Position numbers and translations under genes: made by a program
Origin: Tubulanus polymorphus
Taxonomy: Eukaryota; Animalia; Nemertea
NCBI RefSeq assembly: GCF_964204645.1
Contig: NC_134032.1
Coordinates: 10,714,275 to 10,778,274 of the forward strand
DNA length: 64,000 bases
Direction of reading: 5' to 3'
Notes under the pieces: model-generated
What the model was told of the DNA's origin: nothing
What the model saw: only the letters and a program-made list of their open reading frames with translations
Database searches by the model: none
Shown: positions 1-64,000 of the stretch, in pieces
Layout of the letters: every line of letters starts with the position of its first letter
Numbering within the stretch: position 1 is the stretch's first letter

Positions 1-3000
1 TGCGATACAAGACGCTGGAAATTCTAACGAACTGAGGAGTACTAGAAATGGCACCCATCGAGACGCAAAAGTGAAAAATCATAGGGCAAGAAATTTTTTC
101 GTTTTTGTTCTGTATTTTTTTTTCGTGCGGTAGCGAAAACGAAAGTTGATTTTTTTAAAATCATGTCGTAAATATGGAAAGTCATAAAGCCAAAACAAAT
201 ATTCTCGTTTTTACTCGGTAGAAAAAATGAAAGGATTCTGCGCCCAAGCAAAAACGTATTAGCATTGTAAGTTTCGTTTTGGTCAAAAGGAGCGAATGAA
301 TCTACTAAATCTATTGAAAGAAAACGAAAGTGATGAGAAAAAGGAAAGAAAATCGAAAGATTATCATGAAAAAAAAGCTGGACGAAAAGGTTTTTTCGTT
401 TAAATTAATTTTTCTCTGTTATGGTCCATTTATAAATGCATCGTTTATTAGTTAGGGAGGAATTCTAAAAAAGTGAAAAATCGAAAGCGAAAATGAAACG
501 GAAAGAAATCGAAAAATTATCACGTATTACAATCATAGATATAATATGTATGCAATTTATCGATCAACAATGATCGTCTGCCATTCAAAACTAGCTGATC
601 TCGAAGCTGTGCGTACATACCTTGCGCGCGATGATAGCTTCAAGGGAGTCCTTTCCTTCTACACTTTAGGAACGAAATTGTAAACAGGTTGCGCAGATTA
701 TGAATCAATGTTGCAAAGCGCATTCATCAGAAAACCAGTTTTATTATTTCGTTTTATTATGTTAATGCTGAAATCCATTGCTTCTTTCATTGCAAATACA
801 TTTGTTTGCGACTTAACGGTGAATATATCGTTACAATGCTGTTTATGTACATTGATTGATAGCCAGGGAGTAGCCCGTTGGATAACAATAATATTGAAAG
901 GTTGTTTGTAACAAAGCAGTTGGTAGCAGTTTGTGTGTTTTTTTTGGCCAGCACACAGATCACATCGATCATTGTCAACAATCGAAGAAGTCCCACAATT
1001 CGAATTTTTCGTATCGATATAATTCATTGAAACGAAACCACAGCGTTTCGGTTGTTGACTAGCAGCCATCATCAGGTGGAATAACCAGAAACAGAAGAAA
1101 CAAGCAAAATAACTCACAGTAGGCCTACCTTGTTGCTTCTGATTGATATTTCAATGATATTCGGTATATGTATTCGATATTTCGAACGGCGCAACAGGTG
1201 GAACGGGCGATATGGGGAGCGTGTATTGACGAGGACCGTTGTGTTACTATACTATAAAATACTGCCACTACAGATTAGCCAACAATCTTACCACTTTCAC
1301 TGATACTACGATTCGTCGGTTATTTTCCAGACTGCATGAAATATTTCAAAATCAATTATGCCCCGAAACTTAAGTAATAACTCAAACTCGGTTGTGTCGG
1401 CTCGTTTGGGTGTCGAGGTGTCGACGCTGCCGCAAACTGTCGAACATCAGGTGGTCGACATTGCTGTCATCCGTCAACCATGCCCCGTTCCTCAATGGGT
1501 TTGATCCTGGACGATAAGGTAGAAAACGGCTTCCACCTTTTTGTTAAATTTGTTTCACGACTTAAACACGAGCGCACGCATAACCCCCTTATTCACTGGA
1601 GCACCACTCATGAGAGCACATGTTTAAATCTTATTTGCTTCTCAAATTCATTTCATTATTTTGTGAGTACTTTTTCTTACATTACGGACTGCACGTTTTT
1701 TTCCAGATCAATAGCCGGCACCGATTTTGAATTTTAAAGCATTCGCTACATTATTTTTGAATATTCTCCCTTTGAATATTTTTTTTTTCATTTCTAGTAA
1801 ATCTTGTCCTTTTTCTTTTCTTCAGAAAGGTAATTGCTCAGTGATGCTCGTACAATATCGCCGTCCACAATGGAGAAAGAGGCAATAACTCACCACAGCA
1901 GATTGAAACAAGAAAATTAATTTTAGAAAATTATTTGACGCCTGCGAAAAAAATGTAGAATTTCTGGGCTAAGCTAATGTGGAATTGCAAATTCGAAATC
2001 GAAGTTTTAAGAAATTTGGGGAATGATGAGATTTGGCGATTGGGTAGATGATACAGGTCTTCGACTCTAGTAGTGGTTTAAATTTTTTTATTGAAAATTC
2101 TCAATAATTGATCGCGAACTTGCGACCGACTTCATTTACTAATGCCTCTAAGCTGGTCTGCAACTTCATTGCCTCCATGGTTGAAGAAAGAGCTCTTCTG
2201 ATGTCTGCTTCATCATGACTTCGAGCATATCGTGTGGCCTAGCCAGCCGGCCCGGTCCTGGGGCCCGGTTTGGCTGTCACTCGATATCCTAGAGTGTTGA
2301 GGATGGGTGGGTTGAAGTAGACATTGTCATTTAAAATAACATGCTAATGTTGTTCTGTATGAATTACCCGTGTGTCATGTATATTGTATTAATTTATTTT
2401 AAAATTTGTATTTATTGAATTTGGGAATTTTATCCCGGAATTTCAATGTAATAAGGATCAATAAAGAATTTAATTGAATTGTCACCTAATACACATGCCA
2501 TCAGAGGACGCGGAGCCGTATATGACAGCTATGCTATTATAAATTGCTAATCTCACGAAACCTGCATACTCCTAATATCAAACATATTTTCTAAAACGTT
2601 TTAATATTGAAATTATATGTTTACACATTTTCATATTGACCGCTTGTAGCCGCTGATGAAATTCACGCCGGCCCTACACACATCGTAGATAGCTTCGTCA
2701 TTCCACCGGCATGCCCACGTCAGGGTCTGACTTTTATATCAGACTTCCGCATCGTGTATACATCCGCCATTTAACCGAATAATCCGATTTACTTATCATT
2801 TCTATTTATGCCTGCCGCTTCTGATATAATCATACATCCTTTTCTATTACAATACGTCTTCTAATGAGATTTAATGCAATATAACATTTCGACGTTCAAA
2901 TATAGGTCATTATATAATCACAGGAAGCCATTCTACATCTATGTCAATAATATTTTGCCAGATAGCTTGTTTGTGTACACATAAACCTGTGACGTTTTGC

Positions 3001-3485
3001 ACATCGATTTACGGCTGTCGTTTGTAAAATGACGCTGTATGGTTAACATTGTTTAGGTTTCATAATGGTAACGTTTTATAAGGCGTCAAAAAACTCGAGA
3101 AAAAGATCTCAAACAAGGTTCGAATTCGCTGACCGATCCCGCCACCTCCGAGGACATGAACGAACTATTCGCTATTAAACCTAGCCTTACGAAAAAGAAG
3201 AAAAAGTCGTCAACGAGAAGCAAAGTGGAAAATCCGGAGATGTCAGTTTTCTCGATAACCGAGCCGAAAACGAAAGGTTCTTCTTATATGTAAAGGGGGA
3301 TCCTTGTAACGAATGTGCGTGTGTGTGTAAGTGATGAGTGCTTGTGAGTGTGATTGTTGACCGAGGGGTAAGGATTCGTATAAGTCAACTTTTGACTTCT
3401 CCTTACTCCTCGCACTATATATTGTTACTCTGAATATAATGTATATTGTGTTGATATTTTTTGTAACAATTTATTTTGCAAATAA

Positions 3486-3530
3486 ATTCATTCATTCATT
3501 CATTCATTCATTCATTCATTCATTCATTCA
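3486..3530. repeat. (TTCA)n microsatellite
   Basis: About 11 consecutive ttca units, read directly. Confidence 0.95.
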
Positions 3531-3698
3531 CGCTATAAATCAAGCGAAAAACTCATTGACACCGGAAAGAAACGAGCGAATACCGTGAAACACCACCACC
3601 GGCCTCTACAGGCCAAAAACCACTGCAGCTTGCCTGACAACCGGGCGGCCGATTTATTACCACAACGGCGCTTTGAGCTCGTACGATAAAAACCGCGG

Positions 3699-3837
3699 GG
3701 GCTTGTCACGGTAGCTAGGGGTCCAAAATAAAAAATACGGCCCAGTATCCTATAAGGCACTACCTACAAAAAGAATCGCCGCCTAAGATACCAGGTAATT
3801 TTTTTTTATTTCGGACCCCAGCTATCGTGACAAGCCC
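3699..3837. mobile_element. MITE-like element with ~40-bp imperfect terminal inverted repeats
   Basis: gggcttgtcacggtagctaggggtccaaaataaaaaa at left mirrors ttttttatttcggaccccagctatcgtgacaagccc at right. Confidence 0.7.
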
Positions 3838-4237
3838 TTGAAATAATTTTTTTGACATGATTTTCTTTTTAAGATAACATTGTTCGTTAAGACCCGACTT
3901 TTCAAACTGAATATAGATTTCACATACAAATTGACACTATTTAGTTTTAAATCTTTATCTTGGAATCTTCAAAACTACAATGACAAGCGTTTGGAAAGCG
4001 TTGGGTTCTAGTGGGCGCGGAGACTTGTGTCTGGGCTTGATATCGTCCTCGCCCAAGACACTTACATTTCGAAACGATATAAAACAACACAATCTTCGCT
4101 TTGAATACAAATGCATTTAATTTATTGACATTTAAAACGATTGTTTTAACTTGAATAAACAGGTAGAATTTATTTATATCATATTAAATCTGTTACGTGC
4201 ATTGAATAAACACATAAAACGAATGAAACGTTAAAAA

Positions 4238-6733
4238 TCAATCTATTCTCTGAAGGTCGCCGCTGTCTAAACTCAGTCTCATCATCAACGGATCGATTGG
4301 TTCGGGACTTTCTGCCATGAACGAAGTTGTATTTTCGGCGATCGAATCTAAAGCCGACCTTCTACGTTCTTCCTGTCGGTCGTGCACCGTCATTCGGAAA
4401 GTTTCCAATTCGAACGCGCCGCTGTGAGTGCACGTTTGATTGGCGCGTTCCGGTACGACTTCCGTTTCAGCAATACTCAAACTATCCAACACGTCCGATG
4501 CGCAGATCTTTTTCTGGGCGACTCTAAACTCCGAGCAGTAGTGGTTGAGTTTCTGATAAACTCGATGCCGTAGGCTCTCGCTTCTGAGCTGTTCGACTTG
4601 TTCGTTGTTGAAGATTTCGGCCAGTTGCGGCAGAAGGGCCGCGAACAGCGTCACCATCGACGTAACCATCGTATTGACCTCGTCCCTTTCCGGGCTGATT
4701 ATGATAATCGTCAACATGATCAGTACGATGAACAGCGTGTTGGCCATCTGGCGTATTAAAGCTCGCGCCATATTCTCCCTAAACGGATACAAAACTTTGC
4801 ACAGTTTCAGACAAATGTTACTATTGATATGCGGAATAGCGTCGTCGTAGTAGAATATCAATTTGTGTCGCCGTTCGATTTTCAACCATCTGTACGTGAA
4901 CTTTACGTTGTCGACGTCGGTCATCGTTTTCTTCGAGCGGTCGTGGTGAATGAGCTGCGAGGTGGTCACGTGATGCGCCCGGTACTGCCCGATTTCGCCG
5001 CCGGATAAGCAGTACTCGAAAACGTAGCGTTGTATTTCGGTGTATCGCTTCGACAATTTACCGAACGCTCGATGGGCGTAGTAGAAAAATATAGCGCTGC
5101 CGGTGAGATAGGGCGCTACGATATCGACGTTGATAACGATACCGCTAACCACGTAAACGGGTATGTGGAAAAGGGTGAAGACAATCGGGTACGTGCCGAT
5201 AACCACGACAACAAGCGCGAACACCAGTAGATTATGCAAAAACCGCTCGATAGATGGCAGTTTATGAACGACGTTTTCGTGTAGAAAAGCGTTTTTGATC
5301 CAACGCAAGGTGAATTTACGAATGGTCGAACTTTCGAAAAGCCACCAACAAATCAGCAACATCGTAGAAATAGCGACGAGCACGATCATCAACACGCCTA
5401 CTTTAAAGGGCCACAGGTCCGAACGAGTGTAGATCCAAGCTATCGGTATATTCAGCAAGTTGAAGACTATCTTTTCAGTCGTGTCCAGTTGTTTGGTCGT
5501 GTATCCGTAGGCCACCGAACCGGAATGATAAAGCACCACCGTCGTAATGATGAAAATATACTGACATAATATCAGCAAAGTTACTCTGAGTTTTTTCCGG
5601 TTAATATTCGGCAGCTGCATGAACATAGTCAACGATACGGGCGTAGAGTACGACATCAGCTCGTCCGGGTTGGTTAGTATGTAGGCGTCGGAAAGAAGGC
5701 CGCCAGTCGGCTCCGGCTCGACGCGAAAATGGTCGAATTTGATTCGTCGATTGGTGAACTCGGCGGTGAGAACCTCGGTGAATTTCCACGGATGGAAGCT
5801 CGGCCAGGCGATCGCCATGACGATGGCGAAAATGGGCAGAAGAACTCCGCAGAAAAAGAGCACCAATCGTTTGGCGCGATAACTGCGACTGGTCATGTGC
5901 GCCGGGCACAAGGATGAACTATCATCCAGCACTCCTTCTAAACAACAATCCAACCCGATCCCGACCGTTTCACCCGTTAACCACGTGTGTGTAAATGCGC
6001 TTCTGCAGATAAAATCGTCAGACCCGAGATCGAAAGTGACATTGGGCACGGTGTGAAACGTGTTCGGTTTCCTAGTAAACCGGCGTAGAAGGCGATGGAT
6101 CATCAAGTTGAAACATTTCGGGCCCAATTTCGACTCACACGAACTCGGTCGACTCGAGATGTTCAAAGTCTGTTCTTCGATGCGCAAACTGAGTAAACCG
6201 AGAGACAATAAGTGGTAATCAACGGGCATGTTCAGAACGAATTGACCAGCGCTCGAAACCCACGACCACCAGAACGGATTGAAAGTCGTTTTGTCGACTG
6301 CCGCCAACGACTCGATCGACACGTTCAAACCTGATAATCTGAATTTGACGACGTGCGAGTGGTCTTTCCGAAATCTGCGGAATTTAAGAACTTGGTTCTG
6401 TTTATCGTCGATCGTCAAGCGACATCGCATCAGTTCATCGCTACACGTGGATGCGTCTGGATAGGTTACCCTCAGTTTTCGCAGCACCGAATCAACGTTG
6501 ACTTTAGTTTTGGTAACCGGTGCGGCAGGCAGCGGCGTCGTCGGGACTGGAGTAGTAGCCGACGCATTCGCAGTAGTCCGGACGACGACCGGGCGTAGAG
6601 AGGAAACCGTGTCCGATGTGACCGGTCCGACAGTTGTCCGCGACTCGATTGTCGTAGTATTGTTAGTCCGGTTCGCGGTCATCGACACCGATTGGCAGAC
6701 GATCAAAATGCAAAATACGCCTCGCGTGAACAT
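4238..6733 (-). CDS. Uncharacterised 831-aa multi-pass membrane protein (signal peptide, Thr/Pro-rich stalk, Cys-rich ectodomain, about 7-9 TM helices)
   Basis: Uninterrupted 2.5-kb ORF with raised GC. Hydrophobic N-terminus, mucin-like residues ~20-75, several long hydrophobic segments after residue ~290. 5' UTR intron likely (acceptor ttttcag| at 6750, donor |gtgagt at 6913). AATAAA signals just downstream (tttatt on + near 4121 and 4170). Confidence 0.85.
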   Translation of the reverse strand: MFTRGVFCILIVCQSVSMTANRTNNTTTIESRTTVGPVTSDTVSSLRPVVVRTTANASATTPVPTTPLPAAPVTKTKVNVDSVLRKLRVTYPDASTCSDELMRCRLTIDDKQNQVLKFRRFRKDHSHVVKFRLSGLNVSIESLAAVDKTTFNPFWWSWVSSAGQFVLNMPVDYHLLSLGLLSLRIEEQTLNISSRPSSCESKLGPKCFNLMIHRLLRRFTRKPNTFHTVPNVTFDLGSDDFICRSAFTHTWLTGETVGIGLDCCLEGVLDDSSSLCPAHMTSRSYRAKRLVLFFCGVLLPIFAIVMAIAWPSFHPWKFTEVLTAEFTNRRIKFDHFRVEPEPTGGLLSDAYILTNPDELMSYSTPVSLTMFMQLPNINRKKLRVTLLILCQYIFIITTVVLYHSGSVAYGYTTKQLDTTEKIVFNLLNIPIAWIYTRSDLWPFKVGVLMIVLVAISTMLLICWWLFESSTIRKFTLRWIKNAFLHENVVHKLPSIERFLHNLLVFALVVVVIGTYPIVFTLFHIPVYVVSGIVINVDIVAPYLTGSAIFFYYAHRAFGKLSKRYTEIQRYVFEYCLSGGEIGQYRAHHVTTSQLIHHDRSKKTMTDVDNVKFTYRWLKIERRHKLIFYYDDAIPHINSNICLKLCKVLYPFRENMARALIRQMANTLFIVLIMLTIIIISPERDEVNTMVTSMVTLFAALLPQLAEIFNNEQVEQLRSESLRHRVYQKLNHYCSEFRVAQKKICASDVLDSLSIAETEVVPERANQTCTHSGAFELETFRMTVHDRQEERRRSALDSIAENTTSFMAESPEPIDPLMMRLSLDSGDLQRID

Positions 6734-7399
6734 CTCAGTCCGGTATAGATCTGAAAATTAGGAGAAATATTACGAATATACAAACAATGAAAGCAAATTT
6801 TTACTAATAATGCAACCTTGTTCCCTTTCATCGATAACTTGATTTTTAGTTTTATGAAAAAAGCGTCGTAGAGATCATTAAACAAAAGGTGGAAAAACAG
6901 CGAGTATACTCACCGATCTTTGTGCTCAAATTCAACAAGTTGTCATTGATTGCGTACCACGCGCGCGAGTAAGGGACAGTTATCGATATTGACGTATTTC
7001 ATCCTGTTCTGAATCCAGTCACTCGTCGACACAATGCAAACATCGTATTTACCCAAAACCCATACGAACAATTATCAACGAGTGAAATGCGGGATCATTT
7101 TAAACTATTTCAATAGGAAGTTGATATATTCTCTGCATTATACTTCATTTACTTCCTTTCTGTATTATGCGTATATGACATGGTTAAAAATATCAGACAC
7201 TCACAAGTTTGAGCATTTAGTTTAAAATAAAAGCTTTTATGTTTTTTTTTTTTTAATACTGCAGATACCCAGATGCGTGTTGGCCCACAAATTCCACGAC
7301 CCAGTCCTAAAACAGAGGTCAAGGTCAGACACGTGACAATGTCGGTTCAATTCCGCGCGAATTTTTAAGAATATTTACATATACAAATACTTTGGCAAA

Positions 7400-8420
7400 T
7401 ACTTTTTACATTACGAATACTTTTATGAATACAATTTTCATATGCCTTTACATGACACACCATTCATTGTGATTTTAGTTCAGTAGAAATGCAACTGAGG
7501 TGATTAGGAATCGATCTATCTTTTAGAGCCCAGAGAAAATTACAAAAACCTATCATGGATATACAAATATACAAAAAAAATGCATGAGAATAATCTTTCA
7601 ATTCGAAATCTGTTGCAATTACTCGTAAAGCAGTTAATGTGGCAACGTAATTATTTTCCTAATGATTTTAAACTAATTCAGAAACGGTTGTTACATTATC
7701 TGATACCAGTTTGTTTGATTACACGAAAAAATTATCATTACGAAAACAAATGATAATAATAATGTTTTATTTACGAATTAAATTACAATATAAAATGAAA
7801 TGTTATAATACCTACATACAAAATGTTTCAATGATAACTTCCTAGACATCTCATTAAACAGTGCATCACATAGATTAAAATACCTTTTTAAAATTGCCTG
7901 AAATACCTTTATAAAACGGCATCGACTGCAATAGAAAGAATCCCTTGACTGCCACAGTAGCACTCTCAGTTCACCTATATATAACCATATGAAAATATGA
8001 ATTTACAAAAGATCGATCGTGGTTTTAGCCCAGTGTTAATCCGACAGAGTGGTAAAGCATCGAAATACCTTTTTTACCCCAAAGAAAACGACAAAAACCT
8101 CCCGAAATAAAACTGTAGAGAACTTTGAATGCATCTATAAATTCAAAATATATTCAAATTACTCGTAAATTAATCAATTCGGCAACGTAATTATTTTATT
8201 CGTAATGTATTTGAACTTATTTAGAATGTTATGTTTTGAATTCAGAGATGTAACTTTAACACGTTCGTTTTCATTTCGGGAGAGTTTTGTGATTTTTTTC
8301 TGGGGTCTAAAGGGTATTTTGATGCTCTACCCCCTCCGACGGATTTTCACTTAACTAAATTCACAATAGATGTTCTGTGTAGATTCTATGTGCAGTTTTA
8401 TATAGCTAGATACATGTAGC
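7400..8420. repeat. Degenerate copies of the local complex repeat family also found at 10.6-18.6 kb
   Basis: Shares blocks such as cattgtgattttagttcagt, agacatctcattaaa, gaatcccttgactgccacagtagca and caaattactcgta with 14.2-16.9 kb; includes one inverted piece near 8270-8400. Confidence 0.7.
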
Positions 8421-9000
8421 AAATGGGTAAAATAATCGAATCGATTTTTCTTTAGCCTCCGCACAACTCAGAATCAGTAACACTGGGGCTATACACCTCA
8501 ATATTTTTGACTGATCCAAATCCTTCTAAATTCAGAGCATTGATGCAACAGAAAAATGAATATGTATTATAAGATGTGTGTACGTTTGTATCAAACGGTA
8601 AAACATTCGCTTAAAGTTTCGAACATCTGTAATCATTGTCAGGATGAATGAATAAGGCTAAAGGTATAGTTCAGCATTGTACTACTACGCGGATGTGAAT
8701 ACGCGGTAAGCGCCGAATCTGCGTTCACAATACAGAAAATACGCGACCAGTTCAGTTCCGTTGTTTGATCGGGCTTTTGGCCGCGTATTTCCGTACGGAA
8801 CTGAATAAGCCGTGAATAGGCCTCGAATAGTTTCCAAGTGTGGACGCTTAGCACCGTACTGAAATCCTAATGTAAACGCAGATAAAGACACAAACAAACT
8901 ATCTCGAACAAAGAGTAATTGCATAAAGAGATTTAAACATTAAAGAAACATAGAATATAGATGAAATATGTAGAACACTCATCAGTGATTTCTAGCTTAG

Positions 9001-10086
9001 TTAGAACATAACGCGTCGTGCGAAACTCCGGAATTTACTATCGGTAGAAATCAGAATGTAGAAATTAACGACTGAATTTAACACCGATGAAGTAAGAGCG
9101 AATTGTTGGATTATGGAATATGTTCTGTTATCGTGTATTACGTAACCAGTCATTGATAGAAGTCTCGGTATTGTGGCAGGGATTTCACAGATTAGGAAAA
9201 AAACGACGAGCGCGATGACATTTCTGAGAGCGCGGAGATCGATAACGTTCGTCTGGGCGACGGAATCGCTACGAATAAGAGATCGTCTGGCCACGGTGGC
9301 TCGATATAAAACAAATATCAACAGGAAATTAACGACTACCAAAACGCAAGAAGGAAATATAGTTGTTATGAATATGTACGCATAAAAGTCATAAATCTCA
9401 TAAATCTGTGCAATTATCTTTGTAAGTTTAAATATGTTATAACCTCCATGACTAGTATAAACACGAATGTTCAGTCTGAGACAAGGCCAGCGATAAGAAT
9501 CTGGGAATGTGATAGGCATTATGTAATGCCAGTTTGTCAACGCGCAAAAGATAACCATCGAAATCACGATTGAAAGTAGCGTATTTTTCGTCCAGAATCG
9601 CGCGGCGCGCAACGGAAACGAAATCACAATCAATCGATCAACGCTCAGCAAAACAATCGACCAATTCCTCGATGCTTGAAACCATACATACGTGAAAGAA
9701 AACACGTACGTTATCCAACCGCCGAATTTGAACGAGTACAGAATCCAACCACCGAGATTGCGTCCGTAAATACGAAACATGACGTCAACCAGAATCGCGT
9801 ACCCGTATAAAACCCGTATCGGGTACAAAAACGCGACCGACACGAGAAACAATAAATCGAAGCAAGCTACAAATTTGCAGACGCAATACGATTTCCGTTT
9901 CTTGAAACGTTCGATCGTGACGATTATGAGAATATTAGACGCGATTCCTACCAGCGTTAACGCGCCGTATAGAATTGTACCGACGTAAAACGCATCGATG
10001 AAAAGTGTTTGTAGGTCTGTCGGTAAGGTTTGCGCACAAGACGGCATGATGTGCGATCCATTCTGAACTACAGACGATGTCATCAT
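9001..10086 (-). CDS. Intronless rhodopsin-class (class A) GPCR, FMRFamide-receptor-like
   Basis: 361-aa ORF with 7 hydrophobic helices: TM1 GIASN, TM2 ACFDL, TM3 SVDRLIVISFPL, TM6 FLICEIP, TM7 NSVVNFYI, helix-8 KFR. Confidence 0.9.
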   Translation of the reverse strand: MMTSSVVQNGSHIMPSCAQTLPTDLQTLFIDAFYVGTILYGALTLVGIASNILIIVTIERFKKRKSYCVCKFVACFDLLFLVSVAFLYPIRVLYGYAILVDVMFRIYGRNLGGWILYSFKFGGWITYVFSFTYVWFQASRNWSIVLLSVDRLIVISFPLRAARFWTKNTLLSIVISMVIFCALTNWHYIMPITFPDSYRWPCLRLNIRVYTSHGGYNIFKLTKIIAQIYEIYDFYAYIFITTIFPSCVLVVVNFLLIFVLYRATVARRSLIRSDSVAQTNVIDLRALRNVIALVVFFLICEIPATIPRLLSMTGYVIHDNRTYSIIQQFALTSSVLNSVVNFYILISTDSKFRSFARRVMF

Positions 10087-10619
10087 TAAACGACTTGACA
10101 GACGAAAATCTAACGAATCATCAGTTCAGCGCGTCAACAATATTCAAATCTATAATGATGATAAAATTGTGAGTCGGGTACTTCGTGTTCTAGGATTATT
10201 TCACTAATGGATGAAATGTGATATAAATGGAAAAAAATGGTCAGATGTATATACTAACTACACTTGTCAGTCAGAAGCACGGGTCTCAATACTGTCGACT
10301 CAGACTCTATATAGCTACATTTTACAACTAGTTATTTTCATGAGCACATTAATCGTTGGCATAAAATCCCGAACATCGTGATATTTTAATGTTCGATGAA
10401 TCCCTTCATTTCGAATGTGCACGGCATGGCTGTGCAGAAAACCAAATATCGCTGCTTTGCAGCTATATTTATTTGATATTTGTGTTTAGTAGGTCTATTT
10501 CAGGACCAGGTGATATATGTTAGGGTGATAACGTTTGTGATAATGTGTTTGCTTCAATTGATATTTGGAGTCTGCTATCTATCAATGTTTAACCTCATGT
10601 ACTTCGGTGGTAAGTAAGT

Positions 10620-12480
10620 AAAACATAATAAAAACCTCCCGAAATGTAAAAATACATTATTTCAAGTGCATCTATGGATTCAAAACATATTCAAATTACT
10701 CGTACATTAATTAATTAGACAACGTAATTAATCGTCTAACGTATTTGAACTTATTTAGAAACGACTGTATTATCATCTGCTCTCATCATGTAGTTCTACT
10801 TTTATCTCGTAGATGGCGCATGTGTGAAAGGATAACACATGAACCAATTCATATAACTTGTTAGAAAAACAATTAGTTCCGGGAAATTCTGATAGATGGC
10901 GATCGTGCATCAATCTTTTCTAATGCGAAATCAGGACATTAACTAGCTTATTATTAGCTTCATTAATCAATCATTTACCTAAGCCACTACTAATTAGTCT
11001 CAATAAACCGGAAACCTGGACCATCCCCAGTTATCCTCTACTCACTGACTACCCAGTACCAGCGTCGATTATCCTCTACTCACTGACTACCCAGTACCAG
11101 CGTCGATTGACCGGGTTCAAACCTGGGACTATCCCGACTATTATTAGCTTCAATCTGAACTTTCATCCTCTATTCAGCAAAAGGAATGCTCAAGATCAGT
11201 TTCAGTGGACCTTGGGTTCGAATCTGGGGGACACCCCTTTTTATCCTCTATTCACCATCAGGACCACTTGGAAACAGTATCAGTAGACCAGGTTCAAATC
11301 TGGGCCCATCCTGACCTTGTTAAACACCTTTTCATTATGTGCCCAACCTCTCAGAAACAGAACAATTCAATTGATGATTTTGCAATAATAAATATTTTAT
11401 TTACCTGCAATCCTCTATAAAGATAAATATATAAATATGATTCATTTGACGATAGAGTCAAAAATGTATTTTTTAAATTTCGATACAAAATAGTTGACAA
11501 ATAGAAAGTGCGCGCAGGTTAGTGGAATGTCTGCTTAGTTTGCTCCTAACACGGCTTAGAGAGGAGGGATTAGATCACACTAGAGTACTTATATTCTGTA
11601 ATTATATTCTTACCCCTTCAAACACTTAGAGGGGTGAAGCAATCGTTTCGCGTAGAAATCAGTGATATGTTAATAAATACATGATATTTTCACATTTAAC
11701 AAAAACAGCTATTTACAAATTTATAAAAGGACGAAATAGAATTGTGGATGGAAAATAACGCAAAAACGCTACATGATCACAAAGGGCAAGATAGCGTTAT
11801 TTCATCGAATAGCTTTCATATAAGCTTTCATATACATTACATCGCAACTTTATACAGTAAAATCTCAAAATTGCAATAACAATCTCTGACCCTTATAAGA
11901 AACATTTACAAGGTATATTCTCGTTATATATAAAATGTTTCTATTGTAAATTTGGACGAATTTTTACATGATCTGATACGAATCGACCTGCTTAAAACTG
12001 TTTTAGTTCCCGGACGGTTCAAAACATATCGATGGTAAATTGAAATATTTTTAATAAATAGACGACGACATATTTTCATTAAATGATTCACCTCATAAGC
12101 AAGACTAAGTTCAAAAGTAAAATATATCTAAGACCGCTCTTAGACTGAAAGGATGGCTATAGAAGCAAATGAGCAAAGACTGGTCTTTATTGTTAGATTT
12201 GTTTTTAGAACCCAAATGAGCTTAGACCGTCTATGTTGTTGGATAAGAGTTGTTAGGCTATAGAACCAGAGTAACACTGCAATCTCAATGAATTTTCGAT
12301 TGCGCGCAACTGGCCCCTAAATTCAGTTCTACTGTTGTAAGTCACAATATGAAGCTTGAGAGTTAAAATCAGCTTGTTCTCTGAGTCATGTCTGAACTCA
12401 GAACTCACTCCTTATTAAATTGTATGGTTACTAGTAATCGTGTTCCTAATTTTCTAAGAATAGAGATCCCTCTTTCCATT
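10620..12480 (+). repeat. Copy A of a ~1.7-1.9-kb direct segmental duplication (copy B about 16920-18608)
   Basis: Collinear from aaaacctcccgaaat...aatacattatt through tagaaagtgcgcgcaggttagtgg to agagatccctctttccat in both copies, with scattered substitutions and indels. Confidence 0.85.
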
Positions 12481-14396
12481 CACACAGTCCGTTGCTTATC
12501 CTTAGAAAATTATGCAAATGAAGAATCTGAGGACGCATGTGGCTCCCCTCCCGATAGGTTGTTGAACTCGGCACCCACCCTCACACCATAATGGTGAACA
12601 AAATGGTGGTATCAACTTCGGTCGATGTATCAAGCTTTGTGCGTTTAATTCTTAAATGTGTTTTTCTTGTATTTCAGGTTATGTTGTGTGTTTTATTAGT
12701 TCAGCTCCGTATAGAATGCAGGTTAATAAGAATGAAAAATTATCCACATTCAGAATCATGGAATTGTAGAATACTGAAAATTCATATTGATGGGGATTCG
12801 AACCTGATCATGGTGACCGGTACCTCTACGTCAACGTACTACATGCTCTTGAAAAATAACTGGATGTAAAGGTTGAAGAAATCGAATCAAGAGTCCGAGT
12901 CGGCTTTCGCTTCAACGATGTTTAATTCGGTCGGTAATTTTTACATTTTGATTTCAACCGATAGTAAATTCCGAGGTTTCGCGCGACGCGTCGTGTCAGT
13001 AAAAAGATTTTATAAAAGATGACTAATCACGCACAAGAGCAATTGGTAATATCTTTTTTCAGGCCAAAGGTCGAAGAGTCGAGCTCATAAAAAATAAAAA
13101 TAAATTCTCGCACGCTCGAATTTATTTCTTCAACCATTAACCTGAAACAACATATTCCCAATTACTCTTATATTCATGTTTTAAAAGTGAGAGTTAAATG
13201 TTAACATAATAATCTAGAAAAATAAGATCAAATATAGATTTCGAATAATAAAAAATCAATTTTTAACATAAAAAGTGTGAGTAAAGTGTGAGTAAAATAA
13301 TTCATATTCAAAACATTGAATATTCATATTTATATGCGTTGGATTCATTTTAATAAAAGTTTTGTAATAAAAATGAAGATAGAAGAAGAAGAACCTAAAT
13401 TCAAAATCGAAATAAATGAAACCAATAACTTATTTTCACAGTTTAACATTAAGAATTATATTTCAGCATCAAATTTAGTGTATGAGAGACATTATAAAAT
13501 TGATAATATCACTGTAATTAATCAAATATTATCAAATGAAACTTATTTAATTACTGATTAGAACTAGTGATAATGGAACTATTGGAACTATTAGAACCAT
13601 TAGAACTTTTGATAATGGAATCAAAAATCCTAAAACATTTAATACAGTTTTAAATTTTAAAGGAACTTTAGATGAAAACATAATAAATATTCTTAAAATT
13701 ACTTTCAATGAATGAAAAAGTGATATAATATTTTCAAAAGATTATAATGATTTGATTAACTTAAGAATTGAAAAAAAGACAATTATATTATTTCAATTTT
13801 GATAATAAACAAATTATCTATAACGATAATTCATCAAATATTGGTATTCAATGTAATTTAGATGATGAATATTCAAGATCACATAAATCAAAGCATTATC
13901 AGACAATTAAACATATCGAATATGGAAAGAATAATAATTCTATATTGAAATAAGATTAAGCTGTATGTTTCAAATATCATGACTCAAAAATAATAATTCA
14001 ACTCTAAATATTCATATTCAAAATAAGATATTTCAAATTACTTTTAATTTTTTTTTCTTTAAATAAATGGATGGTTTCATTCCAACTGGGAAAAGTGATT
14101 GGAAGCATTATCTTATAGCAGGAGGGTTAATATCGGCTGCGCTTTTCTTTTACTATGAGAATATAAGTAAGGATCTAATGAATAAAAATATTAAATTGAG
14201 TAAAAAGTTAAAGAAGTTAAATACATGAAACATGAATAATTTTCCAGACATCTCATTAAAGAGTGCATCACATACATTGAAAATACCTTTTTTAAAACGG
14301 CATAGACTGCAAGTGAAAGAATCCCTTGACTGCCACAGTAGCATTCTCAGTTCACCTTTATATTGCTATATGAAAATATGTATTGATTCTTCACAA

Positions 14397-15739
14397 AGGA
14401 TCTATTGTGATTTTAGTTCAGTGAAAATCCAACAGAGGGGGTAAAGTATCGAAATGAGTTTTAGAGCCAAGAAAAAATAACAAAAACCTGCCGAAATAAA
14501 AAAATACATTATTTCAAGTGCATCTATGGATACAAAACATATTCAAATTACTCGTAGATTAATTATAATTAGACAACGTAATTAATCGTCTAACGTATTT
14601 GAACTTATTTAGAAACGACTGTGTTATCATCTGCAAGGAAATAGCGGAATAGCTCTCATCATGTAGTTCTACTTTCATCTCGTAGATGGCGCATGTGTGA
14701 AAGGATAACAAATGAACGAATTCATATAACTTGTTAGAAAAACAATTAGTTCCGGGAAATTCTGATAGATGGCGATCGTGCATCAATCTTTACTAATGCG
14801 AATTTAGGACATTAACTAGCTTATTATTAGCTTGATTAATCAGTCATTTATCTAAGCCACTACTAATTAGTCTCAATAGACCGGAAACCTGGACCACCCC
14901 CAGTTATCCTCTGCTCAATGACTACCCAGTTCCAGCGTCAATTGACCGGGTTCAAACCTGGGACTACGCAGACTATTAGCTTCAATCTTAACTCTATTCA
15001 GCAAAAGGAACGCTCCAAATCAGTTAATATAACATACAACTCCCATATCGCACTTAGTTCATTAGCTCTAGGATCTATTGTGATTTTAGTTCAGTGAAAA
15101 TCCAACAGAGGGGGTAAAGTATCGAAATGAGTTTTAGAGCCAAGAAAAAATAACAAAAACCTGCCGAAATAAAAAAATACATTATTTCAAGTGCATCTAT
15201 GGATACAAAACATATTCAAATTACTCGTAGATTAATTATAATTAGACAACGTAATTAATCGTCTAACGTATTTGAACTTATTTAGAAACGACTGTGTTAT
15301 CATCTGCAAGGAAATAGCGGAATAGCTCTCATCATGTAGTTCTACTTTCATCTCGTAGATGGCGCATGTGTGAAAGGATAACAAATGAACGAATTCATAT
15401 AACTTGTTAGAAAAACAATTAGTTCCGGGAAATTCTGATAGATGGCGATCGTGCATCAATCTTTACTAATGCGAATTTAGGACATTAACTAGCTTATTAT
15501 TAGCTTGATTAATCAGTCATTTATCTAAGCCACTACTAATTAGTCTCAATAGACCGGAAACCTGGACCACCCCCAGTTATCCTCTGCTCAATGACTACCC
15601 AGTTCCAGCGTCAATTGACCGGGTTCAAACCTGGGACTACGCAGACTATTAGCTTCAATCTTAACTCTATTCAGCAAAAGGAACGCTCCAAATCAGTTAA
15701 TATAACATACAACTCCCATATCGCACTTAGTTCATTAGC
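14397..15739 (+). repeat. Apparently perfect tandem duplication of 670 bp (period 673)
   Basis: 14397-15066 matches 15070-15739 with a 3-nt tct spacer. The ORF track gives identical 75-aa ORFs at 14559 and 15232 (offset 673). Confidence 0.95.
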
Positions 15740-15859
15740 AGATAACGACCATTTATTTTCCTTTTTTTCAATGATTGCAAAAGATAATATGAAGAGATTT
15801 ATCATTTTCTAGATATTTTAGCACACAGAAGTATTCTCAACTCGCCCCCACGTGACTGT

Positions 15860-18608
15860 ATGGAAAACTATATGAATTCTTTACAAAGCATTTATTGTGA
15901 TTTTTGTTTCAGTTGAAATCCAACAGAAGGGGTTAGGTATCGAAACACCCTTTATACCCAAAATGAAATAACAAAAGAGCTATTTTTCTAATGTTTCTGA
16001 AGTTAATAAGAAACCACTGTTATCATTATCAGATACCGGTTTGTTTATTTCATGAATAATTCAAAAAAAATTCGAAAACAAATGTTTTACATGAAACATG
16101 AATAATTTTCCAGACATCTCATTAAAGAGTGCATCACATACATATAAAATACCTTTTATATAACGGCATAGACTGCAAGAGAAGAATCCCTTGATTGTCA
16201 CAGTAGCATTCTCAGTTCATCTTTATATTACTATATGAAAATATGTATGGATTCTTTACAAAGGATATCTTGTGATTTTAGTTCAGTGAAAATCCAACAG
16301 AGGGGGTAAAGTATCGAAATGCGTTTTAGAGCCCAGAAAACATAACAAAAACCTCCCGAAATTTAAAAATACATTATTTCAAGTGCATCTATGGATTCAA
16401 AACATATTCAAATTAATCGTAGATTAATTAATTAGACAACGTAATTAATCGTTTAACGTATTTGAACTTATTTAGAAACGACTGCATTATCATCTGCTAG
16501 GAAAAAGCGGAATAGCTCTCATCATGTAGTTCTATCTCGTAGATGGCGCATGTGTGAAAGGATAACACATGAACGAATTCATACAACTTGTTAGAAAAAC
16601 AATTAGTTCCGGGAAATTCTGATAGATGGCGATACAAATGCGAATTTAGGATATTAACTAGCTTATCCCCAGTTTATCCTCTACTCACTGACTACCCAGT
16701 GCCAGCGTCGATTGACCGGGTTCAAACCTGGGAATATCCAAACTATTAGCTTCAATCTTAACTTTCATCCTCTATTTAGCAAAAGGAACGCTCAAGATCA
16801 GTTTCAATGGACCGTGGGTTCGAATCTGGGGACACCCCTTTTCATCCTCTATTCACCATCAGGACCACTTGGAAACAGTATCAGCAGACCAGGTTCAAAT
16901 CCTGACCTTGTTAAACCAGAAAAAATAACAAAAACCTCCCGAAATGAAAAAATACATTATTTCAAATGTATCTATGGATTCAAAACATATTCAAATTACT
17001 CGTAGATTAATTAATTAGACAACGTAATTAATCGTCTAACGTATTTGAACTTATTTAGAAACGACTGTGTTATCATCTGCTGGGAAATATCTGAATAGCT
17101 CTCATCATTTAGATTCAACTTTCATCTCGTAGATGGCGCATGTATGAAAGGATAACACATGAACGAATTCATATACTTGTTAGAAAAACAATTAGTTCCG
17201 GGAAATTCTGATAGATGGCGATCGTGCATCAATCTAATGCGAATTTAGGACATTAACTAGCTTATCCCCAGTTATCCTCTACTCACTGACTACCCAGTAC
17301 CAGCGTCGATTGACGTGGTTCAAACCTGGGACTATCCAAACTATTAGCTTCAATCTTAACTTTCATCCTCTATTCAGCAAAAGGAACGCTCAAGATCAGT
17401 TTCAGTGGACCGTGGGTTCGAATCTGGGGACACCCCTTTTAATCCTCTATTCACCATCAGGACCACTTGGAAACAGTATCAGTAGACCAGGTTCAAATCT
17501 GGGCCCATCCTGACCTTGTTAAACAGCTTTCCATTATGGGCCCAACCCCTCAGAAACAGAACAAATCATTTGATGATTTTGCAATAATAAATATTTTATT
17601 TACCTGCAATCCTCTATAAAAATAGATATATAAATATGATTTATTTGACGAAATGTATTTTTTAAATTTCGATACAAAATAGTTGACAAATAGAAAGTGC
17701 GCGCAGGTTAGTGGAATGTCTGCTTAGTTTGCTCCTAACACGGCTTAGAGAGGAGGGATTAGACACTAGAGTACTTATATTCTGCAATTATATTCTAACC
17801 CCTTCAAACACTTAGAGGGGTGAAGCAATCGTTTCGCGTAGAAATCAGTGATATGTTAATAAATACATGATATTTTCACATTTAACAAAAACAGCTATTT
17901 ACAACTTTATAAAAGGACAAAATAGATTCGCAATTGTGGCTGGAAAATAGCGTAAAAATACTAGATGATCATAGCGGGCAAGATAGCGATATTTCATAGA
18001 ATAGCTTTCATATACATTACATCACAACTTTATACAGTAAAATCTCAAACATTGCTATAACAATCTCTGACCCTTAAAAGAAACAATATGGAATGTTTAT
18101 ATTGGACGAATTCTTACATGATCTGATACAAATCAACTTGCGTAAAACTGTTTTAGTTCCCGGACGGTTCAAAATAATATCGATGGAAAATTGAAATGTT
18201 TTCAATAAATAGACGACGACATATTTTCATCAAATGATGCACCTAATAAGCAAGACTTAGTTCAAAAGTGATATTTAATCTAAGACCACTCCTAGACTGA
18301 ATCTGAGGGCTATAGAGCAGGGACAGGTCTAAAATAGTTAATTTGGTTTCAGAACCAAAATCAGCTTAGACTGAGACTGAAGAGTTGTAAGGCTATAGAA
18401 CCAAAGTAAGAATGAGCTCAAGTCAATGATGTTTTGACTGCGCGCAACTGGCCCCTAAATTCAGTTATATTATAAGTTACAAAATAAGGCTTACGAGTTA
18501 AAATCAGCTTGTTCTCAGAGTCTTATATGAACTCTGAAAACTCTCCCATTTTTTAAAAGGTCCATACCAGTGATTTTATTTTCTGAGAAAAGAGATCCCT
18601 CTTTCCAT
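15860..18608 (+). repeat. Further diverged copies of the ~600-700-bp unit and copy B of the segmental duplication
   Basis: The same unit (ttcaagtgcatctatgga...gatggcgcatgtgtgaaagg...ggttcaaacctggga) recurs at about 16260-16920 and 16920-17520. Confidence 0.85.
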
Positions 18609-19020
18609 AGTAATGAGTTAACATTAGTTCATTTTCAAGCCAGGGTTCTTACGGGTTGGCCAATTTAATTTTCCAGGAACCTTTTCCATACCCAGATTAT
18701 ACATTTTCCATCCCTAAATTGCACATCCCCAACTTAGAGCAGGCAAAAGGCCAATAGGCCGATACAAAGTAAATAAGTGCCAATTATCATAACCATTGAT
18801 GAATTGTTTTCATTAAGATTATTTATAGTTGCTATAGACAATGCGTTATTTTGAAAGTGACAGCTCCCTGGTGTTACTATCAAAATTGTCGGCAAGAGAA
18901 TTCCTCAACTAGCCTAAAGATCAGATTGAAAATTTAGTTTTGAGACACTTTGCTGATTTTCCATACATTTTCAATAACCATAGAGAATAAAACAAAATGT
19001 CCATAGCTTTTCAAGGGCCC

Positions 19021-19150
19021 GGGGCCAGTTGCTCAAAAGTTGGTTAAGAGTTAACCAGTGGATAGTTTTCATAGTGACAATTGAATCTCCATTGTTACTA
19101 TGGTATTCATCCGCCGATTATCTTTAACACAACTTTTGAGCACCCCGCCC
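19021..19150. mobile_element. MITE, GGGGCCAGTTGC-terminus family
   Basis: ggggccagttgctcaaaagttg ... caacttttgagcaccccgcccc inverted termini. Confidence 0.7.
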
Positions 19151-19270
19151 CTTGGAAAAGAATTCCCCAGACTTTCAAAAACCCGCGAGAACCCTGTCAA
19201 GCACACAATCTTGTTTTGCGATCGTTCGATTTCGCGCAGTATTTTTCTGCAGACGCGCGTCGAGCAACTT

Positions 19271-22200
19271 TTACGCGTACGAGAATTCCGTGCGCCGGTC
19301 CATTTCGAATCCGTCGTATGCGTGCGCGTCGAATATGTTACTGTTGCTGTGAATATACGACGTTGGCGAGCGAGGCGGGTACGACCGTTCGGGCGGTCGC
19401 GGCGGTTCGCGTTTCTCGCGGCGGCTACGACGCACGAATAAACAGCACATGCACATCGCGATCGTCAGCAAAACGAACGTGCCGGCCGCGAGTACGTACG
19501 TCGTCATGTAGTACTCCTTCTCCAACATGGCCGCTTCCGGAATTATCCACTCTGAAATATAAGACGAAAACACAACGGCGAATTATAGCTATTTCAAATG
19601 ATTCCATGACAGGGCCATACGTATTGTTCACTCCTGGATATATGGAGTTTTAAGTTTTAAAAGAGAAAAATTTCAAATATCGAAGAAGCGTCTGCATCAC
19701 CTTTGTACCCTAATTACAATAGACTCCTTCTAAATCGGTACTGTTTATCTCAGTAAACCATTAATTCAGTGGTTTTAAGCTAATTTTTATCTTTTAGACT
19801 ACCTAAGCTCGGTTTTAATTCGGTAACCACCTAATAGGGTATTAACAAATCCAAACTGTACCAATAAAGGCATAGTTACTGTACAACCACAAAAAAATTA
19901 GACAAATCTAATTTCTTAACGCCTATGTCTCGAAAATGAAAGTTTTAAAGGAGCTACAGGCAATTTGCTCAAGAAAATTCGTTCAGAAGGAGTTTTTAAG
20001 GTATCCAGGAGGGATCTTGACAATTTAAATTTAACCATTCTGAGCTTGCGGTAAACTTGTTCACAAAACCAGACCCAGTCGAAACTCAATATTGGTACGT
20101 ACCATTATCGATGCGCGCGTAATGTCGAAAGTAATGGTTCCAAAATCCGTAGTAACTCTGTCGATATGCGATCTGATTGGTCAAATTCGGATAGCCGATG
20201 TTGATGTACGTCAAATTCTTCAAGTTGTACGAGTAGAAGTACGTTTCGTTCAATTTCTCGGGCGTCGGGTCCCACAGTTTCGAGAAGTTCGTCAACATGA
20301 ACATCATGTAGTTGCTGATGTTCTTGTCGAGGTCGGAGAAGTTCGTCTGGTGAACGAGTCCGAGGTCGTTCGTGTCGTTCCACAGCGTGTAGTTGAACCA
20401 CGGCGCTCCGTACAACCACGGTAACTCCTCGCCGGCATACGCGCCTTTAAAAAAGAGAAAGAATTTATTTATCAATTTGTCGAACAGGGTGGCCACATTC
20501 AGCCAATTTACAAATCCCTGTTTTCCTAAATCCGAGTTTTCCCTTATTTTTCAATGTGATCACGCAAAATTTCGTCCGTGAATCTGAGAAATTTCTAGGT
20601 TTAAAATGTTACGATTCATTCATTTTTCATTGAATCACGAATTGATATAGAAACAAGCAAATACTGCGCCTCTCAATTATTGTAAGCCTCCGAATTAGAA
20701 TTCATGTACATGTACCGCTTTTATGATTGACGACACACATCCTCGCTACAACAGGTAACACGTTATTAACCACAAACCGCTCTATTCGATATCATCATAA
20801 ACAGTTAGTTACTTACCCATCCATTCGGGATTCGTGCTGTTGCCCGAAACGTAGTCGAACACGTAGAAGTACGTGCGATTATCGAATCGAGCCTGATGTT
20901 TTAACGCCGCGTCGACGCAGCTACCATACTTCTTATCAGTCAACATCTATAAGCATACGTATAAAAGAATATTACGTTTCAGTTCTCTGTTTTTACTCAA
21001 TGAGGTTAAAACTTTAATAATAGCTATAGATATTGCGTAGTAAGGATTTGGTTCAGTTTCACGGTCGAATTTACAGATATAGGTAGCGATGGGAGGATGA
21101 GAAAGGAATAGAGATAAGAGATGAGAAGCGTGAGAGACGAGAGGGAGAGAGGTGGAAGGGAGATATAGGATGAAAAAGAAAGAGGGATGATGAAAGGGGA
21201 GATAGGTTGAGAAGGGGAGATATGGAGAGGGATGGAGAAAGGAGATGAGAGAGGGCAGAGATGGGACAGGGAGATTGAGAGGGAGAGATATGAGAGGGAT
21301 GGAGAAAGGAGAGAAGAATTGAGAAGGGACAGAGAGAGGTAGGTTGAGAGGGAGAGATGAAGGGAAAAGGAGAGAGGAAGGAGAAAGGAAGATAAAAGAG
21401 AGAGGAGGAGAGAGATAAGTGGAGAAAGAGCGAGATAGGAGGGAGGACACATGTTTTAACCATGTTTTAGCCACCCTAACTTCTGAATCTCTAAAATCTC
21501 ATCGATACTCACGTCGGTGAAGTTGAGCCGGCGTATCGTATCGTTGTGCGGATCGGGCCAGTACGTGTATTTATACTCTAACAGGTCTAACACCTCGTCG
21601 GTGTTCTCGATGCTCCACTCGTTCAGCAGTCGACGCGTGTGCTCGCGGAATCCTGCCTTCGTCAGGCCGTACGGCGAATCGCCGAGATACTTCGCTACAA
21701 ATGATAACATCTTCGTCAAATTTCATTAAAGGCGACCAGCACTCGGCAGACGGCGCAACAAAACACAGGGTTATTCGTGTAGTGAAAATCAGTTCATTTT
21801 CAATGAAATTTAATCGAAATTTTTCGGCAACCAAATTTTAAAATTATCAAACAAGTCCTCGAATAGATATAAAATTGACTTTCCCATTCAGTTTATGGTT
21901 AAGGTTTACTGGAAATTGATTTACTTATCGGAAAAGTTAACTCAATTTCATTGGAATATAGAAGGAATTGAAGCGCGGTAGCGGGTTATCGCTTGCCACA
22001 GTAGCATTGCTGTACCCCATTACAATACATTCTTCTCATTGTTAGATGAATTCATAATTAATATTTCAAAGGTGATATCTTTAAATTTTCTCAAATGAAA
22101 ATTGAGCCATCGTACAAATGAAAAGGATAGCATCGTACCACGGGGATGACAAGGTATTCATTAGTGGTAGCTGGTTGATGAAATTGACTTCAAAAAAGAT

Positions 22201-25200
22201 TGCGGAAAAACGCTGCCCTCAGCAAATACTATGCAAGAATTTCTGAAATATATTCCGGTAAGCGGAAAATCTATCGAGTTCTCAATAATGTTTCCGAACA
22301 GGGAAGTATCATTTCGAAAATTAAGTTTAAGATTTCGCGACGAATTACTCCGGTGGTTTTTACCTGCGAGTTGAGCAGCTCCGTATCGCGTTAATCCGGC
22401 CATGTAGGGAATCTTTTCGAAACGACCGTTCGCCCGCGCGTACCCCGGAGAGGTCGGCATGAATTCGTAGGACCCGTCCCAGACCGGAGTCCAAGCGAAA
22501 CCGCCGCGTCCATTCTGTAGAAAAAAAAATACGAGAAAAACGTTTAGTATCGAATAGACGGCTCTTCTCAAATCCGTGTTTACTAGATAGCACCGACATT
22601 CAGCAGTCAGCCTTCCATTCGACAAATATCCCAAACCGATTTCAAAAGTATCTGGATGAAGAATGCGAAGTAAAACTTGAGATTGGAGACTGTGACAGTG
22701 AAGATTATATAAAGGATAAAGTTAGTTTCTGTGGCCAGTTGCATAGTCGTGGCTTAGACTGAAGACCAGTCTAAGACCAACTTAGTTCTATAGGCAATCT
22801 AACAACTTAAGACCATTCTTAAGATTTAAGTCCACTTTTGGACTTAAGTCACGACTGTGCAACTGCCCCCTAGTGCCCCAATTAAATTAAGCCCTCTCCT
22901 GTCTGATGGAGGAACTACAGTTGGAAATCACCCCTGTTGATCTACCAAGGAGTGGATCCGGTAGCCGGATATTGCCCTCGACTAAAGATTTATGTTAACC
23001 CTTTCAGTGCTGGCTAATCAATACCCTATAGTGCTGAAGATAATTTGAAAATTCTGAAATATATCACCCTAGTGTGTTGAATAACGGGAATAGTACTCTA
23101 GTGCGTCTACACCCTGGTGCGGTATATCGTTAGTTACTAATATTTCACTATGTTTGACAGGTGCTGCCATCTTTCAAGAGAGATAATTAGTAATTACTAA
23201 TGTGTACTAGCAAAACCCATCACTGAGGTTTTTGGCATGGTTTCTATATCCGAGGAATTCCCTTCGTTTTTCTTAAGACCCAGGGGCCAGTTGCATAGTC
23301 ATGGCTTAGACTTAAGACCAGTCTAAGACCAACTTAGTTCTATAGCTAACCTAACAACTTAAGACAAGTCTTAAGATTTAAGACCACTTTTGGACTTAAG
23401 TCACGACTGTGCAACTGGCCCCTGCATACTAATTTTCTTCGACCCCTCGCTCAGCGGTCGTCACTTACCCCCGGTGATATTTTACTGCCAGCACTCAGTA
23501 TCTCGTCGACGGGTTTATCTCGTAGACAGCGTAACATCTCCCAGTGTTGCTCAGGCTTACACGGACAGTTCAACATACAGCCGAGTTGTTCGGCGTATTT
23601 CTCCGGCTTCCAGAACTGAGACGTGTACGAATTCTCGCATAAATCGGAACCGTCGATCGCGATAGCTGCTTGGAACAAACCTATAATCATAGATACATAC
23701 ATTTACAATGCAAGTTTCATCAGATTTGAGCACAGTTTTAGTAGATCATGCGAGCCAGATTTTAGTGGATTTGAGAAGATTTTAAGTTGATATGCGCTCA
23801 GTTTAGTTTTTAGGTACCCATATGGGTAATTAGAGCTCATGGCATTTTAGTTAATTTCAGTGAAGTTTAAGTGGATTTGAGTGAAGATTTAGATAAATAG
23901 AGCCTGTTTTGAGTTGATTTGAGACCAGTTCTTGGTCTTTGAGTGCAGTTTTAGATGATTTGAGCCATATTTTAGATGAATTGAGCTTAGTTTGATTGAA
24001 TTAAACAGGTCTAGTCGATTCAAGCCCAGTTTCTTGTTTAAGCTTTTTCTTTAAGTTCCCTTCAAATGGGGTAGTTTATCTAAGGCTATATCTTGTTTGT
24101 TTGAGCCTGGTTCTGGTTAATCTAAGCCCAGCTCTAGTTTAATTTAGCACAGTTCGAATGAGCTAAACTTGAGCTTGAGCTCACACCAGAGCTAATTCAT
24201 TATTTTTTTCCGGTCTCTTTTCAGGTTTTCATGATCACCCAGGGTGAACTTTGCATTTCGTGCATTATCGACAAGTGGTTGCAGCTCATTGAAACCGATA
24301 TATAATTCAATGTTCACGTCGCATTTCACAGCTTCGGCCATCTCTGAACTAGGGTCGAACTACAGCGACCTATTTTCGAACTTTAATGCAAACGAACTGA
24401 CATTCGATTTCAGTTAGTTCGCAAATAGTCGACTAACTCCGATATCCGAAGTTCGCGCTGGTTGATGAAGGATAACACTGTAAATCGTACCTCGACTACG
24501 CGAGCGCGGAGACACCATATGCAACCCGACGCTGATACCGCCGGCTTCGCTTCCCATGATCGTGATCTTCGTTTCGTCGGCTCGCAAGTATTCGGCGATG
24601 TCTCGTACGAACTCCAGCGCGGCGAGCTGATCCAATAATCCGAAATTACCCTTCGCGTTCTCGTCCTGCGTCGATAGGAAACCTGCGGGTGAAAAACAAT
24701 GAATTCATTAAATTTCCTAAGCTAATCAAAATCAGGTCTTTTCTATTTTTGTTATTAATTGTAAATCCTCTATTTTACTCCATTATAGCATAGAACGGTT
24801 GCAATGTAATAACAAACAAGGAAAAAATTCTTAATACGGACTTTCCTAAATTTACGTGATGGTCCATGGTAAATCCATACTATCAAAATAGGTATAACTA
24901 GAACCGAAGCATTTAAAATTCATTTAGATTTCATTATAGGCCTACTCGTTATTTTAAAGATTTAGAATATGCGCGCTTGCCGTTTGTGTTAATCACGGCA
25001 GCGCGTAGTTGCTAGAATCATTCGTAGTTTCTTGGAAAACTAGGCCGTGCAGGAGGCACGCTTTTCATGTACGCAGCTAGCAGTAGTGAATAGATACACC
25101 ACATAGCAGCCAGTCTGACACACGTGTGAAGCACGAATATACGTAACAACGAAGTGTTCTTCCAACAACAAATTAATATAACTAAAACCAGCAAATAAGG

Positions 25201-27657
25201 AACGCTTTGCGACGAAATTCAATAGGGTTAGAGATTTTACAACCGCAACTTCTGCATCGAATATGTTGAAAGTTCAGAAGAGAAACTAAGCCTGTTTCGA
25301 TAGTTATTTTGTACCAATGGAAGATAGTATCATACGTGATCTAGCAAAAATGGACTTGGCTCGAGGGGGTCCATAATACCTGTATTTGTTATCATATCTC
25401 CGTAGCGAATGTTTAGCCCGGGACCAAAGGCTTTCTTTGTAGGAGGTATTTAACTGAACACGCTTACCGTACGCGCTTATCAGCGACCCCGTGTTAGCGG
25501 TTAGTCGTACTGAAAGAGGTTTAAACACTCACCGAACGGGCCGAGTCTGTAGTTCACGGTGACCAGTATGACCTCGCGCGTCGCCAGGTAATATCCCGGG
25601 AAGAGCTGACCGCTTCCGTAGTTGAACTCGCCGCCGTGGAAATAAACGATGATCGGAAAACGAGGATTCACCGGGTGAAACGGATACTCACGAGTCGATA
25701 TCTACAAATAATGACATTCGATTTAATCGTAATCTAATCATTTTCTAAGCGCTGGAAAAAGAAAATGAAAATTCTATGGATCTGGGCCAAGGTTTACAAG
25801 AAAGATAAAACCTCAAGTTTTGAGTTTAATGTTTTTGGTTTCTTCAAGTTTTCGATGTGGACAACAATTCAAACACAATTGTTTCTTAACCCTTTCGGTG
25901 CTGACTAATAAACACCATAAAGTGCGGGAGATAATTTGAAAATGTTTGAATAAGTTCAGCCCAGTGCATCAAATAACAGGCATTCGCTAATAATGTATCG
26001 TATATATGTAACTACTGTAGGTGCTAACATCTTTCATTAGAGATAAAAATGTTTACGAATTACATCAATACACCGCAGTGCGGTGTACTAGCAAAGTCCA
26101 TCACCGTTTCATACACCGCAATGTGGTGTAGACGCACTGAACGGTTAACCTTAAATTTTTTCGCGAAGCTGGGCTCCCAAGAGTAAGGTTCAACTCAAAG
26201 AGTTTTAGTCGGTTCATTTTACTCCAGAAGCAAGTATTGTTGAATTAATATATGTCTGCGTAATGCAGTGAGTATCAATAAAAGATGATTTTTCATTTTC
26301 ATAATATAGGAGATTCCGTTCGAGTCGATATCCCTTTAACTGAGATGTTTGTTAAAATATTTTTCATGGCACTATCTATGAAATACATTAAAGCTAATTC
26401 AGTAGCATTCAATTCAGAAATTTTTACAGTCCAATAAGATCCAACTTGAGCGGAGTCTACGGTACATTTGTCGGCTAGGTATGTCTTAATATGCTCAATT
26501 TAATGCAAACGCATATTACAAAATGCTTCCTTATTAATGAAAGAGTTGCTTTGAATGGTGTGTGAAACGGAAGCGTACTTACATTCGGTTGAAATATGTT
26601 CAAATAAAGACAATCTTCGCTGATGTTGACTTTGTTGATGAGATGCTTTTGAAGATACGCCGGATCCTGAGGACACGCCGGCGGCCATTTCTTCGCTTGC
26701 CAGGGCCGGTACCATCTCGTCTTGGCAGGAGGCTGGCGAAAAAAGGACTAAGTTAGTGAACCATTATCATTAGTTCGACAATTTGTCAGCAACAATGAAA
26801 ATGGGGTACCAGAAATATACCAGTTTTCACAACAGGTGATACGTAAACCTGGACCAACCAACCAGTAAAATGACCTGGTGGCACTTAACTTGCTACGGGT
26901 ATCCTCAATTGCCACATGTATGTCATACTACACACTAGCGACACCTGGTGGATCCTCACTTGCCACAAGTGGAATCCTCTATAAGCGCAGTAGTTGATGT
27001 CCAACTGCACACTAGCGACACCTGGTGGATCCTCACTTGCCACAAGTGGAATCCTCTGTAAGCGCAGTAGTTGATGTCCTACTGCACACTAGCGACACCT
27101 AAGGTATCCTCACTTGCCACAAGTGGAATCCTCTATTGCCGCAGCAGGTGATGTTTACTGCAACACCTGGTGAATCATCAATACCACAGTAGTCAATAGC
27201 CTATACTTCTACGTGCTAGCAAACCTGGTGGATCCTCACTTACCACAAGTGGAATCATTTCCACAGTTAAATTGTCGATACTAGATTTCCCAAATAAGCA
27301 ACTTACCCTAAATCTGTAGTATCCAATAGGTGGCATCGCGTACGGAACGCCGAGGTACGTATTGACCCGAGTGTGTGGGTGTCCGACGTTTACCGTGTAC
27401 CCGTGAATATCGCCGTACTCCGTTACGACCGACATGTGATTATAATTCGAATTTGGATTGTACAGAAAGTTCACGTCGCCTTTTCCCCAGTCGAGCCAAT
27501 TCTGCCACATGCTACCCACATCCATTTTATCGCCCGGACGCCACGGCCTCAAATCGGGATTCTGTATTTTTGGATCCCACGGGTTCCAGATGTTGTCCTC
27601 TTGCGAAGCTACGCCCGCAATCAAGCACGCGGTATATAAAATAACAGCGCGCAGCAT
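19271..27657 (-). CDS. Neuroligin-like non-catalytic type-B carboxylesterase (cholinesterase-like adhesion molecule), 10 coding exons, 719 aa, type I membrane protein
   Basis: Exons 27657-27307, 26732-26583, 25701-25533, 24682-24491, 23680-23469, 22514-22364, 21694-21513, 20946-20817, 20444-20103, 19551-19271. All are GT-AG and phase-consistent, totalling 2160 nt. Motifs: YLGVPYAMPPIGYYRF, SEDCLYLNIF, YFHGGEF, VTVNYRLGPFGFL, GNFGLLDQ, GSEAG, WTPVWDG, TYFYVF. Signal peptide and a C-terminal TM helix. Confidence 0.92.
21090..21450. repeat. GA-rich low-complexity tract in a neuroligin-like intron
   Basis: Nearly pure purine tract on +; explains three overlapping spurious Leu/Ser/Pro ORFs. Confidence 0.9.
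22733..22870. mobile_element. MITE, GGCCAGTTGCATAGTC family (sister of 23281-23424)
   Basis: ggccagttgcatagtcgtggcttagact ... aagtcacgactgtgcaactgccccc; nearly identical to the copy at 23281. Confidence 0.8.
23281..23424. mobile_element. 144-bp MITE with TIRs caggggccagttgca / tgcaactggcccctg
   Basis: Perfect 15-bp TIRs. Related ends at about 12318, 18455, 39196-39320 and 41415, and tandemly amplified internal pieces at 46560-47000. Confidence 0.85.
25887..26148. mobile_element. Non-autonomous piggyBac-like element (TTAA-CCCT ends)
   Basis: ttaaccctttcggtgc ... gcactgaacggttaa. Related pieces at about 22995-23225, 55645-55720 and 57020-57043 (gcactgaaagggttaa). Confidence 0.65.
26890..27260. 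repeat. 77-bp-unit minisatellite in the first coding intron of the neuroligin-like gene
   Basis: cacactagcgacacctggtggatcctcacttgccacaagtggaatc recurs at 26931, 27008 and 27085, plus degenerate copies. Confidence 0.9.
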
Positions 27658-28115
27658 TTTCTATTCTTTCTTCGGTCCTGATTAAGAAAAATATCATAAA
27701 TTGTAATAGAAAATTTCAGGATGAACTCGGTTAGTGGGTTAGAATTGGGAGAGCCAATGTTTTGAGCTGAACGCGATGATTCACTACACTGATTACTGTT
27801 AATTCTGAATTCCAGAGGTTTCGCCCATTCAGCTTGCAAACCAGATGAAACTATACAATACAAATTGAATTACGTTCACTGTTTTTAGCTCAACGCAGAC
27901 TTCTGTCGTCAAATTTTGAATGCACACAAGATTAAATCATTCATACCAATCATTTAGATGGCTGGCTTTCAGATAATTTGTTTTCTGACACAAATTAGTG
28001 CAAATCAATATTAAATGTATCTTCGTACAAATTAGATCTAATGCTACGACGGTTTAAATATGGATAATTGTTTTCAGAAATCTGCTGCGGACCAACCAGA
28101 TCGTTTGAAAACACG

Positions 28116-29102
28116 ATGAACGAATCGCGAATTTATTTTTATGATCCGTTAGCGGAGGTCGCGTGGTACAGGATAACGTACATCACACCTCCGCTAGTCA
28201 TAGTCGGCGTTACGTTCAACGCGATGGTTATCGTCGTATTTCACAAACTGAAAACTAAAAACCGCTGCTTCGATTTACTGAAATACCTCGCACTCGTCGA
28301 CATTATGTTTTTGCTGGCAATGTTCATTTTATTCTCAGTTCGTTATTACATTCACTACGCGTGGTATGGCGAATCTATCAAGAAATTTCCTAATTACCGA
28401 ATTTCCCCGATATACATAAGCATATGGGGAAGTATGTTTTATAAAGGATTTCTGGTGCTTCGCAATTATTTGACCGTCATCATTCAATGTGAAAGATTGG
28501 TAACTATCAGTTTTCCGCTACACGCAAAACGTAGCTTGAAGCCACTTGTCATTATAACGGGTACATTATCGATGTCTATAAGCGCTTACTACCCTATTAC
28601 GATGAGGATAACATCGTCGAGTAGTTACAAAGAGTTTCAATTTGTTCATTATCTATCTCACACTCCCGGGGGCTATGAAACAGTTTACAAAATAATGAAT
28701 AAATACGTTGATCCAATCATTCGCGTTATTACTTCAAATATTCTAATTTTCGTGGCGAAAATAGCTCTCGTCATTGTTTTGTACGTCAAACGTAAACAAC
28801 GCAAAACCTTGTCGGCGTCGAAAATCTCGACGTCTCAAAATCAAACGAAAGCCACAAAGATGGTGCTGTCAATGAGTTTCGTATTCACTATACTAGAATT
28901 TCCAGGTTTCTACGGTAAGATCGGCGGAAAGGACGCGGGTTCTATATTTTACAAAGACGATTCGGTGCATATTTACCAGATCTCGTCGATTTTCAATTCG
29001 TCAGTAAATTTCGTTCTGTATATAATCGTAAACAAACAATTCAGAAACACCTTGTTGCATTTGTTTAAAATCAATCGAGACATCACAGAAAATTCAACGT
29101 GA
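28116..29102 (+). CDS. Intronless class A GPCR, FMRFamide-receptor-like, paralogous to 9001-10086
   Basis: First ATG at 28116 (MNESRIYF). TM1 GVTFN, TM2 LALVD, TM3 QCERLVTISFPL, TM6 FTILEFP, TM7 NSSVNFVLY, helix-8 QFR. Confidence 0.9.
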   Translation: MNESRIYFYDPLAEVAWYRITYITPPLVIVGVTFNAMVIVVFHKLKTKNRCFDLLKYLALVDIMFLLAMFILFSVRYYIHYAWYGESIKKFPNYRISPIYISIWGSMFYKGFLVLRNYLTVIIQCERLVTISFPLHAKRSLKPLVIITGTLSMSISAYYPITMRITSSSSYKEFQFVHYLSHTPGGYETVYKIMNKYVDPIIRVITSNILIFVAKIALVIVLYVKRKQRKTLSASKISTSQNQTKATKMVLSMSFVFTILEFPGFYGKIGGKDAGSIFYKDDSVHIYQISSIFNSSVNFVLYIIVNKQFRNTLLHLFKINRDITENST

Positions 29103-29206
29103 TGATGGTTATCCGGGGTCCATAGTAGTAAGGCTCAGGTTCAAATACCGGTAAGCACTTATAAGCACGACTTCAGAACCCAAAATAAGCACTTTCAAGT
29201 GCAATC

Positions 29207-29320
29207 CTGGGTCCAGTTCCACAGTTCCGAGTTAAGATTTAACTCTGAGTTAAATCACTGAAAATGAACAAACTTTAACTCAGAGTTAACTCTAACTCAC
29301 AACTGTGGAACTGGGTCCTG
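29207..29320. mobile_element. Small fold-back MITE
   Basis: ctgggtccagttccacagttccgagtta ... taactcacaactgtggaactgggtcctg, with internal aactctgagttaaa / tttaactcagagtt symmetry. Confidence 0.75.
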
Positions 29321-29671
29321 TAGTCTTTGATTTGACACATCTGTATATGCATGCGCAGTTACGTGGAGTCAGTGTACACCGAATGGACATGAAAACTGTG
29401 GTTAGGATAAATGCTTTGGCGGAATTGGTCACGAATAGATTGTCGGGAGTTAAAATTCGAATGAGACACCTACAAAACCGATGAACCTGACGTCGCTGGA
29501 AGACGTCTACTGAGAAAATAGCGACTATCGAGCACTTTTGGGAGATTTCCTAAAAAATAAATATTATCATCAAGGGCCCTTATTTTCATTTTTCCGAAAT
29601 AAACACTAATACTGATTTATGAGGACTGCTACGGATTTCGTAATGTTGCCGTACATCTCACAGAAACTGAA

Positions 29672-29744
29672 TATTATATTCACCACGCATGGTATGGCGA
29701 ATCTATCAAGAAATTTCAGAATTACAAAATTTCCCCAAAGACAT
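29672..29744 (+). pseudogene. ~73-bp diverged duplicate of the neighbouring GPCR first extracellular loop
   Basis: tattatattcaccacgcatggtatggcgaatctatcaagaaatttc... aligns to 28344-28417. Confidence 0.8.
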
Positions 29745-29798
29745 CACGTTTTTGCTGGCGACATTTCATTCCCAACCCAGTTGAGTAGCCTATGCTAT

Positions 29799-30595
29799 TA
29801 GTAATTAGGGGTCCTCCTAATTACCGAGATGACACAATTTACCGACATGAACCGAGATGACATGAAATATAGCATTTTTGTCAATTTCTTAACCGTAACA
29901 CTTGAAATCATGTTATATCACTAATAAATACCTTTTAGAGTCATATTTTACCGGATATTTTGCCGGATATTTTGTAGAAAAATAACTTTAAACTGAGATC
30001 GGTATTCAATGGAATTTATTGTAAAAAATTTAAATTTATTGAGAAAAATACAATGTAAATGCAATCTTAAAAGTAATTTGTACCGATGACATAAAAAATG
30101 AAACAAATTTCATTTTTCAACAGAAATCTGAAGTGAAATTAACTTTTGATGTCATCTCGGTGAAATCAATACAATAGGCTATATTGAATTGATCGCACTG
30201 TGATCTCGGTAACTTATTGTCATAAATACACAAGAAAACAAAAATATTTCACCCCATAACTATTTTCATATGCACAATTTCAATATAAATTTTGTGTATC
30301 CAAAAGCACCATATTGACTTCAAATACATCATCTCGGTTAGCAATAAATTTCACTGAATTAGATTAATCGCAGTAAAGTTAAAAAATATTTTTCTACAAA
30401 AATATCCGACAACTTTTGTAAAATATGACTCCAGCAGGTATTTATTACTGATATAATATGATTTCAAGTGTTAAAATCGATAAGGAATAAATAAATATGT
30501 TGTAATATTTCATGTCATCTCAGTTGATCTCAGTTCATCGCGGTAAATTGCGTCATCTCGGTAATAAGGTCTTTAAGGATGACCGGTAATTACTA
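29799..30595. mobile_element. ~800-bp fold-back element with long (>150 bp) imperfect TIRs
   Basis: attaccgagatgacacaatttaccg...acacttgaaatcat...taataaatacc...gagtcatattttac mirrors gtaaaatatgactc...ggtatttatta...atgatttcaagtgtt...cggtaaattgcgtcatctcggtaat. Confidence 0.8.
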
Positions 30596-30805
30596 CCCGA
30601 CTCAACCAGCGAGCGGCCATTATCTTTTTACATGTATCAGTAGCAAGACAGTTTTTCTCTGATTTATTGCAGAGTAACCACTCAAAACACAAATACACTA
30701 TCTAAAACACCAGGAACTGCATCCCAAGCCCATCATCGGCGAGTGCCTGTGGTTCTCCTCATCTCTCTCTCTCACAGACAGGGCCAAATTCCGTTTTCGT
30801 ATCTA

Positions 30806-31217
30806 CTGTCTGTCACACCTGCTCTCCGTGCGACGTTTTGGTCCGTTATTTCGTTAATAATCGGTTTATCTACCTTTATTACGCATCAATTTGTTCAGTG
30901 AGGAATTTGCATTCAGAAATAAACAACAATTTTTACTAAAGTTGTTTTTGTTTTCATTTATGAGCGATAGTTTACTCAGCATACGCTCGCGTAATGCTGA
31001 AAAATCTGCTCCGCGGACGCTCGGAAACGTTACGGTGACGTCATCACCTGCTCATTAGCATATAAAAATACAGTAGGTGGCGCCACGTGACGGGCCATAA
31101 AAGCTGTTTTTCAGCATAACGCGAGCGTATGCTAGGTAAACTATCGCTGTTAGATGAAAACTCAAACAAATTTATAACGGACCAAAACGTCGCACGAAGA
31201 GCAGGTGTGACAGACAG
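30806..31217. mobile_element. MITE with ~44-bp TIRs and TA flanks (Tc1/mariner-like)
   Basis: ta|ctgtctgtcacacctgctctccgtgcgacgttttggtccgttat ... ataacggaccaaaacgtcgcacgaagagcaggtgtgacagacag|ta; a second internal inverted repeat at about 30975-31135. Confidence 0.85.
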
Positions 31218-33667
31218 TAGTCGATTAGTGGTCGGAACTAATAACCGCATGCACTTGATTTTCGAACTATTTCCGGAATTTAGTTCCGACTAACGGACAT
31301 TCGGTTTCGTTTAGTTCGACTTAGATAACCGAAGGACGAAGGTGGTCCAGGCCAGAGAGTAGAGGTTCCAATTCAATTGAAACCCGACTCAATTCGTTTT
31401 CGTCTTTCAACATTTATCAGCACGACTTATGATCGCCCTAACTAACTAAAATACATTGGAATAGTCGTCCTAGATAATGGATATCATCATTCTGCTTACC
31501 GATTCAACACAAAAACCGAGTAAAAGATTACAAATTCGCAAAAAAATATTACTCAACAGGGCGGCGACATCTTGTTTTTCTCTACACTAAATCGCGGAGT
31601 TGTTAACGGTAAAATCCGTAATAGGATCGAAGGCGGCGAGTAATAAACTAGTTCACATTTTTAACGCCTACGGTTAATATAGTGGCAGCACCAAATGATC
31701 AACATCCGTCACCTCCTAACAATCCTACTGCGGCATGCGAGTAATATAGATTTTCTCCAGCCAAATTTCATACATTTATCAATATTTCAATAATCTGAAA
31801 CATATTTTGATACCAGCAATTGTATCTAAACACCGGAGCGTTCACCCATATATGCCCACAGAAGAATTGGAATGATTATGTTCGAATCCCACAATGACGA
31901 TCTTGGATTGAAATAACACATAAAACTTGGACTGAAAATGACGAATAATGGCTATGAATAGAATAAAAAAGTTTATTATCTAAAGTATAAAATACAATAC
32001 ATATACACAAATGAACAACCCCAACACTCTTGACATACTGTTAACATTCTCGAGACTGAAAATAAACTACTTATAAAACCCTTTGACCGTTAAAAATTTC
32101 ATACTTCTACAACAATAATATCAGGAGTGATCCACACAAATCGACCAAATACTCCCACAGCAGTGGTGGCAGAGCAGCGAGTAGTTTAAAATAGGTTTCT
32201 TGGACAGAACTCCCCTCCCCTCACTGCTACAAAGGTTTTTCATAAATATCAACATTGAGACATATCTGATAAAAAAGTTACATTGCACCTGTATAGAGAC
32301 TCAACTATATCTTTCTTTAAACCCCGAATCCATATTTACAAAAATAAGTATTTTCAGCAACCATTTTCATTCCAATGGAGCTATTAAAGTGAAGGTTATG
32401 ATGTTCAATGATCAAATGCAGACAGCAGGCACAAGAATAATGAGACTTCAAAATACAGCTAATCTTAATTCAAACATGACTAATAAATATGACTAATGAG
32501 AGATAGCAGTTAATTGATAAACAATCCTAATGAGCAAATAAATAAATCTTTAAGAAATGATATGAATAAAATAATATGCAATAAACCTGAGAGAGACAAG
32601 CGGAGACTCAGTAGAAGTAAAGACTAATCTAAATCCTCAAAATGAAACAAATGATAATTACGATTATAACGATACGATTACGAACAGAAAGATCCGATAC
32701 AAAATGACATGGAAAATTATCTTAATTCTTTAATCATAGATAAAATCGTTTGATCGCTAAAAGTTGCGGAGAAAATCGTCGAAGATGGAAAACTTTCTTA
32801 CGAAAACAATCACGGAGGTAGAAATGAAAACGATTAAAATAAGGTGGCCTTAAATCGTACGTGGAATGAATGGTTCAGAAGTGCTATGAGAATGGCTTGA
32901 TGAAAAATTATGATATACTGACAATCTTTTTTTTTCTTTGGTGCAAAAGATTCGGTTTATGCAAGCATCAATCCACAACCCTGAACCGTGAAGTCTTGAA
33001 GGCCCACTTTTAGAAAGTTTGCTGCCAATACAGTCTTGATTTTGAAGTTCGATTTCAATTTAAAATGCCTCAGTTCTGAACACAAAGATTGGACACTCAG
33101 AAATTGGAATAACAGTGATAATGTGTCGAATGAGTGCATGGCCCAGGAAGCAGATTGATACGTACTGCATCTACATGATAAATGTTGAAATAAAAGTGTT
33201 TGTGGTTTGGTGAAAAAATCCGCTCAATATATTTCATCACAGGAGGGTATTTTACTTTTGAACTGAGCAATACGTCAACTAACCTGACCAGTAGCAATTA
33301 CGGTAGGTCAACTGATTCGAATAGTACAAAGAGTACAGCAGGGTCTGACTGCATAACACGTATCACAATAGTCGAAAAAACGAGAATGGAATGTTCTACC
33401 AGTTGCAATAAACGCTTTCAAGATCGAGTATCCGGCTCAACGTTAATCGATTCGTTCTAAAGATGGACCTTACTGGTTCACTTCGATGATTGCCACTGTT
33501 TGACGAGTGATGCCGTGTATTTTTCAATAACTACACAAAGCATAAGTTTATACTAAAACCACTGCCGTAAATGCAATAACTGTTTTACTACCAAGTTTCA
33601 TCCGACTGTCTTTGTTCCTTCCCTTCGATTTTAAGTATTATGTATGGACATCGGTGACTTAAAACGT

Positions 33668-36600
33668 TCAGCCGTTCGCTTTGGCAATCACTTTTTCAGC
33701 CAACTCGAGAATGGCCGGCACGTGGAAGTCACCTGCCGACACCTGCAGTTCGATTTCGGAAACGACCCCGCTATCCGACAAGGCCTGATGGAAAGTTTCA
33801 TCTGAAAAATAAACCATATATTTGACCAGAAAAATGACAATAATGCAAGACTGGCGAATAAGATACCAGGGAACCCCATGAGATGACTGCCTTCATAAAA
33901 TCCCCTTATATGATATCATCAAATGATAACAGTGAATGCATCTAAAGACAGTGATCTAAAAGGTGGCTATGAAAAGGTCCAATTACTAGAAGACAATTTG
34001 ATGGTGTCATAAGAAGATTTATGAGAGGCGGATCCGCTGGGATTTCTGACACTTGTACAAGTCCATCAAATTTGTTTAAGAGCCCTCTTCTATTTTTTTA
34101 ACAAAAATAATTGGTGCATTTCATTGCAGTAGTGCCCCTTATATTGCCTTCGTTGACATCAAAGTGCCCTTTCGGGTTAAAGTCCTTCAAAATTGGCCTC
34201 AGGTTTATTAGGCAGCCATCTTTAATGGAAGGGGTTAGAAAATATTTTTTACATTTTAAACAGTCATTTGGATGTCCAGGACAACAAGGGCAACATACCT
34301 TTCATAAGATGTAACAGAGTCCACAGGGCGATATGAGTGGAACTCTTGTCTGACCGACGCAGGAATTCGTTGGCATATTTCAACACACCGGAACTGTTTG
34401 AGAGGATGAGGTCTTTCGAAATATCTACAAGAGTTCAATAGAAGAAAATTCGGAATGAATATTTTTGTCAGTCAGGTTTAATGGCAGGTTTGATACCGTT
34501 TGAATTCTGATCATGGGTAAAATATATTTTGAATTACATTTTGACTTTCAAAACTGTTGGTTTTACATACCCGAGACTGCAAGTTGACCGATGATACCAG
34601 CACAGTTATATTGTAACTCCGAATACGTAGTTTTGTTCACCAAGTCGACAAGTTTCGTGAAAAATAAGCCATCTTTATACGCGAGCATACGTAATTTGAC
34701 TTCCTCTGAAAATGATAAGTATAGAAAGGGAACTTCATCTCCGTGAAAAGGAACTTCATCTAAGTTAAGAAAGGGAACTTAATCTAAGTAAAGAAGGGAA
34801 CAATAAAGAAAGGGAACTTCATCATAGTAAAGAAAGGGAACTTCATCTAATTGAATAAAGGGAACTTCATCACAGTAAAGAAAGGGAACTTCACCTTAGT
34901 AAAACAAAGAGACTTCATCTTAGTCTAATGCCTGAGGAGCGACGGTGGTAAAGAAGAATTTTTGAAGAAGAAATTTGGAAATTGACATACCCTCATCTGC
35001 TAGAATGGCCAACGCTGCCGTTACTTGAATGAGGAGGTTCAATTCCAGGGGATCGGGCTGACTTTTACACCGTAAAACCAGTTTACATAACACTTCTATG
35101 TGACCTGTATTCAACAGTACCTGAAAATATTTATAAGAGGGTCATGATTAAATCAAAATGATAAACGGGCAGAACAAACCGGTATTTTTCCGAGTGGGTA
35201 ATTTAAGAAGACGTACCCTGCTGTGTTCGCCGGCCGCTAGGTTTCGAATGACGCCCGCCGCATGGCGCTGTGACTCGGGATTTTCGGCGTTCAGCAAAAT
35301 TCGCGAAATCTCCGGCAAAAAGGATTCACAAATAATCGGCACCTGAAAATCAAATAAAGGAGGACACTAGCACTCAAGAAGAACTTTACTGAGATTTCAT
35401 CTCGATGTGGTACCCAACCAGACGAAATATCCAACTATTTACTTCGATTTAAACAAAAATTCTCTAAATTCGACTGCCGATCACACAACTACTATATCTG
35501 ATTTCCAATATCAAAATCAAACCACCTTTCACTCCGGGCAGGTGTGGGGCTTGTAAGGGACACCATATCAAATCCATCAAATAAATAAATAAAGCGGTCA
35601 ATCCGAAGTCAAAACTTTACGGAATATGTAAAGCGGAATCTCTTGAATTTCCAAAATTCTTATTCAGTAGAATTTTTTCAGATTTCAGATCTTGATTCCA
35701 GATTGTTGTTTCAAAAAAGAAATCAGATGTGGGTTTCTCTATCAAATAATGATAATACTGCCTTAGGCGATTCACTGCGGCGAAACAGCAGTCGGTAAGA
35801 ATTTGAAAGAAAAGCAGACCTGCTGGCGCCAGTGACTGCGGGGAACTACGCATTTTAGACAAAAAAGCGACAGACACATCTTACATGATGAACAATACTC
35901 ACCTTTACTATGAGACTAAGAAACACGAGTAGGCTCAGGGAAATGTGGTGAAAGAAGTTGAAAGAAATAAGTAGAGAGCGGGAAAGGAGCCAGTTGAAAG
36001 GAAGAGAGGAAGGATCAGGAGCAGGCCACTTTCTGCCAACTTACAAATTACCCGAGTCTTCCCTAATTTTTCCATGAATTCCCATGAATATTTACACGAA
36101 ATTCCTCGAGTGAATCCGCACCAATGTTACAATTCATTCGTTTTTCATGAATCCCGTATCGATATAGAACGCGTGGTCAAAGGCATTTCCAGGTTATTTC
36201 GCAAAATTTGTCGAATTACCTAAGTGTTCCCTAATGTTGTCTTTATCTATCCGATTCCTCGAGTTTTCCTGATTTTCAGGTCAGAGGGCATTGACCAGAG
36301 AGGGAGGGAGGGAGGGAGGGAGGGAGGGAGGGAGGCAGGCAGGCAGGCAGGGAGGGAGGGAGGCAGGGAGGGAGGGAGGCAGGCAGGGAGGGAGGGAGGG
36401 AGGCAGGCAGGCAGGCAGGGAGGGAAGGAGGCAGGCAGGGAGGGAGGGAGGCAGGCAGGGACAGAGGGAGGGTTACGATGGAAGGGGATGGGAATTAGTC
36501 AATAAACAGTAGAGGGAACGGGAAAGAGACGCACATGTTTTCCTACCTCATTGGATTGATTGATGGAGAGATTCTGTAAGCAGGCCGTAGCCGCTGAGAG

Positions 36601-39600
36601 GGTATCCCCTGAACTGTACGTGATAATATGCTTCAACTTCGGTAATCCATCGTAATGTACAATCAACAACTGATTATCAGCTGAAATAAAACTTCATTTA
36701 GTTAACTTTCAGTTTTATCCAATACGGCCATCAGGCAGCCAGAGACGAAAGTTATGTAGACACAATGTATGATATTAGAAAATTGATTTACCATCGCAAG
36801 CCAAGTTTCTGAGCGCCAAACAAGCCTGACATTGAACCTGAAACAAAGACAAAACGGCATGTGTAATTGAATTGAACAGACCCTCAAAATACAGGCACAT
36901 AATTCAAGTCCAGGGTTATAACGGGGTTTTCCAATTTTCTTTTCCATTACTTTTCCATACCACTTCCTTATACCCAGATTATTAATCTTCCATAGCCCTT
37001 TTGCTAACCTAGAACAGGCAATGTCAAATAAGAGCCAATTATCAATACCATCGACAAAGTCTTTTCATAAAGATTGTGTTATTAAATGTTTAGTAAGACA
37101 TTTAGGCATACAGCCTAAAACTTCAAATAAGAAGGAAAATTTTATTTTGAGACCATTTCTGATTTTCCATACGTTTTCCACAGCTAGAGAAAAAACAGAA
37201 CAAAATTTCCATAGCTTTTCGAGTACCTGGAAAGAAATTCCCATTTTCCAAAGCTATCGAAAACTCGTAAGCACCCGGCAAGTCTGCTTATCGGCGGGAT
37301 AGATGACTTACCCATTCGGCCGGCGACATCAACAAATCTATGAGTTGTCGTAGTATGTCGTGTTGCCCGACGGCTACGATCATCGTGCGGTGTTTATTGT
37401 CGACGGCCAGGTTACTGATCGCCGCCGTGCAGTAGTACTGTATGTCGACGTCGCGACTGTTCTGAGCTTCGACCAGAATCGGCAACGCTCCATTCGATAC
37501 GAGCACCTCGCGATTCAATTCTAGAATGAGAACACAAATTTTAAGATACTCGAGACATCTAACAATCGTTCAAGGATATATGGGTTCAGTGGTTCGTTCT
37601 TCAGGGCTGCCAACCTCTGAAAAGTGCTATCAGTAACATACTGAATTTTCTTCAGTAACATTTCATTGAAATATGGAAGAAAATGTTCAAATAAATCAGC
37701 AATCAACAGTAAGACCCTCAGTAACATCTTTCATTTTTCGATAAGCATCAATCAAATCAAATCAGTATTTCTCATTATGGAATAGTAACGAATACTGAAG
37801 ATCAGGAATAATTGGCAGCTCTGGTTTTTTCTCTACGAATTGTAAGTTTAAATACTTAGTGTACGGGCGAGACTGTTGATCTCTGGAATTTTCACATTTT
37901 ATACACCCTTACAATTGGCTTTTTACATTTTTCACGATGAAATACTAGGATTTTTCGAATAATTTTTCCAGGTTTTTCACGCATTTTTTCACAAATGATT
38001 TCAAGGTATAAAAACATCAGTGGTTAGTCTGATCACAATGCAGGCAGTAAAATTACTTAAACATAAATTCTGAGCTACAAACAGCAATTCTGAGGTGTTT
38101 GAGGCATTAAAAGGGGATCAGAATATCTTGACAGTTACTTCTCTTCAATTTTTTTACAGATTTTTCGAATTTTTTGAGCAGACCTCCATTTTTCACAAAT
38201 TTTCACATGCATATTATTTCACCCTAATTTGACCCCTTTAGTGTTTAATTAGATACAGCTGGGGCTTCGAACAGCCAACTCCTATGAATAACCTTGAGAG
38301 ATGTTTATAAGTTATGCAAGCTCAGATATTTGTTCGCGAATTCAACTTTCCGCTCGTAATAAAACTGCGCAAAACAGACCTGGATGTACGAGATATAATG
38401 CTAGTTGTAAGTCAGCAGACGGATTGATCGCTCTTCTTTCTCAACCAGCTGCTGCGACATGATCGCTAGGCAACTGGATAATTCATTCAGTCACAGTGAC
38501 AAAGGTTAGATTTATATCGTTCTCGCATGTTTGAAATGAATGGTAGTCGTAGGGGGTGTCTTGAATGCCGGCGGCAGCGCACAGGTGTCCCGCGACTAGC
38601 GCGCAAGACATACACACATGATATCTGGGTTAATTATACACATACATCACAGATCAATAACAATGATTGACCATTACTTACATATAATACCATATGTCGA
38701 CATATGTAACAGAACGACCACTAGGATCGTCAGTACTTTTTGTAATGTAACATGTAATGAACCTTGTGAAAGTAGCACTTATTCGAAAATATACATTGAC
38801 ATAAAATGATTAGCCCATATCAGCAAACAATGACCCCAGAAGTTGTGTAATAACCCTTATTGTTATGCAATATCAGTCATGGAATTTCCTCGCTGCAAAC
38901 AATAGACCATTATGTACGCACTATCAAAACCTCAAAAGAAGATTGGGGCTGGTTAAATGGTGCTGATCAGTTATCTGTTCCAACTTTTTCAACAATTTAT
39001 ATATTCTAGAAATCAGTATCTAGACACCCACCAACCAATTCCCCTTCCTGAGAAGCTGCCAAATGGTTTTTTATTACTAACTCAAATATACTATAATAAC
39101 TGCGAACTTCATTGCCTTAGCAAGGAAGGCTTCACCAACTAAAGTTGCTTCCTCCAGTGGAAAAAATCGTGGATCTTAGTGTAAAAGTAGTTGAGGGCCC
39201 AGTTGCAGATGGGACTTGCAGTTCAAAATCGTGAGACTGGTCTTGAGTTGTTAGAATGGCTATAGAACGAAGATGGTCTCAAACTGGTCATCAATCTAAG
39301 CCACAGCTATGCGACTGCCAGCCAAGAGTTTCACAGGGCACGGGTCATTCGCTTGCAACGTTGAAGCGTAAACATTTTTCAAACCTCAATGTACTCTTAT
39401 CAGCACCATCTGGCGCGATTGGTGGATGGATTGCTGGCGTTCAATTTTCCCACTGAAACTGACTAGTAAATCTTATACAAAATGACAGGTGTTTCGCACA
39501 ACATATTGAAATAACCTATGGTTCTTCAGTTTACACAATAACGCGCGCTGTAGTAACCACGTGTGGTAGTATGCTGTTGTAGTGGTCGCATATTTTTCAA

Positions 39601-42600
39601 ATGTCTGGAAAGATGAATTAAAACAGCTTTCGAGAATTTATCGCTGATCTTACAATGACCAGGGGCTGTATGCAAAACATTTTCCAAATTTCCTCAACTT
39701 ACCCAAGTGAATTTTCGCCCATAAGAAGTTAGGTAAATCCTCAGCTCAGGGGTTCTTTTAATATCCCTTTTTATCGTAAGTATCAATCAATAGCACTTTT
39801 TAAAGTTAGGGACGCATTTTTTTCAAGGGAATACATGAAATTTGAGGGATCTTTTATGCCGAGTTGTTTTCTGCATAAGGCTCCAGGCCGCCTAACTATC
39901 TTACACAGAAGCCCCTTGTAGCTGTCTTCTAAGGTGAACCAAGAACCTGATGGGGTGAGAGGGTTCACCAAAAACCTATCGTGTCAGTTCTATACTCCCT
40001 GCTCTCCTACCACAGCTGTGAGTGGGTTCACCAAGAACTCATGCGTCTGTTCAAGTCAACGCACTCTCACCAAAGCTGTGAGGAGTTCACCAAGTGTTTT
40101 AGACACACTGCCATCGCGACGAGAAGGGTTCACTGAGAACTGGTCACCGAGTGTTGTAGTGTTGTCACACTCCCACTGCGACTTCCAAGAAGGGTTCACT
40201 CAGAACCAATAATCGAGTCTACAACCTTCCACAATGGAACGAACAGAACGAACTGTTTACACATCCGAAACCTATTTCAGACTCGAACTTCTGCCGAAGT
40301 TCTATTTACTCACCGAGATGACTGAGATTTAATACAGCGCCCATAGCGTTACGTTTCACTCGCGGTTCACTGGATTTCACTAGATTCAACAACGGCATCA
40401 CGGCTCCCGACATCGCGATCTCTTCTTTATAAATATCTAACGAGAAAAGAAGTTCGTTTATCGGGCGGAGTGAAATTTTTACGAATACATTTTCATCAAA
40501 GATCTAAGGGTTAAATTCGACAACCACGTTTCAGTTTTACGAAAAAACGAAAACTTAATCGATGCCTTAGCCAATTAGACTCCTCTCATTTACAGTGAGT
40601 GAACTCATTTATCAATTAATTTCTTAACTCAAAAGTTGGTAACTGGGTGCAGGGACCTCTGGACTACTTTCTCAAAGTAGCGTGTTTACCTTTGGTAGCT
40701 AGCGTGGTAAGACAGGCGCACGTATGACACTGAATCTCGACATCAGCCGACGACAACAGATTCACCAACGGTTCAAGAGCTCCACATGCGACAACTACCA
40801 CTTTATTACGCTCTACAAAAAAGAAACAATGCAACTTACATATTACTCATAGTCTTGGGGTTGATTTTGATCTCGAAATAGCGAATTGCGCCTCTAACCT
40901 ATTTGATTGATTTCCATTTGATTTATGTCCCTGCTTGCCGGGAATAAAGCGCGGTGTTTTGGGGCTGGTTTTAACCGCACGGCTAGTCGCTCAGTTGAGG
41001 CTTAGATTCAAGACCAGTATCAGACCGCAGGGGCGGATCCAGGGGGACTCTTGAGACTTGACAAGTCCATCAATTTTTTGTCCTTATCATTTTGTCTTCT
41101 ATATATAACTGGTGCATTTCACGTCGGGAATACACCTACGTAATATTACCTTTTACGCACAACAGTGACAAGCGCTTCAAAATTGGCCCCCGAGTTGGGA
41201 AGAGTACTATTGCCTTTTTAAAGATCGAAGTGCCCTTTTGGGACCTGATCTTCAAAATTGGCCTCTGGATCCGCCCCTGGACAGGCTAATAATTCTATAG
41301 CCAATAAGACCAGCCCTGAGAAATATCACGGTGATTGCCAAACTGTACTCAAGCGCTGATTTCATACGTCGATCTACAAATTTTTACGTTTTCAATTCGT
41401 CCATGCAACTGGCCCTGAGATTTTTTTCGGAAAGGGATCGAAGTTCTTTTAGCATACAGTAGGGATGTTTTGAGGGGAAGTTTGGCCTGTCAGCTCACCT
41501 GGGCCATTAAGAGTGAAGTTACAAACGGTCAACGACGCGGCTCGCAGAACTTGTAAGTCTTTACACTGCAATAACGCAATCAACGGCTCCATCATATCTT
41601 CAGTAAGAGGTGTACGCACTGAAATACAGAACATTACAGAGTAATTTTATTTTGCTGTCTTAAGCTTCCTAAATCACAGTTAAGACTTCGATTAAAACTA
41701 GGCTAAACTCATTTCAGTTTGATAATTGATCCAAAAAATTTATCTCAATTGGTAGGAAAGCTTCTTAGTTCTCAGGACTTAGGTTTGGAGGAATATACAA
41801 TCCTAGAACCCAGTTTCGTGTTAGAAATTGCTCGGCCGGGCCGTGCAAGAGCACCCTTGTACCAAGGGCTCGATTTTAACTGTATCACATGCAACCCACT
41901 AAAATTTATAGGTTACCATTATTTCGAAAAAAAATCAAAAAGGTACCATATGTTGTCGTTGTAAAAAATCTTTTCGAAATCAGCATCATGAAATTCAGGT
42001 TAAAATGTGGGTAGATGCTATCTATCATGAAAACACAATAAGATGAAACGTGTTTTTGAAATGTTGTTTGCCTACATTACTGCGTATTATTATTTCTGAT
42101 CATTCTACCTGGTTAGTTCCCCGGGCTTACACCCTATCCAAATTAACAGTGGCCTTATAATTCTACCTCTATTCGCACAATCAAGTTCTCCGGATGACGA
42201 TCCCAAATTTCAACCATAATTCTATCATTATTCAAAATCTATCTAAGTCGAGCCAAGTCTGTCAATCACGAACGATGAAACCAGGAGGTTGACAGCACTC
42301 AAATTTTTATCATGAGCTCATTTTAGAAATCATTCCCAAATAGAAACCACAATTTTTCAGCAATCAAGCGCACGGATCAGATTCTGATTGCCGAACTCAT
42401 TTTGTATATTTTTTTTCATACCTTTACAAGTGACTTCTTTCAAAACTTCAATCACAGATTTTTTACATTTTTTTCCAGATAATTTTTTCATAATTTTTCG
42501 TGTCAAGGTACATACAATAGATGGCTACCGATCACAATATGGATTGAAAACTTTAAAACAGTGTGTGCATAAATTCTATGCACCATAAGAAGGGAATTTA

Positions 42601-44268
42601 ACCATTTCGACGGTCACTTGACTTAAATTTTTCATAGATTTTTCGCACTTTTCTCCCACAATTTCTTAAAACAGACATACATTTTTCACAAGTTTTCACT
42701 AAGCTATGACCCATGCAGATAAAATTGTTTAACAGAGTGTAACGTCTGAACTACAAGTAACAGTGTAACCCTAGTGGGTCTTAAGAGTCGGCCAGGGCCT
42801 TTTTAGGCGGGGCAAGGGCATTTGGTTGTTATGACTCACAACCCGCAAGTTAGCCGAGCTTAGTCCATGTATACGTCTCGACAGCCATGGCCAGAGGAGG
42901 TTTCGAACCACGGACCTCTCGGTTCCCAGTCTTCGACTTAACCAACTGAGCTAACCGCGCAGGAATAACGACGACCTACTCGTCGATTGATACGTACTCT
43001 TAGCGCTGATCTCCGCGAAACAAAGCGACGCCGAACGTTGCAATTCCACGTTGTCGGAATACGTCAGAATGCACAGAGCGTGCAGACGTTCGTCGTTAAT
43101 ACTCGGCTGACCGCTACGATCTGAAAAACGAGACAAAAGTTCAATTTCCCATTTTCCAAAGGCATCTTCCGAGGCAAAACTCGAACTAGCGCATCTTCTC
43201 GGAGGATATGGATGCGGTATTATTCATGACCTTCATAAATATGTGCTGTTGGAAAAAATTATTCGACAAATATCGTCCGACCGCTGAGCGCCACTCGTCG
43301 CAATAATTAAGTCTCAAGAAGTTTAAGGTCTCTTTTTCTCCTCAACCCGCTGAGCGCCACTCCTTACACAGGGTCCCTACAGACTTACCCTACATTTCTC
43401 CTGGATAAGAGACAATTTCAAGAAAATGTTTCCATCACTTTCATATCCCAATTACTGTAGACTCATCCTAAATCGGTACTGTTTATCTCAGTAAACCGGT
43501 AATTCGGTCATTTTTATCCTTTACACAAACCAACCTCGGTTTCTAATTCGGGAACCGTCTAATTGGGTAACAAAAAGATCCTGGTTCCAACTGGTTTAGG
43601 CGTTGTCTACCATAAAACTACAAACATTTCTATTCACGATTCTCTAAATCGAAGTTTTAAATGAGTTTTGGGCATTTTCCTCAAATAAGAGGAGTTTTGG
43701 GCAATTTTCTTAGATTAAAGGAGTTTCCAAAAGAAAGTTTTAAAAAAGCATTTTCAGTTAAGAAGGAGTTTTTAAGGAATCTAGGAGTGGCAGGGTTTCC
43801 TTACAGGGCATTATCAACAGGCTCAAGGTCTCTTTCTTCCAACAAGGGAAGAGGCCAGAAAGGAACCTTCCACCAAGAAACTCGGCGGAGCACCTAGAAT
43901 CAAACCGATGGAACCCAAGATTGACGAGAGCCAAAAACGTGAATTTCTTTTCCATGAAAAAACTCACCTGAATCTAAATATTTCAACAAACTGTTGACGG
44001 CTTCGCGTTCCGTGTCCGACAACGAAATCTCGTCCAATTCGTGGTTAAAGCGGCCGTTCGTAGAGGGCGCCGGCACGCAGCCGCACGTCACCACGCACAA
44101 ACAATACCCGAGCAACTTGCGCAGAAACGTCAGAACCTCGTCCAGCAAACGCGGTTTCTCGTCGTCCGTCCGACCGGCGGCGAGCGAGTGCTCGTGGCAC
44201 GGTCTGGCGTTGATGATGACAGCCCGAGGCGTCGCGTCCAAAGCGTAGTAGTTACCAGTGTCCGTCAT
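33668..44268 (-). CDS. VAC8: Vacuolar protein 8 (Vac8)-like armadillo-repeat protein, 13 coding exons, 609 aa
   Basis: Exons 44268-43968, 43120-42998, 41618-41499, 40812-40690, 40436-40314, 37520-37312, 36837-36792, 36680-36547, 35342-35217, 35120-34991, 34705-34571, 34424-34299, 33801-33668. GT-AG, phase-consistent, 1830 nt. Collinear with yeast Vac8 motifs as I recall them: EREAVNSLLKYL, YSDNVELQRSASLCFAEI, RVKRNAMGAVLNLSH, DIQYYCTAAISNLAVD, VQCQACLALRNLA, HIALWTLLHL. Candidate polyA signal at 31972 and candidate 5' UTR donor near 48577. Confidence 0.9.
34725..34920. repeat. Short-period tandem repeat (aagaaagggaacttcatc)
   Basis: About 8 copies of a 20-25-bp unit in a VAC8-like intron. 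Confidence 0.85.
36297..36472. repeat. (GGGA/GGCA)n compound microsatellite, G-quadruplex-prone
   Basis: Direct reading; explains the spurious REGG/RQAG ORFs. Confidence 0.95.
41028..41279. mobile_element. MITE with caggggcggatcca / tggatccgcccctg TIRs, nested in a GGCCAGTTGC-family MITE
   Basis: 14-bp perfect TIRs. Relatives at about 34025-34200, 45612-45958 and 58414-58659. Confidence 0.8.
42720..42960 (-). mobile_element. tRNA-derived SINE
   Basis: Minus strand reads GCGCGGTTAGCTCAGTTGGTTAAG...GAGGTCCGTGGTTCGAAACC (Pol III A and B boxes). Acceptor and anticodon stems do not pair properly, and a ~170-nt non-tRNA body follows. Confidence 0.75.
43450..43760 (+). repeat. Dispersed repeat shared with about 19710-20000
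   Basis: attac..tagactc.t.ctaaatcggtactgtttatctcagtaaacc and downstream blocks occur in introns of two different genes. Confidence 0.7.
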
Positions 44269-47200
44269 CGTCGACTCACTCAAACATACAATCCGTTTTC
44301 TACAAAATAGAAAAAAAAATCCATAATTATGAAGAAAAATCCGTAGGCGACAAACAGTTCTCGGGCTCAAACTCCAAAATTACCAAGCGTTAGTTCCAAT
44401 TGCATTTTGGATATGTCGTAGGGCCAATAGCTAAATAAAAAATTTGTGTCAAGACAACCTTCCTAAAACCTTCAAAGTTCCTCAGTTATTTCATCATATC
44501 ATATCATTATTTACCATCGAAGAAGGCCACAGGCCTATATACGGACAGCCTCTTAGTTTTTGTATCTAAAAACTAAACTTCTATATCTATCTTTTATATC
44601 GTTTTTAAGTCTTTTGTGAAGAAGCTACTTGAGGTTTTAAGGTCACGTCACTGAAAAACAATCATTCTGCTTCAGATCAAGCATCAGCAAGATCGACCCA
44701 CCTATCAACGAACTGAAAGGCAGACAGACAGACTGGGAGAGAAGCTCGAGAACCAACTATTTTCGTACACGTGACCTGGCTACCTTATCTACTTCAGTAC
44801 GGTGGGCGGAACTGAATTGAAACGAATTTCAGGGGACCAGAAAATCTATTCGTTGTAACTGATGGTTCACCGTTATATCCCGTATGAAATTCTAGCTACG
44901 TAATAGGCCTAACTGTTAAATCTGAGTTCGTTATACATCGACAAGTTCCACTAAGTAGTTTTGCCCTTAATTCGACATCTGAATCACAGTAGTTCAACCG
45001 AAAATGAACTAGAAACTAATCTCGTTTTCGTCATGTTCATTAAAAATATTTCTACGAGTAGTCGCGCTCTTAAAAGAAAATCTCTCAAAAATAAGTGCGG
45101 CAGTCAAGTCTGGTATTGGTAATTGCACCAAAAAATAAAACCAGATTTCCTTTCTTCGTTCATTGCCCAGAATAAATTGAATAATATATTTGTAATAGTA
45201 ATAGTGTATATTTGGAAAGCCTACTGTGCCCAATTAAATAATGCGTATTCTGGTCTGCTTTTTCCATGGAAAACTATATTCGCTCTACTTGGAAAGTCAA
45301 ATCCAACTGAGCTTGTGTTTATAATAAAGAGCATGTAATATTACTCAGTAATGTAGATTGGTCAAGAGTTGTACGGTATTGTCAAATACTTAGTGAGATT
45401 TTGTGGAATAAAGCAGTCTTTCAAATTTTTACTCAATTAAGATTGACTGTCTCTAACACGATTAAGTAGAGATTGGTCAAGAGTCATCGTCAAATACTGA
45501 GTAAGACTTGGATTTCCTACTTAGTGACTGCCTCTTACTCGATAGAGTAGAGATTTGCCAAGAGATATTGTCAAATACTGAGTAAAAATTTTTGAAATTA
45601 AGCGGCTCTTCCAAGGGCGGATCTAGACGGGAGCACATGCTCCTGTCGCAAATTCTGAGTGCCCTTTTTGAAAAAAGTGCAAAAAAATTTTTAATTCTAT
45701 AAAGTTCATTATCACATTGTTTCCATATTAATAAATTCCCATCTCTTAAAGAATTGTTGCAGAATGTCATTTTTGTGTCTCAGGTGCCTGGAAATTGCAT
45801 TAAAATGGATTGAAATTCAAAAATTTTCTGGGGGATGCCCAGACCCCAGCGAACGCTTCGCACCCGGCGCTCGCCTGTCATGGATAGTGCCTTTTCTTAT
45901 GAATTGCCATTTTTTAATTCTGTGCTCCTGTCATTGTCTGCCTCTAGATCCGCCCCTATCTTCAATTCTTTACTCGGTAAAGTTGAAAATGTTCTTCCTG
46001 ATTTGGTTTTCCAACTTAGTCGGTGTGACTGCCTCTTACTCAATAGAGTAGAGATTTGCCAAGAGTTATTGTCAAATACCGAGTAAGAGTTTGTGAACTA
46101 AAGTAGCTCTTTACTTCTTACTCGGTAAAGTTTAAACTGGTAAAATCTTCTCACGGAGTTGGTAGCCCTTCTCAGTATGAGTTAGAGAGATAAAGTAGCT
46201 CTTACTCTTTAATTGTTCAGGCACCGGGAGTTGGTTTCAAATACCGAGTAACCAGTTATATTAGTTCAATCAAACAATGTATACCAACGATTTCGATTCA
46301 ATTGTTAATTCGTTTAGCGTGTGAACAGCTGCGCGGGTCCGCGTCTGGAGCAGATGATGTTTTTACAAGCAGACAACATCAATATTGTCATCGACCAATC
46401 GGATTTATTACTACTGTTAAATACGCGTATAGAAAAGGCCCAGAGCTCATAAGGATCGCACGATCCGTAATCGAAAGAAGCCATGAAAAAAAATTCTTAA
46501 TCACACAGTGGTAAGCCAAGAACTAGATAAAATTGCACAGTCTTAGACTACCAGGTGCAAAATCAGTCTAAGAACGAGTTGGTTATGCACTGTAGCCGAT
46601 CTAATAACTTAAGACCAGTCTATAAGTTCATTTTAGTTCTATCGCCAATCTAAACAACTTGGGCCTTGCGACCAGTCTCAGCCCATTTTGATTCTATAGC
46701 CAATCTTGACTAATCTAAGCTCATTTTGGTTCTATAACCGATCAAAATACTTGGAACCAGTCTAAGCCCATTTTTGATTCTATAACCAATCTAGACTAAT
46801 CTCAGCTCATTTTGGTTCTATAACCAATCAAACAACTTGGAACCAATCTAAGCTCAATCTGGTTCTATAGCTAATCTAGACCAGTCTAAGCTCATTTTGG
46901 TTCTATAGCCAATCTAGAGCAGTCCGAGCTCACTTTGGTTGTAGGCCTATATCCAACCATCTAAGACCATTCAAAGCTATTTTGGACCTATAACCAATCT
47001 ACAACTGAAGACCAGCATTTTGGCCTCTCACAACTTAGGTGGATGCCAGATTTGGTACCAGGGAGACTTTCAAGCACACTTTGATTGAATGATGACTTCG
47101 AGATAAGAGCAGGCTAAGGACAAGACTAGGCTAAGTTCCATGATATCTATCATCCTATTAAGCAAATTCAACTAGGCCTAATTAAGACTGATCTAATAAT

Positions 47201-48942
47201 CTAAGCCAATTCTAACATAAACCTGAGACAGCTATTTTAATAAGCCAGCCCTCCAGGGTTTCTCCAGTAAGGTGTCGAGATGCTAAAATACGCAATCTAG
47301 ACATAATAAAACGGCATAACCGACAAAACCATATCAATCGAAAAATATATGTAGGCCCCTTGTGTGTATGTATAATGGAAATTATTAACTATGTCGATCA
47401 AGAAAATTAGAACACGTTATTGAAAATGGCATCGACTTTTTAGATAAATCAAACTGACAAGTGAGACCAGTTATAAACAAAGAACCAATGCTTGATCCAC
47501 TTGAAAGGCGCGTAAAAATAGGTGACACTATGTTTTTTGTTCTAATATAAGGTCTTTATTATTTAGCTGATGAACTGGCAAACACAAGATCTTAGGATGT
47601 TGTCAATTTTTTTTTCAAGGCAAATTAGTTAGATCAGACAGAAAGATTAAAGATACAATTTTCTACACAATTTTGCCTGCATATTAAAGAAACAGCCCCT
47701 TCCTTATTTTTTTTCCGAGGCAACATTGTGGCCTTTTTTACGTTGATGAGCCTATAAATAATCTGAGTTACAGGCCTACATAAAAAATTGACGATCTCAC
47801 AGAAGTCTTCTTAGACCTGCTGTATTTACCCCTTATTTTGATATCAATCTATTAGCGATAAAATCTTGTTTGATCAGAAATATCAGAAGATTGACCAATT
47901 TGGTTAGTACTAATAATCAATAAAATCTTATTTTGATGGGAATGGACATATCTTGAAAACCCTGTAACAAAATGAGCTGACATTTTCAGCATCTCCATAT
48001 TCCATCTAATACTCTATATTGAGAAAGTTTAGACCATACCCATAATTGTCAGAATTTTGGTCAATGGAACTCTATATTGGTTTAATAATTCAAAAGAAAA
48101 TAGCTAATTTCGGACAAAAATACCGGGTACATATTTTTGTCCAAAGGTACCCAAACATTTGTACATTATATCTCAAACTTAAACCAAAAGATTTCAGGAT
48201 ATAATTGATTTTAATAATCAGATTCTATTCTAATAGAACCATCAAATTTCATCAAATGAAATAAATTCTATCGGTGAAATATGCAATGAAAGCCATAATT
48301 AATGGCCACAATCATTTTATCGAATACCAGACTGCCAATTATCACGATTACATAAAAATCCCAATAATAATTTCAATTGATCGGGTATCGATTACGGAGA
48401 CAAAGCATTTTGCCAGCCTTGGCAAGCGAGTTTTCCCTAGATCCAGGTAGTGCTACGTACGTTCCTTGTTTGTTGAAAATGAAAATGTTTAAAATGTTCA
48501 TTTCCAATAAACCATATCAACAGCGAATATTTAGGCACGGTTTTTACTGCATATCGCGATATGGAATGCCCGCTTACCTTGAACTGGAGAGAGCTCGAGT
48601 GACAGCGATCCGAAATGCTTGAATACTGGATTGAATCTAGCTGCGATCAGAACCCGGGACTGCCAACTCGACGCGACCGCTAAACCACTACCGTACGATG
48701 GCGACGACTAGCGGTCATAATGATCACTAGCCGTCATTTGTCAGTAGGCTCGAATCCCATCGATGAAGAGGTTTTAGTTCTCCGGACTAGGTTCCTGTAC
48801 TATTGCGTCACTGTCACTATGGCTTCCTCATTTGAAACGCATTGAGATGCAACGCGTCCTAAATCCTGCAACTATTTTTTACGAATTCAAAACTTTCTGG
48901 TGGGATAATTTCTAAGAGCACAGTAGAGTACCCAGGCCCACA

Positions 48943-50240
48943 GGGGAGTTCCAGGAAGATTTAAAAAAAGCTTTTATTTCAAATGTCGGAGTCTTGGTAG
49001 CAAAACAGTGCTAAACGGTTTCATTTTGTGATATTGTTTGTGTTTTACTTCATCGAAAAGCTAACTGCTTGACCCTGGCTTGGGCCACGGACACGTTGAG
49101 CATGCGCATAAGCCAGGCCGAATAAGGGTTTTAGACAATTTTAAAACTTCAGCACATTCAAAATGCAATTTTCGGGAACTTGTGACGAGCAGGTGGAATT
49201 ACCTGCTCTATCGGAGTTATCGGAAAGTTATCAGAAAAGTAATCGGAGTTAGGCCTATCAGAAAAATTTAAAAAATATTGCCGCTATTTTTCAAAAGGGC
49301 ACGGGACTCGGAATTGCGACGGGGGCACGCGTGCTCCGTGTGCTCCCGGCTGTATCGCCATTGACCTGTAATTTGTTCACAGTAGAGTTATTCTTTCGAG
49401 TAGAATCGCGGCGAGACAAAAAATCAAAATGAGAAGGCCTTACATCAGAAATCACGTGAAAGACAACGGCGGTTATGAATACGAATTTTGAATTTCTAAC
49501 GGGTTTTCCATCGCATTTCACAAACCACTGCTCACGTAGCAAACTCGTGATTTTCTCTTTTTTTCTGAATGCGCGTGCGCAAATATTTCAGATTTAAAAA
49601 AACTAGAACAAAATGAAAAATTGTCTGCGTCTTTGGAAAAATACAATCGGGTAAAAATAGCAACCCGACCCGCGCGCACCGCCACCCCACGCTATAAAAG
49701 ATCCGCCAGAATTTCGAATGTCAAATTATTACTTTAACGGTAACACCGACCTCATCCCCGCTCGATAAACCTGCAGGACTGAATTTTGCGGCCTCAACCT
49801 CTCCGACCGATTTAGCTTCGCTAACATTATTAGTCGGCCGTCGTTAAAAATGATGATGTTACCGGTAAGTCAAAAATTTATTACAATTTCCCTATTCGAT
49901 TTGTGTTGATTTTTTTTGGGGGAATAGCACGCAAGAGTAGAATTTGTGTAAAAATCTTTGTGGTCAAAAGTTTGAAAAATACGGTAGACACTGTCTCTTA
50001 CAGCGGTCAAAGTTGAAATTGTTGAAGTCATACCCGTTTTGCGTCAAATACATTGAGAAAGATTTTTGGACTTCGCTTTCTTGGGATTCCATTTAGGATG
50101 GTGGCACCTTCCCTCCTCGTATTAGGTCTCACGTTGGATGCGGTTCCGATGAAGCTTGGCCCAGCGGAATAAGTGCCGGCTCTCAATCACCGGGTTTTCT
50201 GGGTATTTTACTGCCACAATTCTGCAGGTGGAATGTCCCC
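48943..50240 (+). promoter_or_regulatory. IL-17-like promoter: TATA box plus NF-kB-like sites
   Basis: TATAAAAG at 49693, ~155 nt before the ATG. kB-like GGGGAGTTCC (48943), GGGTTTTCC (49501) and GGAATGTCCCC (50230, intron). Confidence 0.55.
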
Positions 50241-52545
50241 GGCCTTATCACGAGTTATCGGCATTTCAGCGCTAAATAGAATTTTACTTTGAAATTTTTC
50301 CCCGGCCTTACCACCGGGAGTTCTTTGAAAGAACGGTTATTTTAGCGCCAATTCTGGTGGGAATTCTACCCAGTTCTCAAGTTCTACAATAGAATTGCCT
50401 TCGTCATAATACCGCGGCAGTACACACCTGAATTCATGTTCGATGAAGTGGAAAATCTACAGACGAAATAATGTCATTATGCTTAATGCAAAAATAATCA
50501 TCATTAAATTTAGGTACTGCATCAATCTGCAGCCAGATCCAGCATCCTCTCGAACACAATCGAAAGGATGCTTTGACAACATCTTTCTAATATTTCGATC
50601 GCGCCCCGCCTTCACAGAGGAGCTTCAAATATGTCGCCAGCAAGAAAGACGCGGGGTTACAGATTACAAATTACATGAAAATCATTTAGTTCATATATAA
50701 GACGGTGTCCACTTTGATGTCACCTTATGTGGGATACCTTCGTGGACTTCACCCCCCCCCCCCCCGACATTTCTTTTCGAAAATAAACTAAAATTCTCGA
50801 CCTTAAATAAATGATTTATCATTTCCCTTTCAATAAGACTTCACGATGGGTTCAGTATTTCTGCCAAGAAATTTTCGATCGAACATGAACTACGAACGCC
50901 AGGCGCGGGCATTCGTGTTCACTTTTCGTCCGTTCGTTCGTCTGCCCATAGACGGAATCCATTATTCTGGGGGAAGCTTTGAAGAAGCTTCGATGGATTG
51001 TCTAGATACTTGTTTTAAACATCTTATCAGTAGCACACTCCCCATATCAGCGCACTCCCATGTTATCGCCCAATGCTTCACTCACCCTCGGGTTGGCCTA
51101 CAGAGCGGAGTTCTCCGACCCTCTCGCTTCAGTATCATCCTGTAGTACAGAAAGGTCAAGATATGAAAATCGTTTAAGAATATGTGAATTACTGAAAGAA
51201 ATGTTTCGGGAGCGGCATCAATTCAGGCATTCACTCGAGACATTTCGATGTTGACAATATGGACAATAAACTACAAACATTTGCCACATTTCATTTGTAG
51301 GTTGTTACTTAAATACATTCATAGGTATTATTTCAATTATGCTACGTGTAAATGCTACCCTAAATATCACACGATACGAACTGTTAACTTAAGGTTTTTT
51401 CACACTAATCACACCGGTGATGTCGTCTGCGATTGTGATCACAGTCTAAGTACACGATATCATGTCGCGCGGTGCGATTAAAGGTTTTACACGCATTACG
51501 CAAATCTTATTTTAATGACATTTCTCATTCACAAAACCTGCCCTACCGGGACAATGATGCAATGTCAGCGTTTGTTTATTTTTGTTATTAATTGTTTATC
51601 TTGACAATGCCACCGACGTTTTTATTTAAATTTTTTAATTTTCTTGTCTGGCAAAAATCCATATGGAATTGTTCCAAAATGACGAAATTGAAGGCTGTTT
51701 AGTACAAATGTCACATAAAAGTGAACACTCTCCCCTCGGCGAGTGAACTCCTGCCCCCTCACAGCTACAGCATGTTCTCCGTGAGTCGGCCAGTCGTTGC
51801 GTTGGTGGTTGACAAAACTATTTGTGAAATTCTACTGAATTCATGGAGAGAAATTTAACAATCATTAGTTTAGTTGCCGATAGGTTGATCATCTGCTGCT
51901 GGTAACGCAATTAACGTAATTGACAGATCCAATGATAATCTTTGTGCTACCTACGAGCTGAGATGATTGTTAGTGGGTGCAAGTGGCCACTGACTTTTCT
52001 AGGATTTCTCAAGTCTAATTGGGCCTCAATTCAATCAGTTAGTTCTTTCTTTGCATTCCTTTCAGGTTCGACTGGTTTTGGCTGTTGCTAGCGTGTTACT
52101 GTTTCTCGAATCAACAAGTTCACGCCATTTGAGATCCAAACATGGGCATTTATTACGTCATCAAGAAGAGCTATGTTTCCACCCACCAGGCCTACGGGGC
52201 ACTAAATCCGGAGATAGAAAATTCCAATGTCCGCCTTACTACCCGTTCGACTTGGACACGGCCCCTCAAGACCAGCGGTCAATCTGCCAATCCTACTGCG
52301 TCAAGTCGATGAACGTCGAAGGCCGATACCCGAAAAAACTCACCGAATACAGATGTAAAGACTGTTCGAACCGATGCAGCGGAACTGAATGCGAGTGCGA
52401 AGAGGTCAAATACCCGGTACCAATCTGGACGGTGGTTCTTGATGAAAATCGTAATTTTGCTGGATATGAATTGAGTTATAGATCTGTATCGGTCGGCTGT
52501 ATGCCGGCGCGCCCGACTTTCAGTCGTTATTTCGACGACTATTAG
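49850..52545 (+). CDS. Interleukin-17 family cytokine, 2 exons, 164 aa
   Basis: Exon 1 49850-49864 (MMMLP|gtaagt) and exon 2 52066-52545 (ttcag|VRLVLAVASVLLFLESTSS..., completing a signal peptide). IL-17 signature RSIC...RYPKKLTEYRC..C...C...CEEVKYPVPIW...VSVGC. Confidence 0.85.
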
Positions 52546-53101
52546 ACAATACTTGTAAACAAAAACAGGCAATTCAATTTTTTTTTAAATTTTTTTGACG
52601 CCGTACAAACTGAAACAATCACGATGTTTATTACCTAGTATGCGCTAATTCAGAAGTTCGTGTGAGCCGATGTGCACTACGTCATCAATATTGATATGAT
52701 CATTTTCAGGAGAAAGTGGCCAATACGCCATCAATGCGATATATATTTGAAATCTAACAATCGACCCAGAATTTTTGAAAGTTTACTTTTGTGTACAATC
52801 TAAATCTAACTAAATTGAATATGAATATCGTTGTACAAAAAAATTATAGTTAATGGCGAGATATCTTATTAAAAAAAATCCGCACAGGTTGGATATATAG
52901 TCTGTATACGAATGTCGGTCTGCGTTTCACCTTGACTGTCATAATCTGCCTCTATGAACCATTAGTGGCGAATATATGTACTTAGAGACGAGATGACAAA
53001 AACAAAGCCACTTTTTCGTTAAGTTTTACGTTTATTGTTTCATTTCATATGACGTCGAATACGACATTTAGATGAACAGGGTTTCATTTGTATGATGTGA
53101 G

Positions 53102-54965
53102 TTACTTCCCGGGAACTGGGCACGGAGGCTTCGGCGGCATCGGAGGACATGTCAACGTGGCCGCGATCGTTTTCGCCAGAAAATGCTCGACGTTGACCCA
53201 ATCTTTAATTTCGAAGTAGTTTTCGTTCACCGGACGACTGACAACTTTCTTCAACTGCGCCCTGAATTCCGGCAGTTTTGCTCCGACCCCGACCCCGATG
53301 AGACGGGTGTTGGGGCTTCGTAGTTTCTTCGCCTGTTCGAGCAACAAGCCTTCTACGATATTAACCAACTGATCCCCTTTGAAAATTTCGCCGTCAGTTA
53401 TCAATACGACCGTGTTGTTTACGTCTGGGCGACTTTTCGGCAACATCTGAAAATGAATGAAAATATTGCACATTTAGTCAGGCGAGGGAATCTCGAGGAA
53501 GAATGGCGAAGCTAGTTCACACATCCACCATTCGGGGGCACCACGTGATGGTCAAGATCTTATTGAAATTAACCTACGTATCTCCTCCGACATGTACTAC
53601 CAGGGTTTGGTTGCATCACACGCCAACACAGGGCAAAGGCAACCAAACCCTGGCAAGCGAGGATGCCAGATCATGCGATAATAACTAAATTGTTTATTCA
53701 ATCATAGAATTGTGATAAAATGTACATTTATCAGTACTAAGGTCAGCGATGGACCTCAAGAAATTCAGCGAATTGAAATGGTTCTTTTTAGAAATGTCTG
53801 AATTAACTTCTTCTTCGGATTCTGATTGATAACTGATGAGTCTGACGTAACTCTGGTACTGAGGTAGCATGTGGGCTTAGGTGGTGGGCCATGATCAATA
53901 TTCACCTTTTCTCGGACATTCTTCAGCGCTGTATCTGTATGCGTCTGGCCGTGGTTAATGATTGCGGTGTCGATTTTAGTCACGATATTTTCGACGTCTT
54001 GTGTCGTTTGCAACTCGGTCATTTGTTGAACTATGAGCTGTTCATCAGCTCCCGAAAACATGTACACCCCCACCTGAACAAAAAAACAATTTACACTATT
54101 AATATGGAAATACCGTATGGATAAGATATTCTATCCACTATTTAGAACCCGTGTGAACAGGTTGTTTCGGGCCCAATTAAGCCCGGACCAACGCGGCTAT
54201 TCATGAATCATTACTATTCTATATTCGGCCATTTTTTCTTACATTGTAAATTGCCGGACTATTGCCAACGGGAAGCGCCAAGCCTTTGACGATGTCTTCC
54301 GCCGCTCTCCTTACAGTCGGTATGTGATTTGGCCCTTGGTTATTTATTCCGTTTTCCAAACTCCCGCTCTGGTCCAGCACGAGAACAACATCGTTCTGTC
54401 TCAAACACACTAGACATTTGATAAAATCGTTTGACTATTCTAAAACTTGAAAAATTCAATAGATTGGCGATGTATTAATTAAGTTCTGGCTAAGCTTACT
54501 AATATGTACTGCTTTAGAAAACAAGAACAGGTTGGTATCAATTAAGTAAAGCATTGATACCTATCATTATATCTTATCAACCTCTAGATAACATTCAACC
54601 TTTTTCCAATGGGCCTTTATGGCACTGTTCAGGCCCCTATCATCAATCTACTAATTCTGTCATGTACCGCAATGTTGTATTATATCTAACGGGGTAATAA
54701 TGATGAAATAAGTATATTAATTCATTCCCTTTTGAACGACATAATAATTCAATAAGTATTCATAGCACTGAACGCCTTGTTAGTACATAAGTTTGGAGCC
54801 TTGTTTTACCATGACCGGGAAAAGTATAGAAGCTAACACTGCTTACAAAAATAAACAAGTTCTACCTGGTACTGAGTCTGATAAGACGGGAGGTTCCATC
54901 ATTGCTGCTACCGGCCCGAACACGAACGCGACTCCCAATAGCATCCCGTAGAAGATTACAGTCAT
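53102..54965 (-). CDS. Secreted single von Willebrand factor A (VWA) domain protein, 4 coding exons, 259 aa
   Basis: Exons 54965-54866 (signal peptide), 54409-54243, 54073-53906, 53446-53102; phase-consistent, 780 nt. Complete MIDAS: DVVLVLDQSGS, GQTHT, VLITDG. AATAAA at 53036-53031, 5' UTR donor at 55184, TATAAATA at about 55266-55259. Confidence 0.88.
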
Positions 54966-55141
54966 TTTCAGCTGAATGTGAAATAATATTAATAGAAATA
55001 AATTGAATAAAACAAGTTTCAGAAGAAAATAGCGTGAATACCTCAACCGCCCGACTGCAACACCACCTTTTAGGAAAGACCTGCAGACGTAGATAATTTG
55101 CTGCTTCAAATAAGACGCAGGGAATTATGATAAGGTTAACG

Positions 55142-55169
55142 CTTGGAGTAATCAATTGATTACTCCAAG
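55142..55169. mobile_element. 28-bp perfect palindrome flanked by a 7-bp direct repeat (gttaacg)
   Basis: gttaacg|cttggagtaatcaattgattactccaag|gttaacg. Confidence 0.75.
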
Positions 55170-55861
55170 GTTAACGCTACTTACCTTTGATTTACAGCAC
55201 AAATACAGGCTTTGTTACTAAAACAATAGTTGATGCCTGGACCGGGGAAATATGGTGTTATTTATACCAAACGAATAGCTGCCGGGTGTTTTTCGATTGG
55301 TTTCTGATGGCTCAACGTGAGATCAGGTTTTCAATTTCTTCCCCGCTAAAAATTCACGTAAATATTTTCGAAATATATCTTAAATATTCCTTTCAAATTT
55401 ATTTTTCGCAAAGCCCATAGACCGAGCTATCACTAATACATATATAACCCTAACCCACAGCAAGACGGTTCACCCGAAACATGAAACAGAAACGCAGGGT
55501 TGTTTCGTCTGTTCGTGCTTCGGAGCAACGCGCGCAAAAAGCCAAAAAATCGTCTTTTATGTTTCGCGTTAGTGTTAGTAATTATTCGAAACATTTTGAC
55601 AAATACCACCCCGTGTGTGTAAAAGCGAGCATACCGCTGTAGTATGTCTACGCCGCGATGCGGTGTATCGTTAGTTACTAATATTCACCGTTTGACAGGT
55701 GCTGCCATCTTTCATTCGAGAAAGAACATAATACAGCCGAAAAGCAGCAATAACGGGTTCTCTTGTTCTTATTCTTCTTTGGATACTGTGTCGTACAGTG
55801 TCGACCACGATCGCGTGTATACTGACACAGCCGCACCATGCTATTGAAAATGAAGGGAACT

Positions 55862-56079
55862 TAGGCTAAAAAAATGGATACCTTGTTTCTACGCTCTGCT
55901 GAGCTTTACACGTGACCTAGCCGGCCGGATCCCTACATTATTTCTTGTTTAAATCGTGATCAATTTTACCATAACAGACCCGGCCGCTATAGAGAAATGA
56001 ACTGTTTACAAATTTTATTATATTTTCCAAAAATGACCCAGCCGCTGCGGAGAAACAAGGTATCATTTTTGTTTAGCCT
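55862..56079. mobile_element. MITE with ~33-bp imperfect TIRs
   Basis: taggctaaaaaaatggataccttgtttctacgc ... gcggagaaacaaggtatcatttttgtttagcct. Confidence 0.7.
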
Positions 56080-56129
56080 TAGAATCCCCTGGTTCAACGT
56101 TCCACACGGTTTTAAAAATGGGAAGGTCT

Positions 56130-56975
56130 ACAAGCAGTCAATTAGGCCTACTTGAAACCATGGATAACTGGCCCAGACAATCCTAGATAATCGACCGATA
56201 CGTCTATAGTTCTTTTTATTTCAATAAAGCATTTGAAAAGGTACTATATCAGCGATTACTAAACAAGCTATTTGGAAACGGTATTGTTGTGGGGTTGCTT
56301 AGTTTCTCCAACAATGTTGTGGGGTTGAGTTTCTCAACCAATTGTTGTGGGGGCCACGTTGCGTTCTCCCCTCGTGTTGTCGTTGTTGGTTCCGATAAAT
56401 CCTATAAGTGATATCCCTCTGACTCCGGAATAATAACAACTCTTCTCTTAGGTCTACGTTCTTTCTTTATTTTCCCGCACAATTCTTATTCCTTCCTACA
56501 GCTCGTATTTTTAGGCTTCTCCGCCACTCTAGCATCTCTCTCCCCCTTACTGTGCTGACCCTCCCTTTTTATCTTATTTCATGTTACTCGTGAAGTATAC
56601 TTCTACATATGTTATACGTCACGAGTTTATTATACTTGTTTACTTCCTAGCCATACCAGAGCTCAAGGCTGCCGCTATAACCAGCAACCCTACGCAGATA
56701 CTCACGTCACTTTCACCTATCTTCTATTCAGTGTCTTGTGTGCGACGTAAGCATCTACGTAGGTTGTTTACTAACTTCAGCCACTGCCCTGAACTCTGGC
56801 TTCCCTCCCTCTATGCAAACTACTAATTTATCACCCCAATAGTATCATTGATGGGCTGCTTAGATGGACCAACAGTTTTCTCCGATCGAAAACAGGCGGT
56901 CAACATCAACAGAACTGTCTCGTCTTGGGTAGGCTTAACTAGTGGAGTAACGCAAGGTAGTATCCTAGGTCGTCT
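56130..56975 (+). mobile_element. Degraded non-LTR retrotransposon (CR1/L2-type LINE) reverse-transcriptase fragments, split by an insertion
   Basis: FNKAFEKVLYQRLLNKLFGNGI (about 56220-56285) and FSDRKQAVNINRTVSSWVGLTSGVTQGSILG (about 56878-56970) match RT motifs DFSKAFDKV.H..LL.KL and SGVPQGSVLG. Confidence 0.8.
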
Positions 56976-57691
56976 CATAACATCAGTACCACTGCAACGC
57001 TGTGTATGTCCCTCGACGATTTACACCGCACTGAAAGGGTTAAACATGAACCAACACTATAAAGCTTTCTTCGGAATCCTTTTAAATTTCTCGGCTTTCA
57101 TTGAAAAATATATATACGCCGGAAGCATTCATTCCCTATGGGAAGGGTGATTTTCTTAGAGTTTGAAGGCCTGGGTTGGTCACAGTTTTAAGTTAACGCA
57201 TCGAAGCAGGAGTTGATACAGTGGCAATCGTAGTGGTTGTAGTAAATCAACCGTCACTACGTCAATATTTGCTGGTTCATGTTATTTAGATTTCTTCGGA
57301 TTCAGAAGCCAAAACATCGAGTTCGAAAATTAATTTGAAATGCACTGATTTGGACGATGGTGGAGTAACAAGTCTTGTGGTTCCCCTTTATTGTAACACA
57401 TGGCCCAATTGCTTATTTTCACAGCAAATTATCGACTGGAATTGATCATAAAAAAAGAGTTACTGTAAACGAGAATTTTGAACCGTAGGGCACTCAACAG
57501 AAGTACCGGTACCGGCCGTGCGTTATCAGATACTTGGTTGACGTGGTGTTATGAAACAGGTGTTTTATATTTTATAGTCAAAATGAATGTACTATCGGTG
57601 AAATACTCTATGATCATAGACAATGTTCATTTAATAATCAAAAGCTTTTGGTGATAGATAATAATTTGAGGGTTTAGATGGTTTATTAGAT

Positions 57692-57717
57692 CAGGGAAGT
57701 GTGATCACACTTCCCTG
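57692..57717. mobile_element. 26-bp perfect palindrome flanked by a 7-bp direct repeat (attagat)
   Basis: attagat|cagggaagtgtgatcacacttccctg|attagat. Confidence 0.75.
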
Positions 57718-58680
57718 ATTAGATACAAGTCCCACAATCACGAAGCCGAAAACGTAAAATATCGTACGTCGAACGTAAAATATCGTACGTCGAAATTTAT
57801 CATCAAAATTTCCAGTTTTCAACTAACTGGTTTTTTTAGTTGAGGGTTTATTATCAATTTGGTCCAGTTTGGATTACGTCTTGGCGCTTCTCACATCTCT
57901 GCTCACACCCACTATGAATAATTAACCAGGTTAAAATCAAATACCGAATAGTTTACACCGAATATACCGAATACCGAACGAGGCTGACTTTCTGACGGAG
58001 TTGAAAAACGAAGTCCGAAATTGTTTCCTAGAGCTTGTAGATTATTCTACTCTACGTTTCCACGATAATCTAACAATCATCTTCAGTATTCGTGAAGATG
58101 AATATTAGAATAAAGTGGAAACGTCGAATAAACTACCATCTCTCGGAAACGATTTCGGACTTTGTTTTTTCGTCATCATCATTTGATTCTGTCCACATCA
58201 TCCTCACAATACGGATATAGTGTTTTATCATTGGTGATTAGCAATTTAATGCTCATGCTATGCACGATCATGCATAAAACTCAAAAGCTCTGGGCATTTT
58301 GTCAGCATGAGTGAAATTAAATTCATGCATACAAGTAAATGAAGTTATCATGACAATGTCGTGAGTGATCTTGATCTAATTTCCCAAAAAAACATGGGCA
58401 CAGTGGTACTTTCCAGTGACGGATCCAGGAATAGGGGGCCAAGTCCAAGCCTAGTTGTATACTTGGTACACGAAGTGCAGGAATATTTTGGAGGGGGAGG
58501 GCTTCAAGATTTTGAAAACATGCATCATTTTCTGGGCATCTAGAGTAATTCTAGAAAGAAATAACCAGCAATGATTTGCCACTGTATGTGGTACTTTCGT
58601 TAGCCAGGTTGTGAAAATGTAATTTTGGCAATATATACATTTCCTAGGATCCACCCCTGCTTTCTAAGACCATAATCTAC

Positions 58681-58848
58681 CTGTTCTCGGACATTCTTCA
58701 GCGCTGTATCTGTATCTGGCTGGCCGTGGTGAATTTTTGTATTTCGGATTTCATTTACGATATCTTTAGACGCTTGCATCGTTTGCAACTCGATCATTTG
58801 TTGAGCTATGAGCTGTTCAGCAACTCCCGAAAACATGTACACCCCGAC
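58681..58848 (-). pseudogene. Orphan duplicate of VWA-gene coding exon 3
   Basis: 168-nt open exon with intact AG and GT (VGVYMFSGVAEQLIAQQM...TDTALKNVREQ), paralogous to 54073-53906 including ~60-70 nt of upstream intron. No sister exons found nearby. Confidence 0.8.
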
Positions 58849-59929
58849 CTGAACAAAAAAACAACAATTTAGTACATTATTGATATGGAAATACCGTAAG
58901 AATATGATATTCTATACACTTCTACCTAAAAGATGATTTAGAAAAAAAATCTCAAATGCATTTATCGGTAAGCTTATATTCATTCAAAATTATTCAACAC
59001 GTCTCCAATTCATTGGCTTCATCCATGGAGCCTAACTCTTCTAAGTCTTCACTCCTCCTTCCAGTGCGCCCAACATATTTCTGTCTCCAACGCATCACTT
59101 CCGCCAACCGGAAACACGGGATGGGGATGCCTTCAGAGGGCCTAATCTCGCCAGCTCCACTTCCCTATTACATCCTGCTGAACGTAAGGAATGTAAAAAG
59201 ATGCAATATACACACAACAACAAAAACAATTTTCGTTAATTCAATTTTAACAATCTTTTTATTTGCGCTCATAAAATATACTGTCGAAATTGCACACGAT
59301 TTTCTATTTGTACGTTAAAACCTATCTATCTATATATCCATAATGTATATTTATATACATATATATTTATAATGTGTATTTACACCATAAACACTTTGTA
59401 TTACGTATAAAATAATGTAAATAGTGATCTACTTTTTTCTTAACCAAACGATGATTCAATAAGAAACACAAACCACAAAACGAGGAAGGGTCTTTCGTTT
59501 TATATAATAAAATCAGGGATTGCTTGATAAAATGAAAAAGATTTCTGGGCCTATTATTCAGAGTTTCTTGACTCCTCTTCAAACTCGAATACCTTCGAGT
59601 CAAATTATTGCTTAAAATTCCTTACAACCATCGTTGATAGGATTTTTACATTACATATCATCAAAAATTCATGAATTTTTTTTATATGAAATGTCATGAA
59701 AAAAAAACGTTCAGCAGTAAAATTTACGAATCCAATTGTCTCGACTAAGAAAACCAGAACCTAATTATATCAGAGTAAGTTATTCAAAAGTTTAAAAAAG
59801 ACGTATAGGCACAATGTTTGTGCTGTGAGAAAGTGAATTAAATGAAAGCGAATAAATTATTCAAAATTTGGAGTTCAGCCGATTCTGATATAGTTTTCAT
59901 GCCCGATATGTAAAGCCCAACAAACATAA

Positions 59930-60330
59930 CGCAGGGAAACAAAGGAATACAGAATCAAACATGTTTTATCTCTCGGAAACATCGTTCCCCAAAAAAATGT
60001 TTCTCGTTTCTCATAAATGCACACGAATAGGGAAACGCTCGGATACATGTTTCTGTCTCCATGTTTCCCTGCATCGTGTGCGTTGGGTTTCAGAAACAAT
60101 GAAAGGCTAACAACGTCTCTCGTAAACCCACACAAAGCAAGGATACGCTCGGAAACATGTTTTTCTCTTATGTTTCCATGTTTTCCTGCATCACATGCGT
60201 TTGGTTTTAGAGGCGAGAATAAAAGACTTCCAATGTCTCTCATAAACGGACACAAAGCAGTGAAACGCTCGGAAAAATGTTTCTGTCTCCTGTTTTTATG
60301 TTTCCCTACGTCGTGTGCTTTTGGCTTTCC
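59930..60330. repeat. ~110-120-bp degenerate tandem repeat downstream of the homeobox stop
   Basis: ctcggaaacatgttt...catgtttcc.tgcatc.tgtgcgtt recurs 3-4 times. Confidence 0.8.
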
Positions 60331-60353
60331 TCTCCCTTTGGAACCAGAAAAAT

Positions 60354-61374
60354 TTACATCGTCGGCCGCAGTTGTTCCGTTTCCTTTTTCCACTTCGAAC
60401 GTCTGTTCTGGAACCAAATTTTGATGACTTTCTCCGACAGGCCGAGTCGATTGACCAGTTCCTCGCGTCGACCGGCGTCGCCTAGATACATATTCATGCG
60501 GAACTCGTATTCGAGAGTTTGTATCTGGTAATTGCTAAAATTCGTACGCGGACTACGGAAACTATGACCGACGCCGACACCTGCGAAAGCGGCAGCGGGA
60601 CTGCTGAATGCCGCCGCGCCACCGACTCCTCCGGACGACTCAACTACAAAAAAGAAAATGTTACAATTAGTGGGAAATTTAGAGATATAACAAGGTGGTA
60701 GCCTGAGACTCAAGTGTCGCAGCTAAGTCAGATTTGGCATGAAGTTGATAAAGTTCATTATTTCCCCAGTCATTTAGCTTCGATCTGTTAAATTTCAACT
60801 CAAAACTGTAGAATTTGTTCCAATTTGCCGATTGCGCAGTCGAGACTTAAATCCAAACAGGATTAAAATTTTCTAGACTTGGTCTTGGCCAACCAGGCAA
60901 GGATATTTTCTTGCAGGGATCAGCACGGTGAAATTATAGTAGGATGGTTTACCCTCATCTATGCTATGACCTAAAAACATTTTTCGCTCAAATGCCAAGT
61001 ACTCTGCCAAGTGCTTTCAGGATTATACCCAACTAAGCACTAATCAGGGCCGGAATCCAAAATCTGTTCAAAAGTAAGTACTTTTTTCGGACTTTGTCAG
61101 ACTCGCTACGAACCCTGCTTACTCAATTCAATTTCTCAATCGAGTTAGACCCCAGGTTAAAGTTAATACCAGTCTATAAAACCGGACTTCCTAGATGATA
61201 TTTCAAACTAACCCGGTTCGGGAGAGTAGTCGTCGTCTTCGCCTTCAGGGTCATAGTTCGGGTCTTCCTCGTATTTTTTCTTCCTCTTATTACTGGCTTG
61301 TTGTTGTTGTTGTGTCGAAAACGGGCGACCACTGAACCGTCTCTCGTATCTATCGTAATGCTGATAAAAATCAC
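60354..61374 (-). CDS. Homeodomain-encoding 3' cassette (2 exons; 5' part of gene outside window)
   Basis: Exon 61374-61213 (162 nt, phase 1 to 1: DFYQHYDRYERRFSGRPFSTQQQQQASNKRKKKYEEDPNYDPEGEDDDYSPEP) joins exon 60643-60354 (phase 1: ...FRSPRTNFSNYQIQTLEYEFRMNMYLGDAGRREELVNRLGLSEKVIKIWFQNRRSKWKKE...*). Confidence 0.85.
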
Positions 61375-62134
61375 CTGCAATTTAAAATCACGTATTTTCT
61401 AAATCTGATGACTCTGCACAAGTACGCCAGGGGTTAGAACTCCAGAAAACTTTCATTTGTTCTCTCTAATTCGAACTTAGTTTAATTCGAAAGGGAAAAT
61501 ATGGACTGTTTTATAGGCGAGTTATGCCTTAAACCCAAGGGTTTATCTAATTGATTATGAATTGAATAAACCCCCCAGGTTAAAGGCTAAAATGGTCTGT
61601 AAAACCACACCAGCAAATTTCTATAAATAGCTTCATGGGATGGAGAGATCCATACCTCCTCCAGGCACTACCCAGAATGTCCATTTGCGCAACAATTGCT
61701 CATCATTTGGTCCATCTCTTGTGGAATTGAACCCATCCTCCTTACCCAAATCAAACTCATATAATCAGGTATCACTCAAACACAGAAAACACAATGGAAT
61801 AAGTCGAGGCAAACTTGATTTATTCAACTCAGAATCTGTACAGGTTCCTGAAGTTCATTGATCTAATGGAAGCTTCAAAGCGTTTATTAAAAGGGACTTG
61901 GTTGATAACATATCCATCGCAATATTGTACTATTGACTTGGTCATAATTGACCCATCACAGCAGTTGATGAGATAATTTTAGGATCTACGATTCCTTAGA
62001 CTTTTTTTTAGAAAAGCAGTATATTACAGTAGGTCAAAAATTATATCCAATCAAGTCATCAGACTGTCGGCGGCTGACAACTCCCACAGTCTGAAAGGTT
62101 GATGGCGATGTGACACTATGAACACACCCTCAGA

Positions 62135-62292
62135 GAGTCCATACATATCCTTGGAGACCCAATACATCCTCAAAGACTCCAAACACACCCTCAGAGAGTC
62201 CCAACACACCCCCAGAGAATCCCAACACATCCTTAGCGTCCCAATGCATCCTCAAAGACTCCACACACACCCTCAAAGAGTCCCGCCAACAC
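62135..62292. repeat. Degenerate ~21-bp tandem repeat (cacaccctcagagagtccc)
   Basis: About 7 copies directly after the zinc-finger stop codon. Confidence 0.75.
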
Positions 62293-62296
62293 ATCT

Positions 62297-62580
62297 TTAC
62301 AGTCCGAGATTCATAGTTTTCAGTTCGTCGAGAATCTGCGAATGGTTTCGTCTCATGTGAGCTTTAAGCGTATCGAGTCGCGTGTACTGAGTAGCGCAGA
62401 TCGCGCATTTGAACGCTTTACCCATCTGCACGTGTTGTACGAGCACGTGGCGTTTTAAATTGAAATTGTTCGCGCACACTTTATTGCACAGATGACACAC
62501 GAACTTATCCACTCCGCCGCCGCCGTTGTTGTCGTCATGGAAATGACCTTGAAGTGGAGCGAATGGATTAAGAAGGTCAC
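62297..62580 (-). CDS. Terminal exon encoding a C2H2 zinc-finger pair (alternative last exon)
   Basis: Acceptor cattccag| at 62580, phase 1, 284 nt to stop: FVCHLCNKVCANNFNLKRHVLVQH-VQMGKAFKCAICATQYTRLDTLKAHMRRNH. Confidence 0.85.
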
Positions 62581-63407
62581 CTGGAATGACAAGGAAGAGA
62601 TAAATTTAGAAGAAAACAACAACGGCTTTTATTGTCTGCTCGCAATGGAAAGGGTTAACGATCAATAGACATTTTCAATATTCGAAAACTCTCAATACAT
62701 TTGCTTCATTCTTTTGTAATTCCAGGTGACCTTCTAGTGTTGCTAGGATTTAGAATAGGCTAAAACAATTTGACTACTGGAGGTAGTTGCCCAGTAGCAT
62801 CAGAGAAAACCCTCAATTCACTAATGTACCTAAATCCAACACTCTCAGATGAAAATGATACTAAGAAGGATGACTGTTCCGTATACACCATGCACCTGAA
62901 CCTGTGCTGTAAGTCTGGTGTTTTGTCGGTCAAGAGATATTTCGGACAAGATTTTGTGCTCTAAATTCTATCCACAGAAGTTCAAGAAGTTGAAAAGACA
63001 ACAAATGAAAACAGAACGACACAATTTAGGAAAAATGATATAAAAATTTTGATTATTATTATTGGGCGAATAGTTTTTACAAGTAAAATTATTTTTCGGA
63101 GAATGACACGATTTAAACTTTATCGATATAGAATTTTCATCATTATTAGTCTCAAAGTTTTACAAATACAACAGCTTAATTTGGATGACCAGGGACTGCC
63201 CAGATATCTTTGAATTGATTAAAATGCGAAAATAAGATAATAATAGTTTACACGGTTCCAGGTTAAATGGACCAAATATTTCATCCGAATTAAGTAAAAA
63301 TCCGGATTAAAAAATTTGAATCAAGCAAGTTCAACAACTGTACAACTGTCATTCTTCGGTGGATATTCATTTCGTTTTCGATTACGGAGTCTTTTTCGAT
63401 CGTTCGT

Positions 63408-63880
63408 TCAATTTTGAAAGTTGTGCATTCCGACGAGCGGAGGAACGGCAGGCGGAGGATGCTTCGAATCGACGTGCGTTTTGAGGTTATCCGACCGCGA
63501 GAAACTACGCTCGCAAAACCGGCACTGATATCGCGTTTTGTCGAACATGTGAACGCCGGCGACGTGTCGATTCAGATTGAACAATTTACTGAACAATTTA
63601 TTACAAATCCGACAACGGAATCGCTTCAGGGCCGGCGGCGCTCCTCGACGACCGTCGCCGAACACCGGCGATCTGATGAACTCGACTTTATATAAAGATA
63701 AGTCCGACGACGTCGACGCAGCGGTCGGCGGATCGAGGCGACCGCGCTCGACGGGATTCTGTAACGCCTCGTACGGATCCGGCGCGCACCGATGACTCAT
63801 CGTCAAAGAATCTTCGTCCTTGTAATCCGTAGTTTCCAGATAAATGTCTGCGTTGTTGCCATGGTGATTGGCTCTCAGTC
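63408..63880 (-). CDS. Terminal exon encoding a second C2H2 zinc-finger pair (alternative last exon)
   Basis: Acceptor tttttcag| at 63880, phase 1, 473 nt open to stop: FRCRICNKLFSKLFNLNRHVAGVH-MFDKTRYQCRFCERSFSRSDNLKTHVDSKH. Confidence 0.87.
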
Positions 63881-64000
63881 CTGAAAAATGTCATATGGAA
63901 ACTACGGATTACTGAAATGCGTATGGCTGCGTGTATTCACTACGTGCATTAGGAAAAATAAAACATTACATGTGTATGAATATAGAAGATGGCTGTCTCT

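What the first reader, a model, noticed from the sequence alone, without database searches (positions are those of the whole stretch)
60354..63880. Array of alternative last exons that swaps DNA-binding domains: two C2H2 pairs plus a homeodomain
Seen: three consecutive minus-strand cassettes (63880-63408, 62580-62297, 61374-61213+60643-60354). Each begins at a canonical AG in the same phase (1), has no convincing start or promoter of its own, and ends in its own stop. Established: Drosophila lola, broad, fruitless, tramtrack and mod(mdg4) splice a constant BTB N-terminus to one of many terminal exons, and paired C2H2 fingers with HxxxxH ends resemble the broad/ttk type. Inference: this is the distal end of such an array in what appears to be a non-insect invertebrate, with the constant exons beyond 64 kb. 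Unusually, the repertoire includes a homeodomain, so one locus would yield transcription factors of different structural classes. I know of no described zinc-finger/homeodomain-switching array.
Basis: partly seen in the sequence, partly recalled or inferred. Interest (0 to 1): 0.9.

Follow-up and report, generated by a model that had tools for sequence, protein, structure and literature searches.

The report
Worm gene with finger-or-homeodomain endings
In a ribbon worm, the far end of a row of interchangeable gene endings holds two zinc-finger endings and one homeodomain ending, so one gene probably makes DNA-binding proteins of two different folds; the splice itself was not seen here, and a planktonic arthropod gene turns out to make the same swap.

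Summary
The three cassettes lie exactly at the stated coordinates: phase-1 acceptors, own stops, two C2H2 pairs and an intact but orphan ANTP-type homeodomain (at most 60% identical to anything found). The second finger exon and the homeobox cassette have no usable start codon, so they need upstream exons. The genome is GCA_964204645.2 (Tubulanus polymorphus per earlier scan notes and my recall). This scan already noted BTB-less zinc-finger end-exon arrays elsewhere in this genome, and a neighbouring-window note puts at least nine finger exons and the shared head 13-20 kb beyond this window; I could not fetch that DNA. One run that looks like RNA covers all three cassettes and skips introns, but no junction was seen. 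Both finger acceptors are masked by strong hairpins; the element masking exon 2 can also pair with the homeobox acceptor. The 'no precedent' claim needs correcting: two plankton transcripts share one BTB head (99.3% over 748 nt) and diverge at a phase-1 junction into C2H2 or homeodomain tails. I found no paper on either case. Verdict: probable (about 0.68) lola-like array that captured a homeobox; new variant of a known kind.

The parts
63408..63880 (-). C1: terminal exon, phase-1 acceptor, 156 aa, C2H2 pair at 63614-63549 and 63524-63459, TGA
   Evidence: 5 of 6 allelic changes synonymous; covered 63374-63833 by RNA-like run X4
63822..63912 (-). Hairpin over the C1 acceptor: intronic arm 63912-63893 (branch-point/pyrimidine zone) pairs with exonic arm 63841-63822; the AG is looped out
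   Evidence: I12, 20 nt, 95%; -34 kcal/mol, z -6.4; reached by 4 of 200 control sites
62297..62580 (-). C2: terminal exon, phase-1 acceptor, 93 aa, C2H2 pair at 62497-62432 and 62407-62342, TAA; no Met before the first finger; paralogue of C1 (FNLxRH in finger 1, RxD in finger 2)
   Evidence: X4 contig 62074-62556
62714..62735 (-). Intronic element E: pairs over the C2 acceptor (62592-62571, 21 of 22, -33.3 kcal/mol) and can also pair over the C3a acceptor (-20.1)
   Evidence: (I7)
62121..62284 (-). 21-nt tandem repeat in the presumed C2 3' UTR; holds the only ATG plus phase-1 donor-like sites between the cassettes
61883..61888 (-). AATAAA, candidate polyadenylation signal for C2 (a second at 61824; one at 62633 could serve C1)
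   Evidence: use not shown
61213..61374 (-). C3a: first exon of the homeobox cassette, phase 1 in and out, 53 codons, no Met, KRKKK and acidic stretch; begins G-D-F, like the G-D-L of C2
60644..61212 (-). GT-AG intron (569 nt) inside the homeobox cassette; phase 1 at both ends
   Evidence: splicing not observed
60354..60643 (-). C3b: terminal homeobox exon; divergent ANTP-type Q50 homeodomain (about 60557-60375) with a one-residue insertion before helix 2; first Met lies inside the domain
59513..60353 (-). Presumed 3' UTR of the homeobox ending (includes a 120-nt dispersed repeat at 60054-60318)
   Evidence: X4 contigs 59513-59819, 59873-60131, 60196-60443; RNA nature of X4 inferred

Best explanation
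This is the distal end of one nemertean transcription-factor gene built like fly lola: shared 5' exons (beyond the window, probably with a non-BTB head) end in a phase-1 donor that is spliced to exactly one of a row of terminal cassettes, each with its own stop and poly(A) site. Most cassettes give a two-finger C2H2 reader; the last gives an NLS-bearing linker plus a homeodomain, so the same head is aimed at DNA either by zinc fingers or by a helix-turn-helix. The homeobox was probably captured at the end of the array, with C3a perhaps a relic start of a duplicated finger cassette. Hairpins that mask the proximal acceptors would let the spliceosome pass on to distal cassettes. Shown: anatomy, domains, phases, missing start codons, predicted hairpins. 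Inferred: shared donor, joining of the homeobox to it, RNA nature of run X4, any role of the hairpins, the capture history.
For: Same strand, same phase, 0.8-0.9 kb spacing, own stops. No Met before the domain in C2 or C3a/C3b, and no ATG-plus-phase-1-donor exon in any gap except inside the repeat in the C2 3' UTR. Run X4 covers the exons and the stretch after each stop but is empty in 9 of 10 unique intron bins (the tenth is spill-over) that sister runs X2 and X3 cover in 10 and 8. The homeodomain is an orphan, at most 60% identical, unlike a conserved stand-alone developmental gene. C2 and C3a acceptor regions share 13 of 22 nt (1 of 52 controls reach that) and one element pairs with both. 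Transcript-level precedent of the swap on a BTB head: L004 and L005. Unchecked scan notes of the next window: at least nine finger exons and a shared head.
Against: No splice junction, loose end or full-length protein links any cassette to upstream exons. DNA beyond 64000 could not be fetched. X4 is not on record as RNA and does not cover C3a or the 5' half of C3b (holes in all runs). The homeobox acceptors carry no strong local hairpin, unlike the finger acceptors. The homeobox cassette has two exons, the finger cassettes one. The C2/C3a likeness is post hoc (5.7% of control pairs reach it).
Confidence: 0.68

Rival explanations
1. The finger cassettes are alternative last exons of one gene, but the homeobox is a separate gene parked at the end of the array, with its own first exon hidden in an upstream intron or in the tandem repeat of the C2 3' UTR.
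For: Two-exon structure and no strong acceptor hairpin. ATGs at 62294-62146 are followed by phase-1 donor-like sites (score 3.3-3.5, as good as the C3a donor at 3.6). The next-window note counts only finger exons. Phase match has a 1 in 3 chance.
Against: Its promoter would have to sit inside the C2 exon or UTR or among finger cassettes; X4 reads the C2 exon and repeat as one unbranched contig to 62074; orphan homeodomain; C3a begins like C2.
Confidence: 0.2
2. The homeobox cassette is joined to the shared head by trans-splicing from its own short transcript, as for mod(mdg4) and partly lola; the protein outcome is the same but the route differs.
For: Known for both fly loci (PMC4667647, PMC13490949).
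Against: All cassettes lie on one strand within about 25 kb, none inverted; cis splicing needs nothing extra; mod(mdg4)-like genes are cis-spliced outside flies and moths (PMC4667647).
Confidence: 0.06
3. The cassettes are last exons of separate tandem genes or leftovers, with no shared head.
For: C1 has an in-frame ATG and could encode a 130-aa two-finger protein; no annotated full-length product was found.
Against: C2 and C3 have no start; the gaps of 0.8-0.9 kb hold no first exons; frames are intact and C1 variation is mostly synonymous.
Confidence: 0.06

Closest known systems
Drosophila lola (also broad, fruitless, tramtrack)
   Same: Constant N-terminal part plus mutually exclusive terminal exons, most with one or two C2H2 fingers (17 of 20 lola isoforms, PMC11426971); C2 matches the tramtrack finger pair 2DRP at E 6e-6, though CTCF and ZBTB7A fingers score higher.
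   Different: Host is a nemertean; tramtrack-type BTB was not found outside arthropods (PMC11426971); no homeodomain ending is mentioned for the fly loci in the papers read.
Drosophila mod(mdg4)
   Same: Many variable 3' exons on one head; not all carry the same domain (FLYWCH in 26 of 31 isoforms, PMC4667647; BED-type endings from my own memory).
   Different: FLYWCH rather than classical C2H2; trans-spliced with some exons on the opposite strand; no homeodomain reported.
Unnamed BTB gene of a marine planktonic arthropod (contigs Ga0314690_10151922 and Ga0314669_10069586; copepod-like by my judgement)
   Same: One head, 99.3% identical over 748 nt, diverging at a phase-1 junction into a C2H2 tail or a homeodomain tail. 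Further BTB-plus-homeodomain genes.
   Different: BTB head; its homeodomains do not group with the window's (weak tree), so capture looks independent; evidence is two assembled contigs from different samples, organism unnamed.
Sea-urchin Cmp/Cmpl locus
   Same: Shared N-terminal part with mutually exclusive 3' exon sets that change DNA binding (PMC3784565).
   Different: Swaps homeodomain for homeodomain; two endings only; Compass head.
Drosophila PGRP-LC, CG42235 and pipe 3' variable regions
   Same: Competing RNA pairings steer the choice among 3' cassettes (PMC6191721).
   Different: There a docking site pairs with selectors to activate a 3' site and mask a 5' site; here predicted stems cover the 3' sites themselves, untested.
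ZF-class homeobox genes (Zfhx, Zeb, Tshz)
   Same: C2H2 fingers and homeodomains at one locus (PMC4901127).
   Different: They carry both in one polypeptide; here each finger exon ends in a stop and has no internal donor, so the domains exclude each other.

Membership tests
lola/broad-type BTB-ZF loci (tramtrack group) | N-terminal tramtrack-type BTB domain in constant exons | not testable with these tools
   Constant exons lie beyond 64000 and could not be fetched; PMC11426971 finds the domain only in arthropods; unchecked note s1-508847 reports a non-BTB 51-aa module
lola/broad-type BTB-ZF loci (tramtrack group) | Row of same-phase terminal exons, each with its own stop | tested here: met
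   three cassettes, all phase 1
lola/broad-type BTB-ZF loci (tramtrack group) | One or two C2H2 fingers per variable exon | tested here: met
   met for C1 and C2; the third cassette has a homeodomain instead
lola/broad-type BTB-ZF loci (tramtrack group) | One donor shown spliced to several terminal exons | tested here: inconclusive
   no joints or informative loose ends; only assembled contigs available
mod(mdg4) | FLYWCH domains in most variable exons | tested here: not met
   no FLYWCH hit; zf-BED hits overlap the stronger C2H2 hits
mod(mdg4) | Trans-splicing, variable exons on both strands | tested here: inconclusive
   All cassettes in the window are on one strand; allele-phased reads not available
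ANTP-class homeobox | Homeodomain with WFQNRR in helix 3 (Q50) and three helices | tested here: met
   one extra residue before helix 2
Named ANTP family (Hox, Vax, NK, En, Dlx) | Supported grouping with a family and high identity to orthologues | tested here: not met
   in no starred set, best identity 60%
ZF-class homeobox (Zfhx/Zeb) | Fingers and homeodomain in one reading frame | tested here: not met
   stops end both finger exons, no internal donors scoring 2 or more
RNA-pairing-controlled 3' variable regions (PGRP-LC type) | One element able to pair with several cassettes, conserved across species and shown by compensatory mutation | tested here: inconclusive
   element E pairs with C2 and C3a acceptors in prediction only; no second species, no experiment

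The most novel reading that the evidence does not exclude
A lineage-specific, BTB-less transcription-factor gene switches its DNA-binding fold (C2H2 pair or homeodomain) by last-exon choice, and the choice between the last finger exon and the homeobox is set by one intronic RNA element that masks either acceptor; together with the arthropod BTB case this would be a convergent, undescribed route by which switchable-tail genes recruit homeoboxes.
Probability: 0.2. Interest if true: 0.8.

Novelty: new variant of a known kind. Interest (0 to 1): 0.6.

Why it matters
Homeobox genes are catalogued as stand-alone genes with a small set of partner domains (PMC4901127 never mentions BTB). If homeodomains can be plugged in as optional last exons of lola-like loci, then one protein head, with its partners and expression pattern, can be sent to homeodomain sites or to zinc-finger sites by splicing alone, and homeobox counts in invertebrate genomes miss or misplace such orphans. 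Seeing the design in a nemertean without BTB and in a planktonic arthropod with BTB suggests it arose at least twice. The acceptor-masking stems give a compact, mutable handle on how one of many last exons is chosen, which is still poorly understood for lola-type loci.

Tried and rejected
Fetching DNA beyond 64000 failed: no full-length product with a C1, C2 or homeobox tail came up in three homologue searches (by exon; searches used alignments headed by a longer natural homologue, which let candidates up to about 507 aa be seen) or among 50% representatives. These blanks say nothing about longer products. Following the operators' note I searched exon by exon by reference and left out the joined step: no C3a+C3b model and no joined model of the neighbouring vWA gene (which might have served as an anchor for flanking DNA) was built or searched. 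Read laying gave no splice joints; the 2015 RNA run X5 laid nothing. The bacterial promoter scan is irrelevant for an animal and was ignored. Strong local hairpins at the two homeobox acceptors: rejected (about 20% of controls score as well). Inverted repeat I11 between C3a and C3b (76%): not pursued. The ORF 60417-59875 is a repeat-derived frame with no Pfam hit. The C2H2-like match at 58639 sits in AT-rich intergenic DNA next to a duplicated vWA exon fragment; not counted as a cassette. Recursive splicing at the AG/GT starts of C2 and C3a: considered, no evidence, and AG/GT is common at exon starts. Literature searches for finger/homeodomain switching or BTB-homeodomain isoforms found nothing relevant; the library lacks most subscription papers.

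Full report
Observation. All coordinates check out on the minus strand. C1 (63880-63408) and C2 (62580-62297) each begin after a YAG at frame offset 2 (phase 1), encode a pair of C2H2 fingers ending HxxxxH (Pfam E 1.5e-9 and 4.5e-10) and end in a stop. The third cassette has a 162-nt exon C3a (61374-61213, phase 1 in and out, GT donor) and a terminal exon C3b (60643-60354) with a homeodomain (E 2e-21). C1 and C2 are paralogues by their recognition helices (FNLxRH; RxD). In a second animal five of six differences in C1 are synonymous, so the frame is under selection. No further domain-bearing cassette follows; downstream lie a vWA gene and an IL-17-like gene.

Source. An 831-aa single-exon protein of the window maps to GCA_964204645.2, record OZ123233.1, 16.7 Mb. 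The tool printed no species name; earlier scan notes and my own recall give the ribbon worm Tubulanus polymorphus (Palaeonemertea). Those notes (AI notes, unchecked) describe many BTB-less 'shared head plus finger end-exon' genes in this genome and, for this very locus, at least nine finger exons running to about 77 kb and a 51-aa head at about 82.7 kb in window coordinates. So the finger array is a repeat sighting for the scan; the homeobox ending is what is particular here, and none of the notes returned mentions one.

Does the homeobox belong to the array? It cannot stand alone as seen: C3a has no Met, and the first Met of C3b is inside the homeodomain. C2 likewise has no Met before its first finger; C1 has one (63800). 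Between the cassettes the only ATG followed by a phase-1 donor-like site lies in a 21-nt tandem repeat just after the C2 stop; these sites score as well as the real C3a donor, so this escape is not closed by sequence alone. The homeodomain is an ANTP-type Q50 domain with one inserted residue, at most 60% identical to any protein found and in no supported group (42 rows, 61 columns, bootstrap unsettled), which fits lineage-specific capture better than a conserved patterning gene. A single-sequence model gives three helices at low confidence (pLDDT 57).

Expression. No run is on record as RNA. Of four runs laid on 59201-64000, X2 and X3 cover introns and exons alike. X4, from the same sample, covers C1 (63374-63833), C2 and the stretch after it (62074-62556) and the homeobox 3' end with about 850 nt after it (59513-60443), yet is empty in 9 of 10 unique intron bins, the tenth being spill-over; X2 covers 10 and X3 8 of them. 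I infer that X4 is poly(A) RNA and that all three endings are transcribed. No contig crossed an acceptor, so no junction was seen; C3a and the 5' half of C3b are holes in every run.

RNA structure. A 17-bp stem pairs the branch-point zone of C1 with its coding sequence and loops out the AG (z -6.4); a 21-of-22 stem covers the C2 acceptor (z -3.9 for the region). Among 200 acceptor-like control sites in the window 4 score as high, one of them the mirror of the C2 stem. Both stems were noted earlier by the scan and hold up. The homeobox acceptors have no comparable local stem. New here: the element that covers C2 (62735-62714, -33.3 kcal/mol) also pairs across the C3a acceptor (-20.1), better than any of 426 unrelated control sites (best -19.0), because C2 and C3a start alike (13 of 22 nt; G-D-L and G-D-F). 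This is post hoc and modest (5.7% of control pairs are as alike). It hints that C3a descends from a finger-cassette start and allows a competing-mask model, in the spirit of the pairings shown for Drosophila PGRP-LC (PMC6191721), but nothing here tests it.

Precedent. The homeodomain search returned BTB-plus-homeodomain proteins from plankton (P0183, P0184, P0186). A scan with that BTB head gave 32 loci. Two, L004 and L005, are 99.3% identical over 748 nt and part exactly at a phase-1 point after AAG: L004 goes on to C2H2 fingers, L005 to a homeodomain. A genomic contig, L025, has a BTB part followed by two homeobox exons. Since tramtrack-type BTB is arthropod-specific (PMC11426971), these come from an arthropod, copepod-like by my judgement. 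Caveat: assembled contigs of different samples, no reads checked. Their homeodomains do not group with the window's. I found no paper that describes it in either lineage. Known neighbours are lola (finger for finger), mod(mdg4) (mostly FLYWCH, PMC4667647) and sea-urchin Cmp/Cmpl (homeodomain for homeodomain, PMC3784565).

Mechanism and odds. Best reading (0.68): one gene, one phase-1 donor, one last cassette per transcript, the most distal being the homeobox; acceptor-masking stems may weaken proximal sites so that distal ones get used. Rivals: separate homeobox gene at the array's end (0.2), trans-splicing (0.06), unrelated tandem genes (0.06). It works like lola; it is not filed as a lola-family member, because the BTB head could not be tested and is unlikely in this phylum.

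Limits. DNA beyond 64000 and full-length products were out of reach. The decisive datum, a read from the shared donor to 61374 or 60643, is missing. Interest 0.6: a real, probably undescribed twist on a known design, seen convergently, but resting on anatomy rather than a junction.

Noticed in passing
L004 1-1090 and L005 1-1468: Two plankton metatranscriptome contigs share a BTB head and switch between C2H2 and homeodomain tails at a phase-1 junction; I found no description in the papers searched.
   Followed up: yes
L025 887-3800; L010; L034-L038: Genomic BTB genes of planktonic arthropods followed directly by homeobox exons; L025 has two homeobox exons in a row, possibly alternative ends. 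At least two unrelated homeodomain types occur on BTB heads.
   Followed up: partly
L017, L021, L026, L027: BTB followed by several C2H2 pairs in different frames: further lola-like end-exon arrays in plankton contigs.
   Followed up: no
window 58779-58920 vs 54004-54139: Duplicated copy (88-94%) of a vWA-gene exon and its acceptor about 4.8 kb upstream of the vWA gene itself; looks like a stranded exon duplicate.
   Followed up: no
window 53102-55260 (-): Small secreted vWA-domain gene with a TATA-like box near 55260, a 5' UTR exon and a Pro/Cys-rich tail.
   Followed up: no
window 52066-52545 (+): IL-17-like exon (Pfam IL17 E 0.002, below the curated cut-off); signal-peptide start lies in an upstream exon.
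   Followed up: no
window 19271-27657 (-): Neuroligin-like carboxylesterase-family gene with a transmembrane tail (COesterase hits).
   Followed up: no
window 28068-29102 (+) and 9001-10086 (-): Two intronless rhodopsin-type GPCRs; the one at 28-29 kb lies antisense between the esterase gene and an armadillo-repeat gene.
   Followed up: no
window about 33.6-44.3 kb (-): Armadillo-repeat gene with an N-terminal Cys-Cys motif, Vac8-like by my recall.
   Followed up: no
window 4238-6733 (-): Intronless 831-aa multi-pass membrane protein, DUF8415 only.
   Followed up: no
window 58004-58169, 3590-3840, 30970-31140: Long inverted repeats (47 nt and more), probably MITE-like elements; they account for the high-scoring controls in the hairpin test.
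   Followed up: no
window 61136-61185, 63174-63310, 60000-60330: High-copy dispersed repeats (summed depth in the hundreds to thousands in all runs), one just inside the C3a-C3b intron.
   Followed up: no
window 59646-59650: 331-nt insertion allele in run X4 within the presumed homeobox 3' UTR.
   Followed up: no

Follow-up and report, generated by a model that had tools for sequence, protein, structure and literature searches.

The window, the whole 64,000-nt stretch of Tubulanus polymorphus contig NC_134032.1 analysed here, ends within a tandem array of minus-strand exons. Sequence past the window's end was taken from the same contig (coordinates there are given as window-equivalent), and 101 kb were examined in total. 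The exon model was inferred from the sequence alone, with exons searched one by one. Nine minus-strand open frames were found, each encoding one C2H2 pair and preceded by a good phase-2 acceptor (exon starts, window-equivalent: 77038, 73239, 71906, 70082, 67506, 66630, 65990, 63880 and 62580). Upstream of these cassettes lies a constant part made of two exons: the first has 51 codons and carries an ATG, and the second has 352 codons and a donor (GTAAGT, phase 1) at 81060, 17 kb past the window's end. Because the donor is in phase 1 and the cassettes are in phase 2, any cassette can be joined in frame to the one donor. The features within the window that concern the array are as follows:

63408-63880, minus strand: upstream zinc-finger cassette, stop at 63408
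62297-62580, minus strand: last zinc-finger cassette, two C2H2 fingers, phase-2 acceptor, stop codon at 62297-62299
60354-60643 (frame 60354-60713), minus strand: homeodomain exon, complete homeodomain, phase-2 acceptor, exon start 60643

On this model, the locus is a lineage-specific transcription-factor gene with constant exons and at least nine alternative terminal exons. Pfam searches of the constant part returned nothing in exon 1 and a sub-threshold TFIIA match only in exon 2, with no BTB domain; the constant exon had no homologue in protein databases at E ≤ 1e-5, and the peptide of the 62580 cassette had no words in common with any database protein. The homeodomain frame lies 1.65 kb past the last zinc-finger cassette and is without an in-frame ATG ahead of the domain. 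Judged by its phase, it may be a tenth and most distal cassette, which would exchange a homeodomain for zinc fingers; alternatively, it could be the last exon of a separate gene.

Several repeats accompany the array. Tandem repeats with self-complementary units (of gcggggtatccccgtacagtctactgagtga and ggggaatccct-type) are present at 72544-72947 and 75597-76030 (window-equivalent), just past the stops of the 73239 and 77038 cassettes, and a dispersed repeat of ~160 bp (more than 40 scored copies on many contigs, 78-91% identity) occupies 63175-63335, between the stop of the 63880 cassette and the hairpin described below. Elsewhere the window holds two 7TM chemoreceptor-like open frames, a weak IL-17-like frame and von Willebrand A-domain exons (9001-10086, minus; 28068-29102, plus; 52051-52545, plus; 53102-54073, minus).

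The hairpin at the 62580 acceptor

The acceptor of the last zinc-finger cassette (AG at 62582-62581, phase 2, 17 of the 20 upstream positions pyrimidines) is embedded in an inverted repeat with 22-nt arms at 62571-62592 and 62714-62735, which are 21/22 (95%) complementary with 121 nt between them. An inverted-repeat search thereby confirmed the coordinates, mismatch count and loop size given in the earlier note, and the minus-strand AATAAA that it had placed in the loop (62633-62628) is present. In the order of transcription, the elements of the hairpin and of a second helix discussed below are:

62714-62735, minus strand: 5' (intronic) arm, -155 to -134 relative to the exon start; RNA AGAAGGUCACCUGGAAUUACAA
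62593-62713, minus strand: loop of the 22-bp stem, 121 nt, with small local hairpins, AAUAAA, a GU/U-rich run and a likely branch-point motif, CUAAA
62628-62633, minus strand: AAUAAA hexamer, in the loop, 46 nt before the AG
62609-62626, minus strand: GU/U-rich run GCCGUUGUUGUUUUCUUC, just after AAUAAA; also the 5' arm of the second, competing helix
62571-62592, minus strand: 3' arm, running from the final 10 nt of the polypyrimidine tract across the AG into 10 bases of the exon
62519-62536, minus strand: exonic 3' arm of the second helix, +44 to +61

Both arms lie on the minus strand, which carries the exon, and one of them overlaps the core splice signal: the minus strand from 62592 to 62571 reads ttgtcattccAG/GTGACCTTCT (the slash marks the intron/exon junction). 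The sole mismatch of the 22-bp stem is a U.C in the RNA, and the remaining pairs are all Watson-Crick. Allowing up to 2 mismatches, the 22-mer is present at the two arms only in the whole 268-Mb genome, and a 201-bp query around the hairpin returned only its self-match in the same genome. With no dispersed copies of either the 22-mer or the 201-bp stretch, a MITE or other transposon with terminal inverted repeats was ruled out; a known structured RNA, including a pre-miRNA, was likewise ruled out by the lack of any Rfam 15 match at E ≤ 1 in 61500-64000.

Acceptors were compared by a helix score, taken from the best ungapped helix enclosing or covering the AG (G.U allowed; span up to 350 nt); the threshold was 35, which is the 95th percentile for 1500 positions drawn at random from those 101 kb. 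At 62580 the scored helix spans -12 to +9, that is, 9 of the 10 exon bases in the 3' arm, and its score was matched by 0/200 dinucleotide shuffles. The duplex energy of the 22-bp stem is -33.2 kcal/mol; in the predicted fold the stem can be extended via two small bulges to ~30 bp spanning the whole polypyrimidine tract (-37.4 kcal/mol). Base-pair probabilities for the stem are ~1.0 in both 700- and 1100-nt contexts, and it is the dominant feature of minus-strand RNAs with folding z-scores of -4.9 (186 nt) and -4.0 (261 nt). The 62580 hairpin exceeds chance expectation. The mean unpaired probability of the region from -20 to +2 is 0.22, against a median of 0.43 and a 5th percentile of 0.28 in pseudo-acceptor controls, and the CUAAA branch-point candidate in the loop is unpaired in the predicted fold. 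Before the partner arm is transcribed, the 5' arm is predicted to be only half paired, and the stem can therefore form once the acceptor emerges.

A second helix at this acceptor pairs 62626-62609 with 62536-62519 and brackets the acceptor, with a score of 27-30 that varies with the search window; it was reached by 0/200 exon shuffles (p = 0.005). This helix and the 22-bp stem are mutually exclusive save as a pseudoknot.

Helices at the other acceptors of the array and in paralogous arrays

The helix scores of the nine zinc-finger acceptors, in the order of transcription, were:

exon start 77038: 38
exon start 73239: 42
exon start 71906: 26
exon start 70082: 35
exon start 67506: 21
exon start 66630: 28
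exon start 65990: 36
exon start 63880: 44
exon start 62580: 47

Six of the nine acceptors therefore score ≥ 35. When the flanks of each of these six were dinucleotide-shuffled 200 times, no more than 2 shuffles reached the score of the acceptor in question. Among pseudo-acceptors elsewhere, 3/159 score ≥ 35 (Fisher p = 2e-7). A blind scan of 60-82.5 kb recovered these six as nearly all of the unique non-repeat helices ≥ 35 in the variable region; the remaining helices at this level belonged to tandem repeats, to GC-rich repeats in the coding sequence of exon 2 and, in one case, to the 3' region of the 62580 cassette. The constant exon's acceptor (score 25) is below the threshold, as is the homeobox acceptor (60643, score 27), where the earlier note had likewise seen no equivalent stem. 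Intrinsic acceptor strength was considered as an explanation and rejected, as the pyrimidine count does not follow stem presence.

The stem arms are unrelated in sequence from cassette to cassette, and two layouts recur. In the first (77038, 73239, 63880), the stem joins the exon to the tract or branch region; in the second (62580, 65990, 70082 and weakly 66630), it joins the acceptor or early exon to a distal arm in the intron. The sister hairpin next to 62580 is of the first kind:

63822-63912, minus strand: sister hairpin enclosing the 63880 acceptor, arms at -32 to -11 and +37 to +58, -27.9 kcal/mol

Its sequence is unrelated to that of the stem at 62571-62735, and the claim that neighbouring cassettes carry unrelated acceptor stems beyond chance, made earlier from these two alone, now extends to private stems at 6/9 acceptors. 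For five of the six strong stems, the transcribed strand gives a higher score than the opposite one (sign test not significant); the exception is the 62580 stem, which scores 47 on the transcribed and 49 on the opposite strand and thus has no strand signature.

The 51-residue N-terminal exon (82699-82851 window-equivalent; L014:2199-2351, minus), itself without a Pfam match, is matched by more than 30 genomic paralogues, with identities of 34-71%, and, by this sequence comparison, is an unrecognised conserved module heading these arrays. About 17 copies of it occur at 11.41-11.65 Mb of the window's own contig (loci L015-L025), an interval that also contains dense runs of C2H2 cassettes. We sampled 76 cassettes in 110 kb, for 68 of which the best acceptor is in phase 2; many paralogous cassettes have the acceptor context ggattctcatggctctttgcAG/GT in common. 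From its sequence, the interval looks like a set of alternative-terminal-exon arrays on a scale exceeding insect lola.

Wide helices at the paralogous acceptors reached ≥ 35 in 4/69 cases, which is the background rate and differs from the 6/9 of the array studied here (Fisher p = 6e-5), and the stem enrichment is therefore not general to such cassettes. Stems at other cassettes, which the earlier note had made the check on its reading, are thus found within the array (6/9) and only weakly in the paralogous arrays of the same genome (4/69 wide helices). In a narrower test, in which -45 to -1 was paired against +1 to +70, 12/69 paralogous acceptors were at p ≤ 0.01, an enrichment due mostly to one conserved motif pair, ggttctcatggc with gccatgggaacc, of which gccatgggaacc is exonic and encodes PWEP. 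Own-versus-cross arm complementarity for this motif pair was not significant (p = 0.11).

The motif pair defines a subfamily of cassettes, in which a tract-proximal ggttctc(a/g)tggc is complementary to the exonic gccatgggaacc at +10 to +44. The pairing gives 12-16-bp stems bracketing the acceptor (examples on the minus strand include L015:1309-1413, L015:3162-3266, L020:762-866, L020:1395-1499 and L025:4844-4948), and some outer extensions of these stems vary between copies (CATC/GATG, AAC/GTT).

A genome search with a sister cassette did not have the 62580, 63880 and 77038 cassettes among its matches. By this measure the cassettes are old and divergent, and it would follow that the stems are not duplication scars.

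Proposed function of the stem and alternatives

Our preferred reading, to which we give a probability of about 0.55, is that the 62580 stem acts as a cis-acting attenuator of the 3' splice site and is part of an array-wide setting of last-exon choice; this reading is built on the predicted folds and on the distribution of helices along the array. The intronic arm would be transcribed 143 nt ahead of its partner, and once the acceptor of the last zinc-finger cassette emerges, the arms would zip into a 22-bp duplex in which polypyrimidine tract, AG and exon start are all hidden, while the branch-point candidate, the upstream cassette's AAUAAA and the GU-rich run would stay exposed in the loop. 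A duplex of such strength over the U2AF binding site should hinder U2AF and lower or delay use of the acceptor; nuclear helicases may melt such stems. Because five sister acceptors carry private stems of unrelated sequence, we read the 62580 stem as one unit of array-wide attenuation, which would set each cassette's share against the first-come-first-served advantage of proximal acceptors. The 62580 stem in particular would tip the balance among three outcomes: termination of the 63880 isoform at the poly(A) site in the loop, use of the 62580 acceptor, or read-through to the distal exon. We infer that the stem forms in vivo, that it affects splicing or cleavage and that it is under selection; the use of the exons as modelled and cleavage near 62610 are predicted. 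The structure-based control of last-exon choice proposed in the earlier note is in this way partly supported, in silico, by a predicted stem that covers the tract, AG and exon start with a probability of ~1, by the enrichment along the array, by the position of the upstream cassette's hexamer in the loop and by the lack of such a stem at the homeobox exon.

A neutral origin, which we consider unlikely, is nonetheless a serious rival and the strongest of the alternatives. A replication template switch or small inverted duplication would have copied the acceptor region in reverse 121 nt upstream; the resulting stem would be present in the DNA and perhaps in the RNA, unselected and with no regulatory role. 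The arms, at 21/22 and purely Watson-Crick with no strand asymmetry, look as they would after a young event, and the stem could indeed be young; other unique inverted repeats of 16-20 bp exist elsewhere in the 101 kb examined, and database searches with the cassette peptide and the constant exon yielded no homologues from which evidence of conservation could be drawn. However, neutral copies should not cluster at acceptors, and here 6/9 acceptors are embedded in stems against 2-5% of controls. The weak point of a neutral origin is this sixfold concentration at acceptors whose cassettes are old and divergent. A 22-bp duplex over a polypyrimidine tract is expected to affect splicing even if it arose neutrally, and if the stem did turn out to be such an inverted copy, some mutational mechanism would have to account for the clustering at acceptors.

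The loop raises a further alternative, that the stem serves chiefly in 3'-end formation of the 63880 isoform, either with the loop presenting AAUAAA and the GU-rich run or with the RNA ends held together, and that masking of the acceptor is secondary. No AATAAA/ATTAAA other than the looped hexamer occurs in the 828 nt from the 63408 stop to the 62580 acceptor, and this hexamer may serve the 3' end of the 63880 cassette; directly after it follows GUUGUUGUUUUCUUCU, which is GU/U-rich and a possible downstream element. The 65990 stem likewise encloses the only hexamer in the 225-nt gap past the 66630 cassette, and the shared layout is suggestive. In human transcripts, 3' ends are reported to be enriched inside conserved complementary pairs (Kalmykova et al. 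2021, PMC8052449). The chance of hexamers landing in both loops by position is nevertheless ~0.15 x 0.42 = 0.06, which is not compelling, and the other four strong stems enclose no hexamer; we regard this alternative as improbable.

Least probable is that the upstream arm acts alone as the plus-strand acceptor of an antisense transcript, or that the duplex is an editing substrate or diverts splicing to an AG of the same phase located 33 nt further downstream (exon start 62547): a second phase-2 AG does lie at 62549-62548, just 3' of the stem, and the plus strand reads ttgtaattccag/GTGACC, a good acceptor by construction, but this likeness is a trivial consequence of the arm being complementary to the 62580 acceptor, and the plus-strand frame closes after 11 codons with no coding feature thereafter.

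Attenuation of the acceptor by the 62580 stem can be carried one step further, to a proposal that we hold only tentatively. Each DNA-binding-domain exon might carry a private "lock" in the form of a unique stem that covers or surrounds its acceptor, in some cases with the poly(A) signal of the preceding cassette in the loop. The locks together would form a structure code that fixes isoform proportions and, as they all differ in sequence, could be opened one by one by trans-acting factors or small RNAs. If true, such private locks would be a form of tandem terminal exon choice distinct from docking-site/selector competition.

Comparison with known systems

In insect genes of the lola, mod(mdg4) and broad type, a constant 5' part is joined to alternative 3' exons encoding zinc-finger pairs. 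The present gene, as modelled from its sequence, would be like these in having one constant donor followed by tandem terminal exons with a C2H2 pair each and a single splice phase; unlike the BTB genes lola and mod(mdg4), its constant part is without BTB or any other Pfam domain and without detectable homologues.

Modulation of alternative splicing by RNA stems that cover splice signals in cis is known from the long-range structures of Drosophila (Raker et al. 2009, PMC2724269), and among human conserved complementary regions, 43% of those that overlap a polypyrimidine tract block the acceptor as well (Kalmykova et al. 2021, PMC8052449). As in these masking structures, pairing in the 62580 stem is intramolecular, and one arm overlaps the acceptor together with its polypyrimidine tract. 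There are two differences: the Drosophila and human structures are defined by cross-species conservation, whereas the 62580 stem is known from one genome, and in the present array several neighbouring alternative terminal exons of a single gene each have a private stem.

Competing pairings between a docking site and selectors have been described in the 3' variable regions of Drosophila PGRP-LC, CG42235 and Pip (Pan et al. 2018, PMC6191721), and balancer structures in Dscam1 (Dong et al. 2022, PMC8791459). The array stems resemble both in purpose. Unlike in docking-site/selector systems, each stem is local and unrelated in sequence to the others, with no shared docking site, and its expected effect is repression of an acceptor, not activation by proximity. 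A search for a shared docking site, in which the 4-kb constant intron was compared with all inter-cassette regions, gave only low-complexity or repeat-derived matches. The best docking candidate, and the only strong complementarity of this intron to the cassettes (80748-80708 with 70742-70709 and 60857-60828), was ruled out because it comes from a high-copy dispersed repeat.

That candidate belongs to a young repeat in the constant intron (80650-80800 window-equivalent; L014:150-300), ~320 nt after the donor, of which there are 1720 candidate copies, many of them 94-98% identical. It is complementary over 30-34 nt to inverted copies at 70709-70742, upstream of the 70082 cassette, and at 60828-60857, ~190 nt upstream of the homeobox acceptor. 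The predicted pairing has a docking-like geometry but is transposon-derived.

Exon choice from long tandem arrays is understood in few insect genes only, where a shared docking site competes for selectors. If the stems described here work, they would represent a second and simpler logic, in which each acceptor is attenuated independently and coupled to neighbouring poly(A) sites, and they would provide a spiralian example, from a gene family in which DNA-binding domains are exchanged on a very large scale.

What the first reader, a model, noticed from the sequence alone, without database searches (positions are those of the whole stretch)
63822..63912. Perfect 17-bp hairpin pairs the branch-point region with coding sequence and loops out the zinc-finger 3' splice site
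Seen: 63822-63838 (gtaatccgtagtttcca) is the exact reverse complement of 63896-63912 (tggaaactacggattac). In the transcript the intronic arm lies at -32 to -16 from the acceptor at 63880 and contains a branch-like GUAAU. The other arm is coding (within LETTDY), and the AG lies in the 57-nt loop. Established: RNA pairing controls exon choice in Dscam1 and other mutually exclusive clusters. Inference: a local structure weakens this proximal acceptor so distal cassettes can be chosen.
Basis: partly seen in the sequence, partly recalled or inferred. Interest (0 to 1): 0.8.

Follow-up and report, generated by a model that had tools for sequence, protein, structure and literature searches.

The report
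Hairpin enclosing a zinc-finger exon's acceptor
A perfect 17-base-pair RNA hairpin really does enclose the splice acceptor of one alternative zinc-finger end-exon of a ribbon-worm gene, and several sister exons carry similar hairpins; it probably tunes how often this exon is used, but that has not been tested and a harmless replication accident remains a serious alternative.

Summary
63822-63838 is the exact reverse complement of 63896-63912, and the pairing extends to 20 nt with one mismatch. The pair is unique in the genome, far beyond chance, and forms with probability about 0.99 in every context folded.

It sits on the minus-strand transcript of a lola-like, BTB-less zinc-finger gene that this scan had already found at other loci of this genome. 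The 5' arm covers -32 to -16 of the intron. The 3' arm encodes LETTDY. The AG is in the 57-nt loop. The exon (E8) is a real coding exon: 5 of 6 haplotype SNPs are synonymous.

- E8 is the 8th of 9 alternative last exons, so it is not proximal.
- Neither arm has a competing partner, so this is not a Dscam-type docking/selector system.
- No relatives could be reached, so conservation and covariation are untested.
- No spliced reads were seen.

Similar partner-specific helices span the acceptors of E1, E2, E3 and E9, and 3 of 17 acceptors in a paralogous cluster. That is more than controls give.

Best reading (0.45): a local acceptor-masking hairpin, probably born by template switching. Main rival (0.33): a neutral inverted repeat.

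The parts
63896..63912 (-). 5' (intronic) arm of the hairpin, at -32..-16 from the acceptor. It extends to 63893 with one mismatch and contains the branch-like GUAAU (63912-63908).
63839..63895 (-). 57-nt loop. It holds the short polypyrimidine tract (cauuuuucag), the AG at 63882-63881 and the first 42 nt of the exon (63880-63839). A small 5-bp sub-hairpin places the AG at its tip in the MFE fold.
63822..63838 (-). 3' (exonic) arm, coding L-E-T-T-D-Y. It extends to 63841 with one mismatch.
63408..63880 (-). E8: an alternative last exon with a phase-1 acceptor. It carries a 2-base codon remainder, then 156 codons with two C2H2 fingers, then a stop at 63410-63408.
   Evidence: ORF and frame. Pfam zf-C2H2 at 1.5e-9. 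The phase matches the constant-exon donor. 5 of 6 haplotype SNPs are synonymous.
62571..62592 (-). 3' arm of the neighbouring exon E9's inverted repeat. It contains E9's own polypyrimidine tract, its AG (62582-62581) and its first 10 exon bases.
   Evidence: 17 bp perfect, 21 of 22 overall.
62714..62735 (-). 5' arm of E9's inverted repeat, 121 nt upstream of its partner.
62297..62580 (-). E9: the last zinc-finger alternative exon, phase-1 acceptor, two C2H2 fingers.

Best explanation
In the minus-strand pre-mRNA of a lineage-specific, lola-like zinc-finger gene, 17-20 nt of intron upstream of exon E8 pair with 17-20 nt of E8's own coding sequence. The intronic arm covers the usual branch-point zone.

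The stem (about -27 kcal/mol) forms as soon as the exonic arm is transcribed, about 60 nt after the AG. It hides the branch-point region from SF1/U2 and traps the polypyrimidine tract and AG in a closed loop. This would lower the rate at which E8 is defined as the terminal exon, so a share of transcripts reads on to E9.

It is one of several self-contained hairpins, each pairing only with its own exon, that span acceptors in this array (E1, E2, E3, E8, E9) and set the relative use of the alternative ends. The repeat itself most likely arose by template switching at replication.

Shown: the repeat, its stability, its position, its uniqueness, the reality of the exon, and the recurrence at sister acceptors.
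Inferred: that it forms in vivo, that it lowers rather than raises acceptor use, and that selection keeps it.
For: - Perfect 17-bp stem, P about 0.99 in all contexts, z = -5.3. None of 16 bp or more in 30 shuffles. Unique in the genome.
- It encloses the only in-frame acceptor with a usable polypyrimidine tract. That exon is under purifying selection: 5 of 6 SNPs synonymous.
- Outside a MITE-like element, the only other perfect local inverted repeat of 17 bp or more in 114 kb pairs the AG of the adjacent exon E9.
- Duplex energy of upstream 45 nt against the first 70 exon nt: E1 -40.1, E2 -43.3, E3 -40.2, E8 -31.0. The random-position median is -15.2 and the 5% point -28.3. None of 149 pseudo-acceptors reaches -36.
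- Swapped-partner control: 0 of 90 non-cognate pairs reach E1, E2 or E3, and 1 of 90 reaches E8.
- In an independent cluster of the same family, 3 of 17 acceptors beat all 272 non-cognate pairs.
- Pooled longest perfect stem of 10 or more: 3 of 36 acceptors against 1.2% of random positions, p = 0.009.
- Both inverted repeats are intact in contigs of a second sample, whose other haplotype differs at 6 sites just downstream.
- Hairpins at or near branch points are known to alter 3' splice-site use (PMC5224494). Pairings that repress early-transcribed exons balance exon choice in Dscam1 (PMC8791459).
Against: - There are no comparative data, so no conservation or covariation test was possible.
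- No splice-junction evidence for E8. The RNA-like contigs run unspliced to 63905, and whether those runs are RNA is itself an inference.
- E4-E7 lack such helices.
- The paralogous array on contig 9 shows only a weak trend.
- In the cluster the overall distribution is not shifted; only the tail is.
- The constitutive exon-2 acceptor also has a specific local duplex of -33.1, so the feature is not confined to alternative exons.
- By energy alone E8 is only in the top 3% of random positions.
- There is no consistent sense-over-antisense stability.
- Template switching can both create and maintain perfect arms without selection (PMC8794818).
Confidence: 0.45

Rival explanations
1. Neutral by-product. 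A replication template switch copied 17-20 nt from the opposite strand into a tolerant place (a weakly constrained intron stretch or linker coding sequence). The inverted repeat has no effect on exon choice, and its perfection reflects youth or repeated arm homogenisation.
For: - The arms are pure Watson-Crick and equally stable on either strand: -31.0 sense against -31.3 antisense.
- The short spacer is typical of template-switch products that create and maintain hairpins (PMC8794818, PMC10710096).
- The E8 region before the fingers has no detectable relatives, so it may tolerate replacement.
- Local duplexes of this energy occur at about 3% of random positions.
- Four of nine exons in the array, and most exons in paralogous arrays, do without one.
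Against: - Apart from one 12-bp palindromic repeat, the only perfect local inverted repeats of 12 bp or more in the array (62-77 kb) are the two at acceptors.
- E1-E3 carry 29-35-pair cognate-specific helices at the same place.
- The pooled excess at 36 acceptors has p of about 0.01.
- The repeat is present in every haplotype sampled, in a species with roughly 1% differences between haplotypes. A neutral repeat young enough to be perfect would more often still be segregating.
Confidence: 0.33
2. The hairpin marks the 5' end of a separate RNA. E8 would be transcribed or processed as its own unit starting in or just upstream of the stem. That unit could be a precursor joined to the constant exons in trans, as in fly mod(mdg4) and lola, or an intronic transcript.
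For: - Contigs of two runs of one sample both begin exactly at 63905, inside the 5' arm. One run has no depth beyond it.
- E9's coverage likewise begins about 230 nt upstream of its acceptor, with zero depth at 62841-63174 where DNA reads are normal.
Against: - The two runs come from one sample, and their kind is not on record.
- Contig ends elsewhere in the same stretch coincide with SNPs (63724/63725). A variant at the CpG 63905-63906 would give the same break.
- The other run does have depth upstream of 63905.
- Only 25 nt lie upstream of the acceptor, below the tool's own 31-nt bridging rule.
- No promoter or capping evidence.
Confidence: 0.07
3. An ADAR editing duplex. The intronic arm would act as the editing-site complementary sequence for adenosines in the LETTDY codons, recoding E8 before splicing.
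For: An exon-intron duplex of 20 bp that must form before intron removal is the classical architecture of site-selective A-to-I editing (established knowledge). The exonic arm holds 7 adenosines.
Against: - No T>C (plus strand) differences were listed in 63822-63841.
- There is no excess of T>C over other changes in the RNA-like runs. However, 100 rows were not shown and there is no matched DNA.
- The stem is short for efficient editing.
- This does not explain the helices at E1-E3 that pair polypyrimidine tracts.
Confidence: 0.05

Closest known systems
Hairpins at or near branch points and 3' splice sites that set acceptor use (human GH1, adenovirus E1A, the HIV-1 A3 site, the U2AF1 exon Ab stem-loop; listed in PMC5224494)
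   Same: A local stem made of intron and adjacent sequence covers the branch-point zone of an alternatively used acceptor. In those cases stem stability correlates with 3' splice-site use.
   Different: Here one arm is coding sequence 42-58 nt inside the exon, so the whole acceptor sits in a 57-nt loop. The stem is a perfect 17-mer. The exon is one of nine alternative last exons. No functional test exists.
Balancer RNA pairings in Drosophila Dscam1 exon 6 (PMC8791459)
   Same: The proposed logic is the same: pairings that hold back some variable exons so that choice is spread along an array, against 'first come, first served'.
   Different: Dscam1 balancers act by competing or cooperating with a common docking site and selector sequences over long range, among internal mutually exclusive exons. 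Here each hairpin is self-contained, no docking site or competing partner was found, and the exons are terminal.
Competing RNA pairings in 3' variable regions (Drosophila PGRP-LC, CG42235, Pip; PMC6191721)
   Same: Alternative 3' cassettes of one gene, with RNA pairings near the variable 3' splice sites.
   Different: [quoted passage not shown] Here the pairing is local, not shared, and is expected to mask.
Template-switch mutations that create and maintain RNA hairpins (PMC8794818; de novo miRNA hairpins, PMC10710096)
   Same: A perfect inverted repeat with a short spacer, Watson-Crick on both strands. This is the most likely origin whichever function holds.
   Different: Origin says nothing about use. 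The event cannot be polarised without an outgroup.
Drosophila lola / mod(mdg4) alternative terminal-exon genes
   Same: A constant 5' part is joined to one of many self-contained zinc-finger last exons that share one splice phase.
   Different: No BTB domain; instead a lineage-specific N-terminal module with 35 further matches in this genome besides this gene's own. I know of no acceptor hairpins described for lola (own knowledge, not searched exhaustively).

Membership tests
Local 3' splice-site / branch-point masking hairpin | The stem includes or encloses the branch-point zone, polypyrimidine tract or AG of a real acceptor. | tested here: met
   The 5' arm lies at -32..-16 and the AG is in the loop. 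The acceptor is inferred from frame, phase and polypyrimidine tract. The exon is under purifying selection. The branch point itself was not mapped.
Local 3' splice-site / branch-point masking hairpin | Thermodynamically stable and dominant in the transcript context. | tested here: met
   Arm duplex -27.2 kcal/mol. P(stem) at least 0.92, mean 0.99, in 131-1251 nt contexts.
Local 3' splice-site / branch-point masking hairpin | Disrupting the stem changes acceptor use, and the compensatory mutant restores it. | not testable with these tools
   This needs a minigene or genome editing.
Local 3' splice-site / branch-point masking hairpin | Conservation or covariation of the two arms in relatives. 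| not testable with these tools
   No orthologue found. The genome collections here hold no relatives of this animal (header).
Docking-site / selector competing pairings (Dscam1, 14-3-3, PGRP-LC type) | One shared docking sequence is complementary to selector sequences at each variable exon, so that pairings are mutually exclusive. | tested here: not met
   The best alternative partner of either arm in the pre-mRNA (60-83 kb) is -18.9 / -17.9 kcal/mol, against -28.9 / -27.4 for the cognate arm. The helices at E1-E3 are also cognate-specific.
Template-switch-generated inverted repeat | A perfect or near-perfect inverted repeat with a short spacer, Watson-Crick on both strands. | tested here: met
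   17/17, 57-nt spacer. Sense and antisense are equally stable.
Template-switch-generated inverted repeat | A cluster of changes relative to the ancestor that is explained by a single copy event from the opposite strand. | not testable with these tools
   No outgroup sequence. The repeat is not polymorphic in the few haplotypes seen.
MITE / transposon terminal inverted repeats | Many copies of the arms and the internal sequence in the genome. | tested here: not met
   Only the two local exact matches; 1-2-mismatch hits equal the reversed-pattern control. The 221-nt surround is single copy. By contrast, the 19-bp inverted repeat with 156-nt spacer recurs at three loci.
miRNA / mirtron or other curated RNA family | A match to a curated model, or a stem of about 22 bp or more with a small loop. 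| tested here: not met
   No Rfam match at E up to 1 in 61500-64000. The loop is 51-57 nt.
ADAR editing-site duplex | A-to-G differences between RNA and DNA at adenosines in the duplex. | tested here: inconclusive
   None among the rows listed and no T>C excess. Rows were truncated, the kind of run is uncertain, and there is no matched DNA.

The most novel reading that the evidence does not exclude
Self-contained hairpins that pair each acceptor with its own exon form a family-wide 'balancer' system. It sets the odds of choosing among up to dozens of alternative terminal zinc-finger exons in a ribbon-worm-specific transcription-factor family. This would be an exon-choice code that evolved independently of the arthropod docking/selector systems, needs no shared docking site, and is continually renewed by template-switch mutations.
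Probability: 0.22. Interest if true: 0.7.

Novelty: new member of a known kind. Interest (0 to 1): 0.45.

Why it matters
How a cell chooses one of many alternative last exons is understood mechanistically only for a few arthropod genes, where long-range competing RNA pairings do the work.

If these local hairpins tune acceptor use, a lophotrochozoan gene family would show a simpler solution that arose independently: each exon carries its own brake. It would also be a concrete case of template switching supplying regulatory RNA structure.

The family offers dozens of natural replicates (exons with and without hairpins), so the idea can be tested directly from junction counts. If instead the repeats are neutral, the locus still calibrates how often perfect exon-intron hairpins arise without function.

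Tried and rejected
**Orthologue searches (all failed)**
- The word-index protein search with exon E8 gave only two generic zinc-finger hits.
- The same search with the 384-aa constant exon gave nothing.
- The exhaustive representative search was swamped by poly-zinc-finger proteins. The one hit covering the non-finger part (P0004) proved generic.
- So no covariation test could be made.

**Reads**
- The single run search found no run on record as RNA.
- The single read-laying run gave no junction at 63880.

**Identities rejected**
- MITE or TE.
- Rfam family or miRNA.
- Docking/selector system.

**Analyses that did not help**
- The sense-versus-antisense stability test for RNA-level selection was uninformative.
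- A wider masking measure (acceptor segment against +/-300 nt) was too noisy to discriminate.
- A regression-normalised sliding MFE ranks the E8 window only about 90th-170th of 5694. Long TE hairpins dominate that list.

**Technical failures**
Only 60 kb were analysed.
- One paper search failed on syntax and one timed out.

Full report
**1. Observation**

The + strand 63822-63838 is the exact reverse complement of 63896-63912. With one mismatch the arms extend to 63822-63841 and 63893-63912.

- The minus-strand RNA of 63800-63930 folds to -36.5 kcal/mol, with this stem as its core. z is -5.3 against dinucleotide shuffles.
- The two arms alone give -27.2 kcal/mol.
- Each of the 17 pairs keeps a probability of at least 0.92 (mean 0.99) when 131 to 1251 nt of context are folded.
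- Thirty dinucleotide shuffles of 114 kb never produced a perfect local inverted repeat of 16 bp or more.
- The arm is unique in the 268-Mb genome, and near matches equal the reversed-pattern control. The surrounding 221 nt are single copy. It is therefore not a transposon end.
- Rfam finds nothing.

**2. What it sits in**

I fetched 50 kb beyond the window's end. This shows a minus-strand gene with three parts:
- an exon encoding a small N-terminal module that Pfam does not recognise;
- a long Q-rich constant exon whose donor (…accg|gtaagt, last base at window-continued 81061) leaves one base of a codon;
- nine stop-to-stop ORFs, each with two C2H2 fingers, each entered through a phase-1 acceptor.

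The first exon bases are E1 77038, E2 73239, E3 71906, E4 70082, E5 67506, E6 66630, E7 65990, E8 63880 and E9 62580. The finding concerns E8.

Earlier notes of this scan describe the same BTB-less, lola-like family at other loci of this genome and name the animal as the ribbon worm Tubulanus polymorphus. I did not verify the species. I did confirm that the N-terminal module has 35 further matches in the genome besides this gene's own.

E8 is a real coding exon. A second haplotype seen in public runs differs at six sites in 63606-63724. Five of the six are synonymous third positions in the finger frame.

Within E8's ORF, 63880 is the only phase-compatible AG with a usable polypyrimidine tract.
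- the 5' arm lies at -32..-16;
- the AG is in the 57-nt loop;
- the 3' arm encodes LETTDY.

GUAAU is a 4-of-5 match to the branch consensus at a normal distance. The branch point itself is unmapped.

**3. Is it alone?**

No. Among perfect local inverted repeats of 17 bp or more in 114 kb there are three.
- One is this one.
- One (62571-62592 / 62714-62735, 21 of 22) pairs E9's own polypyrimidine tract, AG and first exon bases with intron 121 nt upstream.
- The third has 19-bp arms and a 156-nt spacer and recurs at other loci, so it is MITE-like.

Folding -90..+70 around each acceptor gives strong helices that pair the polypyrimidine tract with the start of the exon at E1 (z -5.9), E2 (-4.2) and E3 (-5.2), as well as at E8 (-3.95).

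I then scored the duplex energy between the upstream 45 nt and the first 70 exon nt.

| Exon or control | Result |
|---|---|
| E1 | -40.1 |
| E2 | -43.3 |
| E3 | -40.2 |
| E8 | -31.0 |
| 32,536 random positions | median -15.2, 5% point -28.3, 1% point -37.1 |
| 149 pseudo-acceptors (pyrimidine tract + AGG) | none reaches -36 |

Swapping partners among exons shows that the pairing is specific. None of 90 non-cognate pairs reaches E1, E2 or E3, and one reaches E8.

E4-E7 are ordinary. The 3' arms of the paralogous exons E2, E3 and E4 lie at different distances and in unrelated exon sequence. Complementarity to a homologous polypyrimidine tract was therefore acquired more than once.

**4. Independent loci of the same family**

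- The paralogous array on contig 9 has 10 acceptors and shows only a weak trend: F1 is reached by 1 of 110 non-cognate pairs, F5 by 4 of 110, and the mean is not shifted.
- In 60 kb of the contig-8 cluster, 3 of 17 acceptors beat all 272 non-cognate pairs. They include 11- to 17-bp stems spanning the AG. The overall distribution is not shifted.
- I pooled all 36 acceptors and scored the longest perfect Watson-Crick stem. E8's 17 bp corresponds to 0.13% of random positions. Stems of 10 bp or more occur at 3 of 36 acceptors against 1.2% of random positions (p = 0.009).

The excess is real but modest, and it concerns a minority of exons.

**5. What argues for caution**

a) E8 is the 8th of 9 exons, not a proximal one.

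b) There is no shared docking element. The best alternative partner of either arm in the 23-kb pre-mRNA is about 10 kcal/mol weaker. The Dscam1 analogy therefore holds only for the general idea of balancing (PMC8791459). It does not hold for the mechanism, nor does the PGRP-LC type of competing pairing (PMC6191721).

c) The constitutive exon-2 acceptor also has a specific local duplex of -33.1.

d) The helices are nearly pure Watson-Crick, with no consistent advantage for the transcribed strand. That is expected if they arise as DNA-level template-switch products. Template switching can also keep arms perfect without selection (PMC8794818).

e) No relatives could be reached, so conservation and covariation are untested.

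f) On the read evidence, the run search returned no run on record as RNA.
- Runs X2 and X3 look RNA-derived. Their depth is very uneven, they share holes where the DNA run X5 is even, and their contig totals are far below genome size.
- They cover 63254-63905 as a discrete unit, which is consistent with E8 being expressed.
- Their contigs run 25 nt past the acceptor without a junction, and both stop exactly at 63905, inside the 5' arm.
- Contig breaks elsewhere in this stretch coincide with SNPs, so a variant at the CpG 63905-63906 is the simplest reading.
- Both inverted repeats (E8 and E9) are intact in these contigs. No difference was listed in the independent DNA run, but depth there was only about 4-9 and many rows were not shown.

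**6. Most likely mechanism**

Hairpins at or near branch points are an established way of altering 3' splice-site use, and stem stability correlates with use in GH1 (PMC5224494).

Here the stem should form within about 60 nt of transcription after the AG. It would occlude the branch-point zone and close the acceptor into a loop. That would slow terminal-exon definition of E8 and let some polymerases reach E9.

With the polypyrimidine-tract-sequestering helices at E1-E3 and the AG-sequestering repeat at E9, the array appears to carry exon-specific brakes. I put this at 0.45. I put a neutral template-switch repeat at 0.33, an RNA-end or separate-unit reading at 0.07, and an ADAR duplex at 0.05.

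**7. Novelty and score**

Structure-controlled acceptor use is a known kind, so this would be a new member. It sits in a new gene family and phylum, with an unusual exon-intron perfect stem.

Interest is 0.45. But no functional, expression or evolutionary evidence yet separates function from accident.

The gene family was found before by this scan on other DNA. First readers also noted the E9 hairpin and the array-wide idea.

Noticed in passing
window 63905 (inside the 5' arm): Contigs of two runs of one sample (X2 alternative-haplotype contig 63576-63905; X3 contig 63725-63905) both begin exactly at 63905. X3 has no depth beyond it. This could be a variant at the CpG 63905-63906, which would turn a G-C stem pair into G-U, or an RNA 5' end. 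Unexplained.
   Followed up: partly
window 61465-62811 and 62841-63174: The same RNA-like runs cover E9 continuously from about 230 nt upstream of its acceptor, unspliced and including the 5' arm of its hairpin, through to about 61465. They have zero depth at 62841-63174, where DNA reads are normal. This hints at a separate start, or at very fast loss of the E8-E9 intron.
   Followed up: no
window 60354-60713, minus strand: A complete homeodomain ORF (Pfam 3.6e-21) lies downstream of E9. It has no in-frame ATG before the domain and has a phase-1-compatible acceptor (uuuuuuguag| at 60644/60643). It has zero depth in the RNA-like runs.
   Followed up: partly
window 63912-63913, minus strand: A second AG (gcauuucag|u) sits at the base of the stem, 31 nt upstream of the main acceptor. 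Using it would shift the frame into a 68-aa tail without fingers, with a stop at 63688.
   Followed up: no
window 55877-56064; window-continued 102911-103104 (L013); contig 9 locus (L031): A MITE-like element with 19-bp terminal inverted repeats (TGATACCTTGTTTCTCCGC) and a 156-nt spacer recurs at several loci.
   Followed up: no
window 61004-61337, 60002-60335, 63175-63341: High-copy repeats, with DNA depth 10-100 times the unique level. The first has many 'opposite strands' joints at 61136-61164, so it is a palindromic repeat core.
   Followed up: no
L009:8760-8940 (window-continued 72760-72940), minus strand: A tandem array of units of about 33 nt (…CCCCGUACAGUCUACUGAGUGAGCGGGGUAU…) lies directly after E2's stop codon. 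It folds to -95 kcal/mol.
   Followed up: no
L012:8119 (window-continued 82119), minus strand: The acceptor of the constant Q-rich exon also has a partner-specific local duplex (-33.1 kcal/mol; 0 of 90 non-cognate pairs reach it). Acceptor-spanning pairing in this gene is therefore not limited to alternative exons.
   Followed up: partly
L012:8636-8875 and 35 other genome places; contig 9 locus L029-L033: The unrecognised N-terminal module has 35 further matches in the genome, 16 of them in a 225-kb cluster on contig 8. The contig 9 paralogue has the same layout and, like this locus, has 7TM-receptor-like ORFs just upstream. This suggests a segmental duplication.
   Followed up: partly
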